Source: Armatimonadota bacterium
GTDB taxonomy: Bacteria > Armatimonadota > SYMT01
Direction: 5' to 3'
DNA length: 64,000 bases
Assembly (NCBI GenBank): GCA_046292385.1
Contig: JBKBRF010000015.1
Coordinates: 1-64,000, forward strand
In this document: piece by piece, positions 1 to 64,000 of the stretch
Position numbering within the stretch: position 1 is the stretch's first letter
Layout: the number at the start of each line of letters is the position of its first letter
Position numbers and translations under genes: made by a program
The notes under the pieces: model-generated
Seen by the model: the letters and a program-made list of their open reading frames with translations, nothing else
Told to the model about the DNA's origin: nothing
The model's database searches: none

Positions 1-18
1 CGCGGTAATCTCTTTCAT
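1..18 (-). CDS. Probable 5' end of a gene running off the left edge (MKEITA...)
   Basis: Minus-strand ATG at 18 preceded by a strong SD-like AAAGGAAGG; only 6 codons are visible. Confidence 0.4.
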
Positions 19-293
19 GGCGGTGTTTCCTTCCTTTGCCGAGTTGGCCCTCGGCTGCTTCTAGTCTCTAGAAGGAAGGTTCACCGCCTTCACCGTTTAC
101 ACACCTTCTGATGGTAGCTCGTGAAGACTACTCATGGAGCAGTCAGATCCAATGCAGAGATCCCGCTCTCGGGACCAGAGACGCACGCGATCTGTTGTGC
201 GATGCGACTAATCAAATGAAACTCGCGACATTCTTGCACTCGAATGTAACTTCTGCTACGATTGGGCTGGCCGAGTGGCCAGAAAGGAGTTCT

Positions 294-908
294 ATGCGAG
301 AGCAGGAGCCGGCGGTCCAAGCACGCCGCGAGGAAGAACCAAGCGTTCCCATGCAACCCGAGCAGCCACCCGTGACCGAACTGCAGGGCATCGTTGACCA
401 GATGAATGAGGTTAGCGCTCACTGCGACGTGATCCGCTGGGCCGTATACGAAATCGGCCAGGAACCACTGACGAGGGCAGAAGCAAACGAGACCAGGGAG
501 TCGATCGCCGCTACCCTTGCCCATGTCATTCAGCGGGCGGGTGACGTAGTGTCTCAACTCGATGATCTGGCTAGGATCCTTCGTATCGCTTGCGGACCTC
601 GCTTGTTCCAGCCGGACGAGGCGGTTCTGAGCCGGGTTAGCCGGACTATCCCGGGGAACGATCCCGCCTTGCGAGGTGGACGAATCGACCAAGAGCTCGA
701 CCGAATACAAGGGATTCTTCGTGGACTAGTCGAAGCAGCCTCAGACTACGTGAATGGCACCGAAGGACGATCTACCAGCCCTGAAGAGCGTCAGCTCCGG
801 AATCGCCTAGAAGCAATGGGAATGAGCAGAAAGGTCGAGTATCTCCAGCACGTGAGCCAGCAGATTCTCGCGAGGGTCGTTGCTCCTGTCGCAGAAGAGC
901 CGGAGTAA
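294..908 (+). CDS. Hypothetical helical protein (~204 aa)
   Basis: ORF 111..908; an in-frame ATG at 294 follows AAAGGAG; a terminator follows the stop. Confidence 0.55.
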   Translation: MREQEPAVQARREEEPSVPMQPEQPPVTELQGIVDQMNEVSAHCDVIRWAVYEIGQEPLTRAEANETRESIAATLAHVIQRAGDVVSQLDDLARILRIACGPRLFQPDEAVLSRVSRTIPGNDPALRGGRIDQELDRIQGILRGLVEAASDYVNGTEGRSTSPEERQLRNRLEAMGMSRKVEYLQHVSQQILARVVAPVAEEPE

Positions 909-949
909 CGGTTCAGGCGGCTGACCCAACGTCCACCTGAATACGCAGG

Positions 950-984
950 CCGGAGGCTGACGAGTTCAGCCCCCGGTTTCTTTT
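950..984 (+). terminator. Rho-independent terminator
   Basis: CCGGAGGCTGA/TCAGCCCCCGG stem (1 mismatch) followed by TTTCTTTT. Confidence 0.7.
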
Positions 985-1648
985 GATCTCGGAGTATATC
1001 GCTGCTAGATTCTGGAACCGTACGCGGCCAAAATCGACCGGGGAGGAATTGAAATCTACTAATTAGAGGGTTCCGGCGCTCCGAGGTATCGAGGCGAAGA
1101 GAGCCCCGGTTCTGCTACCTCGGAGCCCCAGCGACCGGTCCGGGTCTCCGTGTATTGGAGCGACGGGCGATCGCTCCCAGGCAGGGTTGAACGCAGCCCC
1201 ACGGTTGCATCCTGGGGCATAGCGCGGCTGCTTGCGGCCAACATGCAGCTCCGGCGAGACGGCGCGGTGCAGCTCCAGACGGGTGGTGATTAACCGGTGG
1301 ATAGGTGCCGCTGCACTCCGCCTGCCCCACGTAGGGGTACCCACCCGGAAGGCAGCGAGGCCGGCCCCGCGCTTCCAAGTTCGAGGCTGCATTGCAGGGC
1401 TTCACTGCCAGCGTCGCGCGGTTGGACGACTCTACGCGTGCATTCGAGCGCCGTTCTCCCTCCTCAAGAATTGACCTTCGAGGGTCATCCCGCTGCCGGA
1501 TCGGGTCTTGGGCACCCTCTCCGCGGTGCCGCGGTGCCGCCTCGCTTGACCCGCTTGTCCCGTCTCTTCACGTGTGCTCGCGTCGCGGTTCAGCAACTCG
1601 GGCTGGGTTCCCTCTCCCGTATACCGGTAGCGAACAGGCAGTGTGAAC

Positions 1649-1667
1649 TGACACTCGGCTCCGAACA
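1649..1667 (+). promoter_or_regulatory. Recurrent motif TGACACT-N6-SGAAC[A/C], copy 1
   Basis: TGACACTcggctcCGAACA, upstream of the ABC operon. Confidence 0.5.
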
Positions 1668-1803
1668 GTGCCGCATCATAAACACCTGATGGGCTCGGGG
1701 AGCGCGCAGACCAGTGACTGAGATCTCGCACGAACCCAGCACCCAGCTCTGCGCGCAGCAAAAGACGAGCCCACGTGGTCGCGTGAGAGCGAATCCGGGC
1801 ATC

Positions 1804-1822
1804 TGACACTCCGCGCGGAACA
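1804..1822 (+). promoter_or_regulatory. Recurrent motif, copy 2
   Basis: TGACACTccgcgcGGAACA; 1801-1826 matches 22552-22577 at 22 of 26 nt. Confidence 0.55.
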
Positions 1823-1907
1823 GGATGGGGTTCACTAGAGCGGAACCTGCGGCGCAGACGTAAACCGGCGCTTCGCCGATCCGCGCGCTGAAAGGAAAAG
1901 CGAAGAG

Positions 1908-2783
1908 ATGAGACAGCGAACGCTTGCCCTGATCCTAACGACGATCTTGCTCGCCGCGGCGAGCACTATCAGCGGCTGTAACGGGCCAGGAGCCGGTACG
2001 ACTGGGGGCGAGGGCACTTCCGTCTATGACCGGATCACCAAGGCAGGAAAGATCCGCGCAGCATACCTGGACTACCCGCCGGCATGCATGAAGGACACGA
2101 AGACCGGCAAGCTTACCGGCGTGTTTGTCGAAACGCTGGAGAAAGCGGCAGAAAACCTGGGGTTGACGGTGGAGTGGACGGAGGAGGTCGGGTGGGGCGC
2201 CCAGATCGAAGGCCTACAGACAGATCGCTATGACATCGTGGGGTCGCCCGTGTGGGCTAACCCGAACCGCGGGAAGTTGACCACGCTTTCGAAGCCGCTC
2301 TACTACAGCGGGATCGGCATCTACGTGCGCAGCAACGAAAACCGCTTCACCGGCGACTGGCGTGCCATCGACTCCTCTTCGGTCCGGATCGCCACTATTG
2401 ATGGGGAGACGGGCGACCTGATTGCACGGACGCAGTTCCCCCAGGCCAAGCGGGTGTCCTCGCCGCAGAATACCGACATCGCGCAGAAGTTCCTAGACAT
2501 CACTGGGAACAAGGCCGATGTCTTCTTCACCGAGCCCTACTTCGCGTATAAGTTCCTCGAGAGCAACCCAGGCACGGTCAAGAATGTGGCCGCGGAGAAG
2601 CCGATCCGGATCCTTGGCAACTGCTATATGTTCAAGCGGGGCGAGGTGGACTTCAAACACATGCTCGACGTAGCCTTCGAGGATCTGCTGAACAGCGGCT
2701 ATGTCGACCAACTCCTCGACAAGTACGAACCTGAAAAGAACACGTTCTATCGAGTCGCACTGCCATACCGGGTCGTGAAGTAA
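1908..2783 (+). CDS. Polar amino-acid ABC transporter substrate-binding lipoprotein (SBP family 3)
   Basis: Lipoprotein signal (ISGC); motifs YPPA, GVFVE, GLQTDRYD; RBS upstream. Confidence 0.9.
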   Translation: MRQRTLALILTTILLAAASTISGCNGPGAGTTGGEGTSVYDRITKAGKIRAAYLDYPPACMKDTKTGKLTGVFVETLEKAAENLGLTVEWTEEVGWGAQIEGLQTDRYDIVGSPVWANPNRGKLTTLSKPLYYSGIGIYVRSNENRFTGDWRAIDSSSVRIATIDGETGDLIARTQFPQAKRVSSPQNTDIAQKFLDITGNKADVFFTEPYFAYKFLESNPGTVKNVAAEKPIRILGNCYMFKRGEVDFKHMLDVAFEDLLNSGYVDQLLDKYEPEKNTFYRVALPYRVVK

Positions 2784-2893
2784 CTCTCCCACGCCAGTGT
2801 GTTGATCACGCGGTGATGTGACAGCTGTGCAGGCACGGCTCAGGCCTACGAATCTGCCACATCAACTCTCGATCAAGGCACTAGAGCCCTTGT

Positions 2894-2934
2894 CTAGCCC
2901 CGGGGGCCACGCCGTCCTAGCGCCCCGGGGCTGG
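2894..2934 (+). other. Intergenic stem-loop between SBP and permease genes
   Basis: CTAGCCCCGGGG ... CCCCGGGGCTGG, 12-bp stem with one G-U pair and no U tract. Confidence 0.5.
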
Positions 2935-2953
2935 CCCCGAGCGAGCAGGTACA

Positions 2954-3619
2954 GTGACCGTCTTCGACATTATCTCCAAGTACCACCAGGAACTGCTAAT
3001 GGGGCTCCTGGTCACCGTCCGTCTCTGCCTGTTTATCTGGCCGATCGGCATTGTGGGGGGAGCGCTTCTGGGAGTAGCCGGTGCCCGGTGGAGAGTAGTG
3101 GTCGGAGTGCCGTCAAAAGTGGCGTCCTTCGTTCTTTCGGGGATTCCCATCCTGGTGTTTCTCTTTTGGCTTCACTATCCGCTCCAAGCGATGTTTCGCA
3201 TCGTTGTCGATCCCTTCATTACAGCTGTTGTCGCGCTTTCTATTGTGAATGTTCTTCTTGTTGCGGACCTGATCCGGGGGGTGCTCCACGATTTTCCAAC
3301 GCAGTACCTCCTCGCCGCGCGCGTGTCAGGACTATCGCCGGCGCAGACCGTGATTCACATTCAGCTCCCACTGGTGTTTCGGCAGGTGCTTCCGGGTCTG
3401 CTGTTGATTCAGGTGTCGATGCTCCAGGCGACTCTGTTCGCGAGTCTTATCTCCGTGGATGAGATCTTCCGCATCGCACAGCGGATTAACTCGGAGGTCT
3501 ACCGGCCGGTGGAGATCTACACTGCCCTTGCGGTTCTGTTCCTGGTGGTCTGCCTTCCGTTGCACGGGTTCGCCGTATGGCTGCGGATGCGTTACACGAG
3601 AAACTACTCGGAACAATAG
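2954..3619 (+). CDS. Amino-acid ABC transporter permease (HisM/GlnP type)
   Basis: Multiple TM helices; EAA-loop-like QYLLAARVSGLS; TLFASLISVDEI. Confidence 0.9.
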   Translation: MTVFDIISKYHQELLMGLLVTVRLCLFIWPIGIVGGALLGVAGARWRVVVGVPSKVASFVLSGIPILVFLFWLHYPLQAMFRIVVDPFITAVVALSIVNVLLVADLIRGVLHDFPTQYLLAARVSGLSPAQTVIHIQLPLVFRQVLPGLLLIQVSMLQATLFASLISVDEIFRIAQRINSEVYRPVEIYTALAVLFLVVCLPLHGFAVWLRMRYTRNYSEQ

Positions 3620-3636
3620 AGCAGCGGGATGCCAAC

Positions 3637-4362
3637 ATGTTAGTTGCAAAGGATATCAAGAAGGTATTTGGGCGCACGGCCGCGCTCCAGGGCGTAAGCC
3701 TGACGGTGGCGCCCGGCCAGATCACCGCGCTGATCGGACCTAACGGGTGCGGGAAGAGCACCCTGCTGCGGGCAGTAGCGCTATTGGATCCGCCGGACTC
3801 CGGCACAGTGACGGTTGACGACCAAGAATACGTATTCCCCCCAAGGGGAGGGAAGTCACCTGCTCCACCTTGGCCGAAGCTGACGATGGTCTTCCAGCAG
3901 CTCTTCCTCTGGCCGCATCTTACGATCCGCCAGAACCTCACCCTGCCACTGCGGAAGTCGGGACAGGCTGCTAATGGAAAGATCGATGCTCTCATCGACG
4001 TTCTGGACATGGAAGAGTATATGGACCGCTTTCCGAACCAAGTCTCACTCGGCCAACGGCAGAGAGCCGCGATCGCACGCTCCCTGGTGCTGGAGCCGAA
4101 GTACCTGCTTCTAGACGAGATCACCTCTGCTCTCGATGTCGAACAAGTAGGTGCCGTGCTCAATCAGCTCAAAGCCGTGAGGGAACAGGGGACGGGAATC
4201 CTGCTGATCACTCACCTCATCGGTTTTGCGAAGCAAGCTGCCGATCAGGTTGTGTTCATGCGCTCTGGAAAGATCGAAGAGGCTGGGGGCCCGGAGATAC
4301 TCACTTCTCCGAAGAGCGAGAACTTGAACAAGTTCCTCTCGCTGATAGAAGCACGCGTCTAG
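3637..4362 (+). CDS. Amino-acid ABC transporter ATP-binding protein
   Basis: Walker A GPNGCGKS, signature VSLGQRQR, Walker B LLLDEITSALD, H-loop ITH; start set at the in-frame ATG after the permease stop. Confidence 0.93.
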   Translation: MLVAKDIKKVFGRTAALQGVSLTVAPGQITALIGPNGCGKSTLLRAVALLDPPDSGTVTVDDQEYVFPPRGGKSPAPPWPKLTMVFQQLFLWPHLTIRQNLTLPLRKSGQAANGKIDALIDVLDMEEYMDRFPNQVSLGQRQRAAIARSLVLEPKYLLLDEITSALDVEQVGAVLNQLKAVREQGTGILLITHLIGFAKQAADQVVFMRSGKIEEAGGPEILTSPKSENLNKFLSLIEARV

Positions 4363-4386
4363 TCGAACCAACGCACGGAGGATGCC

Positions 4387-5682
4387 GTGAGCTACGAGTT
4401 TCTCGGAACAGCATTCACAGCCGACGCGATCGCGGTGCGGCTACTCGACCACCGGTGCCATCCTGGTGACGCAGAAGCGCGCGCGATGGACCGGCTCCCG
4501 CTGATCGACCTGCTCCGTGACAGGGTTCAGCCTACGGCCGTCCCGGCGCTCCTAGAACTCGTGACTCGTGGCAGCGATGGCTCGGCCGGATTGGCCGGCA
4601 GCCTTCTGAGAAGGTACGATGGAGAGGCCGCGGTCAGAAGCGTCCTGGAACAGCGATGGGTGACCGCCAGTCCCTATCTCCGCAACCGGCTGATGTGGCG
4701 CTTGCTCGACGCCGAGGATCTCGATCCGGCCTGGCAGGCGCGCTTCCTGGGCTTCATCCGGTCGGAGTGGAACACTTTCCGGGACTTCAATCGCGAGTTC
4801 TACGGAACTTCGGAGAGGGGACTTGGGAGAGTCCTCTCGCGCATCGCGGATCCCACGTTCCCGAGTCAGAAGAAGTGGGTCTACCTCTGGTCCATTCCCT
4901 GCCTGGCCGAGGATCCTGAGGTGACATGCGCGCTGATTCGCGGCGCTGCGAGAACCGTGGCCGACGGTTCTCTCCGGGACGCCGAGGAGGCGATCCTCAC
5001 GGAACTCGGCGGGCAGCGCAGGCTCCCACTGTGTGGGTCCGAACCCGAAGCTCCGGGACCGAAGTCCGCCAGTTGGGGGTTTGTCGCGGAGGCGGTGCTC
5101 GCGTCGCTCCGACGCGGCAACCGTCCGTCCGAAGAGGAGGCTGACTATCTGAATAGACTCCCCTTCATCGACGTGGCTCGAGATCACGTCACGGATAGCG
5201 ACCTCCAGTGGCTCCTTGAGGTGATCAACCAAGAGAGCGGTCCGTTCGCGGCGCTGTGCCTCAGCCTGCTCCAGAAATACTCCTGCCGCCGTGAAGTCCA
5301 GGATGCGCTGCGTGCCAGGTGGGAGAACGCCGGTCCGTGCTTGAAGGCGCACCTCCTCTGGCGACTCCTGGACGATCCATCACTGCAATGGCAGTGGCAC
5401 AAGACGCTTGTGGACTTTGTATTGAGCGGTGAGGGCTGGCCGGTGTTCCGCGACGTATCGCGAACGTTCTTGGGCACGCCGGAGACCGTCGTAACGGAGG
5501 CGCTCAAGCGGATCACTTCCCCTGCGTTTCCGGAAAGCAAGAAGTGGGCGTACCTGTGCCGCGTACCCGAAGTTGCAGCCGACCGGGCAGCCGCCCGGGC
5601 CTTCGTAAGCTTGGGCTGCAATTCGTCCGACCCCTTGACGCGCTACGTAGCGGAACAGCTTCTGGAGCGATTCTACCCGTGA
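4387..5682 (+). CDS. Hypothetical protein made of two tandem copies of a ~200-aa helical domain
   Basis: Both halves carry RLP[L/F]ID, WRLLD and FPxxKKW[V/A]YL in the same order. Confidence 0.8.
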   Translation: MSYEFLGTAFTADAIAVRLLDHRCHPGDAEARAMDRLPLIDLLRDRVQPTAVPALLELVTRGSDGSAGLAGSLLRRYDGEAAVRSVLEQRWVTASPYLRNRLMWRLLDAEDLDPAWQARFLGFIRSEWNTFRDFNREFYGTSERGLGRVLSRIADPTFPSQKKWVYLWSIPCLAEDPEVTCALIRGAARTVADGSLRDAEEAILTELGGQRRLPLCGSEPEAPGPKSASWGFVAEAVLASLRRGNRPSEEEADYLNRLPFIDVARDHVTDSDLQWLLEVINQESGPFAALCLSLLQKYSCRREVQDALRARWENAGPCLKAHLLWRLLDDPSLQWQWHKTLVDFVLSGEGWPVFRDVSRTFLGTPETVVTEALKRITSPAFPESKKWAYLCRVPEVAADRAAARAFVSLGCNSSDPLTRYVAEQLLERFYP

Positions 5683-5740
5683 GACGCACTACCCCGCTGG
5701 TGTCACGAAAGGTCCTCGGGGCCCTGAGGAGGCGATCACC

Positions 5741-6676
5741 ATGATGCGCCAGCCTGAAAGAAGTCCCCCATTCCGGTTGCTGCTTCTGGATGTCGACGGC
5801 ACCCTGATCGGAGAAAGCGAGATCATCACTTCGCGGGATCTCGTGGCGCTTCGGGCCGCCCAGAACCTCGGCTGCACCATCGCGCTCTGCACCGGACGCA
5901 GCCGCTACGCGGCCCAAGCTCTTGCTTTGAAGCTCGACGGGCAGGGTTACGGGATCCTCTTCAATGGCGCCGTTCTGGTGGACTGGGCCTCCGGTCGCCT
6001 CCTACGAAAGCGCGTGCTGACTAATGCGCTGGTGCGTGAGGCGGTCCACCTCATCGAACAGCGCGGGCTAGCGCCGATTTGCGAGGGGACGGAAGAAGAT
6101 GATCGGTGGCTAAGGACCAACCGGCGGCTTCGGCTTCCCGAGAGATATGCCGCCCTCAACGTGGAACGACTGCTCTACTGCGACGACCTCGATGCACCTC
6201 ATCTGGGCCCGCCGATTACGATAGGTGCGTACGGTCCGGCAGACGCGATACAACCGCTCGCTCAGGAGTGTCAGGTTGCCCTGGGGCCGGCGGCGAACGT
6301 CTTGGTGTCGCGGTCGCACCGGTACGGCTGCTGGTGCGTGGAGGTGTATCCGCCCGGGGTCAGCAAGGCTGGGGCTGCTCAGTCGCTGACCGAAATGCTC
6401 CGTATACCCCGCGAAAGCACCTTGGCTATCGGTGACCACCTGAACGACGTGGAACTCCTCCGTTGGGCGGGCCTTGGCGTGTGTATGGGCGATGGGCATC
6501 CCGAAGCCCAGGCTGGCGCCGATTACATCACGGCTTCGCTTGCCGATAACGGAGTGGCGCAGGCTCTTGAACGATTCGTCCTCAATCGAGACGCCGCGCT
6601 CAGCGACTCCACACCGCCAGCGTCAGGCCGGCCTTCCCACAGAAGCGTCGGCCGTTGTGCACATCGAGAGCCGTGA
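5741..6676 (+). CDS. Cof-type HAD-IIB hydrolase
   Basis: LDVDGTL, CTGR, SK, GDHLNDVELL motifs; GGAGG RBS. Confidence 0.93.
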   Translation: MMRQPERSPPFRLLLLDVDGTLIGESEIITSRDLVALRAAQNLGCTIALCTGRSRYAAQALALKLDGQGYGILFNGAVLVDWASGRLLRKRVLTNALVREAVHLIEQRGLAPICEGTEEDDRWLRTNRRLRLPERYAALNVERLLYCDDLDAPHLGPPITIGAYGPADAIQPLAQECQVALGPAANVLVSRSHRYGCWCVEVYPPGVSKAGAAQSLTEMLRIPRESTLAIGDHLNDVELLRWAGLGVCMGDGHPEAQAGADYITASLADNGVAQALERFVLNRDAALSDSTPPASGRPSHRSVGRCAHREP

Positions 6677-6707
6677 GTAGTCCGAACCGGGCCCCGACGC
6701 GCCGCTT

Positions 6708-6726
6708 TGACACTTCTCTCCGAACA
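6708..6726 (+). promoter_or_regulatory. Recurrent motif, copy 3
   Basis: TGACACTtctctcCGAACA. Confidence 0.5.
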
Positions 6727-6794
6727 GCTTGGCCTATCATCCCGCGGTCGCGGCGGAGACGCATCCACCCAAGGCTGCTTCTCCACCGTGGAAA

Positions 6795-6813
6795 TGACAC
6801 TTTCGCCCGAACC
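6795..6813 (+). promoter_or_regulatory. Recurrent motif, copy 4
   Basis: TGACACTttcgccCGAACC. Confidence 0.45.
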
Positions 6814-6862
6814 GCGTAGCCAGGATCACGTGTGGACGGGGTTTCACCAAGTAGACGGTAGG

Positions 6863-7537
6863 ATGCTCAAGGACGCGGGTGGTGATTATGACGACTGGCG
6901 GGAGATCGAGTATCGCCCTGCCGTCGCCGAGCTACCGCCCTACTCATTGCTTCCGTATCTTACCGGCACGGAGCGGCTCCTGGACATAGGGTGCAACGTC
7001 GGCAGCACCAGCCTGTTCCTGGCTCGCTACGTACATGAGGTCATAGGGATAGACATCAACTTGCAAGCGGTCGGGATCGCTCGACAACGGGCGGTTAGAC
7101 AGGCTTATGGCGGGTCAGTCGACTTTTTCGCAGGGGACATCCTCAGCGCGCCCATGTTTGGCACCTTTGACGTGGTTGTAATGATCCGGGTTCTCACCTG
7201 CTTTCCTGATGTCTCGACCTGGCGCCGCGTACTCCGAAGAGCGCACGACCTTCTGATTCCGGGTGGGATTCTATACATCCATGACTTCGCTCGTTCGGAT
7301 GAGAGTGTCAACTATCGTAGAAGGTATCAGGAAGGTGAAGCTCGGGGTTGGCGGCAAGGCAACTTCGCTGTCACCGACAGCTCCGGGAGACTGCTCTTCG
7401 TGGCTCACCACCACTCGGATGACGAGATCGAAGAGATCCAGGCAGGATACACTGCCCTGAATTTGGAGTTCCACGGCGCCGTTTCGATGAACGGCAACGC
7501 CTGCCGGATGTTTCGCTTCATTGGGCGACGACAGTAA
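6863..7537 (+). CDS. Class I SAM-dependent methyltransferase (start uncertain; ORF open from 6707)
   Basis: LLDIGCNVG, GIDIN, FDVVVM, LIPGGILYIHDF. Confidence 0.88.
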   Translation: MLKDAGGDYDDWREIEYRPAVAELPPYSLLPYLTGTERLLDIGCNVGSTSLFLARYVHEVIGIDINLQAVGIARQRAVRQAYGGSVDFFAGDILSAPMFGTFDVVVMIRVLTCFPDVSTWRRVLRRAHDLLIPGGILYIHDFARSDESVNYRRRYQEGEARGWRQGNFAVTDSSGRLLFVAHHHSDDEIEEIQAGYTALNLEFHGAVSMNGNACRMFRFIGRRQ

Positions 7538-7775
7538 CACCAACCCGAGGCAATGGTGGGAACGGAACTCCCACGTCAGGGGTCAGGGCCAAAGACGGAC
7601 AATCACAAGTAGACCATTGATGATGAACCCGAGCAGCACTATGAGCAATTTGCCCACCGGGCAACGGGGAGTTGCGGGCTCGCGAGATTGGCGTGACGGC
7701 CGGGACGCCCTCCCCGCTCGACTAAGTAGTTGGTCCATGTATGCACGTAGCGGGAATGATCGACTTGAGGAACCG

Positions 7776-8594
7776 ATGAGCATCGAACCGATCCCTATCG
7801 CCGCTGCGGAAGCCGCACCCGAGGTATACGCGGCAGCAGATCCTTACCAAGCTGCCTACGGAATCGAGTTCCAGACGCTCGTGCATTTTGCCGGGCCAGT
7901 GCTGCGCGAACTCCACCGGACCGTACAGGACCCCACAGAGATCCAGGGACAGGTCACGATGGCGTCTCGCGGTGAGGACGGCGACGCGATCCTAGCGGAG
8001 ATGGAGATCCTGAAGCGCGTGGCCAACACGCCCCACCCCAGTGACGAGGATCGCGGGAGCTATCTGGCGGCCCTCCAGTCGATCTACAGGCGGCTGCCCT
8101 CGCAGCCTGAGGAGCTCCTCCGCGCTCCCGATACCCTCTGCATCGGCATTGAGCGCGAGGGCCGGATTCTGGCGCAGCAGATGGGATGGCTGCCCGAGTC
8201 CGGCTTCATCCCCTTCCACGCAAAGCGGATTCCATTCGGTGACGGGCTCCTCGTAGGCTTAACAGAGATTCCGTCCAAGAGGGACTGCAAGCGGGTGGTC
8301 ATCGTCGATGGGGCCATCGCCAGCGGCGCCACGGTTGTTGCGCTACTCTGCATGCTGCTCCGGTCAAACGTGCGTGAAGTGCATCTCTACTCGGTGCATA
8401 GCTCGTTCGAGGGCCTTCGAGCCATCATGCGGTATGCAGGCAGGCACGGCATAACGATGGAAATCACCGTCGGTCATGCGACCGCGGGGATCAACTCCAA
8501 GTTCTACGCTGTGGATGCAACGGATCCATCCATGGTCGTGGTGGGCGACCTCGGCGACACCATTACGGGATGCCAACCGATCGCACACGGGTGA
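7776..8594 (+). CDS. Type I phosphoribosyltransferase, UPRT-like
   Basis: IEREG, PRPP-binding loop VVIVDGAIASGAT, C-terminal VGDLGD resembling UPRT GLGDAGD; GAGGA RBS before the ATG at 7776. Confidence 0.75.
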   Translation: MSIEPIPIAAAEAAPEVYAAADPYQAAYGIEFQTLVHFAGPVLRELHRTVQDPTEIQGQVTMASRGEDGDAILAEMEILKRVANTPHPSDEDRGSYLAALQSIYRRLPSQPEELLRAPDTLCIGIEREGRILAQQMGWLPESGFIPFHAKRIPFGDGLLVGLTEIPSKRDCKRVVIVDGAIASGATVVALLCMLLRSNVREVHLYSVHSSFEGLRAIMRYAGRHGITMEITVGHATAGINSKFYAVDATDPSMVVVGDLGDTITGCQPIAHG

Positions 8595-9901
8595 TCTGGG
8601 CCCGGCTGAACCGATTCTTCTCCATCGAGCAGCGAGGGAGCACCATCCAGACGGAGATCCTGGCTGGGTGCTCCACGTTTCTCGCCCTCTCGTACATCTT
8701 CATCGTGAACCCGGCCATTTTGGCGCAGGCCGGGATCGACAAGAGCTCGGCCCTCTTTGCCACAATCGCTGCCTCAGGACTGGCGACCCTGGCGATGGGC
8801 ATATGGGCTCGGCTTCCCTTCGCGGTGGCGCCCGGCATGGAGATGAATGCCTATGTGGCCTTCTTCGTGGTGGGTACCCTCGGGCTTAACTGGAACCAGG
8901 CGCTCGGTACCGTGCTATGGTCCGGGCTCCTATGCCTGGCAGTGACCCTGACGGGCGCGCGCGAGGGGATCATCAACGCTATTCCGGCTCGAATGAAGAG
9001 CGGCTTGTCGCTCTCGGTGGGTGTGTTCCTCGTCTTGGTGGCGCTTCGGGTCGCCGGGATCCTGCAATACGAGGGTGTGTCTCTCCGAGGGTTCGGTCCG
9101 CTGACGGGCGTCGGAGCTCAGGCGCTGGTCGGTGGCACTGTACTCATATTCATCCTGGAGCGACTCCGGGTCCGAGGCTCGGTGCTGATTAGCATGTTGC
9201 TGATGGCGCCCGTGTGCCTTTTTTCGGCCCATGGCACAAGCCCCGACGGGCCTCCCCAAGTGTCGTCTTCCATGCTGGCGGCCGTTGGGCGCCTCGACGC
9301 AGCCGTCGTGATGCAGCCGTCCGCACTAAATGTCATCCTGACCTTGTTCGTGCTCGACTTCTACGGTAGCATCGCTAAATTCGTCGGGCTAACGCTACGC
9401 ACCGACCTCATGGAGGAAGGAAAGCTTCCCAGAATGAAAGAGGCTTTACTGGTCGATGGTTTAGCAACCTCGGCGGGTGCCTGCCTGGGGACCAGCAGCC
9501 TGATCACGTACGTCGAGAGTGCGGTTGGCATTGCCACGGGGGGAAGGACGGGATTAACGGCAGTGGTCTGCGGGTTGCTCATGCTCTCCTGCTTCTTCAC
9601 CGTTCCATTGTTTCAGATGGTCCCTACCGTAGCCACGACGGGGGCACTGCTCTTTGTCGCGGTCAAGCTCTGTCCGCCATTAGCTGAGCTTCGACGATAT
9701 GGCCAAGTGGACCGCCTCGCCCTTATCGTAATGGTGGCTACCGTGATCCTCACCTTCGCCATTGACAAGGCCATGCTGGCAGGTTTCCTAATCTACCTCG
9801 CCGGCGACCTGGGACGACGCCAGCGCCCGAACACCTATCTGGCAATCTCCGCGGCGCTCTTAGGTCTAGGCTCACTGCTGCAACAGACGTTTCAACGATG
9901 A
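8570..9901 (+). CDS. NCS2/AzgA-family nucleobase permease
   Basis: EILAG.STF, YIFIVNPAIL, APGMEMNAY, YVESAVGIATGGRTGLTA. Confidence 0.93.
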   Translation: MPTDRTRVIWARLNRFFSIEQRGSTIQTEILAGCSTFLALSYIFIVNPAILAQAGIDKSSALFATIAASGLATLAMGIWARLPFAVAPGMEMNAYVAFFVVGTLGLNWNQALGTVLWSGLLCLAVTLTGAREGIINAIPARMKSGLSLSVGVFLVLVALRVAGILQYEGVSLRGFGPLTGVGAQALVGGTVLIFILERLRVRGSVLISMLLMAPVCLFSAHGTSPDGPPQVSSSMLAAVGRLDAAVVMQPSALNVILTLFVLDFYGSIAKFVGLTLRTDLMEEGKLPRMKEALLVDGLATSAGACLGTSSLITYVESAVGIATGGRTGLTAVVCGLLMLSCFFTVPLFQMVPTVATTGALLFVAVKLCPPLAELRRYGQVDRLALIVMVATVILTFAIDKAMLAGFLIYLAGDLGRRQRPNTYLAISAALLGLGSLLQQTFQR

Positions 9902-12102
9902 CATCCGAACCTTCGCGTCAGAATCGTGCACGGTCGAAGCCGCGAACAGTCGCGGTTTTTCGTCGGCGCGGGACCCTTTTAGAGAATGTTCACCGGGCCC
10001 GGCAGGACCTGGAAACAGGGTCCCATGTATGCCGAAGGATACTTGACACCTTTCTCGCGCTTCCAGTTGCGGATAGGCTTGATCTGTCGTTGCGAGAGGA
10101 AGTGCTGCGGGACGTGCTCAGGACGATGGGTATCGTGCTCAACCAGGTCAGCAAGTACTTCAGCCCTGATGAAGATCAAGCGCGCGCGAGCGGCGAGTTC
10201 TATTTCTGGCCGGGATATCAGATGCTGCTGGCAGTCGGCGGCTCGACGCGACTGACGCTCCTGTGGAAGTCACACGCGGCTTCCCAGGCCATCCAATCCG
10301 GGTTAGCGTTCTACGGAAACGATCCCGTAGACTCCCGGCCGGAGGAGGATGGGAGTTTCTCTAGCACCGCTGTCTGGTTTGACGGCCTGCTGGAAAGACC
10401 GCATGTCTACCAGGATCGTTCGCACCTCCCCCTGGTGCCCGGTGGTACGCACCACTGGATAATTCGCGCCGCGGACGCCTCACCCGGTGACGGGGGTGCG
10501 CCCTACCTCTTAGACCACGCATCCCCGTCAGCGTCAGCCCGGCGCCAGCAACCCCTTCATGTTCTTGCCGTCGAGGTAGGCAACCACCCTTCCCCTCGGC
10601 ACGACTACCGAGCCTTTGGGCAGCTGAGGATCCAACTTGACCCCGACCACCTCGGGCGTGCCGGTCGGCACATCGCAGACGAACTCCGCAACAAGCTGAG
10701 CGCACCATATGTGTGGCCCTCGCCACCCTCTCCTCCATCTGGCCTCACCCAAAGAGCCCATTCTGCCTACGCGCCGTTCCGCCGAGAGCAATGGAGCCGG
10801 TTTACGCCGGGTGACGAGGAGGTTCAGCGACTCCGCGAGGATCTATACAGCTTATGGATTGCCGCGAATGCCGGCCGAATCTCTTACGATTATCCACGCT
10901 GGATACAGGATTGCGAAAGACGGTTCCGGGCAGCGGGGTTGCAAGACCTCGCGGCCTTCATACAACGCGAAGTCGACAGGGCCTGGAAACTCGAAGGGAA
11001 TCTTGGTGGGCGGTATACCCATTGGTATACTCTTCTGCTCGATCGAATCTGTTCCGCGCGGCCGGATGTGAGAGATATCGGCTCTGCTATGATCCTGTCA
11101 TCCTATGCGATCAACCCTTGGTACTTCGCTCTGGTTCGCCCCTGGATTACGCGCGTCTGCCTACTCATGCGGCAGGCGGAGAACGAAACACTGGTAGCAG
11201 CTAAGAGCAGAAGCGAAGTCGCTGCGAAGATCTTCTATGCGCTCGGTCACGCCCTCAAAGAGCCTATGGATGTCTCAACTGGGTTGGTCCAGGAGACTAG
11301 CGACGCCATATCCCAGGAAGATTGGAGCAGTGCCTCGCGTGCGTTTGATGCTTTGCGGGACACCCTTACTGTGGCGAACACCTTGCCGGGCATGGTGCGC
11401 TGGCTTTCGGAGAGATCTCCCGAGGGCAAGAGCGGAGGTTTCGTGAAAGACGGGCTTCCTCATATCTTCGCCTGGGCTGTAGCTCCGACGGAGAACTCGT
11501 TTAGATGTAGTCTCACGACATCAATGGTGCGACAGCGCCTCGAGAGCGCCCTGCGGTACGCGGAGCGCTCTCGCCGTCGAAGCCTCGACGGTCGCATTGA
11601 CGCTGCCATTTGCTCTACACTTCGTGGGCGTGGAGTCGAGAACCTCGTTCGCTGGCTCGCGCCCTCGACACTCCAAATGGTCCGGGATGCGCGTTACTTC
11701 ATCCAAAGCAGCGATCCCCCAGCGGGTGCAGTGATAGCACTCGTTTCTGAGCTGCTAGTGAACGCGGTCCGCTATAACAGTGAGAACCACGCCGATTTAC
11801 GCGTTGTGGTTGCAGCCGACAGTGGGGATCTGTACTTCTTGGTTGCCAACACCAGAGATGCTAGCTGTGAACCGTGCAGTCAGATCTTGCGCGGTACTCG
11901 ATCTGCCAGTACGCAGACCGAGCAGACCGGTCTCCAACTGATGCAGATGACGATTTCAACGCTGAACTGGGAAGCGATTGTAGAAGACTCTGCCAGCAGT
12001 GGTGATTTCGCAGTAAGTCGTCACTTTCTCAACCAAGCAGACTTTGAAGTAGCTAGTAATACTCAGGTGCTGGGTTTCCGCGCACCTTTTAGCAGAGGCT
12101 AA
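9898..12102 (+). CDS. Divergent cytoplasmic histidine-kinase-like protein
   Basis: H-box-like LGHALKEP, N-box ELLVNAVRY, degenerate G1 (LVANT) and G2 (TGLQLM); start overlaps the NCS2 stop (ATGA). Confidence 0.6.
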   Translation: MTSEPSRQNRARSKPRTVAVFRRRGTLLENVHRARQDLETGSHVCRRILDTFLALPVADRLDLSLREEVLRDVLRTMGIVLNQVSKYFSPDEDQARASGEFYFWPGYQMLLAVGGSTRLTLLWKSHAASQAIQSGLAFYGNDPVDSRPEEDGSFSSTAVWFDGLLERPHVYQDRSHLPLVPGGTHHWIIRAADASPGDGGAPYLLDHASPSASARRQQPLHVLAVEVGNHPSPRHDYRAFGQLRIQLDPDHLGRAGRHIADELRNKLSAPYVWPSPPSPPSGLTQRAHSAYAPFRREQWSRFTPGDEEVQRLREDLYSLWIAANAGRISYDYPRWIQDCERRFRAAGLQDLAAFIQREVDRAWKLEGNLGGRYTHWYTLLLDRICSARPDVRDIGSAMILSSYAINPWYFALVRPWITRVCLLMRQAENETLVAAKSRSEVAAKIFYALGHALKEPMDVSTGLVQETSDAISQEDWSSASRAFDALRDTLTVANTLPGMVRWLSERSPEGKSGGFVKDGLPHIFAWAVAPTENSFRCSLTTSMVRQRLESALRYAERSRRRSLDGRIDAAICSTLRGRGVENLVRWLAPSTLQMVRDARYFIQSSDPPAGAVIALVSELLVNAVRYNSENHADLRVVVAADSGDLYFLVANTRDASCEPCSQILRGTRSASTQTEQTGLQLMQMTISTLNWEAIVEDSASSGDFAVSRHFLNQADFEVASNTQVLGFRAPFSRG

Positions 12103-12106
12103 CTAA

Positions 12107-13789
12107 ATGCTGCGACTGGGCAACCTCCGATTGTTGTTTGTCGATAATGATGCGGGATCGCTCCATGCGGCGATGAGTAGCTTCCGCGATGCCGCCGGTG
12201 CCAGTGTTGCAGCGACGGCACTTATCGGCGTGATTGTTGACTACTCCGGTAGCCAGAGCAGCGAATCGGATGAGTTTCCATACGTGGAGCGAATCGTTGG
12301 GTGTCCTAATGTCGAGAAACTCGCTGATAGGATCGCATCGATATACCTTCGCTATCGCTGTAGCATCGCGATCTTAGATTTACATCTGGGAGCGCCATAC
12401 GATGAATCGGAGAGTACCACGGTGCAGCTTTCCGGTGTTGCATTGGCGAAACTGCTGTACCGGAATGCAGGCACTCACTACGTTATTTGGCAATCCAGGC
12501 TCGCTGCGAACCTTGTCATGGATATCACACCGCAGGTAATGCGGCAGGTCACAAGTCCTGCGGGTCCGGATCTTTGTGTAATCGAATGTCCGAGGTCCTA
12601 CATCGTAGAACGGACAATGACGCCGTATCTCATGGCGGCGATGGATGTTATATCTGAAGACATCTTCGATCGTCTCGCGCGTAGCCGCATCGAGTGGCGG
12701 ATTCCGGCCGCGCAACTAGGCGCGCTTCAAACGCTGCTTGGCCGTATCGGAAGTGTCAAGCACGGTCTGGAACATATGGATGGTGGGGAACTCGATAGCG
12801 CCAGGCAGTTCGAGCTTGTTCCCCACTTCGATCCGCCGACACCGTTTGGTCTGTGGCTGCAGACTCACGAAGAGCGTGACGGCGAACCGGACCCCGCAAG
12901 CCTGTTCGCACAGCTCAGGGACCTCCCACCGCTTGGATCGGCTGCTCCCACACAGGAGTTAGATGAGCGCTCTCGCTTGGCGATCGCACTGACAGACTGG
13001 CTGGACGTGAACCTTTGGGGCTTGCCGGTTGATTTGTTGCCGGAGCTTCTAAACCTGGCTGCAGAGGAGGCCCGTGTCGTGCCCGAGGTCGAGTTGTTAC
13101 AGCGTTCAGTAACGACTGGGGAATGTCCTGTCACTTCCAGTCCTGATGATCGGTTTCAATGTCACTTGAATGCGGTGCTAGAGGACCTGTTGGCACTCCC
13201 TGGCTCTATTGAGGTCGCTTCTGGTGAGCGAGAGCCGGAGGCCGGAGGCCGTGCATACATTGCCCGGTGTTCTCGCCAGGGTCTGCTTACAATCTTGGCC
13301 GGACTTCTCGCGAACGCGCATGCAGGCGGTAAGGACGTGCCGGGGCATAAGGTTACACTTCTCGTGAATCCCGCGACATGTGGAACCACGCGGAGCTTGG
13401 TACTGCTGGTGCTGAACCGAGTGCCGGATGCTGTCGATCTTTGCAATCGAATTCGGAAAGCGGCTGTGCCATTCCGTGGTCTATTGTACGTCCAGAGTGC
13501 CATCGAGGGTATGAACCGCCTCGAACAGGGGCGAGACGGATCGACGGGTGGCTGGGCGTTCCGGTGTAGTATTTGGCAAGACGGAGAGTGCCGTTCACAT
13601 GATCCGTTTGGCGGGGAGGGGAACGTGATGGAGACATCTCCTTGGACCGTCGGCGAACTCCCAGCGGAGATCTGGGATCAGCAGGTCGCCGTGCTCCGGA
13701 CAAGAACCGCTGGCGGCGCATTCGTCGCGTCGATGATTCGGGTACCGTTAGAGTCGTCGGGGTCGAAAGGTTCAGATGCTTCCAGTTAA
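12107..13789 (+). CDS. REC domain plus degenerate HK/GHKL-like C-terminus
   Basis: LLFVDND...ILDLHL...SGVALA receiver; VKHGL, LLANAHA, RGLLYV. Confidence 0.6.
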   Translation: MLRLGNLRLLFVDNDAGSLHAAMSSFRDAAGASVAATALIGVIVDYSGSQSSESDEFPYVERIVGCPNVEKLADRIASIYLRYRCSIAILDLHLGAPYDESESTTVQLSGVALAKLLYRNAGTHYVIWQSRLAANLVMDITPQVMRQVTSPAGPDLCVIECPRSYIVERTMTPYLMAAMDVISEDIFDRLARSRIEWRIPAAQLGALQTLLGRIGSVKHGLEHMDGGELDSARQFELVPHFDPPTPFGLWLQTHEERDGEPDPASLFAQLRDLPPLGSAAPTQELDERSRLAIALTDWLDVNLWGLPVDLLPELLNLAAEEARVVPEVELLQRSVTTGECPVTSSPDDRFQCHLNAVLEDLLALPGSIEVASGEREPEAGGRAYIARCSRQGLLTILAGLLANAHAGGKDVPGHKVTLLVNPATCGTTRSLVLLVLNRVPDAVDLCNRIRKAAVPFRGLLYVQSAIEGMNRLEQGRDGSTGGWAFRCSIWQDGECRSHDPFGGEGNVMETSPWTVGELPAEIWDQQVAVLRTRTAGGAFVASMIRVPLESSGSKGSDASS

Positions 13790-14546
13790 GGTTGTGCTCG
13801 TTGACGATAACCCCAGTCCCAACGTGGCGCCCATCCGGCTGGCCGTCGAGGGCGCGTCTGCGCGGCTGGGGGAGCATTGGGATATCGACCTTCAACGCTA
13901 TTTGGTCCCTCGGGGCGACACGGATTGGGAAGCTCACGCCAGACGGGTTTTGGCGCAGGTGCCAGACATCGTACTTTCGGACGGTATGCTCAACGGTTCG
14001 CTCGAGGACGGGCCAACATTGCTGAGGTATCTCTGTTGCACTTACAACTACGCTGGCTTTGCTTATCTCTGGACCGGCGCGAACGAGTCGACTGTAGGCG
14101 GTATTGCTTCCAAGCATAAGGTCCTGTTCGGTCACGTGGGTGCCGGATGCTTTAGGAATAGCGACAGCGATGCGCTAAGCATAAAGATCGAACATGACTA
14201 CCTGCACTGCGGCCACACCTTCAGGATACGTGACGCCAGTGTACGATGCTTTGACCCGCTTGACAGTGCACTCCACCTACTCACGGAGGTTCTCCCCCTT
14301 TGCTTCGAGCCCGACTCTCCCGACCGAACTGCGATCCTGACCCGGTTTCGTTCCTCCGTCACCGCATTTAGGAGCGGCATCAGCGCCCTGACTCAAACCG
14401 GTGAGGAACCCGTGCAGTCGATGCTGAGCAATGTATCGGCTGCCGCGAGCGCCGTGTTGACCAGCAGCGAGGCGGATATGGTGGCACACGTGGAAGAGTT
14501 GCGGGATGTTCTGTTCGCCGTTTGCGCTCGAGTGGGCTACCAGTAG
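13776..14546 (+). CDS. Atypical receiver-domain protein
   Basis: VVLVDDN...DIVLSDGML...DGPTLL...LWTG; helical C-terminal tail. Confidence 0.7.
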   Translation: MLPVKVVLVDDNPSPNVAPIRLAVEGASARLGEHWDIDLQRYLVPRGDTDWEAHARRVLAQVPDIVLSDGMLNGSLEDGPTLLRYLCCTYNYAGFAYLWTGANESTVGGIASKHKVLFGHVGAGCFRNSDSDALSIKIEHDYLHCGHTFRIRDASVRCFDPLDSALHLLTEVLPLCFEPDSPDRTAILTRFRSSVTAFRSGISALTQTGEEPVQSMLSNVSAAASAVLTSSEADMVAHVEELRDVLFAVCARVGYQ

Positions 14547-14556
14547 GTTCGATAGC

Positions 14557-15651
14557 GTGACAGAAGTAGGTGAACAGCACAAGGTCCTGTGGTGTGGCCG
14601 AAAGGCTGATAGGGATCGGTTCGCGCCAAAGGCGGATCTAATCACGCATTCTTTGACGCCACCTCCAGACTACAACGTGTATCAATACATTGTTGTCGAT
14701 GCCAGCTATGGTTGTGGCCGCGCGAGTAATCGGCCGGGGCTGCGGTGGCTGCAGAGATTCCGTCTGGAGAGCGAGGCGACAGTACCGGCGCTGGTCTACT
14801 CTTTCGAAGCGCGTGAGACGCTGGCCAGTCGCTTTTCTCTGCTCAAGCTTGGGCAGCCTGGCATCGGCTTTCTGCGCCTACCCTTCAGTCAAGCTGACTT
14901 CGATTCGGCTACGGCTCGGCTAACGCAGTTGCACCCTGACGAACTTCGGCTCCTCCGACGATGGCATTGTGGGCTTCAAGAGGTGTGGTGTGAAACAGCA
15001 CACGACCTGGGAAATGCCCTCAATGAACGGCCACTATCCAGGACGCACGTCCTAACCCTAGTGGATGACTGGGAGACATCGGTGCGCAGGTTCGCACCGG
15101 ACCAGATCACGAGAGTACAGTGCTTACGAGGCGCTCTGGATGCAGAGGTCCAACAGGTTCGTGCTGCTATCCAAGAATTGGAAGACGGACTGCAGGGTGT
15201 GACGGGACCAATTCTAGAAGATGCGAACCGTTCCACACGGTTCTTCGCCCCTTGTAAACAACCCCCTCGGGGATACGCGGCCATCGTGGTGGTCGATGAC
15301 CAAAAGTATGAGCCATCCACCATTCGCAGGCTCGAGCGGATGGGATACAGCGTGCGCATAGCTCGGACCATAGATGAAGCAACCGGGCTATTGACCTTCT
15401 GGCTCCCTGACGTGGTTCTCACCGATCTGCACCTTCCCACAAGGAGCGCAGGCGAACGAGTCATGCGCGAGGCGTTAGCGGCGCCGAGCGTCAAAGTCGT
15501 GATCGCTATCTCGCGCGCACGAGTCCCAATCTGGGAGCTTCCGGAGGGCGTCGAAGACTGCTGCGGGGGATTGGACTATCAGGATGCCGAACGCATCCAC
15601 CGGCTGATCTGGCGCCGAGCTGCGGCGGAGGGCGTCACAGAGCATGCCTGA
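14557..15651 (+). CDS. Degenerate REC, HDLGN helix and C-terminal REC (start uncertain; ORF open from 14506)
   Basis: YIVVD...GLRWLQRFR...ALVYS; TAHDLGNAL; IVVVDDQ...VVLTDLHLP...VIAIS. Confidence 0.7.
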   Translation: MTEVGEQHKVLWCGRKADRDRFAPKADLITHSLTPPPDYNVYQYIVVDASYGCGRASNRPGLRWLQRFRLESEATVPALVYSFEARETLASRFSLLKLGQPGIGFLRLPFSQADFDSATARLTQLHPDELRLLRRWHCGLQEVWCETAHDLGNALNERPLSRTHVLTLVDDWETSVRRFAPDQITRVQCLRGALDAEVQQVRAAIQELEDGLQGVTGPILEDANRSTRFFAPCKQPPRGYAAIVVVDDQKYEPSTIRRLERMGYSVRIARTIDEATGLLTFWLPDVVLTDLHLPTRSAGERVMREALAAPSVKVVIAISRARVPIWELPEGVEDCCGGLDYQDAERIHRLIWRRAAAEGVTEHA

Positions 15652-18400
15652 ACTCGACGCGGACAACCTTGCAAGCGGACGCGCCGAGCTGGAGCGGTTG
15701 AAAGATGGCATCTCCGACCGACTGGCTCACTGGGACGCGTTACCGACAGTGATCAGCGCAGCCCTGGAGTTTGCCAGGAGAGAGCTTGCCGCTGGCAGTT
15801 CCGATCCGGAGGCGATCCTCCAGGTAGTGCGCGCGCTTGAGCCCTACGAAGCCGCCCCGCAGCTTGCTCTCGAGTCGGTTCGAGACCTGGCGACGAGGAG
15901 CCAGCGTCTGCGACAGCGGCTCAAGGCCGAGGAAGCCTGCGCTAATCTGCGTGATGCCTTACATGCGACGATCGAGCAGCACCTCGGACCTGCGGCTGCG
16001 GGTCTCGACGGCATCCGGCAGGCTCTCCACGAGGCCCTTGCGGAACTCTGTTCCGTCACCGACGGCGCAGTTCAAAGGTCTGTGAAGGCCGCGGCCGCTG
16101 CCCTCGATCGCGCGGACCTATCCACTGCAACCCCTGGAGAATACCGGGCTCTCGTCGAGGCTTTGGGAGCCGCGATAGCGGTTCTTCCCGAGGTCTCGCG
16201 GAAGCGTCCGCCGCGGATGCTCCCACTCCACAGCACACGCCACTTTCGTGTGGTGGTGGTTGAAGACGAAGTGCTTTGGCGGAACTTCGTCTTCCGGGCG
16301 TTAGCAGCGGCCCGGGCAATCCTGGGGCCCACATTCCAGGTGGACGTCGAGTGGGCCGGGAACGTGGCCGACGCGCAGTCCTTGCTGATTGGGGCGCGTA
16401 GTGAGCAGGCCGCAACGCCGCGCCAAGAGGACCCGGTCATTCAGACGATTGCGGTCCTGGACATGGGGCTCCCTGCTGACCCTGAAGATGCGCACGCAGT
16501 TGAGCAGCGAGCGAGTGTTCCGCGTCGCGCCAACGGACACTCGCTCCTACAAGTGCTCAGGTCCTACCGCTCGAACATCCCCGTGATTATCCTGACCGCC
16601 CCACCCTACCTGCTGGACGATCAACTTCGTGCCTGTGAGCAGGGAGTGGCGGACTTCGACTACGTCCTGAAGGGGCCGGACAAACAGGAGCGCCTGGTAG
16701 CCGCACTGCTCCGGGTGTTTGAACGCGGGCAGGGTCATCGCGTCGAGCTCCGGTCGTCTCCAGAGCCGAAAGTATGCATCGACGGGGTGCCCGTACCCAT
16801 GGGAGTGATGCCGTTCAGGACGTTCTATGCCCTCTGCCAGCTCTCGGCGTGCAGTGCCCGGAGTGTCTTCACCCCCGAGCAGATCCTCGACCAACTCGAT
16901 GAGCGCTTCGGCCACGATTATGACTACAAGCGCGCCCCCGAAACGAACTGGGAGTTGGCGCAAGTCCTCGCGCGGAGGCGCAGCGGCAGCTGGTGGCATC
17001 CGAAGTACGCTGGGGAGATCGCGAACCTGATCCGGCTCTGGGCTGTCCGGAAGCGGGACGCACGGGGTGACCCGGTCGCTGCTCTTCACGCCCTGCGATC
17101 CCGGCACGACGGCCGCGTGTGGAGGAACGCCCTTGTTCTATTGGAGCTATATCGGCAGGCGCACCCAGCGCAGGGCCCCTGGGCCAAACAGCCCGGCTGG
17201 TCCGTCAACCTCGACGAGGCGCTGGCTTCCGGCTTCGAGGAAGCGTTCGGCGGGCTGGCCGTCGACGCACGGCCCGGCTACGACCCCGGAAACATCGAGC
17301 GGCACGTACACGAGATCCGCTCAGCCATCCATTCTGCCTTCAATGCGATTCACCGCTTCATCGAGCCGCGCCGCGAGGTCGTGATCCGGCGCGCGGTCGG
17401 CGAAAAGTATGGCTACCGGGTGCTCGGCGAGATCATCGTTACCGCCGGTCCTGACTTGGAACCGGATGAGGATCTCGGTGAAGCCGATTGGGGAGGAACG
17501 CCGGGCGTCGTAGATGTGATCCGGAGGAGGCCGGGCAGCCAGCAAGCCGAACCTCTGACGGTGCTGGTCGTTGAGAACGAGGCGCAGTACCGGGGCCGGA
17601 TCCGATCTCTGCTAGAACGCGCTGGTTTCGAGGTCTACGAAGCGAGCAACAGCGAAGACGCGGTCGCCCAGGCGCGCCGGTGCAGCCCGGACGTTGTCTC
17701 CCTCGATCTCCACATCCCTGCGACCCGCCTGGAATTCGAGCATGACCCGCTCAGTGGTGAGGAAGTAAACGGTCTTAAGGCACTCGAGCAGATCCGTCAG
17801 TTGTTTCGAGACTCAGATCCCGGGGCCCCGCAGGGCGTGCAGGCACGTCCCCGCGTCCTGATCCCGACCACGCTCTACGACCAAGACGTCCTGCGTGAGG
17901 AGGCGGCCCGGCTCGGGGTCCCGGTCTCGAACTTTGTTCCCAAAGGGGAGGCAGTCGGGGGCGCCGCGTGGGAGGGGCACCTCCTTCTCACGGCCTCACG
18001 CCTGCGCCAGGAGATTCTCGCACGCGCAGTCCTCCCGGCGCTGCCACCGTGGCGCTGCCCGATCGTCCAGGTTCGCCCGGGAAGCGACCTTGCATCCGGT
18101 CGGCTCAACCTCGCCGTCAACGGCCGCGAGTGTCCGCCAATGCGGGGCAACCAGGGCAAATTCCTTGCGGTCCTCCTCCAGCATTTCGAGGAGAGCGTAA
18201 GCTTCGAGGATCTGGACGAGGCGGTGTACGGTCGTGATGCGGTGGGAGACGAGCGCAAGAACTTGCTCAAGAATGTTCGCCTGAAGATCCGGACCGAGTG
18301 GCTCCAGATCGAGAAGGCCGACCCCCACCGTCCCGAGCTGGAGATCCTGGAGAGCGTGGAAGGCGGGTTGGTGCTCCACGCTGCTGTGGAAGGACTGTGA
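15644..18400 (+). CDS. Tandem (REC plus OmpR-like winged helix) x2 response regulator
   Basis: VVVEDE/VLDMGLP/IILT/YVLK and LVVENE/SLDLHIP/FVPK receivers, each followed by a wHTH-like segment (NIERHVHEIRSAI...YGYRV; FLAVLLQH...LDEAVYG...NVRLKI). Confidence 0.75.
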   Translation: MPELDADNLASGRAELERLKDGISDRLAHWDALPTVISAALEFARRELAAGSSDPEAILQVVRALEPYEAAPQLALESVRDLATRSQRLRQRLKAEEACANLRDALHATIEQHLGPAAAGLDGIRQALHEALAELCSVTDGAVQRSVKAAAAALDRADLSTATPGEYRALVEALGAAIAVLPEVSRKRPPRMLPLHSTRHFRVVVVEDEVLWRNFVFRALAAARAILGPTFQVDVEWAGNVADAQSLLIGARSEQAATPRQEDPVIQTIAVLDMGLPADPEDAHAVEQRASVPRRANGHSLLQVLRSYRSNIPVIILTAPPYLLDDQLRACEQGVADFDYVLKGPDKQERLVAALLRVFERGQGHRVELRSSPEPKVCIDGVPVPMGVMPFRTFYALCQLSACSARSVFTPEQILDQLDERFGHDYDYKRAPETNWELAQVLARRRSGSWWHPKYAGEIANLIRLWAVRKRDARGDPVAALHALRSRHDGRVWRNALVLLELYRQAHPAQGPWAKQPGWSVNLDEALASGFEEAFGGLAVDARPGYDPGNIERHVHEIRSAIHSAFNAIHRFIEPRREVVIRRAVGEKYGYRVLGEIIVTAGPDLEPDEDLGEADWGGTPGVVDVIRRRPGSQQAEPLTVLVVENEAQYRGRIRSLLERAGFEVYEASNSEDAVAQARRCSPDVVSLDLHIPATRLEFEHDPLSGEEVNGLKALEQIRQLFRDSDPGAPQGVQARPRVLIPTTLYDQDVLREEAARLGVPVSNFVPKGEAVGGAAWEGHLLLTASRLRQEILARAVLPALPPWRCPIVQVRPGSDLASGRLNLAVNGRECPPMRGNQGKFLAVLLQHFEESVSFEDLDEAVYGRDAVGDERKNLLKNVRLKIRTEWLQIEKADPHRPELEILESVEGGLVLHAAVEGL

Positions 18401-18412
18401 GGCGGGCACCCT

Positions 18413-21253
18413 ATGGGGATCAAAATCATAGCCGATGAGCCTCTCCAAAGCGCTCTGATCACCTCCCAGGGGGGCGAGGAGTTCGACGGGAGCTGGCTGC
18501 AGCCTGGGGACGTCCTCCTCGTCTACGCCCATGCCTACGCAGGTCTGACCGGACGACGATCGTACAACGGCGGTCTGCAGGCCGCTGACCGAGTTCTCGC
18601 AGACCCGGACAGCCTGCTCTCGGGTGTAGCCATCATCTCCTTCCAGCCGCGCCGGGGAACCTTAACCGCGCCCTTCGTCCAGGCAGGTTGGGGAGTACTC
18701 CAGGCCGAGGAGCTCATTCCATTCCGACAGCTACCGGCCCAGCCGGCGGAGCTGTTGTCCCTGGTGGAGCAAGCAAGGGGAAGCCACTTGCAGGAGTGGA
18801 AATGGTGGCTGCTCAGACTGGAGGCCTCGGGCCGCCTGCTTCAGGTGACCAACGCTCATTACCGGCACGACTATCGGAACCTGATCGCTGCTGTGCGGAT
18901 TTACCTCGGGGCGCTTCAGGCCGGTGGAGCTCCGGTGTGGAAAGCCCGAGAGGTCCTGGAGGCACTCTCCAGAAAGGAAGCCGAGATCCCTGGAGCCCGA
19001 AGCCCGCAGGTCGACGTGGAAGCGATGGTAGCGGCCTGCGCGAAGCACCGACGGCTCGTCGCGAGGCTCTCGGAACTGGCGCCACCGGACCCCGCGGCCG
19101 AAGCCGCTCCGTGGCGGTCGTGGCTTGAGCGTTATCACCTACAGCGAGCGACCCCGGAGCCTCCGCTGGCCGGCCGTCGGCTGCTCATGCTCGACGACCA
19201 GTATGAGCGGGCAGGCTGGATCTACGTTCTCGACTCCCTCGCGGGTGACGATGGATCCGTGGAGTACACGGACAGCTGGGATGGAGCGAAGAAACAGCTC
19301 GATGGCGACCCCGGCAAGTTTGACCACTTGCTGCTCGACTGCAACCTCAGTGAACATGTTGAGGTCGATCTTCCGACGGGGCTTGAACTCCTTCGCCCGC
19401 TGCGAGCCTACACACAAGATCTGCCCATCGCAATGATGACCGCGTATGACAACGCGGAGCTGGCCCTCTGGGCGCTACGGGCGGGTGCGAACGATTTCTT
19501 CGCCAAAGCTCTCGACGACAACGCGGACCGGGACTCGCTCGACTACTACCTGCGCTTCAAGCGACTTCTTCAGCGGCCAGCATGGGAACGGCGTCTGAGG
19601 GAACTTTGGGTGGAGTTCCGGTCCCTCCTGCCCGTAGCGACGGACTGGCGCGAGTACGAGGCGCAGCTACGTTACGCGTTCTACCTGCTCTTCTCCCTTG
19701 CGGATGGCACCGCATGGTGGGTACATGGTGCCTGCGAGGACGCGAACGGAGACGATGTGCAGGACTTACTCTCCCGTGCGGCAGTGCTGTCCGTGGGTAA
19801 TGCTTCACCGTTCCAGCTAAGTGGGGAAGCCCGAGCCATCTGGGAGGCCGCCAAGCATCCAGGAACCGGTCCAGTCGGCGCCCGGGAGGCGCTGATCGTA
19901 CTGACCGCTGGGGTGGCCGGAATCCAGGCTGGCAGCCTGGGATCTGGCCAAGCTTGTGTTTGGCAGGGAACCAACCTCAATCGAAGGCCGGAGGCGCCTG
20001 CAGGATGCCGTATCGACTTGAAGCGGCTCGCCGGTGTCGCGCCGCCAGCAACGGGAACAGACGCGACCCCCTGTCCCAACTTGGGCCATCTTCAGAGATC
20101 ACGTCTTGGAGCGGTCCAACTGGCAATGGGCTTTCTCTGCGGCAGGCAGGACGTACCCGAAGCCGATCTTGCGTACCTCTTTTCCGAAGCGCCGTCCGAT
20201 GCGATCACCGCTCTGACCGCTCTTCGCGACACCTATCCCGATGTGTTTCGCCGCCGCGTAGTGCAGGGGCCTCCGAGAGTGGTCCTGATCGATGATCAAG
20301 GGGATGGATCGCGTGCCGAGCAGAGGAGCGATTGCAACGGATGGAGGCTTGCACTCGAAATGACGTGTGGGGAACCGGTCGCATGGTATCCCAGTCTCCA
20401 ACGGTTCCTTGAGGCCAACGTCTTAGACAAAACGAATGTCGTGCTCCTCGACCTGTGGTTGGTTGAGGGTCCCTTGGCCGCACCCTCGCCGCAGGTCGGG
20501 TTGAGCGCCCTGAAGACACTAAAGGAACTCGATCCCGGGCTCCCGGTGATTGTCCTGTCGGCAGCGACCGATGCGGTCAACGCGATCCGGTGTCTGCGGC
20601 GTGGAGCCCTGGACTATGTTCCCAAGTGGCTCCCGGAAGAGGCGGGGCCTCCCGCCTGGCAGCGCTTCACGTCGGGCCTCCTTGACCGCATCGCAGCGGC
20701 TAGAAAGCTCGCTGACGGGGATCACCGTGAGATCTGGCAGCGGATACGCACGATCCGGGAACGACTTCCCAGGCCGACGGGAGACCGGGAGTGTTCTGCA
20801 GCGATGGGCACACTTGGCTTCTGGGACCAGGTCCGGCAGGAGTTCTATCATTACCTACTTCCGGCGATTATCCTGTACCATACGCACCGCGTGAATACCC
20901 TGCTAGGCGGCCGTATCCCACCCCTGGATGCTTGGCGGGTGCGGGGTTTACTCCAGACCCAGAGCAGCTTGCTTCGTGATGCGGTCTTGCTCGCCGGTCG
21001 TGCTGTGGAGTTCCTCGGCTGGGCGCAGTACTGTGAGCGCAGTGGCGTTAGCTTAACGCCCCTGTATTGGCCCGTGGAGAGGGCCGAATGGATCAGAAGG
21101 GCGTCCAGCCACGCCGGTCGCGTTTGGGAAGAGCGCCTGCGAGTGAAGGACCCGCTCCGACCCAGGCCTGCCGGCTGGCGCGTCGACTCTTCCAACGTGG
21201 CGAGGGTCCTCCGTTCGGCACTTCAGGCGCTTGATGACTTCGAAAACCAGTAG
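18413..21253 (+). CDS. Multi-receiver protein (one degenerate and two canonical REC domains)
   Basis: HDYRN helix; LMLDDQ/LLDCNL/MMTA/FFAK; VLIDDQ/LLDLWL/VLSA/YVPK. Confidence 0.78.
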   Translation: MGIKIIADEPLQSALITSQGGEEFDGSWLQPGDVLLVYAHAYAGLTGRRSYNGGLQAADRVLADPDSLLSGVAIISFQPRRGTLTAPFVQAGWGVLQAEELIPFRQLPAQPAELLSLVEQARGSHLQEWKWWLLRLEASGRLLQVTNAHYRHDYRNLIAAVRIYLGALQAGGAPVWKAREVLEALSRKEAEIPGARSPQVDVEAMVAACAKHRRLVARLSELAPPDPAAEAAPWRSWLERYHLQRATPEPPLAGRRLLMLDDQYERAGWIYVLDSLAGDDGSVEYTDSWDGAKKQLDGDPGKFDHLLLDCNLSEHVEVDLPTGLELLRPLRAYTQDLPIAMMTAYDNAELALWALRAGANDFFAKALDDNADRDSLDYYLRFKRLLQRPAWERRLRELWVEFRSLLPVATDWREYEAQLRYAFYLLFSLADGTAWWVHGACEDANGDDVQDLLSRAAVLSVGNASPFQLSGEARAIWEAAKHPGTGPVGAREALIVLTAGVAGIQAGSLGSGQACVWQGTNLNRRPEAPAGCRIDLKRLAGVAPPATGTDATPCPNLGHLQRSRLGAVQLAMGFLCGRQDVPEADLAYLFSEAPSDAITALTALRDTYPDVFRRRVVQGPPRVVLIDDQGDGSRAEQRSDCNGWRLALEMTCGEPVAWYPSLQRFLEANVLDKTNVVLLDLWLVEGPLAAPSPQVGLSALKTLKELDPGLPVIVLSAATDAVNAIRCLRRGALDYVPKWLPEEAGPPAWQRFTSGLLDRIAAARKLADGDHREIWQRIRTIRERLPRPTGDRECSAAMGTLGFWDQVRQEFYHYLLPAIILYHTHRVNTLLGGRIPPLDAWRVRGLLQTQSSLLRDAVLLAGRAVEFLGWAQYCERSGVSLTPLYWPVERAEWIRRASSHAGRVWEERLRVKDPLRPRPAGWRVDSSNVARVLRSALQALDDFENQ

Positions 21254-21328
21254 CACCGTTCCGTCTTCCGGACAGGTGCTAACCGGCGCGCGAGGAAAGC
21301 GCGCCAAACGAGAAGGGCGAACAGCCAG

Positions 21329-22399
21329 ATGGCGGTCCAGGCCAGACCAGTGATCCTCGATAGCGACCCGGGAGTAGACGATGCCCTGGGCATTCTCCTC
21401 GCGGTGCGTTCCCCGGAAGTGGACCTGAAAGCGGTGACCGTTTGCGCTGGCAACGTAGGCCTCGATCAGTGCGCGCTGAATGCGCTGAAGACGCTGCGAG
21501 TGGCCGGCGCGAGTCCCGCGATTCCCGTGGCGAGAGGCGCGGTCCGGCCGCTGCGTCGAAGTCCGTTCCGTGCTCCCGGCACTCATGGTCCAGATGGCTT
21601 GGGCGACGTCTCCAAAGCCGCTTATCCGAACCCACCAGCGCGAGAACTGGATGCGCGGCACGCAGTTGAGGTCATTGTCGACTTAGCCCGCGCGCATCCC
21701 GATGCGCGCGAGGACGGAGTTCCCCCGGAGCGGTGTCTTACGATTGTTGCCACGGGCCCGCTCACGAATATCGCACTCGCAATCAGCGCAGATCCAGGCG
21801 CCATGCGGCGCGTAGGCCGAATCATTTGGATGGGCGGCGCCTATGCGACTCACGGCAACGCCACCCCGGTCGCGGAGTTCAATGCCTTTTGTGATCCGGA
21901 CGCAGCGCAGGAGGTGCTGTCGTTCGGAGTACCGACCACAGTGATAGGACTCGATGCGTCCCTGCGTTGCCCTCTCATGCGAGACGACCTCCGCCAAATC
22001 ATGGAGAGCAGTTCATCCCCCGTCGCGCGGTACGCCTGGGCGATTTCGCAGTTCTCCATGGACTTCCGCCGGGACTACGAGGGGGTTGACGGCTGCTATT
22101 TGCATGATCCACTGGCGGTTGGACTGGCGATTCAGCCAACACTGACTACCTGCAGCGAACTCCATCGTGTACATGTGGTTACGGAGCCGGGCGTCACGTG
22201 TGGGATGACGGTGATTGACCGTCGCCCCCGGCATGGGGGGACGGATGCCGCGCGCGACGCAAGGTGTGCGCGGCGGAACCGCTGGGAATCCGGAGTGCTG
22301 GAGGGCTTTGGACTGGATCTGTCCTCTCATCCTGTCGAAGTCGTCTTCAGCGTCGACCGAGCGGCGTTCCTCGGCCGCTTCGCGAGCTGCCTCAGCTGA
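21329..22399 (+). CDS. Inosine-uridine-preferring nucleoside hydrolase family protein
   Basis: DSDPGVDD, TGPLTNIA, MGG, AEFNAFCDPDAA, LHDPLAV. Confidence 0.95.
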   Translation: MAVQARPVILDSDPGVDDALGILLAVRSPEVDLKAVTVCAGNVGLDQCALNALKTLRVAGASPAIPVARGAVRPLRRSPFRAPGTHGPDGLGDVSKAAYPNPPARELDARHAVEVIVDLARAHPDAREDGVPPERCLTIVATGPLTNIALAISADPGAMRRVGRIIWMGGAYATHGNATPVAEFNAFCDPDAAQEVLSFGVPTTVIGLDASLRCPLMRDDLRQIMESSSSPVARYAWAISQFSMDFRRDYEGVDGCYLHDPLAVGLAIQPTLTTCSELHRVHVVTEPGVTCGMTVIDRRPRHGGTDAARDARCARRNRWESGVLEGFGLDLSSHPVEVVFSVDRAAFLGRFASCLS

Positions 22400-22554
22400 T
22401 CCAGGTAGGGATCGTTCGCGACCACGCTCGATCGGCGGTTGGAGCATCGCGGCAGGTGAAATGGCACCATGTTCCGCGGAAGGGACGCCCCACCTGCGGT
22501 CACTGCACTCGTCGGACGCCCGGTCCTGTATCACGCAAACGCCCGCAGGTAATC

Positions 22555-22573
22555 TGACACTCCATCCGGAACA
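22555..22573 (+). promoter_or_regulatory. Recurrent motif, copy 5
   Basis: TGACACTccatccGGAACA in the 450-bp gap upstream of 22850. Confidence 0.55.
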
Positions 22574-22849
22574 CGATCCGTGAACATTACGGCGAGAACG
22601 CCAGTCTGCGCCGCATCCCTTTTTGCCACGAGCGAGTTCGAGAATCCCGGCGAGGCTCGCTCGGATCGGGTGCCAACTAGGTTTGCGCCCTGGCGGGTAT
22701 CTCCCAGCTTCGGCGGCGGCTCCAACAGCCACGGATGCTTGAGGGTTCTAGCCGGTACTGGGCGCGCCGCGCGAAGCTGAACGAGTCGTGCCGCCACAGT
22801 CCGGCGAACACGACGCCAGGAACGGTCTCACAGATGGGACAAGGGCAGC

Positions 22850-24004
22850 ATGATCTCCGAGCCACCAGCTGACACGATGCCAGGCGAACAAAGTGTCGTT
22901 GACAGCGGGTCGCTCGTTGTCGCTGCGGACCCTGCTATCGCCAAAGCGCTCGAGCGATCGTTATCCGCACGAGGCTGGCAGATCATCCGGGAGGACCTGC
23001 CTGAAACTGCGGGTCGCCCCTGCACCTCACTCCTCCCTCCCGACGAAGATTGGATCGAGAACTGGGCACGTGCGATTTGCAGCACGCTCGGTTCGGCTCA
23101 CTCACCGGCACTCTTGGTTTTCGCCCACCCCGGAGCAGGAATGCGCCGGCGTTCCTACGGCTTTCTCCTAACCGAGCGTGTCTGGAGTGAGCAGACCGCA
23201 CCTACGGTGATCGCAGTGCTCGATCCGTCGGCCGCAGCCAGAGAAGGGACTCGGCGGGTCAGGGAAACGGGCGGGGTGCCCTGCCTCTTGACCTGCGAGC
23301 TCTCCGGGTCCATGCGTTCCTCTTTGAAGGCTCCGGCCCCCGTGCTCTGGGACTGTTTAGGCGGGCTGGACGAGCTCGAGACTGCCTTGGCCCGGGCCCG
23401 TGAGTGTTTCGGTGCGAACGCAGACACCATCTCGCGGCAACTCCGGAACCAGCTCCAGGCGGAGCGCGAAGAGCGAGACCGCCGGCGCCGGGAGCGGGTC
23501 CGCACGGCTCTATCGGAGATACGCCGGCTGGTGCTGGCGGATTTGCTGAGTCTCCTTGCCGTAGAACCGGCAGCTGGGTCCAGCGAATGGTCCCAGGCGC
23601 TGCGGAGGCTCGCGGGCCGGTTCTTCCGCGTGGTCGAGGCAGGGCGGGAGCCCTGGGGAGAGTTTCCGCAGGTTCTCGATGAAAGCCCCGCACCATTCCG
23701 GATGGCTTATCGCTCACTTGCCACCCACCTGGGCCTACTCCCACCCGCGTTCACGGGTGAACTGCGGAGCAATCCATTTCGGCTAGATCCCGCGCACCCA
23801 CTCTGGCAGCCGGAAACTGACGGAACGGTCCGCCCTTCGCTCCCGGGCGGCTGCGACTTCAGGGAGTGGGGTGCTTCGCTGGACGCATCCCTGCTATCGC
23901 TCATCCACTCCGTCGCCGGGTGCGAAGACACACGTAGCGACCAAGAGCCTGAGTTTTGCACGGGGGGCGAGTCGCTGGCTCAAGACGCCTCCCCGGTGCA
24001 GTGA
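22850..24004 (+). CDS. Hypothetical protein, possibly with a degenerate REC-like N-terminus
   Basis: 384-aa ORF ending 12 bp before 24017; LVVAADPAIAKALERSLSARGW resembles REC beta1-alpha1. Confidence 0.5.
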   Translation: MISEPPADTMPGEQSVVDSGSLVVAADPAIAKALERSLSARGWQIIREDLPETAGRPCTSLLPPDEDWIENWARAICSTLGSAHSPALLVFAHPGAGMRRRSYGFLLTERVWSEQTAPTVIAVLDPSAAAREGTRRVRETGGVPCLLTCELSGSMRSSLKAPAPVLWDCLGGLDELETALARARECFGANADTISRQLRNQLQAEREERDRRRRERVRTALSEIRRLVLADLLSLLAVEPAAGSSEWSQALRRLAGRFFRVVEAGREPWGEFPQVLDESPAPFRMAYRSLATHLGLLPPAFTGELRSNPFRLDPAHPLWQPETDGTVRPSLPGGCDFREWGASLDASLLSLIHSVAGCEDTRSDQEPEFCTGGESLAQDASPVQ

Positions 24005-24016
24005 CCAAGAACCTAA

Positions 24017-27000
24017 ATGCTACACGTCGTGCTCGACTGGTTCGAAGACGAATTCGCGGAGCCGCTGGCCTTCTCGCAACGGCTCTTGGCGCAGTTTCCG
24101 GCGAGGAGCACGTGGTCGTGGCTCGGTGCAACGCCACCGAAGGGCGCCGCAGAGAGCACGCCGCTTCGTCTGGAGCTCCTGGCAAAGGCCTGGGACTGCC
24201 TGGTGGGTCGCCAGCCCGTGGTGGTGGTATCCGCAGCGCCGCCACCGACCGAGGGACCACTCGCACTGGGTTGGGAGCATCTCGGTGAGAGAGAGCTATT
24301 CGACGGCACCGTCCCGCTGCCTTCTGCTACCGAAAACGCCGGGTGGCTGATTTGGATGTCGCTCGAGTCGCTTCAGATCCGGGTGTGGTCCTCAAGAGCG
24401 GATCGCGACCGGCTGGTGGATACCCTTTGGGGTTACGTTTCTCACCGTCTGGACGACGCATGGGAGCAGACGCAGCACGGCGGCGCATGGGACCTGGCTA
24501 ACGAAGGATTCGGACCTCTCCTCTTGTTTTTGCTGGAATCAGCGGTTAACGAGGGAGCGTGGAAACGCCTCCAGCGTCTGGCCGGCCCTTCGGATGGCGC
24601 GTCCTTCTCACCCTGGCGGCCCTGTCTGGATGCCGTCCTCGGCGGTCCGGTCTGTACAACGTACGATCGCATCCTATCCCGTGCAGGAGCGGCGGTGTTA
24701 CAAAGTGGCGCGCAGCCCCAACCGCCGCACCTGCGGATTGGCGCCGTGCACACTGCGCTCCGCGATCTTCGCCAGTGGCGGGATTGCCCTACGCGTCCCG
24801 AAGGGGACGGATTGGCCGATGCCATCTATCTTCTCTTCTGTGCAGCGAGTTCGGCCCATCGCGCGCGGCCCGGGACGAACGCACCGATCTGCGTCCGTCC
24901 GAAGACCCCGCCGGAACCGCTACGCCCGCCGTCCGGAAGGGCCGTGGAGGGGCGGTTGCTGGTAGTGGACGATACGCCGGCTGCTTGGATGCCCGTGTTC
25001 GAGTGGCTCGTAGACTCCGCGGGCTGGGAGATCTACTTTTGCTTGGATCCCGAACGAGAAGTCGGACTCGGCGGCGGCCGATCCGCGCCGCTGTTCTCCT
25101 GCCTGCACTACTTCGACACTGTACTCGCTGATGTGCGTTTTCCGGGTTCTGAGGCCCGGGGTCTGGTCAGCGCGGTCGAGATCAAGTCCAGGCGTCCCGA
25201 ACTGCCCGTCGTGATGTGGACCTGCTCGGAGAGCACGGAGCAGGCTGCAAGGGGTTCGCACGCCAGTGCCTACTTGTTTAAGAAGAGGCTGACACTTTTT
25301 CGCGAGGGTGCGCGGCTTTTCGACCCGGTGGGAGGGGTGCCCGTTCCATGTGAGCCGCTGGCGAAGCGGCTTCAGGACTTCGCGAGCGATCACCGCCAGT
25401 ACCAGCAGGGACGGCTCCTACACCCCGTTTTTGACGCCGGCGTTCGAGCCGGGCCGCTCCGGCGTCTCTGCAGCGATGTCGCGGAGTACGCGATGGGGGT
25501 CCTGGGCAGTTTCCACGCGCAGAACGATCAGTACTTCCGGTACTTCAACTCTAACGGCCTGGAGCACAGCCTCCGCGTGCTGGACCATGCCGCACATCTG
25601 GTTCAGTCGCTGCTCCAGCCACCATATCGGGATGGTGGGCTGGAACGGAGTGCCCGGCCTACCCCGCGCGAGACGTTCCTGTTATCAGGTGAGGACCTAG
25701 CGCTGCTCTACTGCGCCTGCTTCCTCCACGATCTCGGCATGTTTCCGGAGGCTTCAGGCAGGGCGGCTGAGAGCACCGCCGAAGGCCGGGTGACATGGGC
25801 GCCCTTCAGAATCGCTCGGTCTATCGTTCAGGGCCTGCTGCCCACGGGCGATACTCCGGTTGTTGAGCTCTCCAAGTCACTTAGCCCGCTCCTGGCCGCG
25901 GCCTGTTTGCTCCGCTCACCGGACTGCGCATTAGACGTGTGGTTCGCCGGCCCGGCTAATCGAGACTGGCTCTCCCCCACCCTACTCCCCGGTGCGCGGG
26001 AGCGATTCCCGGATGTGCTCGAGGCAGTCAGCCGGCTGGAGCCTGCCGCACGCTTGAGAGCAGGCGTGATCGGAGCACTCCTCCGCCTGGCAGACGCCCT
26101 CGACTGCGACGAGCGCAGGGTTCCCCCGGCGTTCCTCCGCCGGGATCCCGTGGTGCCGGAAGATCAGCACCTCGAATACCTAAGGCACCAAGCCGTCAAG
26201 AGAGTGGAGTGGGAGCCGGGGAGCGTCCGCCTCATCCTGGGGGCCGTTCCGCCCTCTACGGGCGACGGGTCGGTGGAAAGCCAGGATGCCGATTTACGTG
26301 CCGCGCTGAGGGCTTACTGGTACCGGGAGGGAAGAATCTCCCGTGCATCGCTCTGGTCTCTCGCCGCAGGTTCCGCGAGGGCGCACCTCGCGAGCACCTG
26401 GAACAGCGTCGCGCCCGTCCGAAACCTGCTGCGGACGTGGGAGTTCGACCGGATCGAGTATCACGCCTTACCGGCCGGTGACTTGCCCGTCGATGTGCCC
26501 GGAGACCTTGAGATCGACAAGTGCTCACCGGTTATCAGCCTCCCGAAGAAAGAGCGCCTGAGTGCTGTGGACTGGGCGCTATTCCGCGATCTGTTCCCGG
26601 AGGCGTCTGGCCTAACGGCCGAGCCCTTGGGGGGAGGTTTCAGCGGGAGCCGCGTGTATGCGGTTCGACAAGGCGAGGTGCATGGGGTCCGGCTTGCTCC
26701 CAAGGTGGTGAAGATCGATGTGCGCCCAAGTCTGGAACGAGAAGTCGAACGATACCGGCGGTACCTCGTGCCGCACTTCCCCGCCGAACACCTCATCGGG
26801 GAAGTCGGCCTAGCGCGGGTGCGAGATCGGGACGCGCTCGTCGGCAGCCTGGCAGGCGAGGGGGAGTACCAGACACTGCACGATGTGTTCGGCGGCTATA
26901 GAACGCTGAAACCCGTTCGCTCCCTCGTTCACGCAGTGCTGGATCAACTCTCCCAGCGGGTACTCTCGGTCGCTGCACAGCCGTGCACCCGCTCGTTTGA

Positions 27001-27718
27001 CCTCGACGCCGAGACCGGCCGGCCCTGGAACTGGGATTGGGACCTGCGCGGGCGGATCTCCAGGGCACGCGGCCACTTGGCTGAGGAGAACCTACCGCAG
27101 GCGGATCAGTGGATTGCGAGATTAGAAGCGCTCAGTTGGGCCTGCGCCCCAGACTTCGGAGAGCCAACGGGGGACGGCGCGCCGATCCCGGACAGCCCAT
27201 TCGGGAGGCTCATGATGGGTGAAGCCGGCCTCGTGCATGGGGATCTCAATTGGCGAAACGTGCTGGTTGGCGGCGGCTCCTGGCCGCCGAGGTTCGTGGT
27301 CATTGATTACTCCGAAGCGGGACCATGGCTGTGCTTCGCGGACTACGCGAAGCTGGAGTGGACCTACAAGCTGGAGCGCGTTCCACCAAATGGCGATCAC
27401 GAGATCTATCGACGAATCAAGAGAGAAGAGGTCTGGCTGCAGCACGAGTGGCTCTGCCCGGTTGCCGGCCTTGATGAGAATAGCCCCATTGAGCTGCGCC
27501 TCCGGGCGCTTGCCGCTCGGGACGGCCTGCGCGACCGCTTTGCGGTCCGGCCCGACGAGTACCGCACCCTCTACACCGGCACGCTGCTCTACTACTGCCT
27601 GGCCTATCTCAGCTACGCGCTCCCCCGCCCCGAGTTGACCCGCCCTTACCTGATTACTTGCGCCGAGCTGTACATTCGCTGGCTGCAGCGATGGACGGGC
27701 TTGGGTTCGCAGTCCTGA
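24017..27718 (+). CDS. REC, HD-superfamily domain and APH/kinase-like phosphotransferase fusion
   Basis: LLVVDDT/LADVRFP/VMWT/FKK; HSLRV...FLHDLGM...LRLADALD; GGGFSGSRV, VVKID, HGDLNWRNV, IDY. Confidence 0.8.
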   Translation: MLHVVLDWFEDEFAEPLAFSQRLLAQFPARSTWSWLGATPPKGAAESTPLRLELLAKAWDCLVGRQPVVVVSAAPPPTEGPLALGWEHLGERELFDGTVPLPSATENAGWLIWMSLESLQIRVWSSRADRDRLVDTLWGYVSHRLDDAWEQTQHGGAWDLANEGFGPLLLFLLESAVNEGAWKRLQRLAGPSDGASFSPWRPCLDAVLGGPVCTTYDRILSRAGAAVLQSGAQPQPPHLRIGAVHTALRDLRQWRDCPTRPEGDGLADAIYLLFCAASSAHRARPGTNAPICVRPKTPPEPLRPPSGRAVEGRLLVVDDTPAAWMPVFEWLVDSAGWEIYFCLDPEREVGLGGGRSAPLFSCLHYFDTVLADVRFPGSEARGLVSAVEIKSRRPELPVVMWTCSESTEQAARGSHASAYLFKKRLTLFREGARLFDPVGGVPVPCEPLAKRLQDFASDHRQYQQGRLLHPVFDAGVRAGPLRRLCSDVAEYAMGVLGSFHAQNDQYFRYFNSNGLEHSLRVLDHAAHLVQSLLQPPYRDGGLERSARPTPRETFLLSGEDLALLYCACFLHDLGMFPEASGRAAESTAEGRVTWAPFRIARSIVQGLLPTGDTPVVELSKSLSPLLAAACLLRSPDCALDVWFAGPANRDWLSPTLLPGARERFPDVLEAVSRLEPAARLRAGVIGALLRLADALDCDERRVPPAFLRRDPVVPEDQHLEYLRHQAVKRVEWEPGSVRLILGAVPPSTGDGSVESQDADLRAALRAYWYREGRISRASLWSLAAGSARAHLASTWNSVAPVRNLLRTWEFDRIEYHALPAGDLPVDVPGDLEIDKCSPVISLPKKERLSAVDWALFRDLFPEASGLTAEPLGGGFSGSRVYAVRQGEVHGVRLAPKVVKIDVRPSLEREVERYRRYLVPHFPAEHLIGEVGLARVRDRDALVGSLAGEGEYQTLHDVFGGYRTLKPVRSLVHAVLDQLSQRVLSVAAQPCTRSFDLDAETGRPWNWDWDLRGRISRARGHLAEENLPQADQWIARLEALSWACAPDFGEPTGDGAPIPDSPFGRLMMGEAGLVHGDLNWRNVLVGGGSWPPRFVVIDYSEAGPWLCFADYAKLEWTYKLERVPPNGDHEIYRRIKREEVWLQHEWLCPVAGLDENSPIELRLRALAARDGLRDRFAVRPDEYRTLYTGTLLYYCLAYLSYALPRPELTRPYLITCAELYIRWLQRWTGLGSQS

Positions 27719-27896
27719 CACTCGGAGCCGAAGCTGGGCGGTTACAGTGAGATGAACCACAGCGAGCCCACCCGCGACTTGGCGGGCCGCGCAGAGTGTG
27801 ACTTTACTCCTGCTCGAGCGGGAAAGCCGGGAGGCCATGAGCGACCTGGCGAAGAACTTTCAGATAGTCAGGCGCTTGATCCCTTGGGTAGCGTAA

Positions 27897-30188
27897 ATGC
27901 ACCGGACCACTTCTAGCCAGCCTAATCTCCACCCCCGGTCCAAATGGCGCGCGCTCTGGCGGGGTGTAGGTCGGGCCGCGCCGGTGTGGCTTGGGCTGGG
28001 TCTCCTCCTCTCAGGATGCAGCTGGATCTCGGGGCCGCCGAGGCACGCCGTCCGCCCAGCCGAAGGGCCAGTCCGGCAGACGCCTCCTCCGGGACCGCCC
28101 ACGATCGACGTCGTGTTTGCCGTGGACCAGTCCCAAAGCATGGGGGGCGGCCGGGGGGAGACTGCCACGGATCCCGGCGGGGTTCGGTTCCAGGCGGTCA
28201 AGTACGCCATTGAGAGCCTCCGCCTGAAGGGCAGTCCGGAACAGCCGCACCGGGTCGGCCTGGTCGAGTTCGGGACCGAAGCGCCGGCCGACCTCTCCTA
28301 TCCCGTAGTCCCCGCAACCAGCGAGCGCGATATCCGGAGGATCGAGACGCTGCTGCGCCCGCGCAACCTAGTCTGGACCAACTTCTCCGCTGCGCTGGAG
28401 CGGGCCGCCGGGCTGTTGGACGCCGCCGGCTCCTTCTCTGCCAACCACCGGCCGGCGGTCGTGGTGCTCACGGACGGCACTCCTGAAGATCCCCGGAAGC
28501 TATCCAAGGAACAGTACTTCTCGGAGATCGAGCAACTTATCCAGGACAAGTTGACCGGCCGTGGCTGCTCCGTTTACCTGGTGGCAGTCGACACGACCGG
28601 GCACTTCTGGCCAGAGGATCGCGCCGCGTGGGAGAGAACGACGGGCGGGCGGGCTTACAGCGTCGCCGACGTGGCCGGGCTCAAGGAGAAGTTCAACGAC
28701 ATCGTCCGGGACATTCTCCAGCTTCCCGAGCTCCCTAAGGATGAACTGAAGCCCGGCCAGTCGACGTTCGAGGTGGGTCCTTACCTGGACCAGCTCGAGT
28801 TCCACAACTTGGGCGATGGAGGCGAGGGGCTGCGACTCCTCGACCCTTCAGGACGCGCGGTCGTGCCGGAGCTGTGGCAGAGCCCCGACTACCGCATCTT
28901 AACGGTCCTGCACCCGGCGGCGGGGCGATGGACCTATGAGCTACCTCCCGGATCCCGGCCCGCGACCATCTACCGGAATGAGGTTCCCGTTCGACCGGCA
29001 CTGCTGCTTCCCCGGTCCACCCATCCGGCGGGCAAAGCACTGCGCATCTCGGCACAGGTGCACTACGCCGACGGCACTCCGCTCATAGAACTTCCTGAGT
29101 ATCCGGTCCGGGTGACCGCCCGGGTGACCCCGGACAGCGGCCAGCCGCAGCACCTGACGCTGCGTCCCGAGGGTGGCGGGAAGTATGCTAGTGATCTAGC
29201 GTTGACGCTCGGCTCCGATGTTGGACCCGTGGCCGTCGATGTGGTCCTCCATGCCGGTACGAGCCGGGAGTATACCTCCACCACTCGGGTCACACGTGCC
29301 GCCGAGCCGTACTTCGAGGTATTCCTGCAGAGCGGCGGACTCCTGCAGCACTACTCGGACTTCCTGTCGGTGACCGCCGAATTGAGGAAGCAGGGTGCTC
29401 CGGTAGCCGGCGAAGAGGTGTTCCAGAGCCCGACCGCCGTCATCCGCGCCCAATTGACCGGATCTCCGGGAGGCGAGAACTCCCAGTCCGTGTGGCTCGA
29501 TCCGGTTCCGGGAAAGCGAGGAACCTACGCGGCCTCCATTCCCACGCCAGTACGGCGCGCCGGTCGATATACCGTGACCTACGAAGTGGGTGCTGCGGAT
29601 GCCAGCGACGGGCGCAGGATCGAATACTCGGAACCAGTCACCCTCCAGGTGACCCCGACCTGGATCGATCGCGCCCTCGTCGGGGGTGAGGTGGTGGCGA
29701 TCGTCTTGCTCGCCATCGCGGGTGCCCTGGCCGTCGTGCTGCTCGGGACGGTCGTCTGGGCCCTCCGGCTGAAGCGGATGCCTGGCGGCACCCTTGTGGT
29801 CTCCTACGAGCCAGCGGCTCCCGCGCCGCGTAAGGTGAAAACCGCAAGAACTAAGGCCAGCCCGAATGCGGGGCTGGGCGAGCTTCTCTCTGGCGCTGCT
29901 TCCGCCGCCAGCCCTTCCACTCCCTCCAAGACGAAGCCCGTCGTGTCTCGCTACCGGCTTTCACGCCGCTTCCTGGCATGCCGCCCGGGGAGATTCTTCT
30001 TCGTCTATGGGCAAGGCCCAGCTAGGCTCCGGGGGAAGGGAGCCCATCTGGGGCAGACGGACCTGAGCAAGCAGGTATACGTCATCCGGTACTTCCGGTT
30101 CCCCTTTATCTTTCCGCTCTGCTTGACCAAGAAGGTTGAGAGCGGGAGCATCGTCAAGGTGGACGATCACACGCTGTCGTTCACGTAG
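27897..30188 (+). CDS. vWA-domain membrane-anchored (lipo)protein
   Basis: LLLSGC lipobox; MIDAS DQSQS...T...LTDG; beta-rich middle; C-terminal TM helix. Confidence 0.85.
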   Translation: MHRTTSSQPNLHPRSKWRALWRGVGRAAPVWLGLGLLLSGCSWISGPPRHAVRPAEGPVRQTPPPGPPTIDVVFAVDQSQSMGGGRGETATDPGGVRFQAVKYAIESLRLKGSPEQPHRVGLVEFGTEAPADLSYPVVPATSERDIRRIETLLRPRNLVWTNFSAALERAAGLLDAAGSFSANHRPAVVVLTDGTPEDPRKLSKEQYFSEIEQLIQDKLTGRGCSVYLVAVDTTGHFWPEDRAAWERTTGGRAYSVADVAGLKEKFNDIVRDILQLPELPKDELKPGQSTFEVGPYLDQLEFHNLGDGGEGLRLLDPSGRAVVPELWQSPDYRILTVLHPAAGRWTYELPPGSRPATIYRNEVPVRPALLLPRSTHPAGKALRISAQVHYADGTPLIELPEYPVRVTARVTPDSGQPQHLTLRPEGGGKYASDLALTLGSDVGPVAVDVVLHAGTSREYTSTTRVTRAAEPYFEVFLQSGGLLQHYSDFLSVTAELRKQGAPVAGEEVFQSPTAVIRAQLTGSPGGENSQSVWLDPVPGKRGTYAASIPTPVRRAGRYTVTYEVGAADASDGRRIEYSEPVTLQVTPTWIDRALVGGEVVAIVLLAIAGALAVVLLGTVVWALRLKRMPGGTLVVSYEPAAPAPRKVKTARTKASPNAGLGELLSGAASAASPSTPSKTKPVVSRYRLSRRFLACRPGRFFFVYGQGPARLRGKGAHLGQTDLSKQVYVIRYFRFPFIFPLCLTKKVESGSIVKVDDHTLSFT

Positions 30189-30205
30189 TGGAGGAAGAGG
30201 TAGCT

Positions 30206-33200
30206 ATGGCTCGCGGTACGCTCGTCATCAGTTGCGGAGGCGCCGGTAAAGGGGTCCTCAACTTCGTGAAGCAGGCGCTTCGCGACCGGTACGGCTCCGT
30301 TCAGGCCGCCGGGACCGTCCTCCTCGCCATCGACGGTCCCCCGCCGGAAGCGGACGGGGTCTACAAGCTTGCAGATGGAAGCTCCCTCAGCTCCAACGCC
30401 GCTGATGGAGAGTTCTACGGGCTGACTCAAAACCCGCAGGTCATCTTCGACGCCATCGACTTGAAATCTCCGTGCTCGGAAGACGCGTTTCCGTTCGTGG
30501 CACAGCGGATCCCGCAGGCCGACGCCCACGAGATCCGCAATAAGGTTCCGGGGATGGCCCCGGCATCCGGGATGGGCGGCTGCCGGCCGGTGGGGCACGC
30601 GAACCTCTGCATGGAGGCGCCCCAGCTGCAGGGTGCGATCAGTTCCGCGCTAGCCCGCGTGCGGCCCCTGGTGCCTCAGGGCGATTCCACCCCGGATGGA
30701 CAGCATGTTAACCAGACGAACATCTTCCTGGTTGGATGCCAATTCGGAGGGACTGGTGCCGGCCAGTTGGTCGACGTCGCCCAAGTCATCCGCAGCCAGA
30801 TGCAGGCGAACGAGCGCTTGATTCTGGTGCTGATCTTGCCGGATGCCTTCGATAGCGTGCTCCGCCCGAAGAGCCCGACTCGCGGGTATGCGGATGCCAA
30901 GGCCTACTGCGGGCTGCGCGAGTTTGTGCGGATGCGGCGGTCCCTCGGCGTGATGGACACAATCGAGTACTCACCTGGAGTGGTGACGCCCTACTCGCAC
31001 CTCTTCGATCTCTGCTTCCTGGTGGACGGCAAGTCGGGAGCCCTCGACCTCTCGACTCGAAAACCTATGGTGGGCGTGCTACCGGCGGTCGGGGACGCCG
31101 TGACTAGCATGATCCTCGATGGGGTCTATACCTCGACGCAGCTCATCGACTGGACCTCCCGGAGTACGGTGGTCAAGCATTATAGCACTGTCGGCTCCCA
31201 CACCTGGGTGTTCCCGGCGGAGCGGTTGATCAAGGACCAGGCCCTCCAATTTGCGGAGACGGTTTACCAGCATATCCTTCAGGAAGGCGATGCCGCCCGG
31301 CTGGCCGCGCAGCGCACGGATTCGCTGATGAACAGCACCCTGTTCACGCAGTTGGCGCTCGACCTGAGTCATTACCGCGAACTGCCGACGGCCCCTGACC
31401 AGTGGCGCGCTCTTCGGCCGCGCCTGACCGTTCCGATCACGGCGCCGGAGTGGCCCCAGTCGCCGGGCCACGAGTGCTTGAGCCTTCCCGTGGAAGTGAA
31501 GACAAGCGGCGCGTTTTGGGGTCCCTCAAACGCGGATGTCAAGGAAGACACCGACGAGCAACTATTGCGCTACCTGGGACAGCCTACGGATGCTTACGAG
31601 ACGACGGTCCACGGCTGGTTGAACAACAACAGCTCCATCGTGCAGCGCGTGTTCGTCGATGAGTTACTCCGGTTGATCCGGGACCTGTTCTACGAACGCC
31701 AGCAGGATGGGTCCTTTACCCCACGGCCGCTTTCGCAGCACCCGAATACGATCGTGGAGGCCGCGCACTTCCTGGAGAGCACGAGCCAGATGCTGAGTGG
31801 CATCCAGGCGGCGTTTACTCGCGACCTTCAGGAGAAGGGGATGGTCCCCGATCCGGAGCGCCCCGGTCAGGCGATTGCCATCTCCACGCTGGCGCGGCGG
31901 CGGGTGGACAAGATCGGAGCCCAGATGGGGTCGGGTCGTGACCGCGGCTTGCAGCAAGAGTACATCGCGGCCAGCCAGGTCTACCTGGAAGCCCGGCTCT
32001 GGGAACTGCTCATGGACGGCGCGAAGCGGCTCGCCGGCGACCTCATCGAGTTGGTGAAGGTGAGCTGGGGCTGGGTTGGGGACGCGGCATCCGGCTGGCA
32101 GACCTACCTTCGCGACGTCTGCCTCAAAGCGGTTCAGGCGGAGCGGACGAAGCTCCGGAGCGTGGCCGCGGAGGAGGACCGGATCGCCTGCCGCACGACC
32201 TATCCGCGGGCGGGAAGCATCGCGGAACGAGAGTTGTTCCGGCAAATCGTTTCGCAGCTCGACCTCGTCCCGAGCGCTCTCCAGCTCCTGAGCTGGGAAC
32301 TGACGGATGTACAGCCGACCGGCGATCCCAAACGCGACCTGGAGGGATGCCAGCTCCTCCTCCGGAGCGGGATCATTCCTCCATCCGAGACGAACCACCA
32401 GATGGTGGTCACTCGAGACCTCATCCAGGGCGACACCCGGAAGGTTCAGCTCTCCACCCACAGTCCCGAGCATATCCGGGCTTATGGGGCGCAGCACATC
32501 CGCCCCCACATCAGCCAACTGTCCATCTGGGATGGTCTCTACGTTTCCTACCGGCACGGATGGCTGCGAAAGCGAGGTGCACAGGATGACGCACAGCTGC
32601 GGCACGAGTTCATTCAGAAGTCCGTTCAGTGGCTCCGGGACCAGAGCGGTGTCCTCCTCCGCAACGCACAGGGTGCCGACCAGCCGGTCTTCTGCTTCTC
32701 GAACTTCATTTCTGACGATACCGAGGTCGGGCAGTTCGCCGCGGCATTCGAGCAGGAGCTGCAGGCCTCAATGGGCGGCGTTCACCGGTTACCCGAATTG
32801 AAGCGGGAACTGCGGGTCCTCAATTTCCAGCACGGCCTCGACTTCACCGCTTGGAGCTATCTCGATTCGGCTCGCCAGAACTATGAGGCGCACAACACCG
32901 CCAAGGAGCTGCCGCCGGTTCACATCTACTGCAACGAGCGCTATGCCTACGAAATCGAGGGCACGATCGCGACGAAGATCAAGTTCGCACAGCGCGCACC
33001 ATTGTCTCCCAAGGTGACGTGTCTCATGACCGATCCCGCGGCACTGGAAACGTTCCTCCTCGGCTACGCGGCGGATCTGTTCGACCGGCTCGACGATCCG
33101 CAGTACCCGAATACCTTCCCATACCTAGGAATCGAACAGCCGCGGCGCATCTCCCTCGGCCGCCGAACTCACTGGGACGAAGTACTGCGCCGCTATCTCG

Positions 33201-33460
33201 CGAAGGCGGGACAGTCCGCACAAGATGCGCGAACAGTTCGCGAGACGATCGATCAGCGGCTGAAGAATAAGATGATCACCCTGAAAACGGCCGACGAGCA
33301 AAAGCAGTTCTTCACGGATCTGCTCGCTAGGGCGGGTGCACCCGATCTGTTCGCGACGGATTCGGCCACATCGGACGCGAATACTCCCTGGGACGAGTGG
33401 CGGGATGTACTCGCGGCAGTCGTCCACGGCCGAGCCCAGATGTACGGGATTGCCCTCTAA
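30206..33460 (+). CDS. Tubulin/FtsZ-like GTPase (Tubulin_2/FtsZ-like family) with long C-terminal extension
   Basis: GGAGKGV, AID, GMGGCRPVG, GGTGAG tubulin-signature variant; adjacent to the vWA gene. Confidence 0.85.
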   Translation: MARGTLVISCGGAGKGVLNFVKQALRDRYGSVQAAGTVLLAIDGPPPEADGVYKLADGSSLSSNAADGEFYGLTQNPQVIFDAIDLKSPCSEDAFPFVAQRIPQADAHEIRNKVPGMAPASGMGGCRPVGHANLCMEAPQLQGAISSALARVRPLVPQGDSTPDGQHVNQTNIFLVGCQFGGTGAGQLVDVAQVIRSQMQANERLILVLILPDAFDSVLRPKSPTRGYADAKAYCGLREFVRMRRSLGVMDTIEYSPGVVTPYSHLFDLCFLVDGKSGALDLSTRKPMVGVLPAVGDAVTSMILDGVYTSTQLIDWTSRSTVVKHYSTVGSHTWVFPAERLIKDQALQFAETVYQHILQEGDAARLAAQRTDSLMNSTLFTQLALDLSHYRELPTAPDQWRALRPRLTVPITAPEWPQSPGHECLSLPVEVKTSGAFWGPSNADVKEDTDEQLLRYLGQPTDAYETTVHGWLNNNSSIVQRVFVDELLRLIRDLFYERQQDGSFTPRPLSQHPNTIVEAAHFLESTSQMLSGIQAAFTRDLQEKGMVPDPERPGQAIAISTLARRRVDKIGAQMGSGRDRGLQQEYIAASQVYLEARLWELLMDGAKRLAGDLIELVKVSWGWVGDAASGWQTYLRDVCLKAVQAERTKLRSVAAEEDRIACRTTYPRAGSIAERELFRQIVSQLDLVPSALQLLSWELTDVQPTGDPKRDLEGCQLLLRSGIIPPSETNHQMVVTRDLIQGDTRKVQLSTHSPEHIRAYGAQHIRPHISQLSIWDGLYVSYRHGWLRKRGAQDDAQLRHEFIQKSVQWLRDQSGVLLRNAQGADQPVFCFSNFISDDTEVGQFAAAFEQELQASMGGVHRLPELKRELRVLNFQHGLDFTAWSYLDSARQNYEAHNTAKELPPVHIYCNERYAYEIEGTIATKIKFAQRAPLSPKVTCLMTDPAALETFLLGYAADLFDRLDDPQYPNTFPYLGIEQPRRISLGRRTHWDEVLRRYLAKAGQSAQDARTVRETIDQRLKNKMITLKTADEQKQFFTDLLARAGAPDLFATDSATSDANTPWDEWRDVLAAVVHGRAQMYGIAL

Positions 33461-33470
33461 AAAGCAACGG

Positions 33471-33544
33471 TCTCTCCGAACCGAGGGCCGCGTTAGGCGG
33501 AGAGATGAAGTTGGGCAGTCTCAGGCGTTCGCCTGAGACTGCCC
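33471..33544 (+). terminator. Double hairpin at the end of the vWA-tubulin operon
   Basis: TCTCTCCG/CGGAGAGA (33471-33505) and perfect 14-bp stem GGGCAGTCTCAGGC-GTTC-GCCTGAGACTGCCC (33513-33544); no U tract. Confidence 0.5.
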
Positions 33545-33859
33545 CATGGATGAGGCGCTGTGCCGCCTAATTAGTCGTGCTCTTCATTTTCTTACGCGAA
33601 ACCGGGATCCCGCTGCCAGCCGACCGGTAACCGGGCGAGCTTCCGCAGGTGGTTCCGCGCTGCTTGCGCCGTACGCTTGTATAGCTAAGCGTCTTGGATC
33701 CGCGGTCGCTTGGCTGCTACACACCTCTCTGCCCGTCCTATCTTGAAGTCGCAGGGGTGCGCAAATCACGCCTCACGTGCGCCATCGAGCACTGGCGCAC
33801 CCTGGGGTCCGTGCCTGGTCGGCTACTCCTGAGAAGCAAGTCAGGTGGCAAGAGGCAAC

Positions 33860-34445
33860 AGTTCGAACATCGTCCCACCCGGGCCGCCAGTTGGGACGAT
33901 TCGGGAATTGGGAGGCCAGGTCGAACGGCTTTACAGCTTCGAAATCGAGTACTCCCCTGCGAGTCGGTAGTTCGAACCGACAATTCTCAGCAGCCGGCGA
34001 ACTTCGACGTCTGCACCATTCCGCAGTATCTCCGAAGATTTATTACAGGGGCGGATGAACCGGTCACCACCTCCCTGGTGTCGATCAGAGGGAGTTCGAA
34101 CGCCGCCAGGTCCTGCTGACTCGTCATCCGCTGCAGCGTCAGCTCTTCTCGTCCCACCGTGAACTCCAGGTCATCGATCTGCCCGGAGAGCCGGAGGTCG
34201 AGCATGGTCTGCTGGCGGCGCTCCACTTCGGCGGGTCGCCTTGCGAGCAGCGGACGTAGATCGACGGCGCTCCCGCGTTTGCTTCGGGAGAGTGCCTCGG
34301 GGGACTCGCGGAGCCACTCAACGAGGGTAGGGTCGAGCCGGAGGTGCTCACTCACTCCAAGAGCAAATCGCTCCTGCCGATGCTCTTGGCGGAGGTAGCG
34401 CTCAGGGCAAGGACCGCGACTATGGCTGCAGTGGTAGTAGTGACG
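33860..34445 (-). pseudogene. C-terminal remnant of a large serine recombinase (frameshifted, 5' part lost)
   Basis: YYHCSHSRGPCPERY, MLDLRLSGQI, LLRIVGSNYR and DFEAVKPF align with YYRCSRRRGDCQEPY, LLDLRLGGHL, LLRMVGSNYR and DFEPVEPF of 48013..49578, across frameshifts. Confidence 0.8.
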
Positions 34446-35518
34446 AAGTATCAGCTGCTCCCCCGCCGGTGTGGGTGCTGCCGACGGCGGACCTGGGCGA
34501 CGTTCCCTGTGGGCGCGGGCCGGCGCTGCGTTGGCCCGCGGGTGCAGGCGGTCGCGGCGCTCCTCTCGCGCGCTTGCCGGCTCCCGCGGCGTCAGGTCCA
34601 GGCGCTCCTGCACGACCTTTTCGGCGTCCGGCTGTCGCTGGGCACGCTCTCCGCACTCGAGAGGGACACCGCGCGGGCTCTCGCCGCCCCGTACCATGAA
34701 GTAGCCGCCGCGGTGCCGCAGGCGGAGGTGGTGGGCGTCGACGAGACGAGCTGGCGCGAGGCGGGGATACTCCACTGGCTGTGGACGGCCGTGACGCGAG
34801 ACTTCGCTTGCTATCGCCTGGACCGCCATCGGAGCCGGGCGGCGTATGAAGCGCTGATGCAGGGCGGGAAGCCACCCGGAGCGGGCGAGCGCCGGAAGCC
34901 GCCTGCCACACGCGGCGGTCCGGTGGTGATCTCGGACCGCTATAGCGCCTACTCCCACCTGCCGCCCGCGCGGCGCTCTTTGTGCTGGGCACATCTCGCG
35001 CGAGACTTCCGGGCGGCGCACGAGCGCGGTGGGATCGACGCGGTGGTGGGCGGCTGGGCCCTGGAAGTCGTGGGACAGATCCTGACGCCGTGGCACCGCT
35101 ATCGGGCGGGCGAGCTGACGCGGGAGGCGTTCCTCGCCGACATGGCGGCGCAGCAGGAAGAGCTGCGGACGCCGCTGCGCTGGGGCAGCGAACACGGGTC
35201 GCGCCCGACGCGGGCGCTCTGTAACGACCTGCTGGACCGGTGGGAGTCGCTCTGGACCTGGCTCACCGTGGAAGGCGGAGAGCCCACCAATAATGCCGCC
35301 GAGCGCGCCCTGCGCTCCGCGGTGCTGTGGCGCAAAGGCAGCTTCGGACACCAGTCCGAAGCCGGCGCGCAGTTCGTGGAGCGCATTCTTACCACCGTCA
35401 CCAGGCTCCGCCTCCAGGGCCGCCACGTCTGGGACTATCTCGTCCGCACCTGCGAAGCCGCCGCCCACGACCAGCCCGCCCCCAGCCTCTTACCCCAAGC
35501 AGGTAGCTGAACGATTAC
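34436..35518 (+). mobile_element. 5'-truncated IS66-family (ISBst12-like) element; transposase ends at 35510
   Basis: VDETSW, ISDRYSAY, CWAHLARDF, TNNAAERALR; terminal CTGAACGATTAC. Confidence 0.85.
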
Positions 35519-35578
35519 CCCGTGAGCGCGAGGATCTCTTGCGGCCGCTGCTCCAAATGTCGTCGCAGTGAGGCCAAG
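35519..35578 (-). pseudogene. Displaced 3' end of the ISAs1 transposase
   Basis: Removing 35579-39489 restores the in-frame reading ...GWKSLASLRRHLEQRPQEILALTG. Confidence 0.75.
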
Positions 35579-35616
35579 TGTCACCGCCTGTGAAAAAATG
35601 GCTCTCCCGCCATTTT

Positions 35617-37641
35617 GATACTGCTGGCGAACCGTTAGCCCTCGGTTGGTAAGCTCAAGTTACCGCCGTCATCATCCGGCTAAAGGCGCTCCGTCGGGTC
35701 TTTGCCAAGGGCACTTCCGCGAGCCACTGGGCCACCCGGTAGAAGTTCAGCGCGGTCGCGGTGAGCAGGTGTTGGAGCCGCGTCTTGGCGAGACCCAGGT
35801 AGCGACAGCGCCGCAGGCCGCACCGTCGCAACCCTTGGGAGAGCGTTCCTTCTACTCCGGCGCGGAGCGCGTAGGTCTCTTTGAAAGTTGTCGTCGTCTC
35901 TCGGACCCGGGCCGCCCGCAACGCCTCGTATTCAGCTTGCGTACGGAGCGTCACGGTCCGGCGAGCGACCTTGGAGCGGGTGCATTGCTCGCGACACGGG
36001 CATCTCCCACAGTCGCGCGTCGCGAAGCCGATCTTGATCACGGGAGTGCCCCGACGATCCACCACCGGATTCCACTTCGAGCTCCGCTTCCCCTGGGGAC
36101 AGGTCGCGTACTCTTCCTCCCAGTCCACGACGAAGTCGCTGGCGGCGAAGCCAGCTCCGGCCCGAGCTTGCCACCGGTAGTCGCCGCGGGTAGGTCCGAC
36201 CAGGTCGACCCCGAAAATCTCCCGACTGCTGATGAACAGCCCCGCATCGAGGTAGCCGGTATCCACGATTTGCTGGTCCGGGAGCAAGTCGCGGGTTTGG
36301 AGCTCCGCCTGGATGACGGGCGTGAGGTCCCCATCGGCGACGGGAGCCGGCGTCGTCTGCACTGCGGTAATGAGGTGGGGTGCATCGGCCTCACAGGTCT
36401 CGGTCAGATGCACTTTGTAGCCTTCCCACTGCGTCGTGCCTTTCACGCCGTAGCGAGCATCCGGGTCATAGGGTGTCCCGAGGAACCCGCTGGCCGGAGG
36501 GATCTCCGCATTGGTCCGCCAGCGCACCGAGCATTCTGCGCCGACAGCGGGGGGTTCGCGGTGGTAGTTCTGGACCCATACCTGACGCAGCGTCTCCACG
36601 GCGGGCAACTCCCGGAGCCACGCCGGAGCCGTCTCGGCGGTCACCGCCAGGAGTAAGGTATAGCCATCCCGACCGATGCGAGTGGCCAGCACTTCCCGTG
36701 CGGCGGGCTCCTTCGGCAAGCGCTCGTCATCGAAGCGGCGGGCGTACGACTGCGCCCACTCGGGCGGACAGAGCGGCCGCAGCCACTCCGGGGCCACGGT
36801 CGCCAGCACATTCAGGGCATGCCGCAGCGTCTCGCCGACCGCTTCCAGGCGGTTCATGGCCCGGGCTGCGGCCAGGACGTGCGTGGAATCGGTCCGCTGC
36901 CGGCCTCCCGCCTTCAGCAGATTGCGGGCTCGGAGATGATCCAGGAGGGTTTCGAACAGCAGTAGCTCCGCGGAGCCGGCGATCAGGCGAGTGCGGAACT
37001 CAGACAGGACGGAGGCGTCAAAGCCCGGATCGTCGAGCTCCAGCCCGAGCAAGTACTTCCAGTCCAGGCAGCGGCGGACGGCATCCGCCGCCTGCCGATC
37101 CGAGAGCCCTTCGATGAATTGGAGGATCACGACCAACGCAAGCCGCCAGGGGGCATGCGCCGGTTGACCACAGGGCGGGAACAGCGCGGAGAATTGGGCA
37201 TCGTGAAACAGGGTCCCGAACTCGTCGCGCATGGTGAGATAGGGGTTGCCCTTGGGAAAGGCGGCTTTGGCTACTCGGGCAGTCGCGGCGGGCACGGGCG
37301 TGAACTGGTCTGGGCGCAGGCACATCGCAGAACTCCTTCCCCGGCCTCGGGCCTCCGGGCATCCGGGCCAAGGTAGTCTTTCCCAAAACCTGCTCCGTGC
37401 CCGTACCGGCTTGGGGTGTACGCGTGCAGCGGGCGAGCTGCCAACCACGAGCAAGCGAGCGATAGGCTAGCGTCAGGGGCGGGAGAGCGAACCGGGCGCG
37501 GGGGTGTGGAAGAGCACCCAGCCAGCCAGAGCCACCTGAACCGGGGCAGCCACGTCGGCGCCTCGACCGCCCCGCGCATGTCGCTGCCAAGCACACGAAC
37601 CCCGCCTAGCAAGCACGCGGTAACGGTTCGCCAGCAGTATC
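35617..37641 (-). mobile_element. IS1182-family element with perfect 21-bp IRs and CATTTT target duplication
   Basis: GATACTGCTGGCGAACCGTTA (35617-35637) and its reverse complement (37621-37641); CATTTT at 35611-35616 and 37642-37647. Confidence 0.92.
35655..37325 (-). CDS. IS1182-family transposase
   Basis: LSDRQAADAVR, WKYLLGL, QRTDSTH, YDPDAR, GYKVHLTETC, RAGVEGTLSQ; start set at MCLRP. Confidence 0.93.
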   Translation of the reverse strand: MCLRPDQFTPVPAATARVAKAAFPKGNPYLTMRDEFGTLFHDAQFSALFPPCGQPAHAPWRLALVVILQFIEGLSDRQAADAVRRCLDWKYLLGLELDDPGFDASVLSEFRTRLIAGSAELLLFETLLDHLRARNLLKAGGRQRTDSTHVLAAARAMNRLEAVGETLRHALNVLATVAPEWLRPLCPPEWAQSYARRFDDERLPKEPAAREVLATRIGRDGYTLLLAVTAETAPAWLRELPAVETLRQVWVQNYHREPPAVGAECSVRWRTNAEIPPASGFLGTPYDPDARYGVKGTTQWEGYKVHLTETCEADAPHLITAVQTTPAPVADGDLTPVIQAELQTRDLLPDQQIVDTGYLDAGLFISSREIFGVDLVGPTRGDYRWQARAGAGFAASDFVVDWEEEYATCPQGKRSSKWNPVVDRRGTPVIKIGFATRDCGRCPCREQCTRSKVARRTVTLRTQAEYEALRAARVRETTTTFKETYALRAGVEGTLSQGLRRCGLRRCRYLGLAKTRLQHLLTATALNFYRVAQWLAEVPLAKTRRSAFSRMMTAVT

Positions 37642-37693
37642 CATTTTGGTGACGCAGGTGTCAGGAAGTGCCAGGCGCGTGTAGTCCCAGGGC

Positions 37694-39370
37694 ATGAGCA
37701 TTCCTGCTTTGCTTCCCGACTCGGCACTGGTCCGCGTCGACTACCTCTCGGCCACGGACGACGGGATCACCCTCGTCGCCAGCGCGGTGCAGGAGCGGCC
37801 CTTCTGTCCGGACTGCCAGGTTCCGGCCACCCGGATCCACAGTCGCTATCATCGCCAACTCGCTGCCTTGGCGTGGCAGGGGCTCCGAGTACGGCTGCGG
37901 CTCACGAGCCGGAGGTGGTTCTGCGACCGGCCGGAGTGCTCCCGGAGGATCTTCACGGAGCGCTTTCCCGGCCTGCTCTCCCGCTCGGCCCGTCGGCTGG
38001 ACCAGCTTACCGAGACGCTCCGCCACCTGGCTTATGCTCTCGGGGGCGAGCCGGGAGCCCGCGTAGCGGAGCACCTCGGGATCGGCACGAGCCCCGACAC
38101 CCTCCTGCGCTTGCTCCGGGAGCGAGGACGGCAACGCGCTCCCCACGTGCCGCGGGTCCTGGGGGTGGATGACTTCGCCTTCCGGCGCGGCCATACGTAC
38201 GGCACGCTCCTCCTGGATCTGGAAACCGGGGCTCCCGTCGACCTACTACCGGACCGAAAGGCGGAGACGCTGGCACGATGGCTGGAAGATCATCCGGGCG
38301 TGGAGGTGATTAGCCGCGATCGCGGCGGGAGCTACGCCGATGGGGCCCGGCAGGGAGCTCCCCGGGCACAGCAGGTGGCGGATCGCTGGCACCTCCTCAA
38401 GAACCTGGTCGAGGCGCTGGAGATCACCCTCACGTCGGAACAGCGGGCGCTGCAGCAGGCAGCGGAACTCGGGGAGCCTGCCACGGAAGAGGCGGTCGGG
38501 AAGGCCGCGGACCCCGCCGGGGAAACAGTCGACGTGTCCGCTCCTCCGTGCCCCGCCGCGGCGGAGCCCTCCGGCCGCGCCGAACGGGACCGCACGCGCC
38601 GGCGAGACCGCCGGCGCGTTGCTTACGAGGAAGTACTGCGACTACACCGCGCCGGTTACTCCCTGCGAGAGATCGCAGAACAGACCGGGAAGTCTCGCTG
38701 GACCGTCTCCAAGTACGTGCGCGCCGACGCCTTTCCGGAGATCAAGCAACGCCAGCCGCGACCCACGCAGTTGGATCCGTTCCGTGCCTACCTGGAGCGT
38801 CGGTGGGAAGAAGGCTGCCACAACGCCGCGCAGCTGTGGCGAGAGATCGAGGCGCAGGGCTACCGCGGCGCGGTCTCGCTCGTCCGGGCTTATCTCTCCC
38901 AACGTCGGGCTCGCCTGCCGGCAGAGGAACGGCGCACCAGCGGCCCGGTGCCGCGAAAGCCACACGCGACCCGCCCCCCGGCTCCCCGGGCGCTCGTCTG
39001 GTGGCTGGTCGGAGCCCCGGAGAAGTTGACGAGTGAGCAGGTAACGTTTCTCGCGCGGCTGACGGAGACTTGCCCGGCCGTCCAGGGTTGGCAGGAGCTC
39101 GCTCGCGCGTTCTTTCGCCTGGTGCGGGAGCGAGATGTGGAAGCACTCCCGCCGTGGGTGGAACTCGCCCGCCGGAGCGGGAGCAAAGAGCTGGCGAGCT
39201 TCGCGACGGGTCTGCGCCGGGACTGGGAAGCGGTGGTGGCCGGCGTCTTGTTGCCGTGGAGCAACGGTCCGGTCGAGGGCCAGATCAACCGCTTGAAAGC
39301 GCTGAAGCGCCAGATGTATGGCAGAGCCGGCTTTGAACTGCTGCGCGCTCGCGTCCTCCGGCCGGGGTAA
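37694..39370 (+). CDS. ISL3-family transposase
   Basis: CPDC zinc finger, LGVDDFAFRRG, SRDR, ADRWHL, SNGPVEGQINRLK..KRQMYGRA. Confidence 0.95.
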   Translation: MSIPALLPDSALVRVDYLSATDDGITLVASAVQERPFCPDCQVPATRIHSRYHRQLAALAWQGLRVRLRLTSRRWFCDRPECSRRIFTERFPGLLSRSARRLDQLTETLRHLAYALGGEPGARVAEHLGIGTSPDTLLRLLRERGRQRAPHVPRVLGVDDFAFRRGHTYGTLLLDLETGAPVDLLPDRKAETLARWLEDHPGVEVISRDRGGSYADGARQGAPRAQQVADRWHLLKNLVEALEITLTSEQRALQQAAELGEPATEEAVGKAADPAGETVDVSAPPCPAAAEPSGRAERDRTRRRDRRRVAYEEVLRLHRAGYSLREIAEQTGKSRWTVSKYVRADAFPEIKQRQPRPTQLDPFRAYLERRWEEGCHNAAQLWREIEAQGYRGAVSLVRAYLSQRRARLPAEERRTSGPVPRKPHATRPPAPRALVWWLVGAPEKLTSEQVTFLARLTETCPAVQGWQELARAFFRLVRERDVEALPPWVELARRSGSKELASFATGLRRDWEAVVAGVLLPWSNGPVEGQINRLKALKRQMYGRAGFELLRARVLRPG

Positions 39371-39467
39371 GGGGAACTGCGACGGCGAGCGGCCGAGCAC
39401 CTGTAGGGCTGATCTGCAGGGGCAGGAGTGGCCACCACGGCTCACCAGAAGTGCGGGAGAGCCATTT

Positions 39468-40646
39468 TCACTTCGGCGTTGACACCAAGCTCTTCCACCC
39501 TTCTCGGCGCTGCTGATAGTGGAGGAGCGTGAGCGCCGCGCAGCGAAGGCCGCCGAGCACCTGCACGAGGGTGGGGTTCGCACTTCGGCTCTCGTCTTCC
39601 CGCAACAGCGTGTCCCGCACCCAGTGGGAGCGGTTCTCGATCTGCCAGTGCGATCGGATCAGCGTCAACAACTCCCTCGCTCCCGCCTGACGGCGCTCCA
39701 AGCTCGTGATCCCGTAGACCAGCGTGCGCTCTGCAGGCTGCTCCTGACCGGCACGCGAGACCCAGCGCACCCGCTCCAGCAAAAAGTACTGGCGAGCCCG
39801 TCCCCAATCCAGCCGCTCACCGGGCGGGGGCGCGACGAGCGTCAGGCGTCGGAGCTCCCGCCGGCCATGTCCCCGCTCATACTGCTCTACGGCTTCGGGG
39901 TGCCAGCTCTTCGGGAGCGCCGTGGCGAAGATCTCCTGTAGCGCCCCCTGCAGACCGGGTTGGTTTCCCTTCACCGGCATCACGTAATCGGCTCCCGCCG
40001 CGACGAGGCCGAGGGCGATCTCTTCTTGCGTGAGGAGGGCATCCACGACCACGACGCGGCCGCGCACCGGCAAGCGCAGGAGCAGCTTGGGCACGGCGGG
40101 AATCTCATTGCTCTTCCGCGAGACGGGCTCCAGGTCGAGGGTGATCCCCAGGTCGTGCGTAAAGGCCGAGAGCAGGTGAGCCACCTCTGACCCTTCCCGG
40201 AGACTGCCCTTAACCGTCTTTCCGTCACACGAGAGCGCCGCTTGCCCCTCTGGATCGAGATACGCCAGCAACGCCAGCGCCCAGGCCCGCAGTTGGGCGG
40301 CGAAGCAGGTCCAGTCGAGGGCGGAGAGCACTTCGTGCAGGGTGCTGGCCGCGGGCGTCTTGCCTTCCCGGAAGCCCAGAGCGCGGCGCACGGGCTCCTC
40401 TGCCCCGCGCCCCCACTCGTGGATGCCCTGGCGGTGGGTCCGCCCTGCCAGCGTAGCCACCACCACGAGCAGGAGAATGGCCTCCAGCGGGTGGCGCTTG
40501 CCTCGGGCCTGCCGCGGATCGGGGACTTGGCACAGATACTCGCGCAGCTTGGGCGATTCGCCCGCAGAGACCGTTGCTTCGGAGACGGAGCGAGTGGGTA
40601 CAGGAAGCGGCCCAGCGGGCGGCGAAGCGGAAAGGGCGGCAGTCAC
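39468..40646 (-). pseudogene. ISAs1-family transposase, C-terminally interrupted; element end CAGGGCAATTC at 40739
   Basis: VPDPRQARGKRHPL, DGKTVKGS, SNEIPA, DALLTQ, VKGNQ, HWQIENRSHWVRD. Confidence 0.9.
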
Positions 40647-40873
40647 GATCTCCTCCTGGGGTCTCTTGGCGGAAACTCACAGAAGGACTCGGCGACTGCC
40701 GCTCAACTTACCTGCTCGCTTGAGAATCGAATTGCCCTGGTCACCACCGAATCAGCGGGAGAGCCGAAAATTCATGAAACCGAAGGATACTGCCTGTGTC
40801 TTGAATTAGACACACTACGTCGCAACCCGCCAACCTCTGCGACACAGTACCAAGTGTCACGTGGAGATATCAG

Positions 40874-41071
40874 ATGCGTTCAACGTCTCAAACGTCGCCT
40901 AGCCACCGTGCAGCACCAGTGAGCATCTCGATCGGTAACCTCCGAGATGGAACCCTAGGCATCTACCACCCTACTACCACGGCCAGTTGTGGCAGCGGAA
41001 CAGGAAGCGGCACAGGCAGCGGTAGTGGTACAGGCAGCGGTAGTGGCAGTGGTGGAGCCGGCACCACCTAG
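40874..41071 (+). CDS. Putative RiPP precursor peptide A (65 aa, Gly-Ser/Thr alternating core)
   Basis: GGAG RBS; leader motif SIGNLRDGTLGI; core C(G[S/T])10GGAGTT written with mixed synonymous codons. Confidence 0.75.
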   Translation: MRSTSQTSPSHRAAPVSISIGNLRDGTLGIYHPTTTASCGSGTGSGTGSGSGTGSGSGSGGAGTT

Positions 41072-41098
41072 GGCCGTCTCACGCTATCTAACCCACCC

Positions 41099-41344
41099 AT
41101 GCCCATCCACCTCAAAGCTCTGATGAAACCACGCTTCGAAGACCATTTCTATCGTGAACGGCCATCCTTCGAGATAGGCCATCTCTCTGATGGTCACCTT
41201 CTCATCAGGGACCGTCCTCTACCCGCGCCTTCAGCCAGTGGCTCGGGCAGTGGCTCGGGCAGTGGCTCGGGCAGTGGCTCGGGAACTGGCTCAGGCAGTG
41301 GATCCGGCACCGGATCCGGTAGCGGCTGTGGCCAGTTGGTGTAG
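41099..41344 (+). CDS. Putative RiPP precursor peptide B (up to 81 aa, Gly-Ser/Thr alternating core)
   Basis: Leader motif EIGHLSDGHLLI; core S(G[S/T])14GCGQLV; ends 5 bp before the radical SAM gene. Confidence 0.75.
   Translation: MPIHLKALMKPRFEDHFYRERPSFEIGHLSDGHLLIRDRPLPAPSASGSGSGSGSGSGSGSGTGSGSGSGTGSGSGCGQLV
41236..41283 (+). repeat. 12-bp tandem repeat (CAGTGGCTCGGG)x4 inside precursor B
   Basis: Read directly; encodes (SGSG)n. Confidence 0.85.
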
Positions 41345-41349
41345 GCGAG

Positions 41350-43542
41350 ATGGACGCAAATTCGAATGCTCGTCAACGTCCGGCCGCAAATCAGCGTGTC
41401 CAAGTCTTGTATTTCAAGACCGTTTCACGGCTACTGCCCCACTACTTCTCGGTCGATCATGCGGATATTCACACCCACTGGGACGCGGAGGTAGGCGCTA
41501 ACGTTACGAGCGTCGATCTCGGAGCAATGTTCTGGCGGTCCATCTTGGATACTCATAAGCTGCGCGATCTTCTTCGCACCCGTGAAGTGGACGCCGAGGA
41601 GTCCGACCTGGTCCAACGCCAATTCGATGACGCTACCGTAAGCGCCCTGCCCAAAGCACTAGCGACCCTTGGTTCCGTCCGAGAGCGCGTGCCCGACCCA
41701 AGGGATCTGTGGTCGGCTTTCCACGTGGTGAGCCGAGCAACCGACATCGCATCGGGTCTTTTGGCTGACGAACTCGACGCGCACCTCGCGCGAGGACTTG
41801 TGAGCACCGGCTTCCGCCAGTATGATCTAGAATCCATCCTGGACTCCGTAGAAGCCAATCCGAACATCCCACTCGTCGTTACGATTCAGCGGCTGTGCGA
41901 AAGAGCAATCGCAGAGATCAATGGACCGGACTGGTTGATTCCAACGGTGGTTGTAATCAATCTGCGCAACGATGGTGAGATCGCTCAGGTACTATCAGTC
42001 GCATCCTTCTTCAAGCGACAGCGCATAAATGCGACGATCGTCTTGGATGCGTCAGGCTCTAATGAGCAGTTCAGCTTTAAATCATGGACGGACGCTTTCT
42101 TAGCGCAACGTGCACGAGTGGGGAAGTGGATCAACTACTTTCTCCCGCAGCAGGACTATAAAGCCTCGCTCAAACGTGTTATCTCGTCGTTGGCTGCTGC
42201 TAAGCGTCCCTCCCAAGAGAGTGTTTCGGGACTTGTTGAGCTCGCCCCTGCGCCTTTCCCCCCCGAGTCCGATGCGGTGCCGGCCAAGTCAGTTGACGCA
42301 GCGTTCTCGGATTACATTAGTAACTTACCAACTTTCAAAGTCGCAGGACTGAAGACGGTCGTTGCTCGTCTTCTACCCACCCGTTGTCATTGGTCCGCCT
42401 GCACCTTCTGCACGATCAACTCACAGCACCCTTTGCCTCGCGGCAAAGTGTATATGGACCTAAATGACTTGGGACATATGAATGCGCTGCTAGACGTGTT
42501 GGAACGTGATCAAGTGGAGTCAGTTATTCTAACAGATGAAGCTTTGCATCCGACGGTATTGAACACCTTTGCCTCGGCCGTGTTGCGCCGCGATCTTAGG
42601 TTTGTCTACCGTGCTCGAGCTCGATTCACCGACGAGTTTACACAAGAGCTCTGTGATCAGTTATACGCATCTGGTTGCCGGTACCTTGGTCTCGGTCTAG
42701 AGGCAGCTTCACCGCGGGTCAATTTAATAGTGAACAAGCATCGAGGTGCGTCACCCAATTACCTGCATATTCTGGCGAACCTTGAGAACGCCGGGGTCCG
42801 CCCCCACGTCTATGCCATACTAGGGTTCCCTACAGAAACCCTAGAGGAGATTAGCGCGACCTCAACGTTGCTCGCCTCAGCAATCCGAAACTCAAAGTAC
42901 GTTACCACGAGCCCGAATCTGTTTTATTTAATGCGTGGCTCCAAGATGGCTGCAGAGCCTGACAAGTATGGAATCAAGTTGCTCCCTACCGATACCATGG
43001 CACTCGTCCACAACTTTACGGAAGAGCAATGGTCGCACAATCGCAGCTATGCAAGCGAATGCGTTTCAGCGTTACATCGCTTGCAGTTTTCCCCTGATGT
43101 GGAGAATTCAACCGAGGCGGAGAGCTATTGGCACTTCATCGATCAGACCGGCATATTCTATCTTGAGAAGGTGAACTACTCTAACAATCCCTATCGGCAA
43201 TTGGCTGCCGATGCTGCACGAATCAGCGGGGATGAAATTCGGACAGGCTTGCTGCTCGAAGGCGAGCTCTTTGAACTTGAAGGCGCCAGTCAGGACGGAT
43301 CTCTCCTTCTCTGTGATTGGGTAACCAACAACTACGCGCGTATCGACGAACGCTTCCGGAGCGTTATCTCTGCCATCCTTTCGGGCTACGATAGCCGCGA
43401 GGCTGTTCAACTGGTCGAGCCGCAATTGCGAGAGGATGCCGTGCATCTCGTCACCGCTTTGTGCCAGAGTAGAATGTTGTCGCCGAGGCGCGAGGTGAAT
43501 CACCTGGAGGAACGACATGGCTATTACGCTGGAACGCATTGA
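41350..43542 (+). CDS. Radical SAM protein (class B/B12-type core) with divergent N-terminus and possible C-terminal RRE
   Basis: CHWSACTFC, TDEA, GLEAAS, ILGFPTET; C-terminal beta-beta-beta plus helices pattern. Confidence 0.85.
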   Translation: MDANSNARQRPAANQRVQVLYFKTVSRLLPHYFSVDHADIHTHWDAEVGANVTSVDLGAMFWRSILDTHKLRDLLRTREVDAEESDLVQRQFDDATVSALPKALATLGSVRERVPDPRDLWSAFHVVSRATDIASGLLADELDAHLARGLVSTGFRQYDLESILDSVEANPNIPLVVTIQRLCERAIAEINGPDWLIPTVVVINLRNDGEIAQVLSVASFFKRQRINATIVLDASGSNEQFSFKSWTDAFLAQRARVGKWINYFLPQQDYKASLKRVISSLAAAKRPSQESVSGLVELAPAPFPPESDAVPAKSVDAAFSDYISNLPTFKVAGLKTVVARLLPTRCHWSACTFCTINSQHPLPRGKVYMDLNDLGHMNALLDVLERDQVESVILTDEALHPTVLNTFASAVLRRDLRFVYRARARFTDEFTQELCDQLYASGCRYLGLGLEAASPRVNLIVNKHRGASPNYLHILANLENAGVRPHVYAILGFPTETLEEISATSTLLASAIRNSKYVTTSPNLFYLMRGSKMAAEPDKYGIKLLPTDTMALVHNFTEEQWSHNRSYASECVSALHRLQFSPDVENSTEAESYWHFIDQTGIFYLEKVNYSNNPYRQLAADAARISGDEIRTGLLLEGELFELEGASQDGSLLLCDWVTNNYARIDERFRSVISAILSGYDSREAVQLVEPQLREDAVHLVTALCQSRMLSPRREVNHLEERHGYYAGTH

Positions 43543-44299
43543 CTCAGATGGGCTGGAAAGGGCTCGTGCTCTGCCCTTCTACGATTTTGTAGAAACAGCT
43601 GCAAAAACCGGAGAAGCCTACTCCATCAATGACAACGGCTACTGCATAGTGGCGCACTCCGACTCACTTGTACCGAATCTCGTTGTTGAGATTAAGCTGC
43701 CTCGGCTTCGGTTTCCGGATGATTACGTTGAACTCAGCTACAAGCTGAATGACATCAGTAGTGGCTTCATGTGGTTTGATACATCGATGAACGACGCCTT
43801 CGATTTCGCATGGCGAATGCGATTGCCTCTCCGGGCGCAGTCACCGTTGTACATCAGCGATGGTCATTCGTTGCCAGATTCCATCGATGGCTTGGATGTT
43901 GTCCAGGCCGATGACGACCATCTGGACACCGCAGTTGCACTTCTCGGTAACATTCCAGATTATCACGGCGGCCTTCGAGCAGAATTCGTCGAACGCAAGA
44001 TTGCGTCACGGAATGTACTCTCACTCGTCCGGGGCGATCAGGTGCACGGGGTTGTGGCCCTCACCGAGCAACCTAACAACTTCGTGACCGCTAGCGCACT
44101 GGCGGTGCTCCCAGAGGAGCGCGGGGCAGGCCTCGGACAGCGATTTGCTCAGTTGCTGCTGCGAAGGATCCATGGCGAAGGAAAGCGGCTCGTAGCTGGT
44201 ATGGCTAATGACGTTCCTGCTTCCGCCCGTATTGCTCGAAGTTTGGGGATGACTGTGCAGAGGCACGCTTTCACTGCCCAGATCTGTTCTGGCTTTTAG
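43517..44299 (+). CDS. GNAT-family acetyltransferase (C-terminal GNAT domain)
   Basis: LAVLPEERGAGLG acetyl-CoA motif and ASARIARSLGM; GGAGG RBS overlapping the upstream gene. Confidence 0.8.
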   Translation: MAITLERIDSDGLERARALPFYDFVETAAKTGEAYSINDNGYCIVAHSDSLVPNLVVEIKLPRLRFPDDYVELSYKLNDISSGFMWFDTSMNDAFDFAWRMRLPLRAQSPLYISDGHSLPDSIDGLDVVQADDDHLDTAVALLGNIPDYHGGLRAEFVERKIASRNVLSLVRGDQVHGVVALTEQPNNFVTASALAVLPEERGAGLGQRFAQLLLRRIHGEGKRLVAGMANDVPASARIARSLGMTVQRHAFTAQICSGF

Positions 44300-44314
44300 C
44301 CGGACGTTGAAGTA

Positions 44315-44361
44315 AGCAAAACGCGCTGCCGGAGGAAGACCCTGCGGCAGCGCGTTTTGCT
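44315..44361. terminator. Perfect 17-bp inverted repeat, bidirectional-terminator-like
   Basis: AGCAAAACGCGCTGCCG-N13-CGGCAGCGCGTTTTGCT. Confidence 0.65.
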
Positions 44362-44413
44362 GTAGTTACACCTGACCCCCAGGTGCGGCGCGCTTTGGTG
44401 GAACTAAGTAGCG

Positions 44414-46252
44414 GTGGATAAGACTGTGTTTCGACTTGTTTCCATGCCGTTCGTCTCAGCCCGGCGTCCATCCATTCAACTTGGGCTACTGAAGTCGATA
44501 CTCGCCCAGCAAGGAATAGAATGTACCACTCACCACTTGAATCTCTATTTTGCGGAGGACATCGGTCTGCCTCTCTACGAGGCCATATGCGAACACCGCG
44601 GCACACAGATTGGTGACTGGGTCTTCGCACGTTCTGCATTCGGAGGAGACGCTCCACCTATCACCTCAATGACCCGGGATGTATTCAGCCCAACGATTGA
44701 ATCTATAAATCGTGAGGTGGAGTTAGCTTTCGAGGAATTGGTCGAACTACGAGATCACGTGGCTCCGCGGTTCCTTCGCGAAATGGCCAGCCTACTGGAC
44801 TGGTCAGACAGTCTTGCCGTCGGTTTCACCAGCACTTTCCAGCAGAACGTAGCTTCTCTAGCTATGGCTCGTCTTATCAAGGCTACCGCCCCAAACGTCA
44901 AAATTATCTTCGGTGGAGCAAATTGTGAAGTCCCTATGGGGCAGGAACTGCTTCGGAGTTTCCCTTGGGTCGATTACGTTGTCGCGGGAGAAGGGGACGA
45001 CGCACTTCCAGGGTTGTTACGCTGTTTGATGCACGGTGAGGACCCCGAGAACATTCCTAACGTCCTGAGGTCTGGGGCGTTACCTCAACTGGACTTTGCC
45101 CCGGAAGTGGTGCAATCCCTGAGTCAGTGTGTCCCGGATTACGATGAGTATTTCTCCACTTCGATTGCTACAGGAGTTCTCAGCGCCGAGGCGTCCGTAG
45201 ATGTCACTTTGCCGATCGAAACTGCTAGAGGCTGCTGGTGGGGTGAGAGGCAGCATTGCACGTTCTGTGGTTTAAATGGGTCACACATGCGCTATCGGAG
45301 TAAGCCGCCGGAGGCCGTGCTTTCGGAGGTTTCGGCGCTTTCAACTCGCTACAAGAGCTTCTTTTTTGCGGCAGTCGACAACATACTAGATTTCGGTTAC
45401 TTCGATACCTTGGTGCCGATGCTGGCCCAGGCGGGTCTTGGATACTCGTTCTTTTACGAGACAAAGTCGAACCTTTCAAAGCAGCGTATTCGGCTATTAT
45501 GGCAATCAGGGATAAGGATGGTGCAGCCTGGCATTGAATCCCTCTCGACTGACATTCTGGCGCTGATTAAAAAGGGGGTGAGTGGCCCTCAAAATATTTG
45601 CGCACTGAAATGGCTCACCTATTATGGTATTCGAGCTTATTGGAACCTTCTCTGGGGTTTCCCAGGCGAGGAAAAGGCGTGGTACGATGCCCAGGCGGCG
45701 CTAATCCCCCGACTGACACACTTACAGCCACCGCAGGGCATGGGGCGGATCCGCTTGGAGCGATTCAGCCCACTCTTCCGTGAGAGAGGACTGTTTAAGC
45801 TAATCAAACACGAGCGTAGTTATGCTGAAGCGTATCCGATTGGCGTTAACTTGGACCAGATAGCCTACTTTTTCGACTATGAGTTGAGAGATGCAGTTCC
45901 ATCGGAGGCATATGAGAATACAAGACTCGCTGGAGAAACCTGGTCGGCCATGTGGGCGGAAGCGCCCACACCGCCATATTTGAAATATCGGGCCTCCCCG
46001 CACTATATCAGGTTTTACGACGGCCGGGATCCTGATAATCTTAGGACAATCGGGTATTCTGGCTCCGCATCATCAGTTTACCGCATCGTTGACGAGAAGC
46101 CGATATCAGTACGGGAGCTTATGAATCGGATCGAGGGCACAAGTTCGTCCGAAGTTCTAGGGTGGTTAGATCTTTTCGAAGAACAGGGGCTGGTCGTGCG
46201 TGAGAATGGAAGGGTCTTTGGGCTCGCCACCCCAGACCTCGAGGGGCGTTAG
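44414..46252 (+). CDS. RiPP-maturation B12-dependent radical SAM C-methyltransferase (PoyB/PoyC-like)
   Basis: VSMPF...PSIQLGLLK, GFTSTFQQN, GGANCE, RGCWWGERQHCTFCGLN (CX7CX2C), QPGIESL, WNLLWGFPGE, RFSP. Confidence 0.92.
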   Translation: MDKTVFRLVSMPFVSARRPSIQLGLLKSILAQQGIECTTHHLNLYFAEDIGLPLYEAICEHRGTQIGDWVFARSAFGGDAPPITSMTRDVFSPTIESINREVELAFEELVELRDHVAPRFLREMASLLDWSDSLAVGFTSTFQQNVASLAMARLIKATAPNVKIIFGGANCEVPMGQELLRSFPWVDYVVAGEGDDALPGLLRCLMHGEDPENIPNVLRSGALPQLDFAPEVVQSLSQCVPDYDEYFSTSIATGVLSAEASVDVTLPIETARGCWWGERQHCTFCGLNGSHMRYRSKPPEAVLSEVSALSTRYKSFFFAAVDNILDFGYFDTLVPMLAQAGLGYSFFYETKSNLSKQRIRLLWQSGIRMVQPGIESLSTDILALIKKGVSGPQNICALKWLTYYGIRAYWNLLWGFPGEEKAWYDAQAALIPRLTHLQPPQGMGRIRLERFSPLFRERGLFKLIKHERSYAEAYPIGVNLDQIAYFFDYELRDAVPSEAYENTRLAGETWSAMWAEAPTPPYLKYRASPHYIRFYDGRDPDNLRTIGYSGSASSVYRIVDEKPISVRELMNRIEGTSSSEVLGWLDLFEEQGLVVRENGRVFGLATPDLEGR

Positions 46253-46448
46253 CCGCTCGGGACGTCTCCCGCTCACTTCGGGGCCGCCGCGGCAGCGTTC
46301 ACCACTTTGATGCACCACCGGCGAATTGAGTAAAGCATAGCTCGCCGGGTGTTGAGCACTCGGGATAGGCGCCGGCGTGCGGGGCGTCCCCGCGCGTCGC
46401 TTGGCCGTGCCGAAAAGCCGTGGGTGAGCGTCGGGCTCGGCAGCAGAA

Positions 46449-47650
46449 TCACCAGTTGCGCGTCTCCACTGCCGCATGCCGTGTACGAGCGAGTGCTTCC
46501 TCGACGGCTTGCTTCAGGCGCCCAAGACCGGCGTAACTCCGGACCGGCATCTCGCGGTGCTTCGCGTCCTGCCAGATGGGTTCGATCCGGGAGAGCTCCG
46601 GGCAGTAGGAGGGCAGATTAGAACAGGTGCACGTCCGCCGCAGCCAGGCGGACCGCCTCTGCCTGGACCCGCGTGCTCCGATGCACCGAGTAATTGTCGA
46701 TCACGATCGTCAGGGGACGCTCGCGCCGCCAGTGGGGTGGCGCGTCTGCTGGCCGCCCCGCGAGCAACCAGAGAAAAGCCGGGAACACCGCGGCGCCGAT
46801 GACGCCCACTTCCTCCGGGACCAGCCCGTGATCAGCGGGCTCGTTCCGCTTCGCTCTTGCGTGCCTGCTTGGCCCGGCTACTCGGCAGGCTGGCAAACGT
46901 CAAGAAGGAGAAGGTGTCGGCGAGCGGGCCGTGGGAGAAGTAGCCGCCGATAGCATTAACTCTCCGTCCCTGGGGTGCCTCATACGGGACGGTGACCCGC
47001 TGTCGCACGAGCCCCCATCTGTAGCTCGTCGGCGCGGTGGGAGCGAAGCCGGCTTGATCTACGTGGCAGAGGTCCAACCGACCGGCGGCTCCCCCTTTTC
47101 CAGCTCTGCCAGCTCCGCCCGCTTCTCTGCCACCTTTGTGGGGTCCTGCTTGTGCTTCAGACGGCGCTGGGTGCGTTTGTACAAAAGCTTCTCCCGCTTG
47201 AGCAGGCGGCCCAGCCAGTCCGCCGAGAGCCGGAGGCCGTGGTGTTCTTCCAGCCAGTCCGCCAGTTGCGCCGCGGTCCACGTCCGGTCTCCTTTTGCCA
47301 ACTCGGCGCGGAGCGCTTGCCGCAGGGCGGGAGTGAAAGCCGACGGCTGCCCCACGTGTGGTTGGTCGGGGAGCCCGGCGAAGCCCTCCTGGAGAAAACG
47401 GCGGAGCCAGAAGCGCACCCGCTGGGGAGACTGCTGCAGATGTTGGGCGATGCGGGTGGCACTCCACCCCGCGTGGGAAAGCCGCACCATCTCCGGGCGA
47501 TCCCGGGTGCGCGGCTTGGTGCCGGGGTCGCGGGTAAGCTGCCGTAGCTTGGTGAGTTGCTCCCCAGTCAGACGGACGCGATACAACCTCTGTCCCTCCC
47601 ACGGAGGATTACGTGTCCGAGCGTGGCACTTACTCCCCCGGACCGCTTAG
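46449..47650 (-). mobile_element. Degenerate IS630-family element (HTH orfA 47059..47586, frameshifted DDE part)
   Basis: HTH ORF with GAAAAGGGGG slippery site at 47091-47100; fragments DQAGF, IDNYSVH and LPSYCPELSRIEPIW are separated by frameshifts or a stop; end CTAAGCGG. Confidence 0.85.
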
Positions 47651-48012
47651 AGCAAAGCGCACGCCGGACTCCGGGCTCCAGAAGGTGTCGAACTGGGAGA
47701 GATCCCGCGTCAGCGCCAGGTAGAGCCCGTCAAGAGAGAGGAACGACACGAGGAACAGCCATCGAGGAAGGTTGGCGGAAAACATGCCGATGCCTCTTCG
47801 GATGAACAGCATGAGCTGCATACATGAGCCGGGGGAGTTGAAGTGCAGTCGGACGCGATACGGATGTCCGACGGACGTCATTGGAGGTGTCGGTTAACCG
47901 AAGGCAATGTGCGGTATGCGTACCTGCTGGGATCACAGATGCGAGGGCAACGAACGAGCGGCGAGATCGGAAGCTTCTCGAGGTCCTAACGATTCTATCT
48001 TGTCCCCGCTCC

Positions 48013-49578
48013 TTACCAAGTCCTCCCGAGCGCGGACTCTACCGGTCTTGGCGCGATGCTCGGGGCAGGCGGTGGGGAGGCCCGGCGTATGGCTTCGAGT
48101 GACGCCCTGCTCACCTCAAGGTCGGGAAGATGGCGCGACTGTGCCGCGATGGTGAATGGCTCTACCGGTTCGAAGTCGACCTTACCGCCGCCGTAGCGGT
48201 AGTTCGAACCCACCATCCGCAATAACTCCCGCGCTTCGCTCGGCTCTGCCTGCGCCAGCAACTCCGGGAGCGTGTTACAGGTGGAGATGAACCACTCCAC
48301 CGCCTCTCGCGGGTCACCGGGATCGAGTTCGGACCGCTGCACCTGCTCGGCGACCTTCGCTTCGTCGAGCATGAGTGCCTCCTTCTTGGCGAGGTACTGC
48401 TCGTCCGTGAGGTGACCGCCCAGGCGCAGGTCGAGGAGCACCATAAGACGGCTACGGACCTCCTGCTGCCGCCGCTTCAGGGCAGCGAGCCCGTCGTCGC
48501 CACGCCGCCGCTCCGCATGCAGCACTTCGGCCGCCTCCCGAAGACTGACAGCCAGTTCCGGCCGGAGCTGAAGACGGCCATCCAGCGCCGCCGCGATCAG
48601 CGCCAGGAACCGCGCTTCAGGGACATAGGGCTCCTGGCAGTCGCCGCGCCGGCGGCTGCAGCGGTAGTAGATGTACTTTCTCTTCTTGAGATCCCCGACG
48701 ACGGCGCAGCCACACTCGCGGCAGACAAAGAGACCGCCGAATCTGAAGTCATGCGTCTGGCGGCGGGGCCGCGACCGGCCGGCCAGCACCTCCTGGACCT
48801 TCTCGAAGAGGGCGACGGAGATGAGCGGCTCGTGGCTGGCGGGGTGCAGCTCTCCTTTGAACCGGAGGAAGCCGCAGTAGAACGGGTTGGTGAGGATCCG
48901 GTCCCGCAGGATGCTCTTGGTGAGCAGCTTGCCGGTCAGGCGCCCGACCAGGCCCGCTTCGGCCATCTTCCGGGTCAAGGTGGCGAGCGAGTACTCGCCG
49001 GTCGCGAAGAGCTCGAACGCCTGGATGATCAGCGGGCCGAGCACCGGATCGATGATGATCCGCCGGGGTGCCGTCGGGTCCTTGACGTTCAGATACCCGA
49101 GCGGAGCCCAGCCCGGCCATTCGCCGCGGGCGAGCTTCTCCCGCAGCCCCTTCCGGACCTCCTCGGAGAGATTGTCGACGTAATACTTGGCGAAGACGAC
49201 GTTGATCCCGAAGATCATCTTCCCCTGGGCGTTGTTCTCGTAGGAGCCGGTGACGAAGAGCAGCTCCAGGCCGGCGTCGATCAACTCGTTCAGCCGCGCC
49301 CAGTCGGCGATGTTGCGCAGCAGCCGGTCGGGCTTGTGGGAGAGGATCCGCACCGCGGTGCCTTGCCGGAGCAGCTTCTCAGCCTGCTTGAGCATCGCCT
49401 CGAAGAGCGGCCGCCCCGGACGGCGCGCCGAGTGAGACTCCCGGATCAACTCGGTGATCGGGGTAGCGTGCCGGTCTGCGAAGGCGCGGCACTCCTTCTC
49501 CTGGGCGTCGAGGCTCAAGACCTGGCGGTCATCGTCCTCGCTGGAGCGGCGAGTGTAGAGGAAGGTGGCACATGGCAT
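48013..49578 (-). CDS. Large serine recombinase (resolvase, recombinase, Zn-ribbon and coiled coil)
   Basis: YTRRSS catalytic motif, ESHSA, PDRLLRN, APLGY, ILTNPFYCG, CRECG...YYRC; AAAGGAGG RBS. Confidence 0.95.
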   Translation of the reverse strand: MPCATFLYTRRSSEDDDRQVLSLDAQEKECRAFADRHATPITELIRESHSARRPGRPLFEAMLKQAEKLLRQGTAVRILSHKPDRLLRNIADWARLNELIDAGLELLFVTGSYENNAQGKMIFGINVVFAKYYVDNLSEEVRKGLREKLARGEWPGWAPLGYLNVKDPTAPRRIIIDPVLGPLIIQAFELFATGEYSLATLTRKMAEAGLVGRLTGKLLTKSILRDRILTNPFYCGFLRFKGELHPASHEPLISVALFEKVQEVLAGRSRPRRQTHDFRFGGLFVCRECGCAVVGDLKKRKYIYYRCSRRRGDCQEPYVPEARFLALIAAALDGRLQLRPELAVSLREAAEVLHAERRRGDDGLAALKRRQQEVRSRLMVLLDLRLGGHLTDEQYLAKKEALMLDEAKVAEQVQRSELDPGDPREAVEWFISTCNTLPELLAQAEPSEARELLRMVGSNYRYGGGKVDFEPVEPFTIAAQSRHLPDLEVSRASLEAIRRASPPPAPSIAPRPVESALGRTW

Positions 49579-49720
49579 AGGCCTCCTTTAGTGGGTAACT
49601 TTGCGTACGTACCCTAACTCAGAGATCGCTCGTTCGCAATAGGGCTCCTAAAGGCAGGAAGTCGATGCCGCGCGCAGCACGCCGGTTGCCGGGACCGCCC
49701 TGCGCACGTACGCTCGGGCC

Positions 49721-50005
49721 ATGTCTACTTCAGCTTCCCGCCCCGCCCACACCCCACGCCAACTCCTCACCGCCGCGCGCGTGAAGGCCCTGCTGACCCT
49801 GGAGGACCCCGGCTACGGCAAAGAATTCGCTCCCGAAGAGTGGGAGCGAATTGCAGAGCGGCTCTCCGCCCTCACCCGGCTCCTGTACCGGATGCGCACG
49901 CGCCAGCTCGCCCAGCCCAAAGCAGAGGCGCGAAGTGGCTCCTCCCGTAAGGAAAACGGCGTTGATCCGCCTGCCCTGCCGGTTGCCTCTACACAAAGCC
50001 AGTGA
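49721..50005 (+). CDS. Small hypothetical protein divergent from the recombinase
   Basis: 94-aa ORF with an amphipathic helix (EEWERIAERLSALTRLLY). Confidence 0.5.
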   Translation: MSTSASRPAHTPRQLLTAARVKALLTLEDPGYGKEFAPEEWERIAERLSALTRLLYRMRTRQLAQPKAEARSGSSRKENGVDPPALPVASTQSQ

Positions 50006-50061
50006 GAGTGCGGACCTCCCGCTCGTGACGGGCCTGTGGGCCGGTACGGGCGTGCTGTCCG

Positions 50062-50448
50062 CTATGGGTCGTCCGGGCGGGACTCTGTCGGCCGGGGCTG
50101 TTTATCGTGCCGGAGCCGCCGTGCCGGCTCTTCCAGCTGCCCCTGGAGAAACCCGGCGGGGCGCTTTTTCGCCTTCGCCTGATCGATCAGCTCCAACAGA
50201 CCTTCCCGGACCTGCTCGTCGCGCACGCCGTAATCGAAGAGCAAGACGTGCATCAGGCAGCGCGCCGCGTCCGTTACATTCAAACCGAGACCCCGCTCCA
50301 GGATACGCCGGGCCTGCTTGGCGGTCGGGACCTTACGTCCCGCTTCGAGATTGGCGATGTAGCTCCGCGGAACGTGAAGCCGTTTCGCCAGCTCCGAGGC
50401 GGCCATCTTACCTCGCAGCTTCTTGAGGAGAATTCCGAAGCTCTCCAT
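50062..50448 (-). CDS. XRE-family HTH regulator (repressor-like)
   Basis: FGILLKKLR...ELAKRLHVPRSYIANLEAGRKVP. Confidence 0.88.
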   Translation of the reverse strand: MESFGILLKKLRGKMAASELAKRLHVPRSYIANLEAGRKVPTAKQARRILERGLGLNVTDAARCLMHVLLFDYGVRDEQVREGLLELIDQAKAKKRPAGFLQGQLEEPARRLRHDKQPRPTESRPDDP

Positions 50449-50669
50449 TCGAGAGGCTCCCTTTCTCCCGCTCCTTCTTGCCCTCCCTGCCGGAGCACCG
50501 CCACGCGGTGCTTTTGTTGCGGACTCATCGTACCAAAGCCGCTTCCGTTGTCAACAGCTGCGCTCCCGGCGCGAAGTGCCACGAGTGACAGGGCAGTTGC
50601 GGGAAGTTTTCCGCAGTGGAAAACTGGAAGCTATCGGGCCCGCGAGCATGGGCCTGGAAAGGAGGCGCG

Positions 50670-50900
50670 ATGAACAACCATCGCAACCACTTACAAGAGT
50701 ACCTGGGGACGATCGAGGAGTACTGGTTCCACGGGCCGCAGCGGAAGTTCGCCCGCGACGCCGGGATCCCGGAGACGACCCTCTCCCGCATTCTCCGCAA
50801 GGAGAGCACGCCGACCTTTCCGGTCATTTGCCGGATCGTCCGCGCGCTGGAGAAGAAGCTCGGCCGCAAGATTGACCCGCGGGAGATCTTCGAGCCGTAG
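50670..50900 (+). CDS. XRE-family HTH regulator (Cro-like)
   Basis: QRKFARDAGIPETTLSRILRKESTP; AAAGGAGG RBS. Confidence 0.85.
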   Translation: MNNHRNHLQEYLGTIEEYWFHGPQRKFARDAGIPETTLSRILRKESTPTFPVICRIVRALEKKLGRKIDPREIFEP

Positions 50901-50928
50901 CCCGGCTCCCGACCCTGAAAGGAGGTCT

Positions 50929-51465
50929 ATGTCCTATCCCCCTCATCGTTCCTGTCGCCGCCCCGGCGACCACTCTGACCCCTGGCAGCCGGCCCTCGCC
51001 GAGCTGCGTAAACTTCCCGTTCCTGCTCTCGACCGGCTCGTCCGCGCCTGGCTGCACCGGCTCGGAGCGTGCGCCGCCCGTCCATCCGGCCGCTGCCCCG
51101 GCGCCCGCACCTACCACGTCCTTTTCACGGCGACGCCGGTGCCCACTCCCATGCGCGTGCGCGTGCATCAGCGCCGAAATCGGCTCCAGCCGCAGCACGT
51201 CGAAGCGTTCGCCGGTCACCTCACCCGGATCGGCGTCGCCGCAGGGCTCCTCGTGACCACCGGCGAGATCAGCCGGGAAGCGGCGAGTGTCGCCGCCGGC
51301 TTCGTGATGCCGCGAATCCGGCTCTACAGCGGCCTCGACTGGGCCTCCGAGCTCGTCCGCTGTCGGCCGGGTCTCCGGCTGCGTAGCGTCTGGCGCTACC
51401 TGCTCGATCTCGGCGGCCGTGGCGAAACCGACCGGTGCTCCCGCCAACCAGGAGGCCGCCGATGA
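50929..51465 (+). CDS. Mrr-like restriction endonuclease fold protein lacking catalytic residues
   Basis: VEAFAG...GLLVTTGEISREA...IRLYSG matches the Mrr_cat C-terminal half; D and QxK are not seen; AAAGGAGG RBS. Confidence 0.7.
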   Translation: MSYPPHRSCRRPGDHSDPWQPALAELRKLPVPALDRLVRAWLHRLGACAARPSGRCPGARTYHVLFTATPVPTPMRVRVHQRRNRLQPQHVEAFAGHLTRIGVAAGLLVTTGEISREAASVAAGFVMPRIRLYSGLDWASELVRCRPGLRLRSVWRYLLDLGGRGETDRCSRQPGGRR

Positions 51466-52580
51466 GCCTTGCACCCCCCTCCCGCCGCGGCGACCTCGCG
51501 TCCCTACCGCTCAACTTCTGGCTCGTGGGGCAGGAAGGCGCCTCCACCCAACGACGAGGCCGCTACACCCCGGCCTCCCTCCGCCACCCTGGCAAGATGC
51601 TCCCCGCGCTGGCGCGGGAGATCCTCGCCGCCTACACGCAGCCGGGCGACTGGGTCCTCGACCCGATGTCCGGGATCGGCACGACCGGCGTGGAAGCACT
51701 TCACCTCGGCCGGCACTACGTCGGGATCGAGCTGGAGCCCCGCTTCGCCGCCTGGCAGCGGCAGAACCTCACCCTCGCCCGCCGCCAGGGCGCTGCCGGG
51801 ACGGGGGTCGTCTACCAGGGCGATGCCCGCCGCCTGGCGCCGGAGCCCGGTTCCTTGCCGGAGCCGTCGACGCCCGGCTCCGCTGCCGGCGGTCCGATCG
51901 ACGCCGTCATCACCTCGCCACCCTACGGAGACCGGCTCGCCTCCGTACGCACTCCCTCTCGCACCATGCAGCGCCTGATCGAGCGCGGTCGGTTCGGGGG
52001 AGATATCGTGCCGGGGATCTACGGCCGCGGGGCAGCGAACCTCGGCAACCTGCCGGACGCCGAGTACCTCCGAGAGATGCGGGCGGTCTACGCCGGCTGT
52101 CTGGAGGTCCTGAAGCCCGGCGGCATTCTCGCGGTCGTGATCCAGCCCGGACGCGACCGGCACCGGCTGCGACCCCTCCACCATGAAACCGCCCGGATCT
52201 GCGTCGAGCTCGGCTTCGAGCTACTCGACGAGCGGGTCGCGATCCTCTCCCGGATCGAAGCGGAGCGTGGGCGGCCGCCGACGGTCTATGCCCACAGCCA
52301 CTTCTTCAAGCGGCTGGCCGCGGCCCACCTCCGGGACGCCGGCTACCCGGTGTCGCTGGGGCAGCTGGAGTACGTGCTCGTCTTCCGCAAGCCGGGCTTC
52401 AAGCGGCCAGGCGTGCGGACCGGACAACCCAAAAGCGGCCTTTCGACCGCTCTTGGCGGCGACCCGCGCGGCCGGGGGGAGGAGGACTTGTTGCCGGCCT
52501 TCCTGCGGGTGCCTGTCGCCAGCGTAGCTCAACCGGCCGCGTCCCGCAAACCGGCTGCCACCCACGAAAGGAGCGTATGA
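51462..52580 (+). CDS. DNA amino-methyltransferase (SPPY, probably N4-cytosine)
   Basis: HPGKM, VLDPMSGIGTT, GIELE, TSPPY, LKPGG, YVLVFRK. Confidence 0.88.
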   Translation: MSLAPPSRRGDLASLPLNFWLVGQEGASTQRRGRYTPASLRHPGKMLPALAREILAAYTQPGDWVLDPMSGIGTTGVEALHLGRHYVGIELEPRFAAWQRQNLTLARRQGAAGTGVVYQGDARRLAPEPGSLPEPSTPGSAAGGPIDAVITSPPYGDRLASVRTPSRTMQRLIERGRFGGDIVPGIYGRGAANLGNLPDAEYLREMRAVYAGCLEVLKPGGILAVVIQPGRDRHRLRPLHHETARICVELGFELLDERVAILSRIEAERGRPPTVYAHSHFFKRLAAAHLRDAGYPVSLGQLEYVLVFRKPGFKRPGVRTGQPKSGLSTALGGDPRGRGEEDLLPAFLRVPVASVAQPAASRKPAATHERSV

Positions 52581-53194
52581 CCCGTCGATCTAACCCCGAT
52601 CCCCAAAACCGAGTCTCCCCCGACGCCTACCTGCTCGGGCGCTGGTTTACCGCCGCCCGGCGAGAGGGACTCCTGACCGCTCTCACTCCGGAGGCCTGGC
52701 ACACGCTCTCGGCCGTCCTCTCGTTCACCCGCCGCGACGGCGGGCGCTCCTTCACCCTCGATCAGCTGGCGCTCGCCACCGGCCAGCCCCGGGAAATCGT
52801 CGAAGCGCGGCTCCGGGAGCTGGCGCGGACCGCTTGGAACGGCGAGCCGCTCCTCCAGCCGGAGTGCGACCCGGCCGGCGACCTCTGCGGCGCCCTGCTC
52901 GCTCCGCTGGAGCTACTCGCGCGCGTTACCGGCTCCTCCCGGGCGACAGTGCCCGAGCCGACGGTGGCACAGCCCGCGAAGTCCGCCGAGGCGGCCGGCG
53001 ACGCGGAGCTGCAGGCCGACCTCCATAACCTGGGCTTGAACGAATCGCAAATCGGCTCCCTGCTACGCAGCTACGGACCGGCGCGGATCCGGCGGCAGCT
53101 CGGCTGGCTGCCGGAACGGCACGCCCGCAATCCTGCCGCCCTCCTCATCCGGGCGGTCGAGCAGGACTGGGAGCCGCCCCGGGAGGCGCCATGA
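52577..53194 (+). CDS. Hypothetical wHTH/replication-associated protein
   Basis: TLDQLALATG...ARLRELA HTH; C-terminal RNPAALLIRAVEQDW; ATGA coupling on both sides. Confidence 0.6.
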   Translation: MTRRSNPDPQNRVSPDAYLLGRWFTAARREGLLTALTPEAWHTLSAVLSFTRRDGGRSFTLDQLALATGQPREIVEARLRELARTAWNGEPLLQPECDPAGDLCGALLAPLELLARVTGSSRATVPEPTVAQPAKSAEAAGDAELQADLHNLGLNESQIGSLLRSYGPARIRRQLGWLPERHARNPAALLIRAVEQDWEPPREAP

Positions 53195-54036
53195 TCGCTC
53201 CGGACTTTCGCCATGGCTACCTGCGGGTGCCCCTCTCCCTCTGGAAGCTCGCCTACTGCCGGACGCCGCTCACGCGGCGCCAGCTGCAACTGGTCTCCGT
53301 CGTCCTGCGAGAGAGCTGGGGCTGGCAGGAAGGGAGAGGCTCGGTCCGTGCCTGGACCCGGCCCCTCACGAGCCGCCAGTTTGCCGAGGCGACCGGCCTC
53401 TCAACCGATCACGTCGCCCGCGACCTCCGGCGGTTGGTCGAGCTGGGAGTCCTCGCGGAGCAGGACCGCCGCTACCGGCTCGAGGCTGGGGTCAAGCTGT
53501 GGATAACCCTGGGGATAGCGCCGCCGAGGGAGCGGCACGCAGCGCCCAATGAGACGGGTTCCGGCGCGGAAAAGGCGCTGCTACCAGGCTCCTTAAAGAA
53601 AGAAAAGATAACTCATAGTAGTACGCTGCCACCGGCGGGAGAAACCGTCGCGCGTCGTCGCGCCGGTTCGCTGCTCGTCACGCGGCAGGCGGTGCCGCTC
53701 GTGGCTGCGTCACCGGCGGCGGAGCTCCCCACGCCGCCGGGCTCGTCGGACCCGTCCGCCGCAGCCTCCGCCCCGGCATCGTCCGCCCTGGCACGGGAGC
53801 GCTTCGCCGACGTGGTGGCGGCGTTCGTCGGCACCCTCTCCCCGGAGGAAGCGGACCAGCTCACCCACTGGATCTGTGCCGAAGGGATCGCCGCCGTCTG
53901 GGGGGCACTTGAGCCGGCCTTCCGCCTCGGCGCCGACGCGGGCCGAGCGCAGCTGACGGAGCTTCTCCGGGAGCACGCTTCACCCGCGCCGGGTGGCGGC
54001 CGCGCCGGGACCGGAAGGGCGGGCACCGATGCCTGA
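53191..54036 (+). CDS. Phage O-like replication initiator
   Basis: LTRRQLQLVSVVLRESWGW...QFAEATGLS..HVARDLRRLVELGVL. Confidence 0.7.
   Translation: MIAPDFRHGYLRVPLSLWKLAYCRTPLTRRQLQLVSVVLRESWGWQEGRGSVRAWTRPLTSRQFAEATGLSTDHVARDLRRLVELGVLAEQDRRYRLEAGVKLWITLGIAPPRERHAAPNETGSGAEKALLPGSLKKEKITHSSTLPPAGETVARRRAGSLLVTRQAVPLVAASPAAELPTPPGSSDPSAAASAPASSALARERFADVVAAFVGTLSPEEADQLTHWICAEGIAAVWGALEPAFRLGADAGRAQLTELLREHASPAPGGGRAGTGRAGTDA
53498..53621. promoter_or_regulatory. Putative replication origin: tandem DnaA boxes plus A-rich tract
   Basis: TGTGGATAA (perfect, 53498-53506), TGGGGATAG (53510-53518), then TTAAAGAAAGAAAAGATAA. Confidence 0.55.
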
Positions 54037-54517
54037 CGCCCTGTTACTCCCGGGAGAGCAGGTGCTCCTCATTACCCGGCGACACCTGCTGACCCTGCTC
54101 TTACCACTCCTGCTGCTGTTCGCCGGAGGGGGTGCCCTCGCGCTGCTCGCCTGCCCGACCGCGCTACACTTGCGGCTCAACGGTCGCTGCCCGCTGCTGT
54201 TGGGCGTCGCCGTCGGTACCGCGGCGCTCGTCCTCTTCGTCGACTGGTACTTCACCCGCTTCGTCCTGACCGATCAACGGCTGCTCCGGCTTCGCACCCC
54301 GCTCTGGCAGCGAGTCCACGCGCTGTCTCTCCCCGGCCTGGAGAGCCTGACGGTGGAAGTGGGCCTGCTGGGGCGACTCCTCGGTTTCGGCACGATCCTC
54401 GCCGACACCGCCGCCACCCAAGGCGGGCGGCTGGTCCTGGACACCGTGCCGGACCCGGAGGGCATCGCCCGCGCCATTGCCGGGAGCGCTGCCGCGGCGC
54501 GACAGGCGGTAGGATGA
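54029..54517 (+). CDS. Membrane protein with bacterial PH (bPH_2-like) domain
   Basis: LLPGEQVLL..RRH, two TM helices, FVLTDQRLL, LLGRLLGFGTI, VPDP. Confidence 0.8.
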   Translation: MPDALLLPGEQVLLITRRHLLTLLLPLLLLFAGGGALALLACPTALHLRLNGRCPLLLGVAVGTAALVLFVDWYFTRFVLTDQRLLRLRTPLWQRVHALSLPGLESLTVEVGLLGRLLGFGTILADTAATQGGRLVLDTVPDPEGIARAIAGSAAAARQAVG

Positions 54518-56829
54518 GCTTCGACCCCGGCGCACTGCTCCATGCTCTCGTCTTCGCCCTCCTCGCCACTGCCGGGGCCGGACTGCTCTGGCTGCTGGCG
54601 ATCCGGCCCGCGAAAGGAGTGCCGCTGCGAACTTGGCGGCTGGTGCTGCCCCGCGGGGCCTCCTTCGATCCGTCCCAGGCCGCGGCCTGGTTTCTCTCCT
54701 TCACGCCGCTGCTTCGAAAGACCGCGACCTTCCCGGCGGTAGAGATCCGCCGCGACCACCGCGAGCTGAGCTACCGCGTCACGGCCCCGGCCGACTGGGA
54801 AGGCCACCTGCGCGGGCAGCTGGCCGCCTGGTTTCCGGGGGCCAGGCTGGAGCCGGTGAAGCCGCCGGAGCCGGAGCGACCGGTCCATGTACCGGCCGTG
54901 TCCCTGCCCCTCCGCAGCGAGCGGGCCGGGCTCTACTCGCTGCGACTGCCGGGTCAGGAGACGACCGATCCGCTCCTGGGAGTGCTGGGCGCGCTGCGCG
55001 CTGCTCCCGGCGACTGCGGGCTCCGCCTCGTCTTCGGTCCGCCGCCGCGGGAATGGCGCTGGTGGTCGGCAGCGGCGCTCGACGCGCTGCGCGCCGGCCG
55101 GGCGCTGCCGCCGAGCGGGTGGCTCTTCTGGCTCTCGCTTCTGCTCTCCACGCTGCGGACATCAACCGGAAAGACGGCGTCGCCCTCCGAATTGCGACCC
55201 TCCGTCCCGGAGAGCGTCTCGCGGAAGCTCCGGGAGCCGGTTTTTGCGTGTGAGGTCCGGGTCTGGGCGGCGGCCGGGGAGGGGAGCACCGCCGGGCCGC
55301 AGGCGCGGGAGCTGGCCGCGCAGCTGGAGCTCGCGTACCGGGACCCGGTCGGCAATGCCCTCGTGCCCGCGCGACGGGGTGGGGACGCGGTTCAGGCGAT
55401 GGGGCCGGGCCGGCACGGACCGCGGCTGGTCCTCTCCGCCGCGGAGCTCGCCGCGCTCTTCCATGTGCCCGGCTCCGCGCACCCGCTGGTCGAGTGCGAG
55501 CCGTGCCGGCAGGTGGCGCCCACCGCCGGCACCCTGGCAGGAGGGCCTCTCGATTCCCGCCCCGTGACCTGGCTCGGGGAGGCGCTCGTCGGCGAGCGGG
55601 CTGAACGCTTCGGGCTGACCATTGAGGAGCGGCGCCTGCATACCTACGTAGTCGGCAAGACCGGGACCGGCAAGTCGACGCTACTCGCGACGCTGCTCCG
55701 CCAGGATCTCGCAGGCGGCCGCGGCGTGGGATTGATTGACCCGCACGGCGATCTGGCCGAGCGCGTCCTCTCCCTGATCCCACCCTCCCGGGCCGGCGAG
55801 CTGCTCTACTTCAATGCCGCCGACAGCGACTACCCGGTCGGGTTCAATCTCCTCGCCGCCTCCACGCCGGCTTCCCGTCCGCTGGTCGCCTCCGGGGTGG
55901 TCGGTGTCTTCAAGAAGCTGTATGGCGAGAGCTGGGGACCCCGGCTGGAGCACTTTCTCCGAAACGCCGTGCTCGCACTCCTGGAGGCGCCCTCGCCTTC
56001 GCTGCTCCTCCTGCCGCGGCTCCTGACCGATCGCGAGTACCGGCACCGCGTCCTCGCGCACGTGCGGGACCCGCTCCTGCGAAGCTTCTTCCTGGAGGAG
56101 TATGAGGCGTACGACCCGCGCTGGCGCGCGGAGGCGATCTCCCCGATCCTGAACAAGGTGGGGCAGTTCCTCGCCTCCCCGGTGGTGCGGCACCTGGTGG
56201 GGCAGAGCGGGCCAGGCTTCGACCTCCGACAGCTGATGGACCGCGGCGGGATCTTCGTGGCGAACCTCGCCTCCGGTCGGATCGGCGAGGACAACTGCGA
56301 CCTGCTCGGCGGGTTGCTGGTGGCCGGCTTTCAGCTGGCGGCGATGAGTCGCGCGGCTCAGCCGGAGGCGGAGCGGCGCGACTTCTTCCTCTGTGTCGAC
56401 GAGTTCCAGCACTTCGCGAACGACGCGTTCGGGGCGATCCTCTCGGAGGCACGGAAGTACCGGCTCTCGCTCACGCTGTCGCACCAGTACCTCGACCAGG
56501 TCGACGCGCCGGTATCGGACGCGATCTTCGGCAACACCGGCTCGCTCTGCGTCTTCCGCGTCGGCGCCGGGGACACCGGCCGCCTGGTGAAGGAGCTCGC
56601 CCCTTCCTTCGACGCGCAGGACCTGGTGAGTCAGCCGAACTTCCGGTTCTGCGCGCGACCGGCCCGGCTCTCCGGCGCGGGCATCCCGTTCTCGGCGCGA
56701 ACGGTCCCCCTGGAAACCCCCGACGTAGATCTTACCCCCTTGCTCGAAGCCTCCCGGCGCCGTTGGGCGCGCTCCCGGGTGGAAGTCGAGCTCGATATCG
56801 CCGACCGGTGGGAAGGCCGAGCGGAATAA
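54514..56829 (+). CDS. VirD4/TrwB-like coupling ATPase (full length, N-terminal TM helix)
   Basis: HTYVVGKTGTGKS, IDPHGDL, WGPRLE, VDEFQHF, EARKYRL...HQY..Q, GNTG. Confidence 0.9.
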   Translation: MSFDPGALLHALVFALLATAGAGLLWLLAIRPAKGVPLRTWRLVLPRGASFDPSQAAAWFLSFTPLLRKTATFPAVEIRRDHRELSYRVTAPADWEGHLRGQLAAWFPGARLEPVKPPEPERPVHVPAVSLPLRSERAGLYSLRLPGQETTDPLLGVLGALRAAPGDCGLRLVFGPPPREWRWWSAAALDALRAGRALPPSGWLFWLSLLLSTLRTSTGKTASPSELRPSVPESVSRKLREPVFACEVRVWAAAGEGSTAGPQARELAAQLELAYRDPVGNALVPARRGGDAVQAMGPGRHGPRLVLSAAELAALFHVPGSAHPLVECEPCRQVAPTAGTLAGGPLDSRPVTWLGEALVGERAERFGLTIEERRLHTYVVGKTGTGKSTLLATLLRQDLAGGRGVGLIDPHGDLAERVLSLIPPSRAGELLYFNAADSDYPVGFNLLAASTPASRPLVASGVVGVFKKLYGESWGPRLEHFLRNAVLALLEAPSPSLLLLPRLLTDREYRHRVLAHVRDPLLRSFFLEEYEAYDPRWRAEAISPILNKVGQFLASPVVRHLVGQSGPGFDLRQLMDRGGIFVANLASGRIGEDNCDLLGGLLVAGFQLAAMSRAAQPEAERRDFFLCVDEFQHFANDAFGAILSEARKYRLSLTLSHQYLDQVDAPVSDAIFGNTGSLCVFRVGAGDTGRLVKELAPSFDAQDLVSQPNFRFCARPARLSGAGIPFSARTVPLETPDVDLTPLLEASRRRWARSRVEVELDIADRWEGRAE

Positions 56830-56868
56830 CTGCCGGCAGTCACCACGTCTATACCGGGACCGGAGGGA

Positions 56869-57408
56869 TCAGGCGCTCCCGGCTGCGGGCTTTGCCAGAA
56901 GCGTCCTCCCGAAGGCGACGGCGATCAGCGCTTCACCTACCTCGGAGGTCCCGAAGATCGCCGTGAGCTCCTCTTCGGGAAGCTCCCGCTTCAGGGTGGT
57001 GAAGGCGTTCAAGATGGTGACCGACAGGATCACCGAACGCTTCCAGAGCGGCGTCTCCGCCTCGCTCGCCTCGAAGAGTCCCTGGCCGGTGATCAGCAGG
57101 CCGCAGACGCGGGCGAGCGGTGATCCCTCGTTCGGGCTCTCCTCCGGCTCGGCAGCGCCAGTGCCATCCGGCGAGGGGGCCTGGATCCGCTGTCCGACCC
57201 GCTGGAGGATCTGGAGGGCTGCCGCTTCCCCGGCTAGTCCTGCCAGCCCATCCACGCGCTTGACGCGCGACAGCACGGCTTCGAAATTCGCGACCACCTG
57301 GCGGATGCGACGGGTCTCGCCTTCAGGGTCGGTCTCGTAACGCTGCCGGTAGTGCTCGATCGTGGTGGAGAGACTCTCCGTCAGCGGTGCGGGGTCGGTG
57401 GCACTCAT
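56869..57408 (-). CDS. Hypothetical protein
   Basis: 179-aa ORF with AAGGAG RBS, filling the gap between + strand genes. Confidence 0.6.
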   Translation of the reverse strand: MSATDPAPLTESLSTTIEHYRQRYETDPEGETRRIRQVVANFEAVLSRVKRVDGLAGLAGEAAALQILQRVGQRIQAPSPDGTGAAEPEESPNEGSPLARVCGLLITGQGLFEASEAETPLWKRSVILSVTILNAFTTLKRELPEEELTAIFGTSEVGEALIAVAFGRTLLAKPAAGSA

Positions 57409-57703
57409 TCAGGGGCTCCTTCGGTCCGGAGGTGCGACGGCGACGACCAGAGACCGTAGCTCGTCGTGCGGGAGCAATCCCGCGGCATCCATCCTTGGCA
57501 GTTCGCGCGGAAGTTGTCGGGCAGTTCACCAGCTCCCGGAGCTTGTCCTCAATTGCTCGGGACCCGGCCTACCCGATTCCCGTCCGCGGCAGGGGAATTG
57601 CCGGCGTCCGCCAGCCTGGTACGGTGGGAGCAGTTCGTACGTTGACATCCCGCTTCCGAACGGTGCCCGTGGCACCGCCGGCGCGGCACAGGAGAACTGT
57701 CCC

Positions 57704-58183
57704 ATGAACCGCGTGGTCCTTTGCGGCCGGCTCACCACCCGGCCGAAACGCTCCTACACCCCCTGCGGCATCGCCGTGGCGGAGTTCCGGCTGCTCGTCC
57801 TGCGGGAAGACCCCCGGGACCCCACGTCCGGCGAGGAGGTCGACTGCATCGCCTTCCGACAGGTGGCCGAAGAGCTCACCGATTGGGGTGAGCGCAGCCA
57901 TCGCGTCAACCTGGAGGGGCGGCTGCGGCTCGAGCCCCTGCGCAGCGGTGATCCCCGGCTCGGGGACGCCCGGACCTCCAGGCTCCTCAAGGTCCTGGTG
58001 GAGCGGGCCTACTTCGTCGATCCGGTGAAAGACCTGCCGGCATCCGGGCTTCGCGCCCCGTCGGAAGGTCTGGCAGCCAGCACGGCACCTGGCACGGCGA
58101 ACCCGCGCGAAAAGCCGGAGCTGCCCGCCGCGAATGCTCCGGGGGCGGCTTCGCCCGCGGAGTCCGTCCGGAAGACGGCATGA
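57704..58183 (+). CDS. ssb: Single-stranded DNA-binding protein
   Basis: MNRVVLCGRLTTRP..SYTP.G..VAEFRL, CIAF...AE, VNLEGRL; AGGAG RBS; lacks the acidic DDIPF tail. Confidence 0.85.
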   Translation: MNRVVLCGRLTTRPKRSYTPCGIAVAEFRLLVLREDPRDPTSGEEVDCIAFRQVAEELTDWGERSHRVNLEGRLRLEPLRSGDPRLGDARTSRLLKVLVERAYFVDPVKDLPASGLRAPSEGLAASTAPGTANPREKPELPAANAPGAASPAESVRKTA

Positions 58184-58272
58184 ACCGCGTCCTGCTGATC
58201 GGCCCGCTGCGCACCGGGGTTTCCCCCCGCACGCACTCTGAAGAGACCTTCCGCGAAAGCGAGGCTCCGTGA
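58180..58272 (+). CDS. 30-aa mini ORF starting like SSB (MNRVLLIG)
   Basis: ATGA overlap with the ssb stop and TGATG overlap with the next start. Confidence 0.4.
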   Translation: MNRVLLIGPLRTGVSPRTHSEETFRESEAP

Positions 58273-58472
58273 TGTACGCCCTGCAGCTCCCGCCGGCGAT
58301 GGTCCGGCGGCTCTACCACCTGCGTGAGACCCACCAGCGCGGCCCGATCCGGCGACAGGTCCTGATCGCGGTCGAGCAGTATCTTGCCCACATGGAGAAA
58401 GAGTATGGACCTTGCCCCGATGACCCGGGCGAAGAGCCTGGAAGGCCCGAGCGCGCTCGACGCGGTCGGTGA
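58272..58472 (+). CDS. Small ribbon-helix-helix-like protein
   Basis: MYALQLPPAMVRRLYHL...IRRQVLIAVEQYL pattern. Confidence 0.55.
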   Translation: MYALQLPPAMVRRLYHLRETHQRGPIRRQVLIAVEQYLAHMEKEYGPCPDDPGEEPGRPERARRGR

Positions 58473-59424
58473 GCGGGTGCTCGCCGCCTCGCAGCACTGC
58501 CGCGATCACGCTAACGTGACGCTGGCCACGACCATGATGCGGCTCGACGGCACCTGGATCTTCCGCGGCGAGACGACACGGCTCTCCCGCCACGCGCTCT
58601 CGCAGCTCTGCGCCCGGCTGGAGCTTCCGTCCGGAGGCACTCCACCCGCCGGCTATCTCTCCCGCTGCCCTTCGCCGCTCGCGGCCCAGAACGTCAATCA
58701 CTGGCTTCGGGACTCGACGCGGAAGGAACAGCAAGTGCTGGTCCGGGTCCGGGAGGAGAGGGGCCGGCGGCACCCGATGGTGCGCGCGGTCCTCTCCGAC
58801 CGGTATGCGACGGTCGATCACCTGCCCCTCGTGGAGGCCCTGCGGGACCTGCTCCCGCAGCACGACCTCTACTTGGACCGCTGGTCGCTCGACGACGAGC
58901 AGCTCACCCTGCGGCTCCTGCTGAACCGGGACTACCCGGCCACGCTGGACGACCCGATCCGGGTCGGGCTGCATATCTCCAACAGCGAGATCGGCCTGGG
59001 GCGGATCTCGATCACCGCCCTCGTGACTCGGCTCGTCTGCACCAACGGGCTGGTGGTGAAGGTCGCCGACCTCGGCGGCATCCACCGCCGGCACATCGGG
59101 CGCGCCGGGGAAGATCTCCAGGGAGTCGCCCAGGCGGCGCTCCAGCGGGTCCTCGAAGAAGCCGAGGAGGCCGGCCGACGGTTCGTGGCGCTCCGCGAGC
59201 GGCCGGCTCCCATGCCCCTGGGCGAGTTCCTGGAGCGGACCGTTAAGCAGGTGGAGCTGCCGGAGACGGCGCTGCCGCTCGTGCGACAGACGCTGGAAGG
59301 TGAGAGCCTCTACGACGTGGTGAACGCCTTTACGAACGTGGCACAGCGCTACTCCGTCGCGGAACGCGTGCGAATCGAAACCACCATGAGCCGGTTCCTC
59401 CGAGACGAACGGAACTGGAACTAA
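58405..59424 (+). CDS. DUF932-like phage/plasmid protein
   Basis: RAVLSDRY, ISNSEIG, RLVCTNGL, RRHIG, LYDVVNAFT. Confidence 0.8.
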   Translation: MDLAPMTRAKSLEGPSALDAVGERVLAASQHCRDHANVTLATTMMRLDGTWIFRGETTRLSRHALSQLCARLELPSGGTPPAGYLSRCPSPLAAQNVNHWLRDSTRKEQQVLVRVREERGRRHPMVRAVLSDRYATVDHLPLVEALRDLLPQHDLYLDRWSLDDEQLTLRLLLNRDYPATLDDPIRVGLHISNSEIGLGRISITALVTRLVCTNGLVVKVADLGGIHRRHIGRAGEDLQGVAQAALQRVLEEAEEAGRRFVALRERPAPMPLGEFLERTVKQVELPETALPLVRQTLEGESLYDVVNAFTNVAQRYSVAERVRIETTMSRFLRDERNWN

Positions 59425-59451
59425 ACCCCTCACCCCGACCATCCACCGGAT

Positions 59452-60705
59452 GTGCTCGGGGTTTTTCATGTGGTGCCGCAGCTTGAGATCGCTAGGGGTG
59501 AACGACGACACTATCTGCATTCGGTTGGGAGTGCCGCGACCGGTAAGTCGATGCTGCTCGCGAGCGTCCTCCGGCAGGACCTCGAAGCGGGCCACGGCGT
59601 CGGCTTGATCGACCCGCATGGCGACCTGGCGGCGCGGGTGCTCGCGCTGGTGCCGCCGGAGCGCCAGGACCAGGTGCTCTACTTCAACCCCGCCGACACG
59701 GAATACCCGGTCGGTTACAACCCGCTGGCGGTCCGCTCGCCCCGGCAGAAGCCGCTCGTCGCCTCCGGCGTGGTGGGCGTCTTCAAGAAGCTCTACGGCG
59801 AGAGTTGGGGGCCACGGCTGGAGCACTTCATCCGCCACAGCCTGCTTGCACTCCTGGAGACGCCCGAGCCATCGCTACTGATGTTGCCGCGGCTTCTCAC
59901 GGACGAGAACTACCGGGAGCAGGTGCTCCGGCATGTCCGGGACCCGGTGCTGCGGAGCTTCTTTGAGGAGGAGTACGCGCGCTACGATCCCCGCTGGCGG
60001 GCGGAGGCGATCTCGCCCGTCCTGAACAAGGTGGGGCAGTTCCTCGCCTCGCCGGTGGTGCGGAACATCGTGGGACAGCGCGGCCCCGGCTTCGATCTTC
60101 GTAAGTTCATGGATGAGGACGGGATCTTCATCGCCAACCTCTCCGCCGGACGCATCGGTGAGGACAACGCGGCGCTGCTCGGCGGACTGCTCGTCGCCGG
60201 GTTTCAATTGGCGGCGATGAGCCGGGCCGATGTGCCGGAGGAGGAGCGACGGGACTTCTTCCTCTCGGTGGACGAGTTCCAGCACTTCGCGAACGACGCC
60301 TTCGTCTCGATCCTCTCCGAGGCACGCAAGTACCGGCTTTCGCTCACCCTCTCGCACCAATATCTGGACCAGGTGCCGCCGGGGATCTTGGCTGCGGTCT
60401 TGGGCAACGTCGGCTCACTGGCGGTCTTCCGGGTGGGGGCGCCAGATACCACCCGGCTGGCGAAAGAGCTGGCGCCGAGCTTTGACGCGCAGGACCTGGT
60501 CCACCTGCCGAACTACCGCTCCTGTGCGCGGGTAACTCGTGACGGAGCGACCCTGCCGGCCTTTTCCGCGCAAACCGTCCCGATACCCCGGGTGAGGATG
60601 CATTTGTCCGGAATTCTGGCCCGCGCCCATCAACGCTGGGCGAGATCGCGCGGCGCAGTCGAGCTCGAAATCACCGACCTATACGAAGGCAGAGAAACGC
60701 CATAA
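59452..60705 (+). CDS. Second VirD4-like ATPase (soluble ATPase domain only)
   Basis: GSAATGKS, IDPHGDL, VDEFQHF; near-identical to the C-terminal part of 54514..56829. Confidence 0.85.
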   Translation: MLGVFHVVPQLEIARGERRHYLHSVGSAATGKSMLLASVLRQDLEAGHGVGLIDPHGDLAARVLALVPPERQDQVLYFNPADTEYPVGYNPLAVRSPRQKPLVASGVVGVFKKLYGESWGPRLEHFIRHSLLALLETPEPSLLMLPRLLTDENYREQVLRHVRDPVLRSFFEEEYARYDPRWRAEAISPVLNKVGQFLASPVVRNIVGQRGPGFDLRKFMDEDGIFIANLSAGRIGEDNAALLGGLLVAGFQLAAMSRADVPEEERRDFFLSVDEFQHFANDAFVSILSEARKYRLSLTLSHQYLDQVPPGILAAVLGNVGSLAVFRVGAPDTTRLAKELAPSFDAQDLVHLPNYRSCARVTRDGATLPAFSAQTVPIPRVRMHLSGILARAHQRWARSRGAVELEITDLYEGRETP

Positions 60706-60765
60706 GATCAAAACCACTGTGTTCGTCTATTTCCGGGAAGACATCCGGACCGATTCTAATCGTTT

Positions 60766-62253
60766 TCAGTGCCAATTACTAGGTCCACTATTCTCATCTG
60801 GATCCGGAGCGCTCCGAAAACATCGCAGCGCTCGCGAGGCCTCCAATGCCTCATCATAAGTCACAGGTGTGATCGATTTCAGCGACAAGACGTGGTTATA
60901 TCGGCGATGCGCTTCGCTAGAATAACCTTGCGTCTCGTAGATCCGTGCAAGCAATCCATTCAGGCGTGCGATCTGCTCCTCGTCCTTGGCAGACGAGAGA
61001 GCGATTGTTATCAGATGCTCTGCCTCGGAATAGCGTCTCTGGCAGAACAAAGCCGCGCAATATCGAAGGCACACCTCTGGATCGAAATGTGTTTCGATCG
61101 ATCGGCGGAGAAGATCGACTGATTCGCAATGCCGCGATTGCTGCTCTCGCACTAGTGCCAATTCAAAAAGTAGACCAGCGGCATCTCTTGGATCTTCTGC
61201 AATCTCAAGACCTGCCTCGCATACCGCTGAACTCATCCAGGCAACGTCCTGCTCCCGGCACATTTCTGAGGTCGTTATGAATACGTCGCCTATCCTACTG
61301 TTCTCGGAGCAGAAGGAGCCCCTCGCCACATGACGCCGGCAGAATTTGATCAAGGTCTGGCAGTCCCGCAGATCGATACATACTCTTCGCAATCCATAGA
61401 ACCCATGCACGTTCCAAGGACACCTATCAAGACCACGCAAGTAAATGGATCTAACCCTGTCACACTCGTCCAGCGACTCGCCCCAAGTGACGGGAAAGTA
61501 CGCCGGGGTCAGATCGGGATTATGATCTACAAGGTCTTCGAAAAACTGTAGGCCTCCACTCTTCCGGCCAGGAACTGATGCAGCAAGAAACCTGAAATAG
61601 GGACAGGTGCTTTGCTGCAGTGCACAGTCGATCAGTTGATCTGATCTCTCCTTCCACTCTGGTCCAAACGTTGAAACGTCTAGACCCGCGCACAGCAACT
61701 CCCAGGCATTCAGATCGAGTTCTTGGAGTTGCTGCCTTCCTGGTTCTCCGTACGACATTGCCTCTGGAAACCAGTTGACAAGCAAGCTCGTTGCCCCCGA
61801 GATCACTGCGTCTGCAAACCGGTTCCACCGGCTGCTCACCCTGACATGCCTGTTTGGAGATAACCTACACGAGGGCTCTCTGTCGGTTTTGGTGTATACA
61901 GTCAGGTCTGCACAAAACTCAACCGGATCGGCCTTACAGGTTCCGCCGATGATGATGTCACATGAAGAGGCACTGAATATGGATTCGACATGGTCCTGCA
62001 TAGAAGAGTAAGCGCCCGCAACGAGCGGTCGCATCAACCTTCGTCGTGAGATCCAATGGTGAGCCATATTGAGACATGGGTACTGCCACCAAGTCCGGCT
62101 TATGAGTTCCGCAATCATGGTCCCGAGTGCGGGAGTTGACGTGGTGCCGGGGGCTGGTAGGAAGCGAGAGACGACAACAAGGGGGTTATCTGGAATGCAA
62201 AGTTCCATGGAGATGTTGCCTATTCGTGGTGAAAGCCTATCCAGGTCCTCCAA
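60766..62253 (-). CDS. TPR-containing protein, candidate Rhs immunity protein (start uncertain)
   Basis: TPR-like helices (LLFELALVREQQ, RYSEAEHLI, LLARIYETQG..SEA); lower GC; directly downstream of the Rhs gene. Confidence 0.6.
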   Translation of the reverse strand: MEDLDRLSPRIGNISMELCIPDNPLVVVSRFLPAPGTTSTPALGTMIAELISRTWWQYPCLNMAHHWISRRRLMRPLVAGAYSSMQDHVESIFSASSCDIIIGGTCKADPVEFCADLTVYTKTDREPSCRLSPNRHVRVSSRWNRFADAVISGATSLLVNWFPEAMSYGEPGRQQLQELDLNAWELLCAGLDVSTFGPEWKERSDQLIDCALQQSTCPYFRFLAASVPGRKSGGLQFFEDLVDHNPDLTPAYFPVTWGESLDECDRVRSIYLRGLDRCPWNVHGFYGLRRVCIDLRDCQTLIKFCRRHVARGSFCSENSRIGDVFITTSEMCREQDVAWMSSAVCEAGLEIAEDPRDAAGLLFELALVREQQSRHCESVDLLRRSIETHFDPEVCLRYCAALFCQRRYSEAEHLITIALSSAKDEEQIARLNGLLARIYETQGYSSEAHRRYNHVLSLKSITPVTYDEALEASRALRCFRSAPDPDENSGPSNWH

Positions 62254-62344
62254 CCTGCGAGGACCTGGATAGGCCGCTTGATAGAGTGGCTACACACTCG
62301 CCTATGGCACATCTCTGTTCTGGGAACGTGCCAATATCAGCGGG

Positions 62345-64000
62345 TCAGTAGTTTCTTGCGTCCGACTGCTTGTGGATCATCTTTGGCTTCTTGGGCGGAC
62401 GTCCAATTCCCTTGCCTCCGTCGTTGTACTTCCAGTCCTCAATATCCTCGTCGTACTCCTTTCGCTTCTTCCTATCCTTACGACCATCATCCTTGTGTCG
62501 TTCCCTCCTCTCCTTGGCGTCCTGCCATCGGTCGAGGTCGGTCTGCGAATCGTCCACCGTATCGACGGGAGGGTTTCCGACGATTTCGTCTTCTCCCGAG
62601 TTGCTCTGGCTGATGGCCCATCCAACTCCGACAACAACTACTACAGCAAGGATTCCTAGGAGCACCCAACCTCCTGGTCCTGACACGACCAACGGAGCCG
62701 CCATGGTCATGTATGCCACAGCCCCCGCACCAGGGGCCAACACCGCTGCCCCAGGGTGTGTGCCACGTGGATCAGTGGCATTAACAGGGTTGTTGGATGA
62801 GTAGGCGTAGAGGTTCAGCCCTCCACTATAGCCGATTGGATCTCGGCTTATGAACCTTCCCACGCTCGGGTCATAGTACCTCGCTCCCAGCAGCATCAAC
62901 CCGCTGTCGGGGTCCTTCTGATATCCCTGCCCGCCGACAAACCCGAAGGGAGTCGGTAGCCCGGTGCCGGCGACCGTCATCCCAAAGGCGTCGTACTCCC
63001 GGCTGTGCGTGACGCTCTGGCTGCTGTTCGTCAGGCCCCGCGTGCTGCCGAGCTGGTCTCCATGGTAAGTTCGGCTGGTGCTACCCTCCCGCTCGCTCAC
63101 CAAGCCGGTGACACCACCCCGGGTGTAGTCGGCCCGGCTGTCCGCCACCACGTCATTGCCGTCAAAGACGTAGGTGGTGGTGCCCGCGCTGTCGGTCTTG
63201 CTAACGCGCTTGCCGAGATCGTTGGTGACGAAGCTGTTGGTGGTGCTGTTCGGGTAGGTGATTCCGGTCAGCTTCTGGTTGTAGTCCCAGGCCAGCGTGG
63301 TCGTCTGACCGCCCTGGATAACGCTCGTCAGGTTCCCGGCGTTGTCATACCCGTAGCTCTTGCTCCCGGCAGTGAGAAGTTGGTTGTTGTCTCCGTAGGT
63401 GTAGCTCTCCGTGACCCCACCGACCGTCTTGCTCGTCCGGTTCCCCGTGTCGTCATACGCGTAGGTGATGGTGTAGGGGCTGGTGCCGGTCCGGGTCTCG
63501 CCCGTGAGCTGGTAGGCGTCGTCGTACGTATACGCGACGGAGTGGTCGTTCACCTGCACCGACCCCGTGATCTCGCCGGCATTCCCGCGGGTGTACTCGT
63601 AGCGGGCGAGCACCGTGTTGTTGCTCTGGCGGTGCTCGATCGCGTCGAGCCAGCCCCGATCCGCGTTGTAGGTGAGGACCACCTTGGTCCCGTTGGCGTG
63701 GTCCTGCTGCGTGGTGCGGCCGGCGGCGTCCAGGGTGAAGCTGGTCGTCTCGCTGAACCGGTTCTGGATCGAGGTGAGCCGGCGCGCGTTGTCGTAGCCA
63801 TAGCTGGTGCTGCCGAGACCTGTGCGGGTCAGGTTCGAGCGCATCCCGGCCGCGTCGTAAAGATACTCCAGCGTCCCCTGCGGCCCGTCCACCTCCGTGA
63901 CCGCGCCGTTGTCGTCATAAGTCCAGGTGTAGGTGCCGGTGCGGTCTACCAGGCTATCCCGCAGGTCGTTGTCCAGGTAGCTGATCGTGGTGTCGGTGCC
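62345..64000 (-). CDS. Rhs/YD-repeat protein with repeat-associated core and C-terminal toxin tip (5' end outside the window)
   Basis: YD repeats, DQLGS, YDAFG, ARYYDP.VGRFISRDPIG..GG.NLYAY..NNPVNATDPRG; frame open to 64000. Confidence 0.95.
   Translation of the reverse strand, partial: GTDTTISYLDNDLRDSLVDRTGTYTWTYDDNGAVTEVDGPQGTLEYLYDAAGMRSNLTRTGLGSTSYGYDNARRLTSIQNRFSETTSFTLDAAGRTTQQDHANGTKVVLTYNADRGWLDAIEHRQSNNTVLARYEYTRGNAGEITGSVQVNDHSVAYTYDDAYQLTGETRTGTSPYTITYAYDDTGNRTSKTVGGVTESYTYGDNNQLLTAGSKSYGYDNAGNLTSVIQGGQTTTLAWDYNQKLTGITYPNSTTNSFVTNDLGKRVSKTDSAGTTTYVFDGNDVVADSRADYTRGGVTGLVSEREGSTSRTYHGDQLGSTRGLTNSSQSVTHSREYDAFGMTVAGTGLPTPFGFVGGQGYQKDPDSGLMLLGARYYDPSVGRFISRDPIGYSGGLNLYAYSSNNPVNATDPRGTHPGAAVLAPGAGAVAYMTMAAPLVVSGPGGWVLLGILAVVVVVGVGWAISQSNSGEDEIVGNPPVDTVDDSQTDLDRWQDAKERRERHKDDGRKDRKKRKEYDEDIEDWKYNDGGKGIGRPPKKPKMIHKQSDARNY

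Follow-up and report, generated by a model that had tools for sequence, protein, structure and literature searches.

Several described pathways share features with a five-gene cassette in a 64,000-nt stretch of Armatimonadota DNA, the whole of which we call the window. Linear azol(in)e peptides such as microcin B17 have cores rich in Gly followed by Ser, Thr or Cys, and this pattern is heterocyclised there. RiPP pathways that use GNAT acyltransferases, for example those of lipidated or N-acetylated peptides, have a GNAT-fold protein beside the precursor, as the cassette does. In the proteusin/polytheonamide system (PoyB/PoyC), a TIGR03975-family cobalamin radical SAM enzyme likewise stands beside a ribosomal precursor, and one core receives many modifications, as expected for the cassette; PoyC methylates an amino-acid side chain, according to the accessible part of PMC9204698. 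The poly-cyclopropylglycine system TvgA/TvgB also combines a short head-to-tail core repeat with a radical SAM enzyme: in the available excerpt of PMC9062424, a head-to-tail core motif (repeating TVGG in TvgA) is modified repeatedly by the single radical SAM enzyme TvgB, a member of IPR023867, and the excerpt of PMC10878394 terms the cyclopropyl synthase an RS-SPASM enzyme.

The cassette differs from proteusins in having neither an NHLP or Nif11 leader nor an epimerase gene, in its (Gly-X)n core, and in that its TIGR03975 gene is optional, the constant enzymes being a different radical SAM family and a GNAT-fold protein. It differs from TvgA/TvgB in that its repeat unit has two residues, not four, so that its Gly/Ser chemistry must differ from the Val chemistry of TvgA, and in its 730-aa radical SAM enzyme, which has only three invariant Cys residues and a putative cobalamin-type N-domain. 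In contrast to linear azol(in)e pathways, scans of the neighbours in related loci and of the window revealed neither a YcaO cyclodehydratase nor a dehydrogenase. On balance, we favour the reading that the cassette was acquired horizontally and represents a RiPP-type family for radical-SAM peptide maturation that is so far undescribed (Table 1).

Table 1. Genes of the cassette, with positions in the window.
Feature	Position	Strand	Description
Precursor A	40874-41071	+	ORF, 65 aa; leader with S-I-G-N-L; tail GGAGTT
Precursor B	41099-41344	+	ORF, 81 aa; leader with I-G-H-L; type II tail G-C-G-Q-L-V
730-aa radical SAM enzyme	41350-43542	+	CX4CX2C; putative divergent cobalamin-type N-domain; class-defining enzyme
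260-aa tandem GNAT-fold partner	43517-44299	+	start overlaps radical SAM gene end by 26 nt
612-aa cobalamin-type radical SAM	44414-46252	+	TIGR03975 (RiPP maturation C-methyltransferase), CX7CX2C; probable accessory tailoring enzyme

A preliminary description of the window had reported two tandem short ORFs with a common leader motif and strictly alternating cores, followed by a CX4CX2C radical SAM gene, a GNAT gene and a CX7CX2C B12 radical SAM gene. The ORFs, the leader strings quoted for them, the gene order and both Cys motifs were confirmed. Precursor A has its only Cys directly before 10 G[S/T] units, and precursor B has a Ser followed by 14 such units and a tail with its only Cys. The start codon of precursor A is preceded by GGAG 8 nt upstream; precursor B has a second possible ATG at 41123, and no clear Shine-Dalgarno site was found 5' of this or of the ATG at 41099. 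In an alignment of precursor A with 13 other precursors, leader residues G21 and L23 are invariant, and the leaders have an invariant h-G-(N/H)-L motif in common. NCBIfam and Pfam scans detected no NHLP or Nif11 leader in precursors A and B, as had been proposed, and the sole NCBIfam match to 14 precursors was a low-complexity lipoprotein model far below its cut-off. The leaders lack a hydrophobic signal segment, and a lipoprotein reading, in which the Cys would precede a Gly-Ser linker, was therefore abandoned.

At each of the 12 loci with enough flank (the window, 3 genome loci and 8 metagenome loci), the close 730-aa homologue is adjoined by a (G-S/T/C)n ORF and by a homologue of the 260-aa protein, which defines the class as precursor, CX4CX2C enzyme and GNAT-fold partner, although the shared ancestry of related loci means that 12/12 overstates their independence. 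Together these loci encode 17 (G[STC])n ORFs with a conserved leader and 5-15 repeats. Read by eye from the precursor listing, X in the Gly-X runs is Ser, Thr or Cys throughout (193 G[ST] units in the 17 peptides and a few G-C), and no further single-nucleotide neighbours of Ser codons occur. The Cys residues are in register with the X positions of the repeat. In nearly all cores a Cys opens or closes the run, and the last residue is Y, F, V, M, W or A. The type II tail is common to precursor B and the precursors of L012, L020 and L023, and in the first three the positions of Thr and Cys near the C-terminus are conserved. The tree of the radical SAM enzymes splits by precursor type, with groups for type I (87/97), type III (81/80) and types II and IV including the window (95/95), so enzyme and precursor type appear to have co-diversified. 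No conserved protease, exporter or immunity gene was found across the 12 loci; a papain-like protease occurs at one locus.

Close homologues of the 730-aa enzyme are carried by Acidobacteriota, a sphingomonad and soil metagenomes. The family is rare, with 8 representative clusters above 700 bits among 1.84 billion proteins; plasmids yielded solely distant radical SAM genes (≤28% identity) and phages no match. Two distant radical SAM relatives, L013 and L014, likewise have Gly-Ser-rich peptides next to them, along with a SPASM enzyme and a PqqD-HExxH protease, and the repeat is the sole feature that their precursors share with the close family. In a full-text literature search, which covered papers outside subscription, no natural Gly-Ser-repeat precursor was found, and wherever GSGSGS co-occurred with RiPP terms the sequence was an engineered linker. 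The precursor family is thus undescribed in curated families and searchable papers, and the suggestion that the cassette matches no described class held within that scope.

The Cys motif of the 730-aa enzyme is C346-x4-C351-x2-C354, and no other Cys is invariant in 23 homologues (27 close homologues in all). Pfam Radical_SAM matches all 23 family members and is the only Pfam domain in the 730-aa enzyme. There is no SPASM match and no Cys-rich auxiliary-cluster domain, which sets the enzyme apart from the SPASM/twitch maturases of sactipeptide, ranthipeptide and ether-forming pathways. It has no curated family in the libraries searched: the best NCBIfam match, PhpK, scored 44.6 bits against a cut-off of 600, and PADLOC returned one weak match (E 8.9e-5) and none for the other cassette proteins. 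More distant comparisons cover its N-domain, with hhalign probabilities of 99.7 to P0117, a protein with B12-binding, radical SAM and PqqD domains, and of 97.8 to TIGR03975 proteins, with which it shares G-A-N and G-F-P-x-E motifs. ESM Atlas predicted models, from which all fold statements on this enzyme and the 260-aa protein derive, gave TM-scores of 0.60-0.64 to the N-domains of B12-type enzymes and serve as a fold lead. The order of N-domain and radical SAM barrel is also that of class B enzymes (TokK, CysS, OxsB, TsrM), and OxsB, a cobalamin enzyme, carries CX4CX2C in the excerpt available of PMC9204698. In contrast to class B enzymes, none of the 23 family members matches the Pfam B12-binding model, a PDB sequence search with the family found nothing below E 0.3, and the C-terminal 190 residues have no counterpart in either hhalign match. 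These comparisons suggest that the 730-aa enzyme is related to cobalamin-dependent class B radical SAM enzymes; given the 0/23 result, cobalamin use stays putative.

The assignment of the next gene as a GNAT stood at the level of fold, with TM-scores of 0.70-0.78 over residues 1-260 to tandem GNAT clusters (~250-330 aa), and was weak by sequence, where Pfam Acetyltransf_1 gave 20.8 bits against a cut-off of 20.7. A profile of the protein matched PDB acetyltransferases weakly and in the C-terminal half (best E 0.003), and GNAT Pfam models matched 2-3 of 18 homologues. The predicted models thus support a GNAT fold. The invariant residues of the family, among the 18 homologues, lie in the N-terminal half. 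GNAT enzymes bind the acyl-CoA pyrophosphate through a loop with the motif R/Q-x-x-G-x-G/A. This loop is kept in the window copy, L017 and L023 and nearly so in L018, whereas it is lost in the remainder of the 18, a difference from the GNAT acyltransferases of other RiPP pathways. Since the motif persists in a minority and GNAT models match so few members, acylation, which had been put forward as a possible chemistry, is unlikely to define the class. PqqD-like RiPP recognition elements are common in RiPP pathways but not obligatory; Pfam and NCBIfam detected none in the cassette proteins, and among the kin a PqqD domain occurs only in distant ones, the L013 protease and P0117.

The 612-aa enzyme is a clear TIGR03975 member (600 bits, cut-off 282) with B12-binding and Radical_SAM Pfam domains; the profile of this family, which has at least 7982 homologues, matches TokK, CysS, OxsB and TsrM in the PDB. 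The preliminary description had placed this PoyB/C-type enzyme at the core of the system. However, it occurs in only 4 of the 12 loci, those with precursors ending in G-C-G-E/Q-V/L-V/G, whereas the CX4CX2C enzyme and the 260-aa protein are present in all 12; this distribution points to an accessory role. The four genes share 35-36% identity with one another versus 43-46% with generic family members; they are not mutual closest relatives, so the link to the tail motif rests on 3-4 partly related loci.

The cassette has a GC content of 54.4% in a genome of 68.9%, and is surrounded by three transposase genes, a broken IS-like gene and a serine recombinase. Of 401 genomes sampled from the host phylum, only that of the host itself encodes the 730-aa enzyme. 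The cassette was therefore horizontally acquired; no inverted or direct repeats bracket it. Each of the five genes has an uninterrupted reading frame of full length relative to its homologues. CobS and CbiB had no match in the genome (98.45% completeness), which encodes three other proteins with B12-binding domains, showing that the host uses corrinoids. A scan of 15 loci against Rfam at the gathering threshold gave 0 matches and thus revealed no cobalamin riboswitch. No promoter-like site was found 5' of precursor A, and the promoter/terminator scan was not usefully above shuffled expectation. A search of sequencing runs gave no RNA run, the sole match being a DNA run that may be the source.

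The family shows the organisation expected of a RiPP, a short precursor with conserved leader and variable core beside enzymes, with a strict (Gly-X)n core and with a ~700-740-aa CX4CX2C enzyme and a ~260-290-aa tandem GNAT-fold protein always present. In our proposed mechanism, the leader would dock on the radical SAM/GNAT-fold pair. The main task of the GNAT-fold protein would be to bind the substrate, taking over from the PqqD-type recognition domain of the distant relatives. The radical SAM enzyme would then abstract hydrogen from each Gly-X unit, and our best guess is iterative radical modification of every unit. The most likely outcomes are cobalamin-dependent C-methylation, for instance at the Gly alpha-carbon, which the kinship of the 730-aa enzyme favours, and a cross-link or oxidation using the beta-OH/SH of X, which the requirement for Ser, Thr or Cys at X favours; taken singly, each is possible and falls well short of an even chance. 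The iterative methylation suggested in the preliminary description is one candidate among several. In precursors of the G-C-G-E/Q-V/L-V/G subset, including precursor B, the TIGR03975 enzyme may C-methylate the peptide, with the hydrophobic tail as the probable site. Unlinked genes would have to supply leader removal and export. A bolder version of this mechanism, which we hold speculatively and as somewhat doubtful, has the product as a periodic, sequence-defined ribosomal polymer, in which a cobalamin-type radical SAM enzyme guided by a leader-binding GNAT-fold protein converts 10-15 Gly-Ser/Thr/Cys units alike into one non-proteinogenic unit. Candidates for this unit are a ring that joins backbone and side chain and a D-configured alkylated residue, the latter giving an alternating D/L pattern; the floppy chain would stiffen into a rod or helix of 20-30 residues.

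The small ORFs might be chance frames over a DNA tandem repeat. Precursor B does contain a 12-nt period (6.2 copies, 88% matches), an indication that its repeat arose partly from recent duplication, and the opposite strand likewise yields open frames. Yet Ser is encoded from both the AGY and TCN boxes, alongside three Thr and three Gly codons, so that the varied codon use reported before was borne out, with the period of precursor B as a qualification. Furthermore, six-frame translation of the whole 7,043,135-base genome contains 4 (G[ST])≥5 runs, the two long ones being precursors A and B and the others having 5 units; other phyla have the same frame and leader motif in the same place next to the enzyme, written in different codons; and Shine-Dalgarno sites precede most precursor starts. 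The repeats beside the enzymes are not chance, and this reading is close to refuted. Alternatively, the repeat could be a mere flexible spacer, the enzymes acting on the flanking Cys and the hydrophobic or aromatic C-terminus to form, for instance, one large macrocycle or a mycofactocin-type processed C-terminus. The Cys at the run edge in nearly all cores, the recurring terminal residues and the conserved C-terminal Thr/Cys positions of precursor B, L012 and L020 fit such an arrangement. A spacer would nevertheless tolerate Ala, Asn, Pro or GG steps, which the strict alternation over 193 units does not show; the Cys residues keep the register of X, distant relatives have the repeat and not the termini in common, and the 730-aa enzyme lacks the auxiliary-cluster Cys residues typical of thioether-forming SPASM enzymes. 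We judge the spacer unlikely.

The precursor might also be a multi-copy or scaffold peptide from which modified Gly-X units are excised as small dipeptide-derived molecules, as proposed for TvgA; PMC9062424 offers a precedent, in which a peptide with a repeat core is taken to give rise to several small products, and the repeat number varies freely. Excision is made very unlikely by the lack of a conserved peptidase in the 12 close loci and by the defined Thr/Cys positions and conserved tails, which suggest a single full-length product. A different question is whether, in this host, the cassette rides silently on a mobile island, intact and yet unexpressed or non-functional, for example because cobalamin, a protease or an exporter is missing. 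The transposase and recombinase genes around it, its foreign GC content, the lack of CobS and CbiB matches and the missing promoter-like site 5' of precursor A are in keeping with such silence, which is nonetheless improbable in view of five intact frames and of the corrinoid use indicated by the other B12-binding-domain proteins. Silence would bear on activity in this genome, not on the nature of the family.

Ribosomal peptides tailored by radical SAM enzymes are familiar as a kind of system. The features without a described counterpart in the libraries and papers that could be searched are the pure dipeptide-repeat core, a class-defining enzyme outside any curated family, and a GNAT-fold constant companion with a mostly degenerate cofactor loop, all in a family scattered across phyla. 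With so extremely simple and repetitive a substrate, modification of any kind would show up as a clean mass ladder, making the chemistry unusually easy to read. Iterative modification could yield a regular peptide backbone of a new kind, and the periodic polymer, if real, would be new in its enzyme chemistry as well as in its peptide architecture.

The five cassette genes are co-directional, and the leader strings and cores quoted for the two small ORFs in the preliminary description were recovered in the ORF translations. The core of precursor A starts with its single Cys, continues through ten G-S/T units, and ends in GGAGTT; that of precursor B has fourteen G-S/T units followed by GCGQLV. 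A GGAG lies 8 nt 5′ of the precursor A ATG, and inspection of both candidate ATGs of precursor B revealed no clear ribosome-binding site. Codon counts show that Ser is drawn from both the AGY and the TCN boxes, confirming the codon variety noted earlier; repeat analysis adds a 12-nt DNA period in precursor B, which argues that its array has partly grown by duplication. Despite this growth, the protein reading frame of the Gly-Ser/Thr array is maintained. The two arrays are more than a chance product: when the complete 7.04 Mb assembly is translated in six frames, runs of at least five G-S/T units occur four times, as precursors A and B (10 and 14 units) and as two five-unit runs elsewhere in the genome.

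Genes of the cassette, with window coordinates from the ORF listing
Feature	Coordinates	Strand	Remark
Precursor A	40874-41071	+	
Precursor B	41099-41344	+	
730-aa radical SAM protein	41350-43542	+	
260-aa protein	43517-44299	+	Start overlaps end of 730-aa radical SAM gene by 26 nt
612-aa radical SAM protein	44414-46252	+	

Twelve loci from genomes and metagenomes, including the window, carry a close homologue of the 730-aa enzyme with enough flank to be counted; two fragment matches (1.1 and 1.8 kb, too short to include neighbouring genes) and L027, a distant relative, were left out. At least one (G-S/T/C)n ORF adjoins the enzyme in 12/12 loci, giving 17 precursors in total, most with a Shine-Dalgarno site before the start. 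The related loci come from three MAGs, assigned to Acidobacteriaceae, Bryobacteraceae, and Allosphingosinicella, and from unassigned metagenome contigs. Alignment of 14 precursors shows no variation in the leader-motif G and L or at the core Gly positions. Read by eye across all 17 precursors, the non-Gly positions inside the runs are S, T, or C throughout, with no other single-nucleotide neighbours of Ser codons, which suggests that an unhindered Gly has to be flanked by a beta-hydroxyl or thiol, or at least by a small polar side chain of minimal size. The Cys residues of the cores are in register with these S/T/C positions. No conserved protease or exporter gene was found near the cassette among the related loci; a papain-like (C70/C39-like) protease gene lies upstream in the Allosphingosinicella cluster alone (L012, 4429-4980).

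The cores fall into four types. Type I reads aromatic-Cys-(GS)n-G-A/G-hydrophobic; type II lacks the leading Cys and ends in G-C-G-E/Q-V/L-V/G; type III has a short repeat and then an acidic tail; and type IV has a leading and an internal Cys. Type III occurs in two acidobacterial loci (L010, 8108-8440; L011, 10297-10602), always adjoining another radical SAM gene, a second paralogue of the family, and combines the same G-N/K-L leader motif with only five Gly-Ser units, G-C-H-G-E, and an acidic tail of ~30 residues. A maximum-likelihood tree of 13 close enzymes and three outgroups groups by precursor type (type I, 87/97; type III, 81/80; types II and IV including the window, 95/95). Since kin loci share type labels, this grouping agrees with, without proving, co-diversification of enzyme and substrate.

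Pfam detects the radical SAM core alone in the 730-aa protein, as in 23/23 family members; its best NCBIfam match is PhpK (44.6 bits against a cut-off of 600), and a sequence search of the PDB gave no match. The Cys residues of CX4CX2C are the only ones invariant across 23 homologues, so the enzyme lacks a SPASM-type auxiliary cluster. In profile-profile comparisons, residues 36-540 of the 730-aa protein resemble a 710-aa protein that combines B12-binding, Radical_SAM, and PqqD domains (probability 99.7), and residues 162-533 resemble TIGR03975 proteins (probability 97.8, E 7.6e-13). In the latter alignment G-G-A-N of the 730-aa family stands opposite S-G-A-N, and G-F-P-x-E is common to both. 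As a lead, predicted ESM Atlas models place residues 1-335 nearest the N-domains of B12-type radical SAM proteins (TM 0.60-0.64). CX4CX2C is also found in the cobalamin enzyme OxsB (PMC9204698). Our reading is that the 730-aa protein is a diverged branch of the class B enzymes and a putative cobalamin user; its last ~190 residues aligned in neither profile comparison. The enzyme has 27 homologues of 35-47% identity in a large protein database; among 1.84 billion cluster representatives, eight score above 700 bits and 170 match at E 1e-30. Giant proteins of 1800-2300 aa also belong to the extended superfamily, each showing three or four matched stretches (retrieved relatives P0072, P0080, P0092, P0104, P0116, and P0140); P0072 combines five Radical_SAM and four B12-binding stretches with a SPASM domain.

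By sequence the 612-aa protein is clearly a member of TIGR03975, ‘RiPP maturation radical SAM C-methyltransferase’ (600 bits, cut-off 282; NCBIfam). It contains B12-binding and Radical_SAM Pfam domains, and its family profile matches the solved cobalamin enzymes TokK, CysS, OxsB, and TsrM. Its family is very large (at least 7982 homologues), and a TIGR03975 gene is present in only four of the 12 loci: the window, L012, L020, and L023, the four with type II tails. These copies are 35-36% identical (L012-L020, 61%) and are not mutual nearest relatives; the window copy is 43-46% identical to generic family members. Repeated recruitment of the methylase or quick divergence of the four copies would account for this. 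The TIGR03975 enzyme would most likely put methyl groups on type II peptides. The association of the enzyme with the Val/Leu tail and an analogy to PoyC, which acts on an amino-acid side chain (PMC9204698), suggest that tail as the methylation site.

A homologue of the 260-aa protein is present in 12/12 loci; L010 has three copies, L011 two, and L012 one together with a second, weaker match, which (10673-11518) lies 3′ of the TIGR03975 gene of that locus. The observation is genuine and the main idea of the preliminary description holds, with its centre moved to the CX4CX2C enzyme and this GNAT-fold companion (12/12) and away from the PoyB/C-type enzyme (4/12). The 260-aa protein scores at threshold on Pfam GNAT models, which match 2-3 of 18 homologues. 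Its predicted Atlas model aligns over the full length with tandem GNAT clusters of ~250-330 aa (TM 0.70-0.78); the family profile touches PDB acetyltransferases on the C-terminal half only (best E 0.003), and most invariant residues fall within the N-terminal half. The window, L017, and L023 retain the GNAT acyl-CoA loop and L018 nearly does, all within the II+IV clade; the remaining homologues have lost it.

Distant kin differ in their surroundings. The L013 and L014 enzymes, ~35% identical to the 730-aa enzyme over the core, lie beside peptides with irregular Gly-Ser runs and G-G-W at the end, a SPASM radical SAM protein, and a PqqD-HExxH membrane protease. In L016, inspection by eye revealed a 79-aa Cys/Ser/Thr-rich ORF with a short GSGSG stretch (7355-7594), between the distant radical SAM homologue and a second radical SAM-like gene that, from its Cys pattern, we take to be SPASM-like, as well as a subtilisin-like ORF. 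No Gly-Ser-repeat ORF was seen in L015. The Gly-Ser repeat is the sole feature that tracks the enzyme lineage across differing leaders and accessory genes, the main reason to propose that the 730-aa enzyme acts on the repeat itself. The distant loci offer a PqqD domain and lack the GNAT-fold protein, whereas the close family shows the opposite, a pattern in keeping with a putative role of the GNAT-fold protein in substrate binding.

The cassette has a GC content of 54.4% versus 68.9% for the genome, in which it is single-copy. Upstream, mobile genes from 35658 to 40646 include three transposase genes of different families (Pfam DDE_Tnp_1_6, ISL3, and DDE_Tnp_1 plus an associated domain). Downstream, overlapping minus-strand ORFs at 46618-47602 look like a frameshifted, broken IS element, and at 48016-54033 a large serine recombinase precedes a DNA methylase and a phage replication protein O-like gene, probably as parts of an integrated element adjoining the cassette. 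No flanking repeats were found around the cassette. Searches of 40 relatives and of 400 other sampled genomes of the host phylum did not find the enzyme family; in the phylum of the L010 genome it occurs in 1/401 sampled genomes, L010's own. The sole sequencing run with this DNA is labelled hot-spring metagenome and may be its source. Searches for CobS and CobD/CbiB found no match in the host genome, rated 98.45% complete, and three other host proteins (one of 1245 aa) have B12-binding domains above cut-off; any cobalamin is presumably taken up from outside, and the host probably depends on imported corrinoids. Elsewhere in the window, three large plus-strand genes in a row at 24017-33457, encoding proteins of 1233 aa (TCAD9 and HD-CE), 763 aa (VWA), and 1090 aa (tubulin-like domain), look like a conflict or defence-type module; PADLOC matched none of them.

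Among known systems, a proteusin was rejected because the leader test was negative and the methylase is optional, and an azole peptide system because no YcaO turned up among the neighbours scanned; a SPASM maturase system was likewise rejected. The cassette would work like those known radical SAM pathways that modify a peptide repeatedly. In its logic it comes closest to TvgA/TvgB, in which a repeating TVGG core is modified several times; the authors of that study call such a repeating core previously unreported (PMC9062424). Pfam and NCBIfam (June 2026) hold no model for the precursors, the partner, or the 730-aa enzyme beyond the generic radical SAM core, and a full-text literature search, with subscription papers and supplements outside its scope, returned no natural precursor of the Gly-Ser-repeat kind.

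Beyond the gene set, its conservation, and the enzyme kinship, we infer a mechanism in which the leader motif docks on the radical SAM/partner pair and the 730-aa enzyme would then work repeatedly along the Gly-X array. Two families of outcome appear most likely, and about equally so. Cobalamin-mediated C-methylation fits the relatives of the enzyme; a B12 radical SAM enzyme is reported to C-methylate a glutamine of methyl-coenzyme M reductase to 2-methylglutamine (PMC13469106, PMC11796369). Hydrogen abstraction followed by capture or oxidation via the beta-OH/SH would fit the strict S/T/C requirement; OxsB, with the same cluster spacing, is described in a review (PMC9204698) as a cobalamin enzyme of oxetanocin biosynthesis and not as a methylase.
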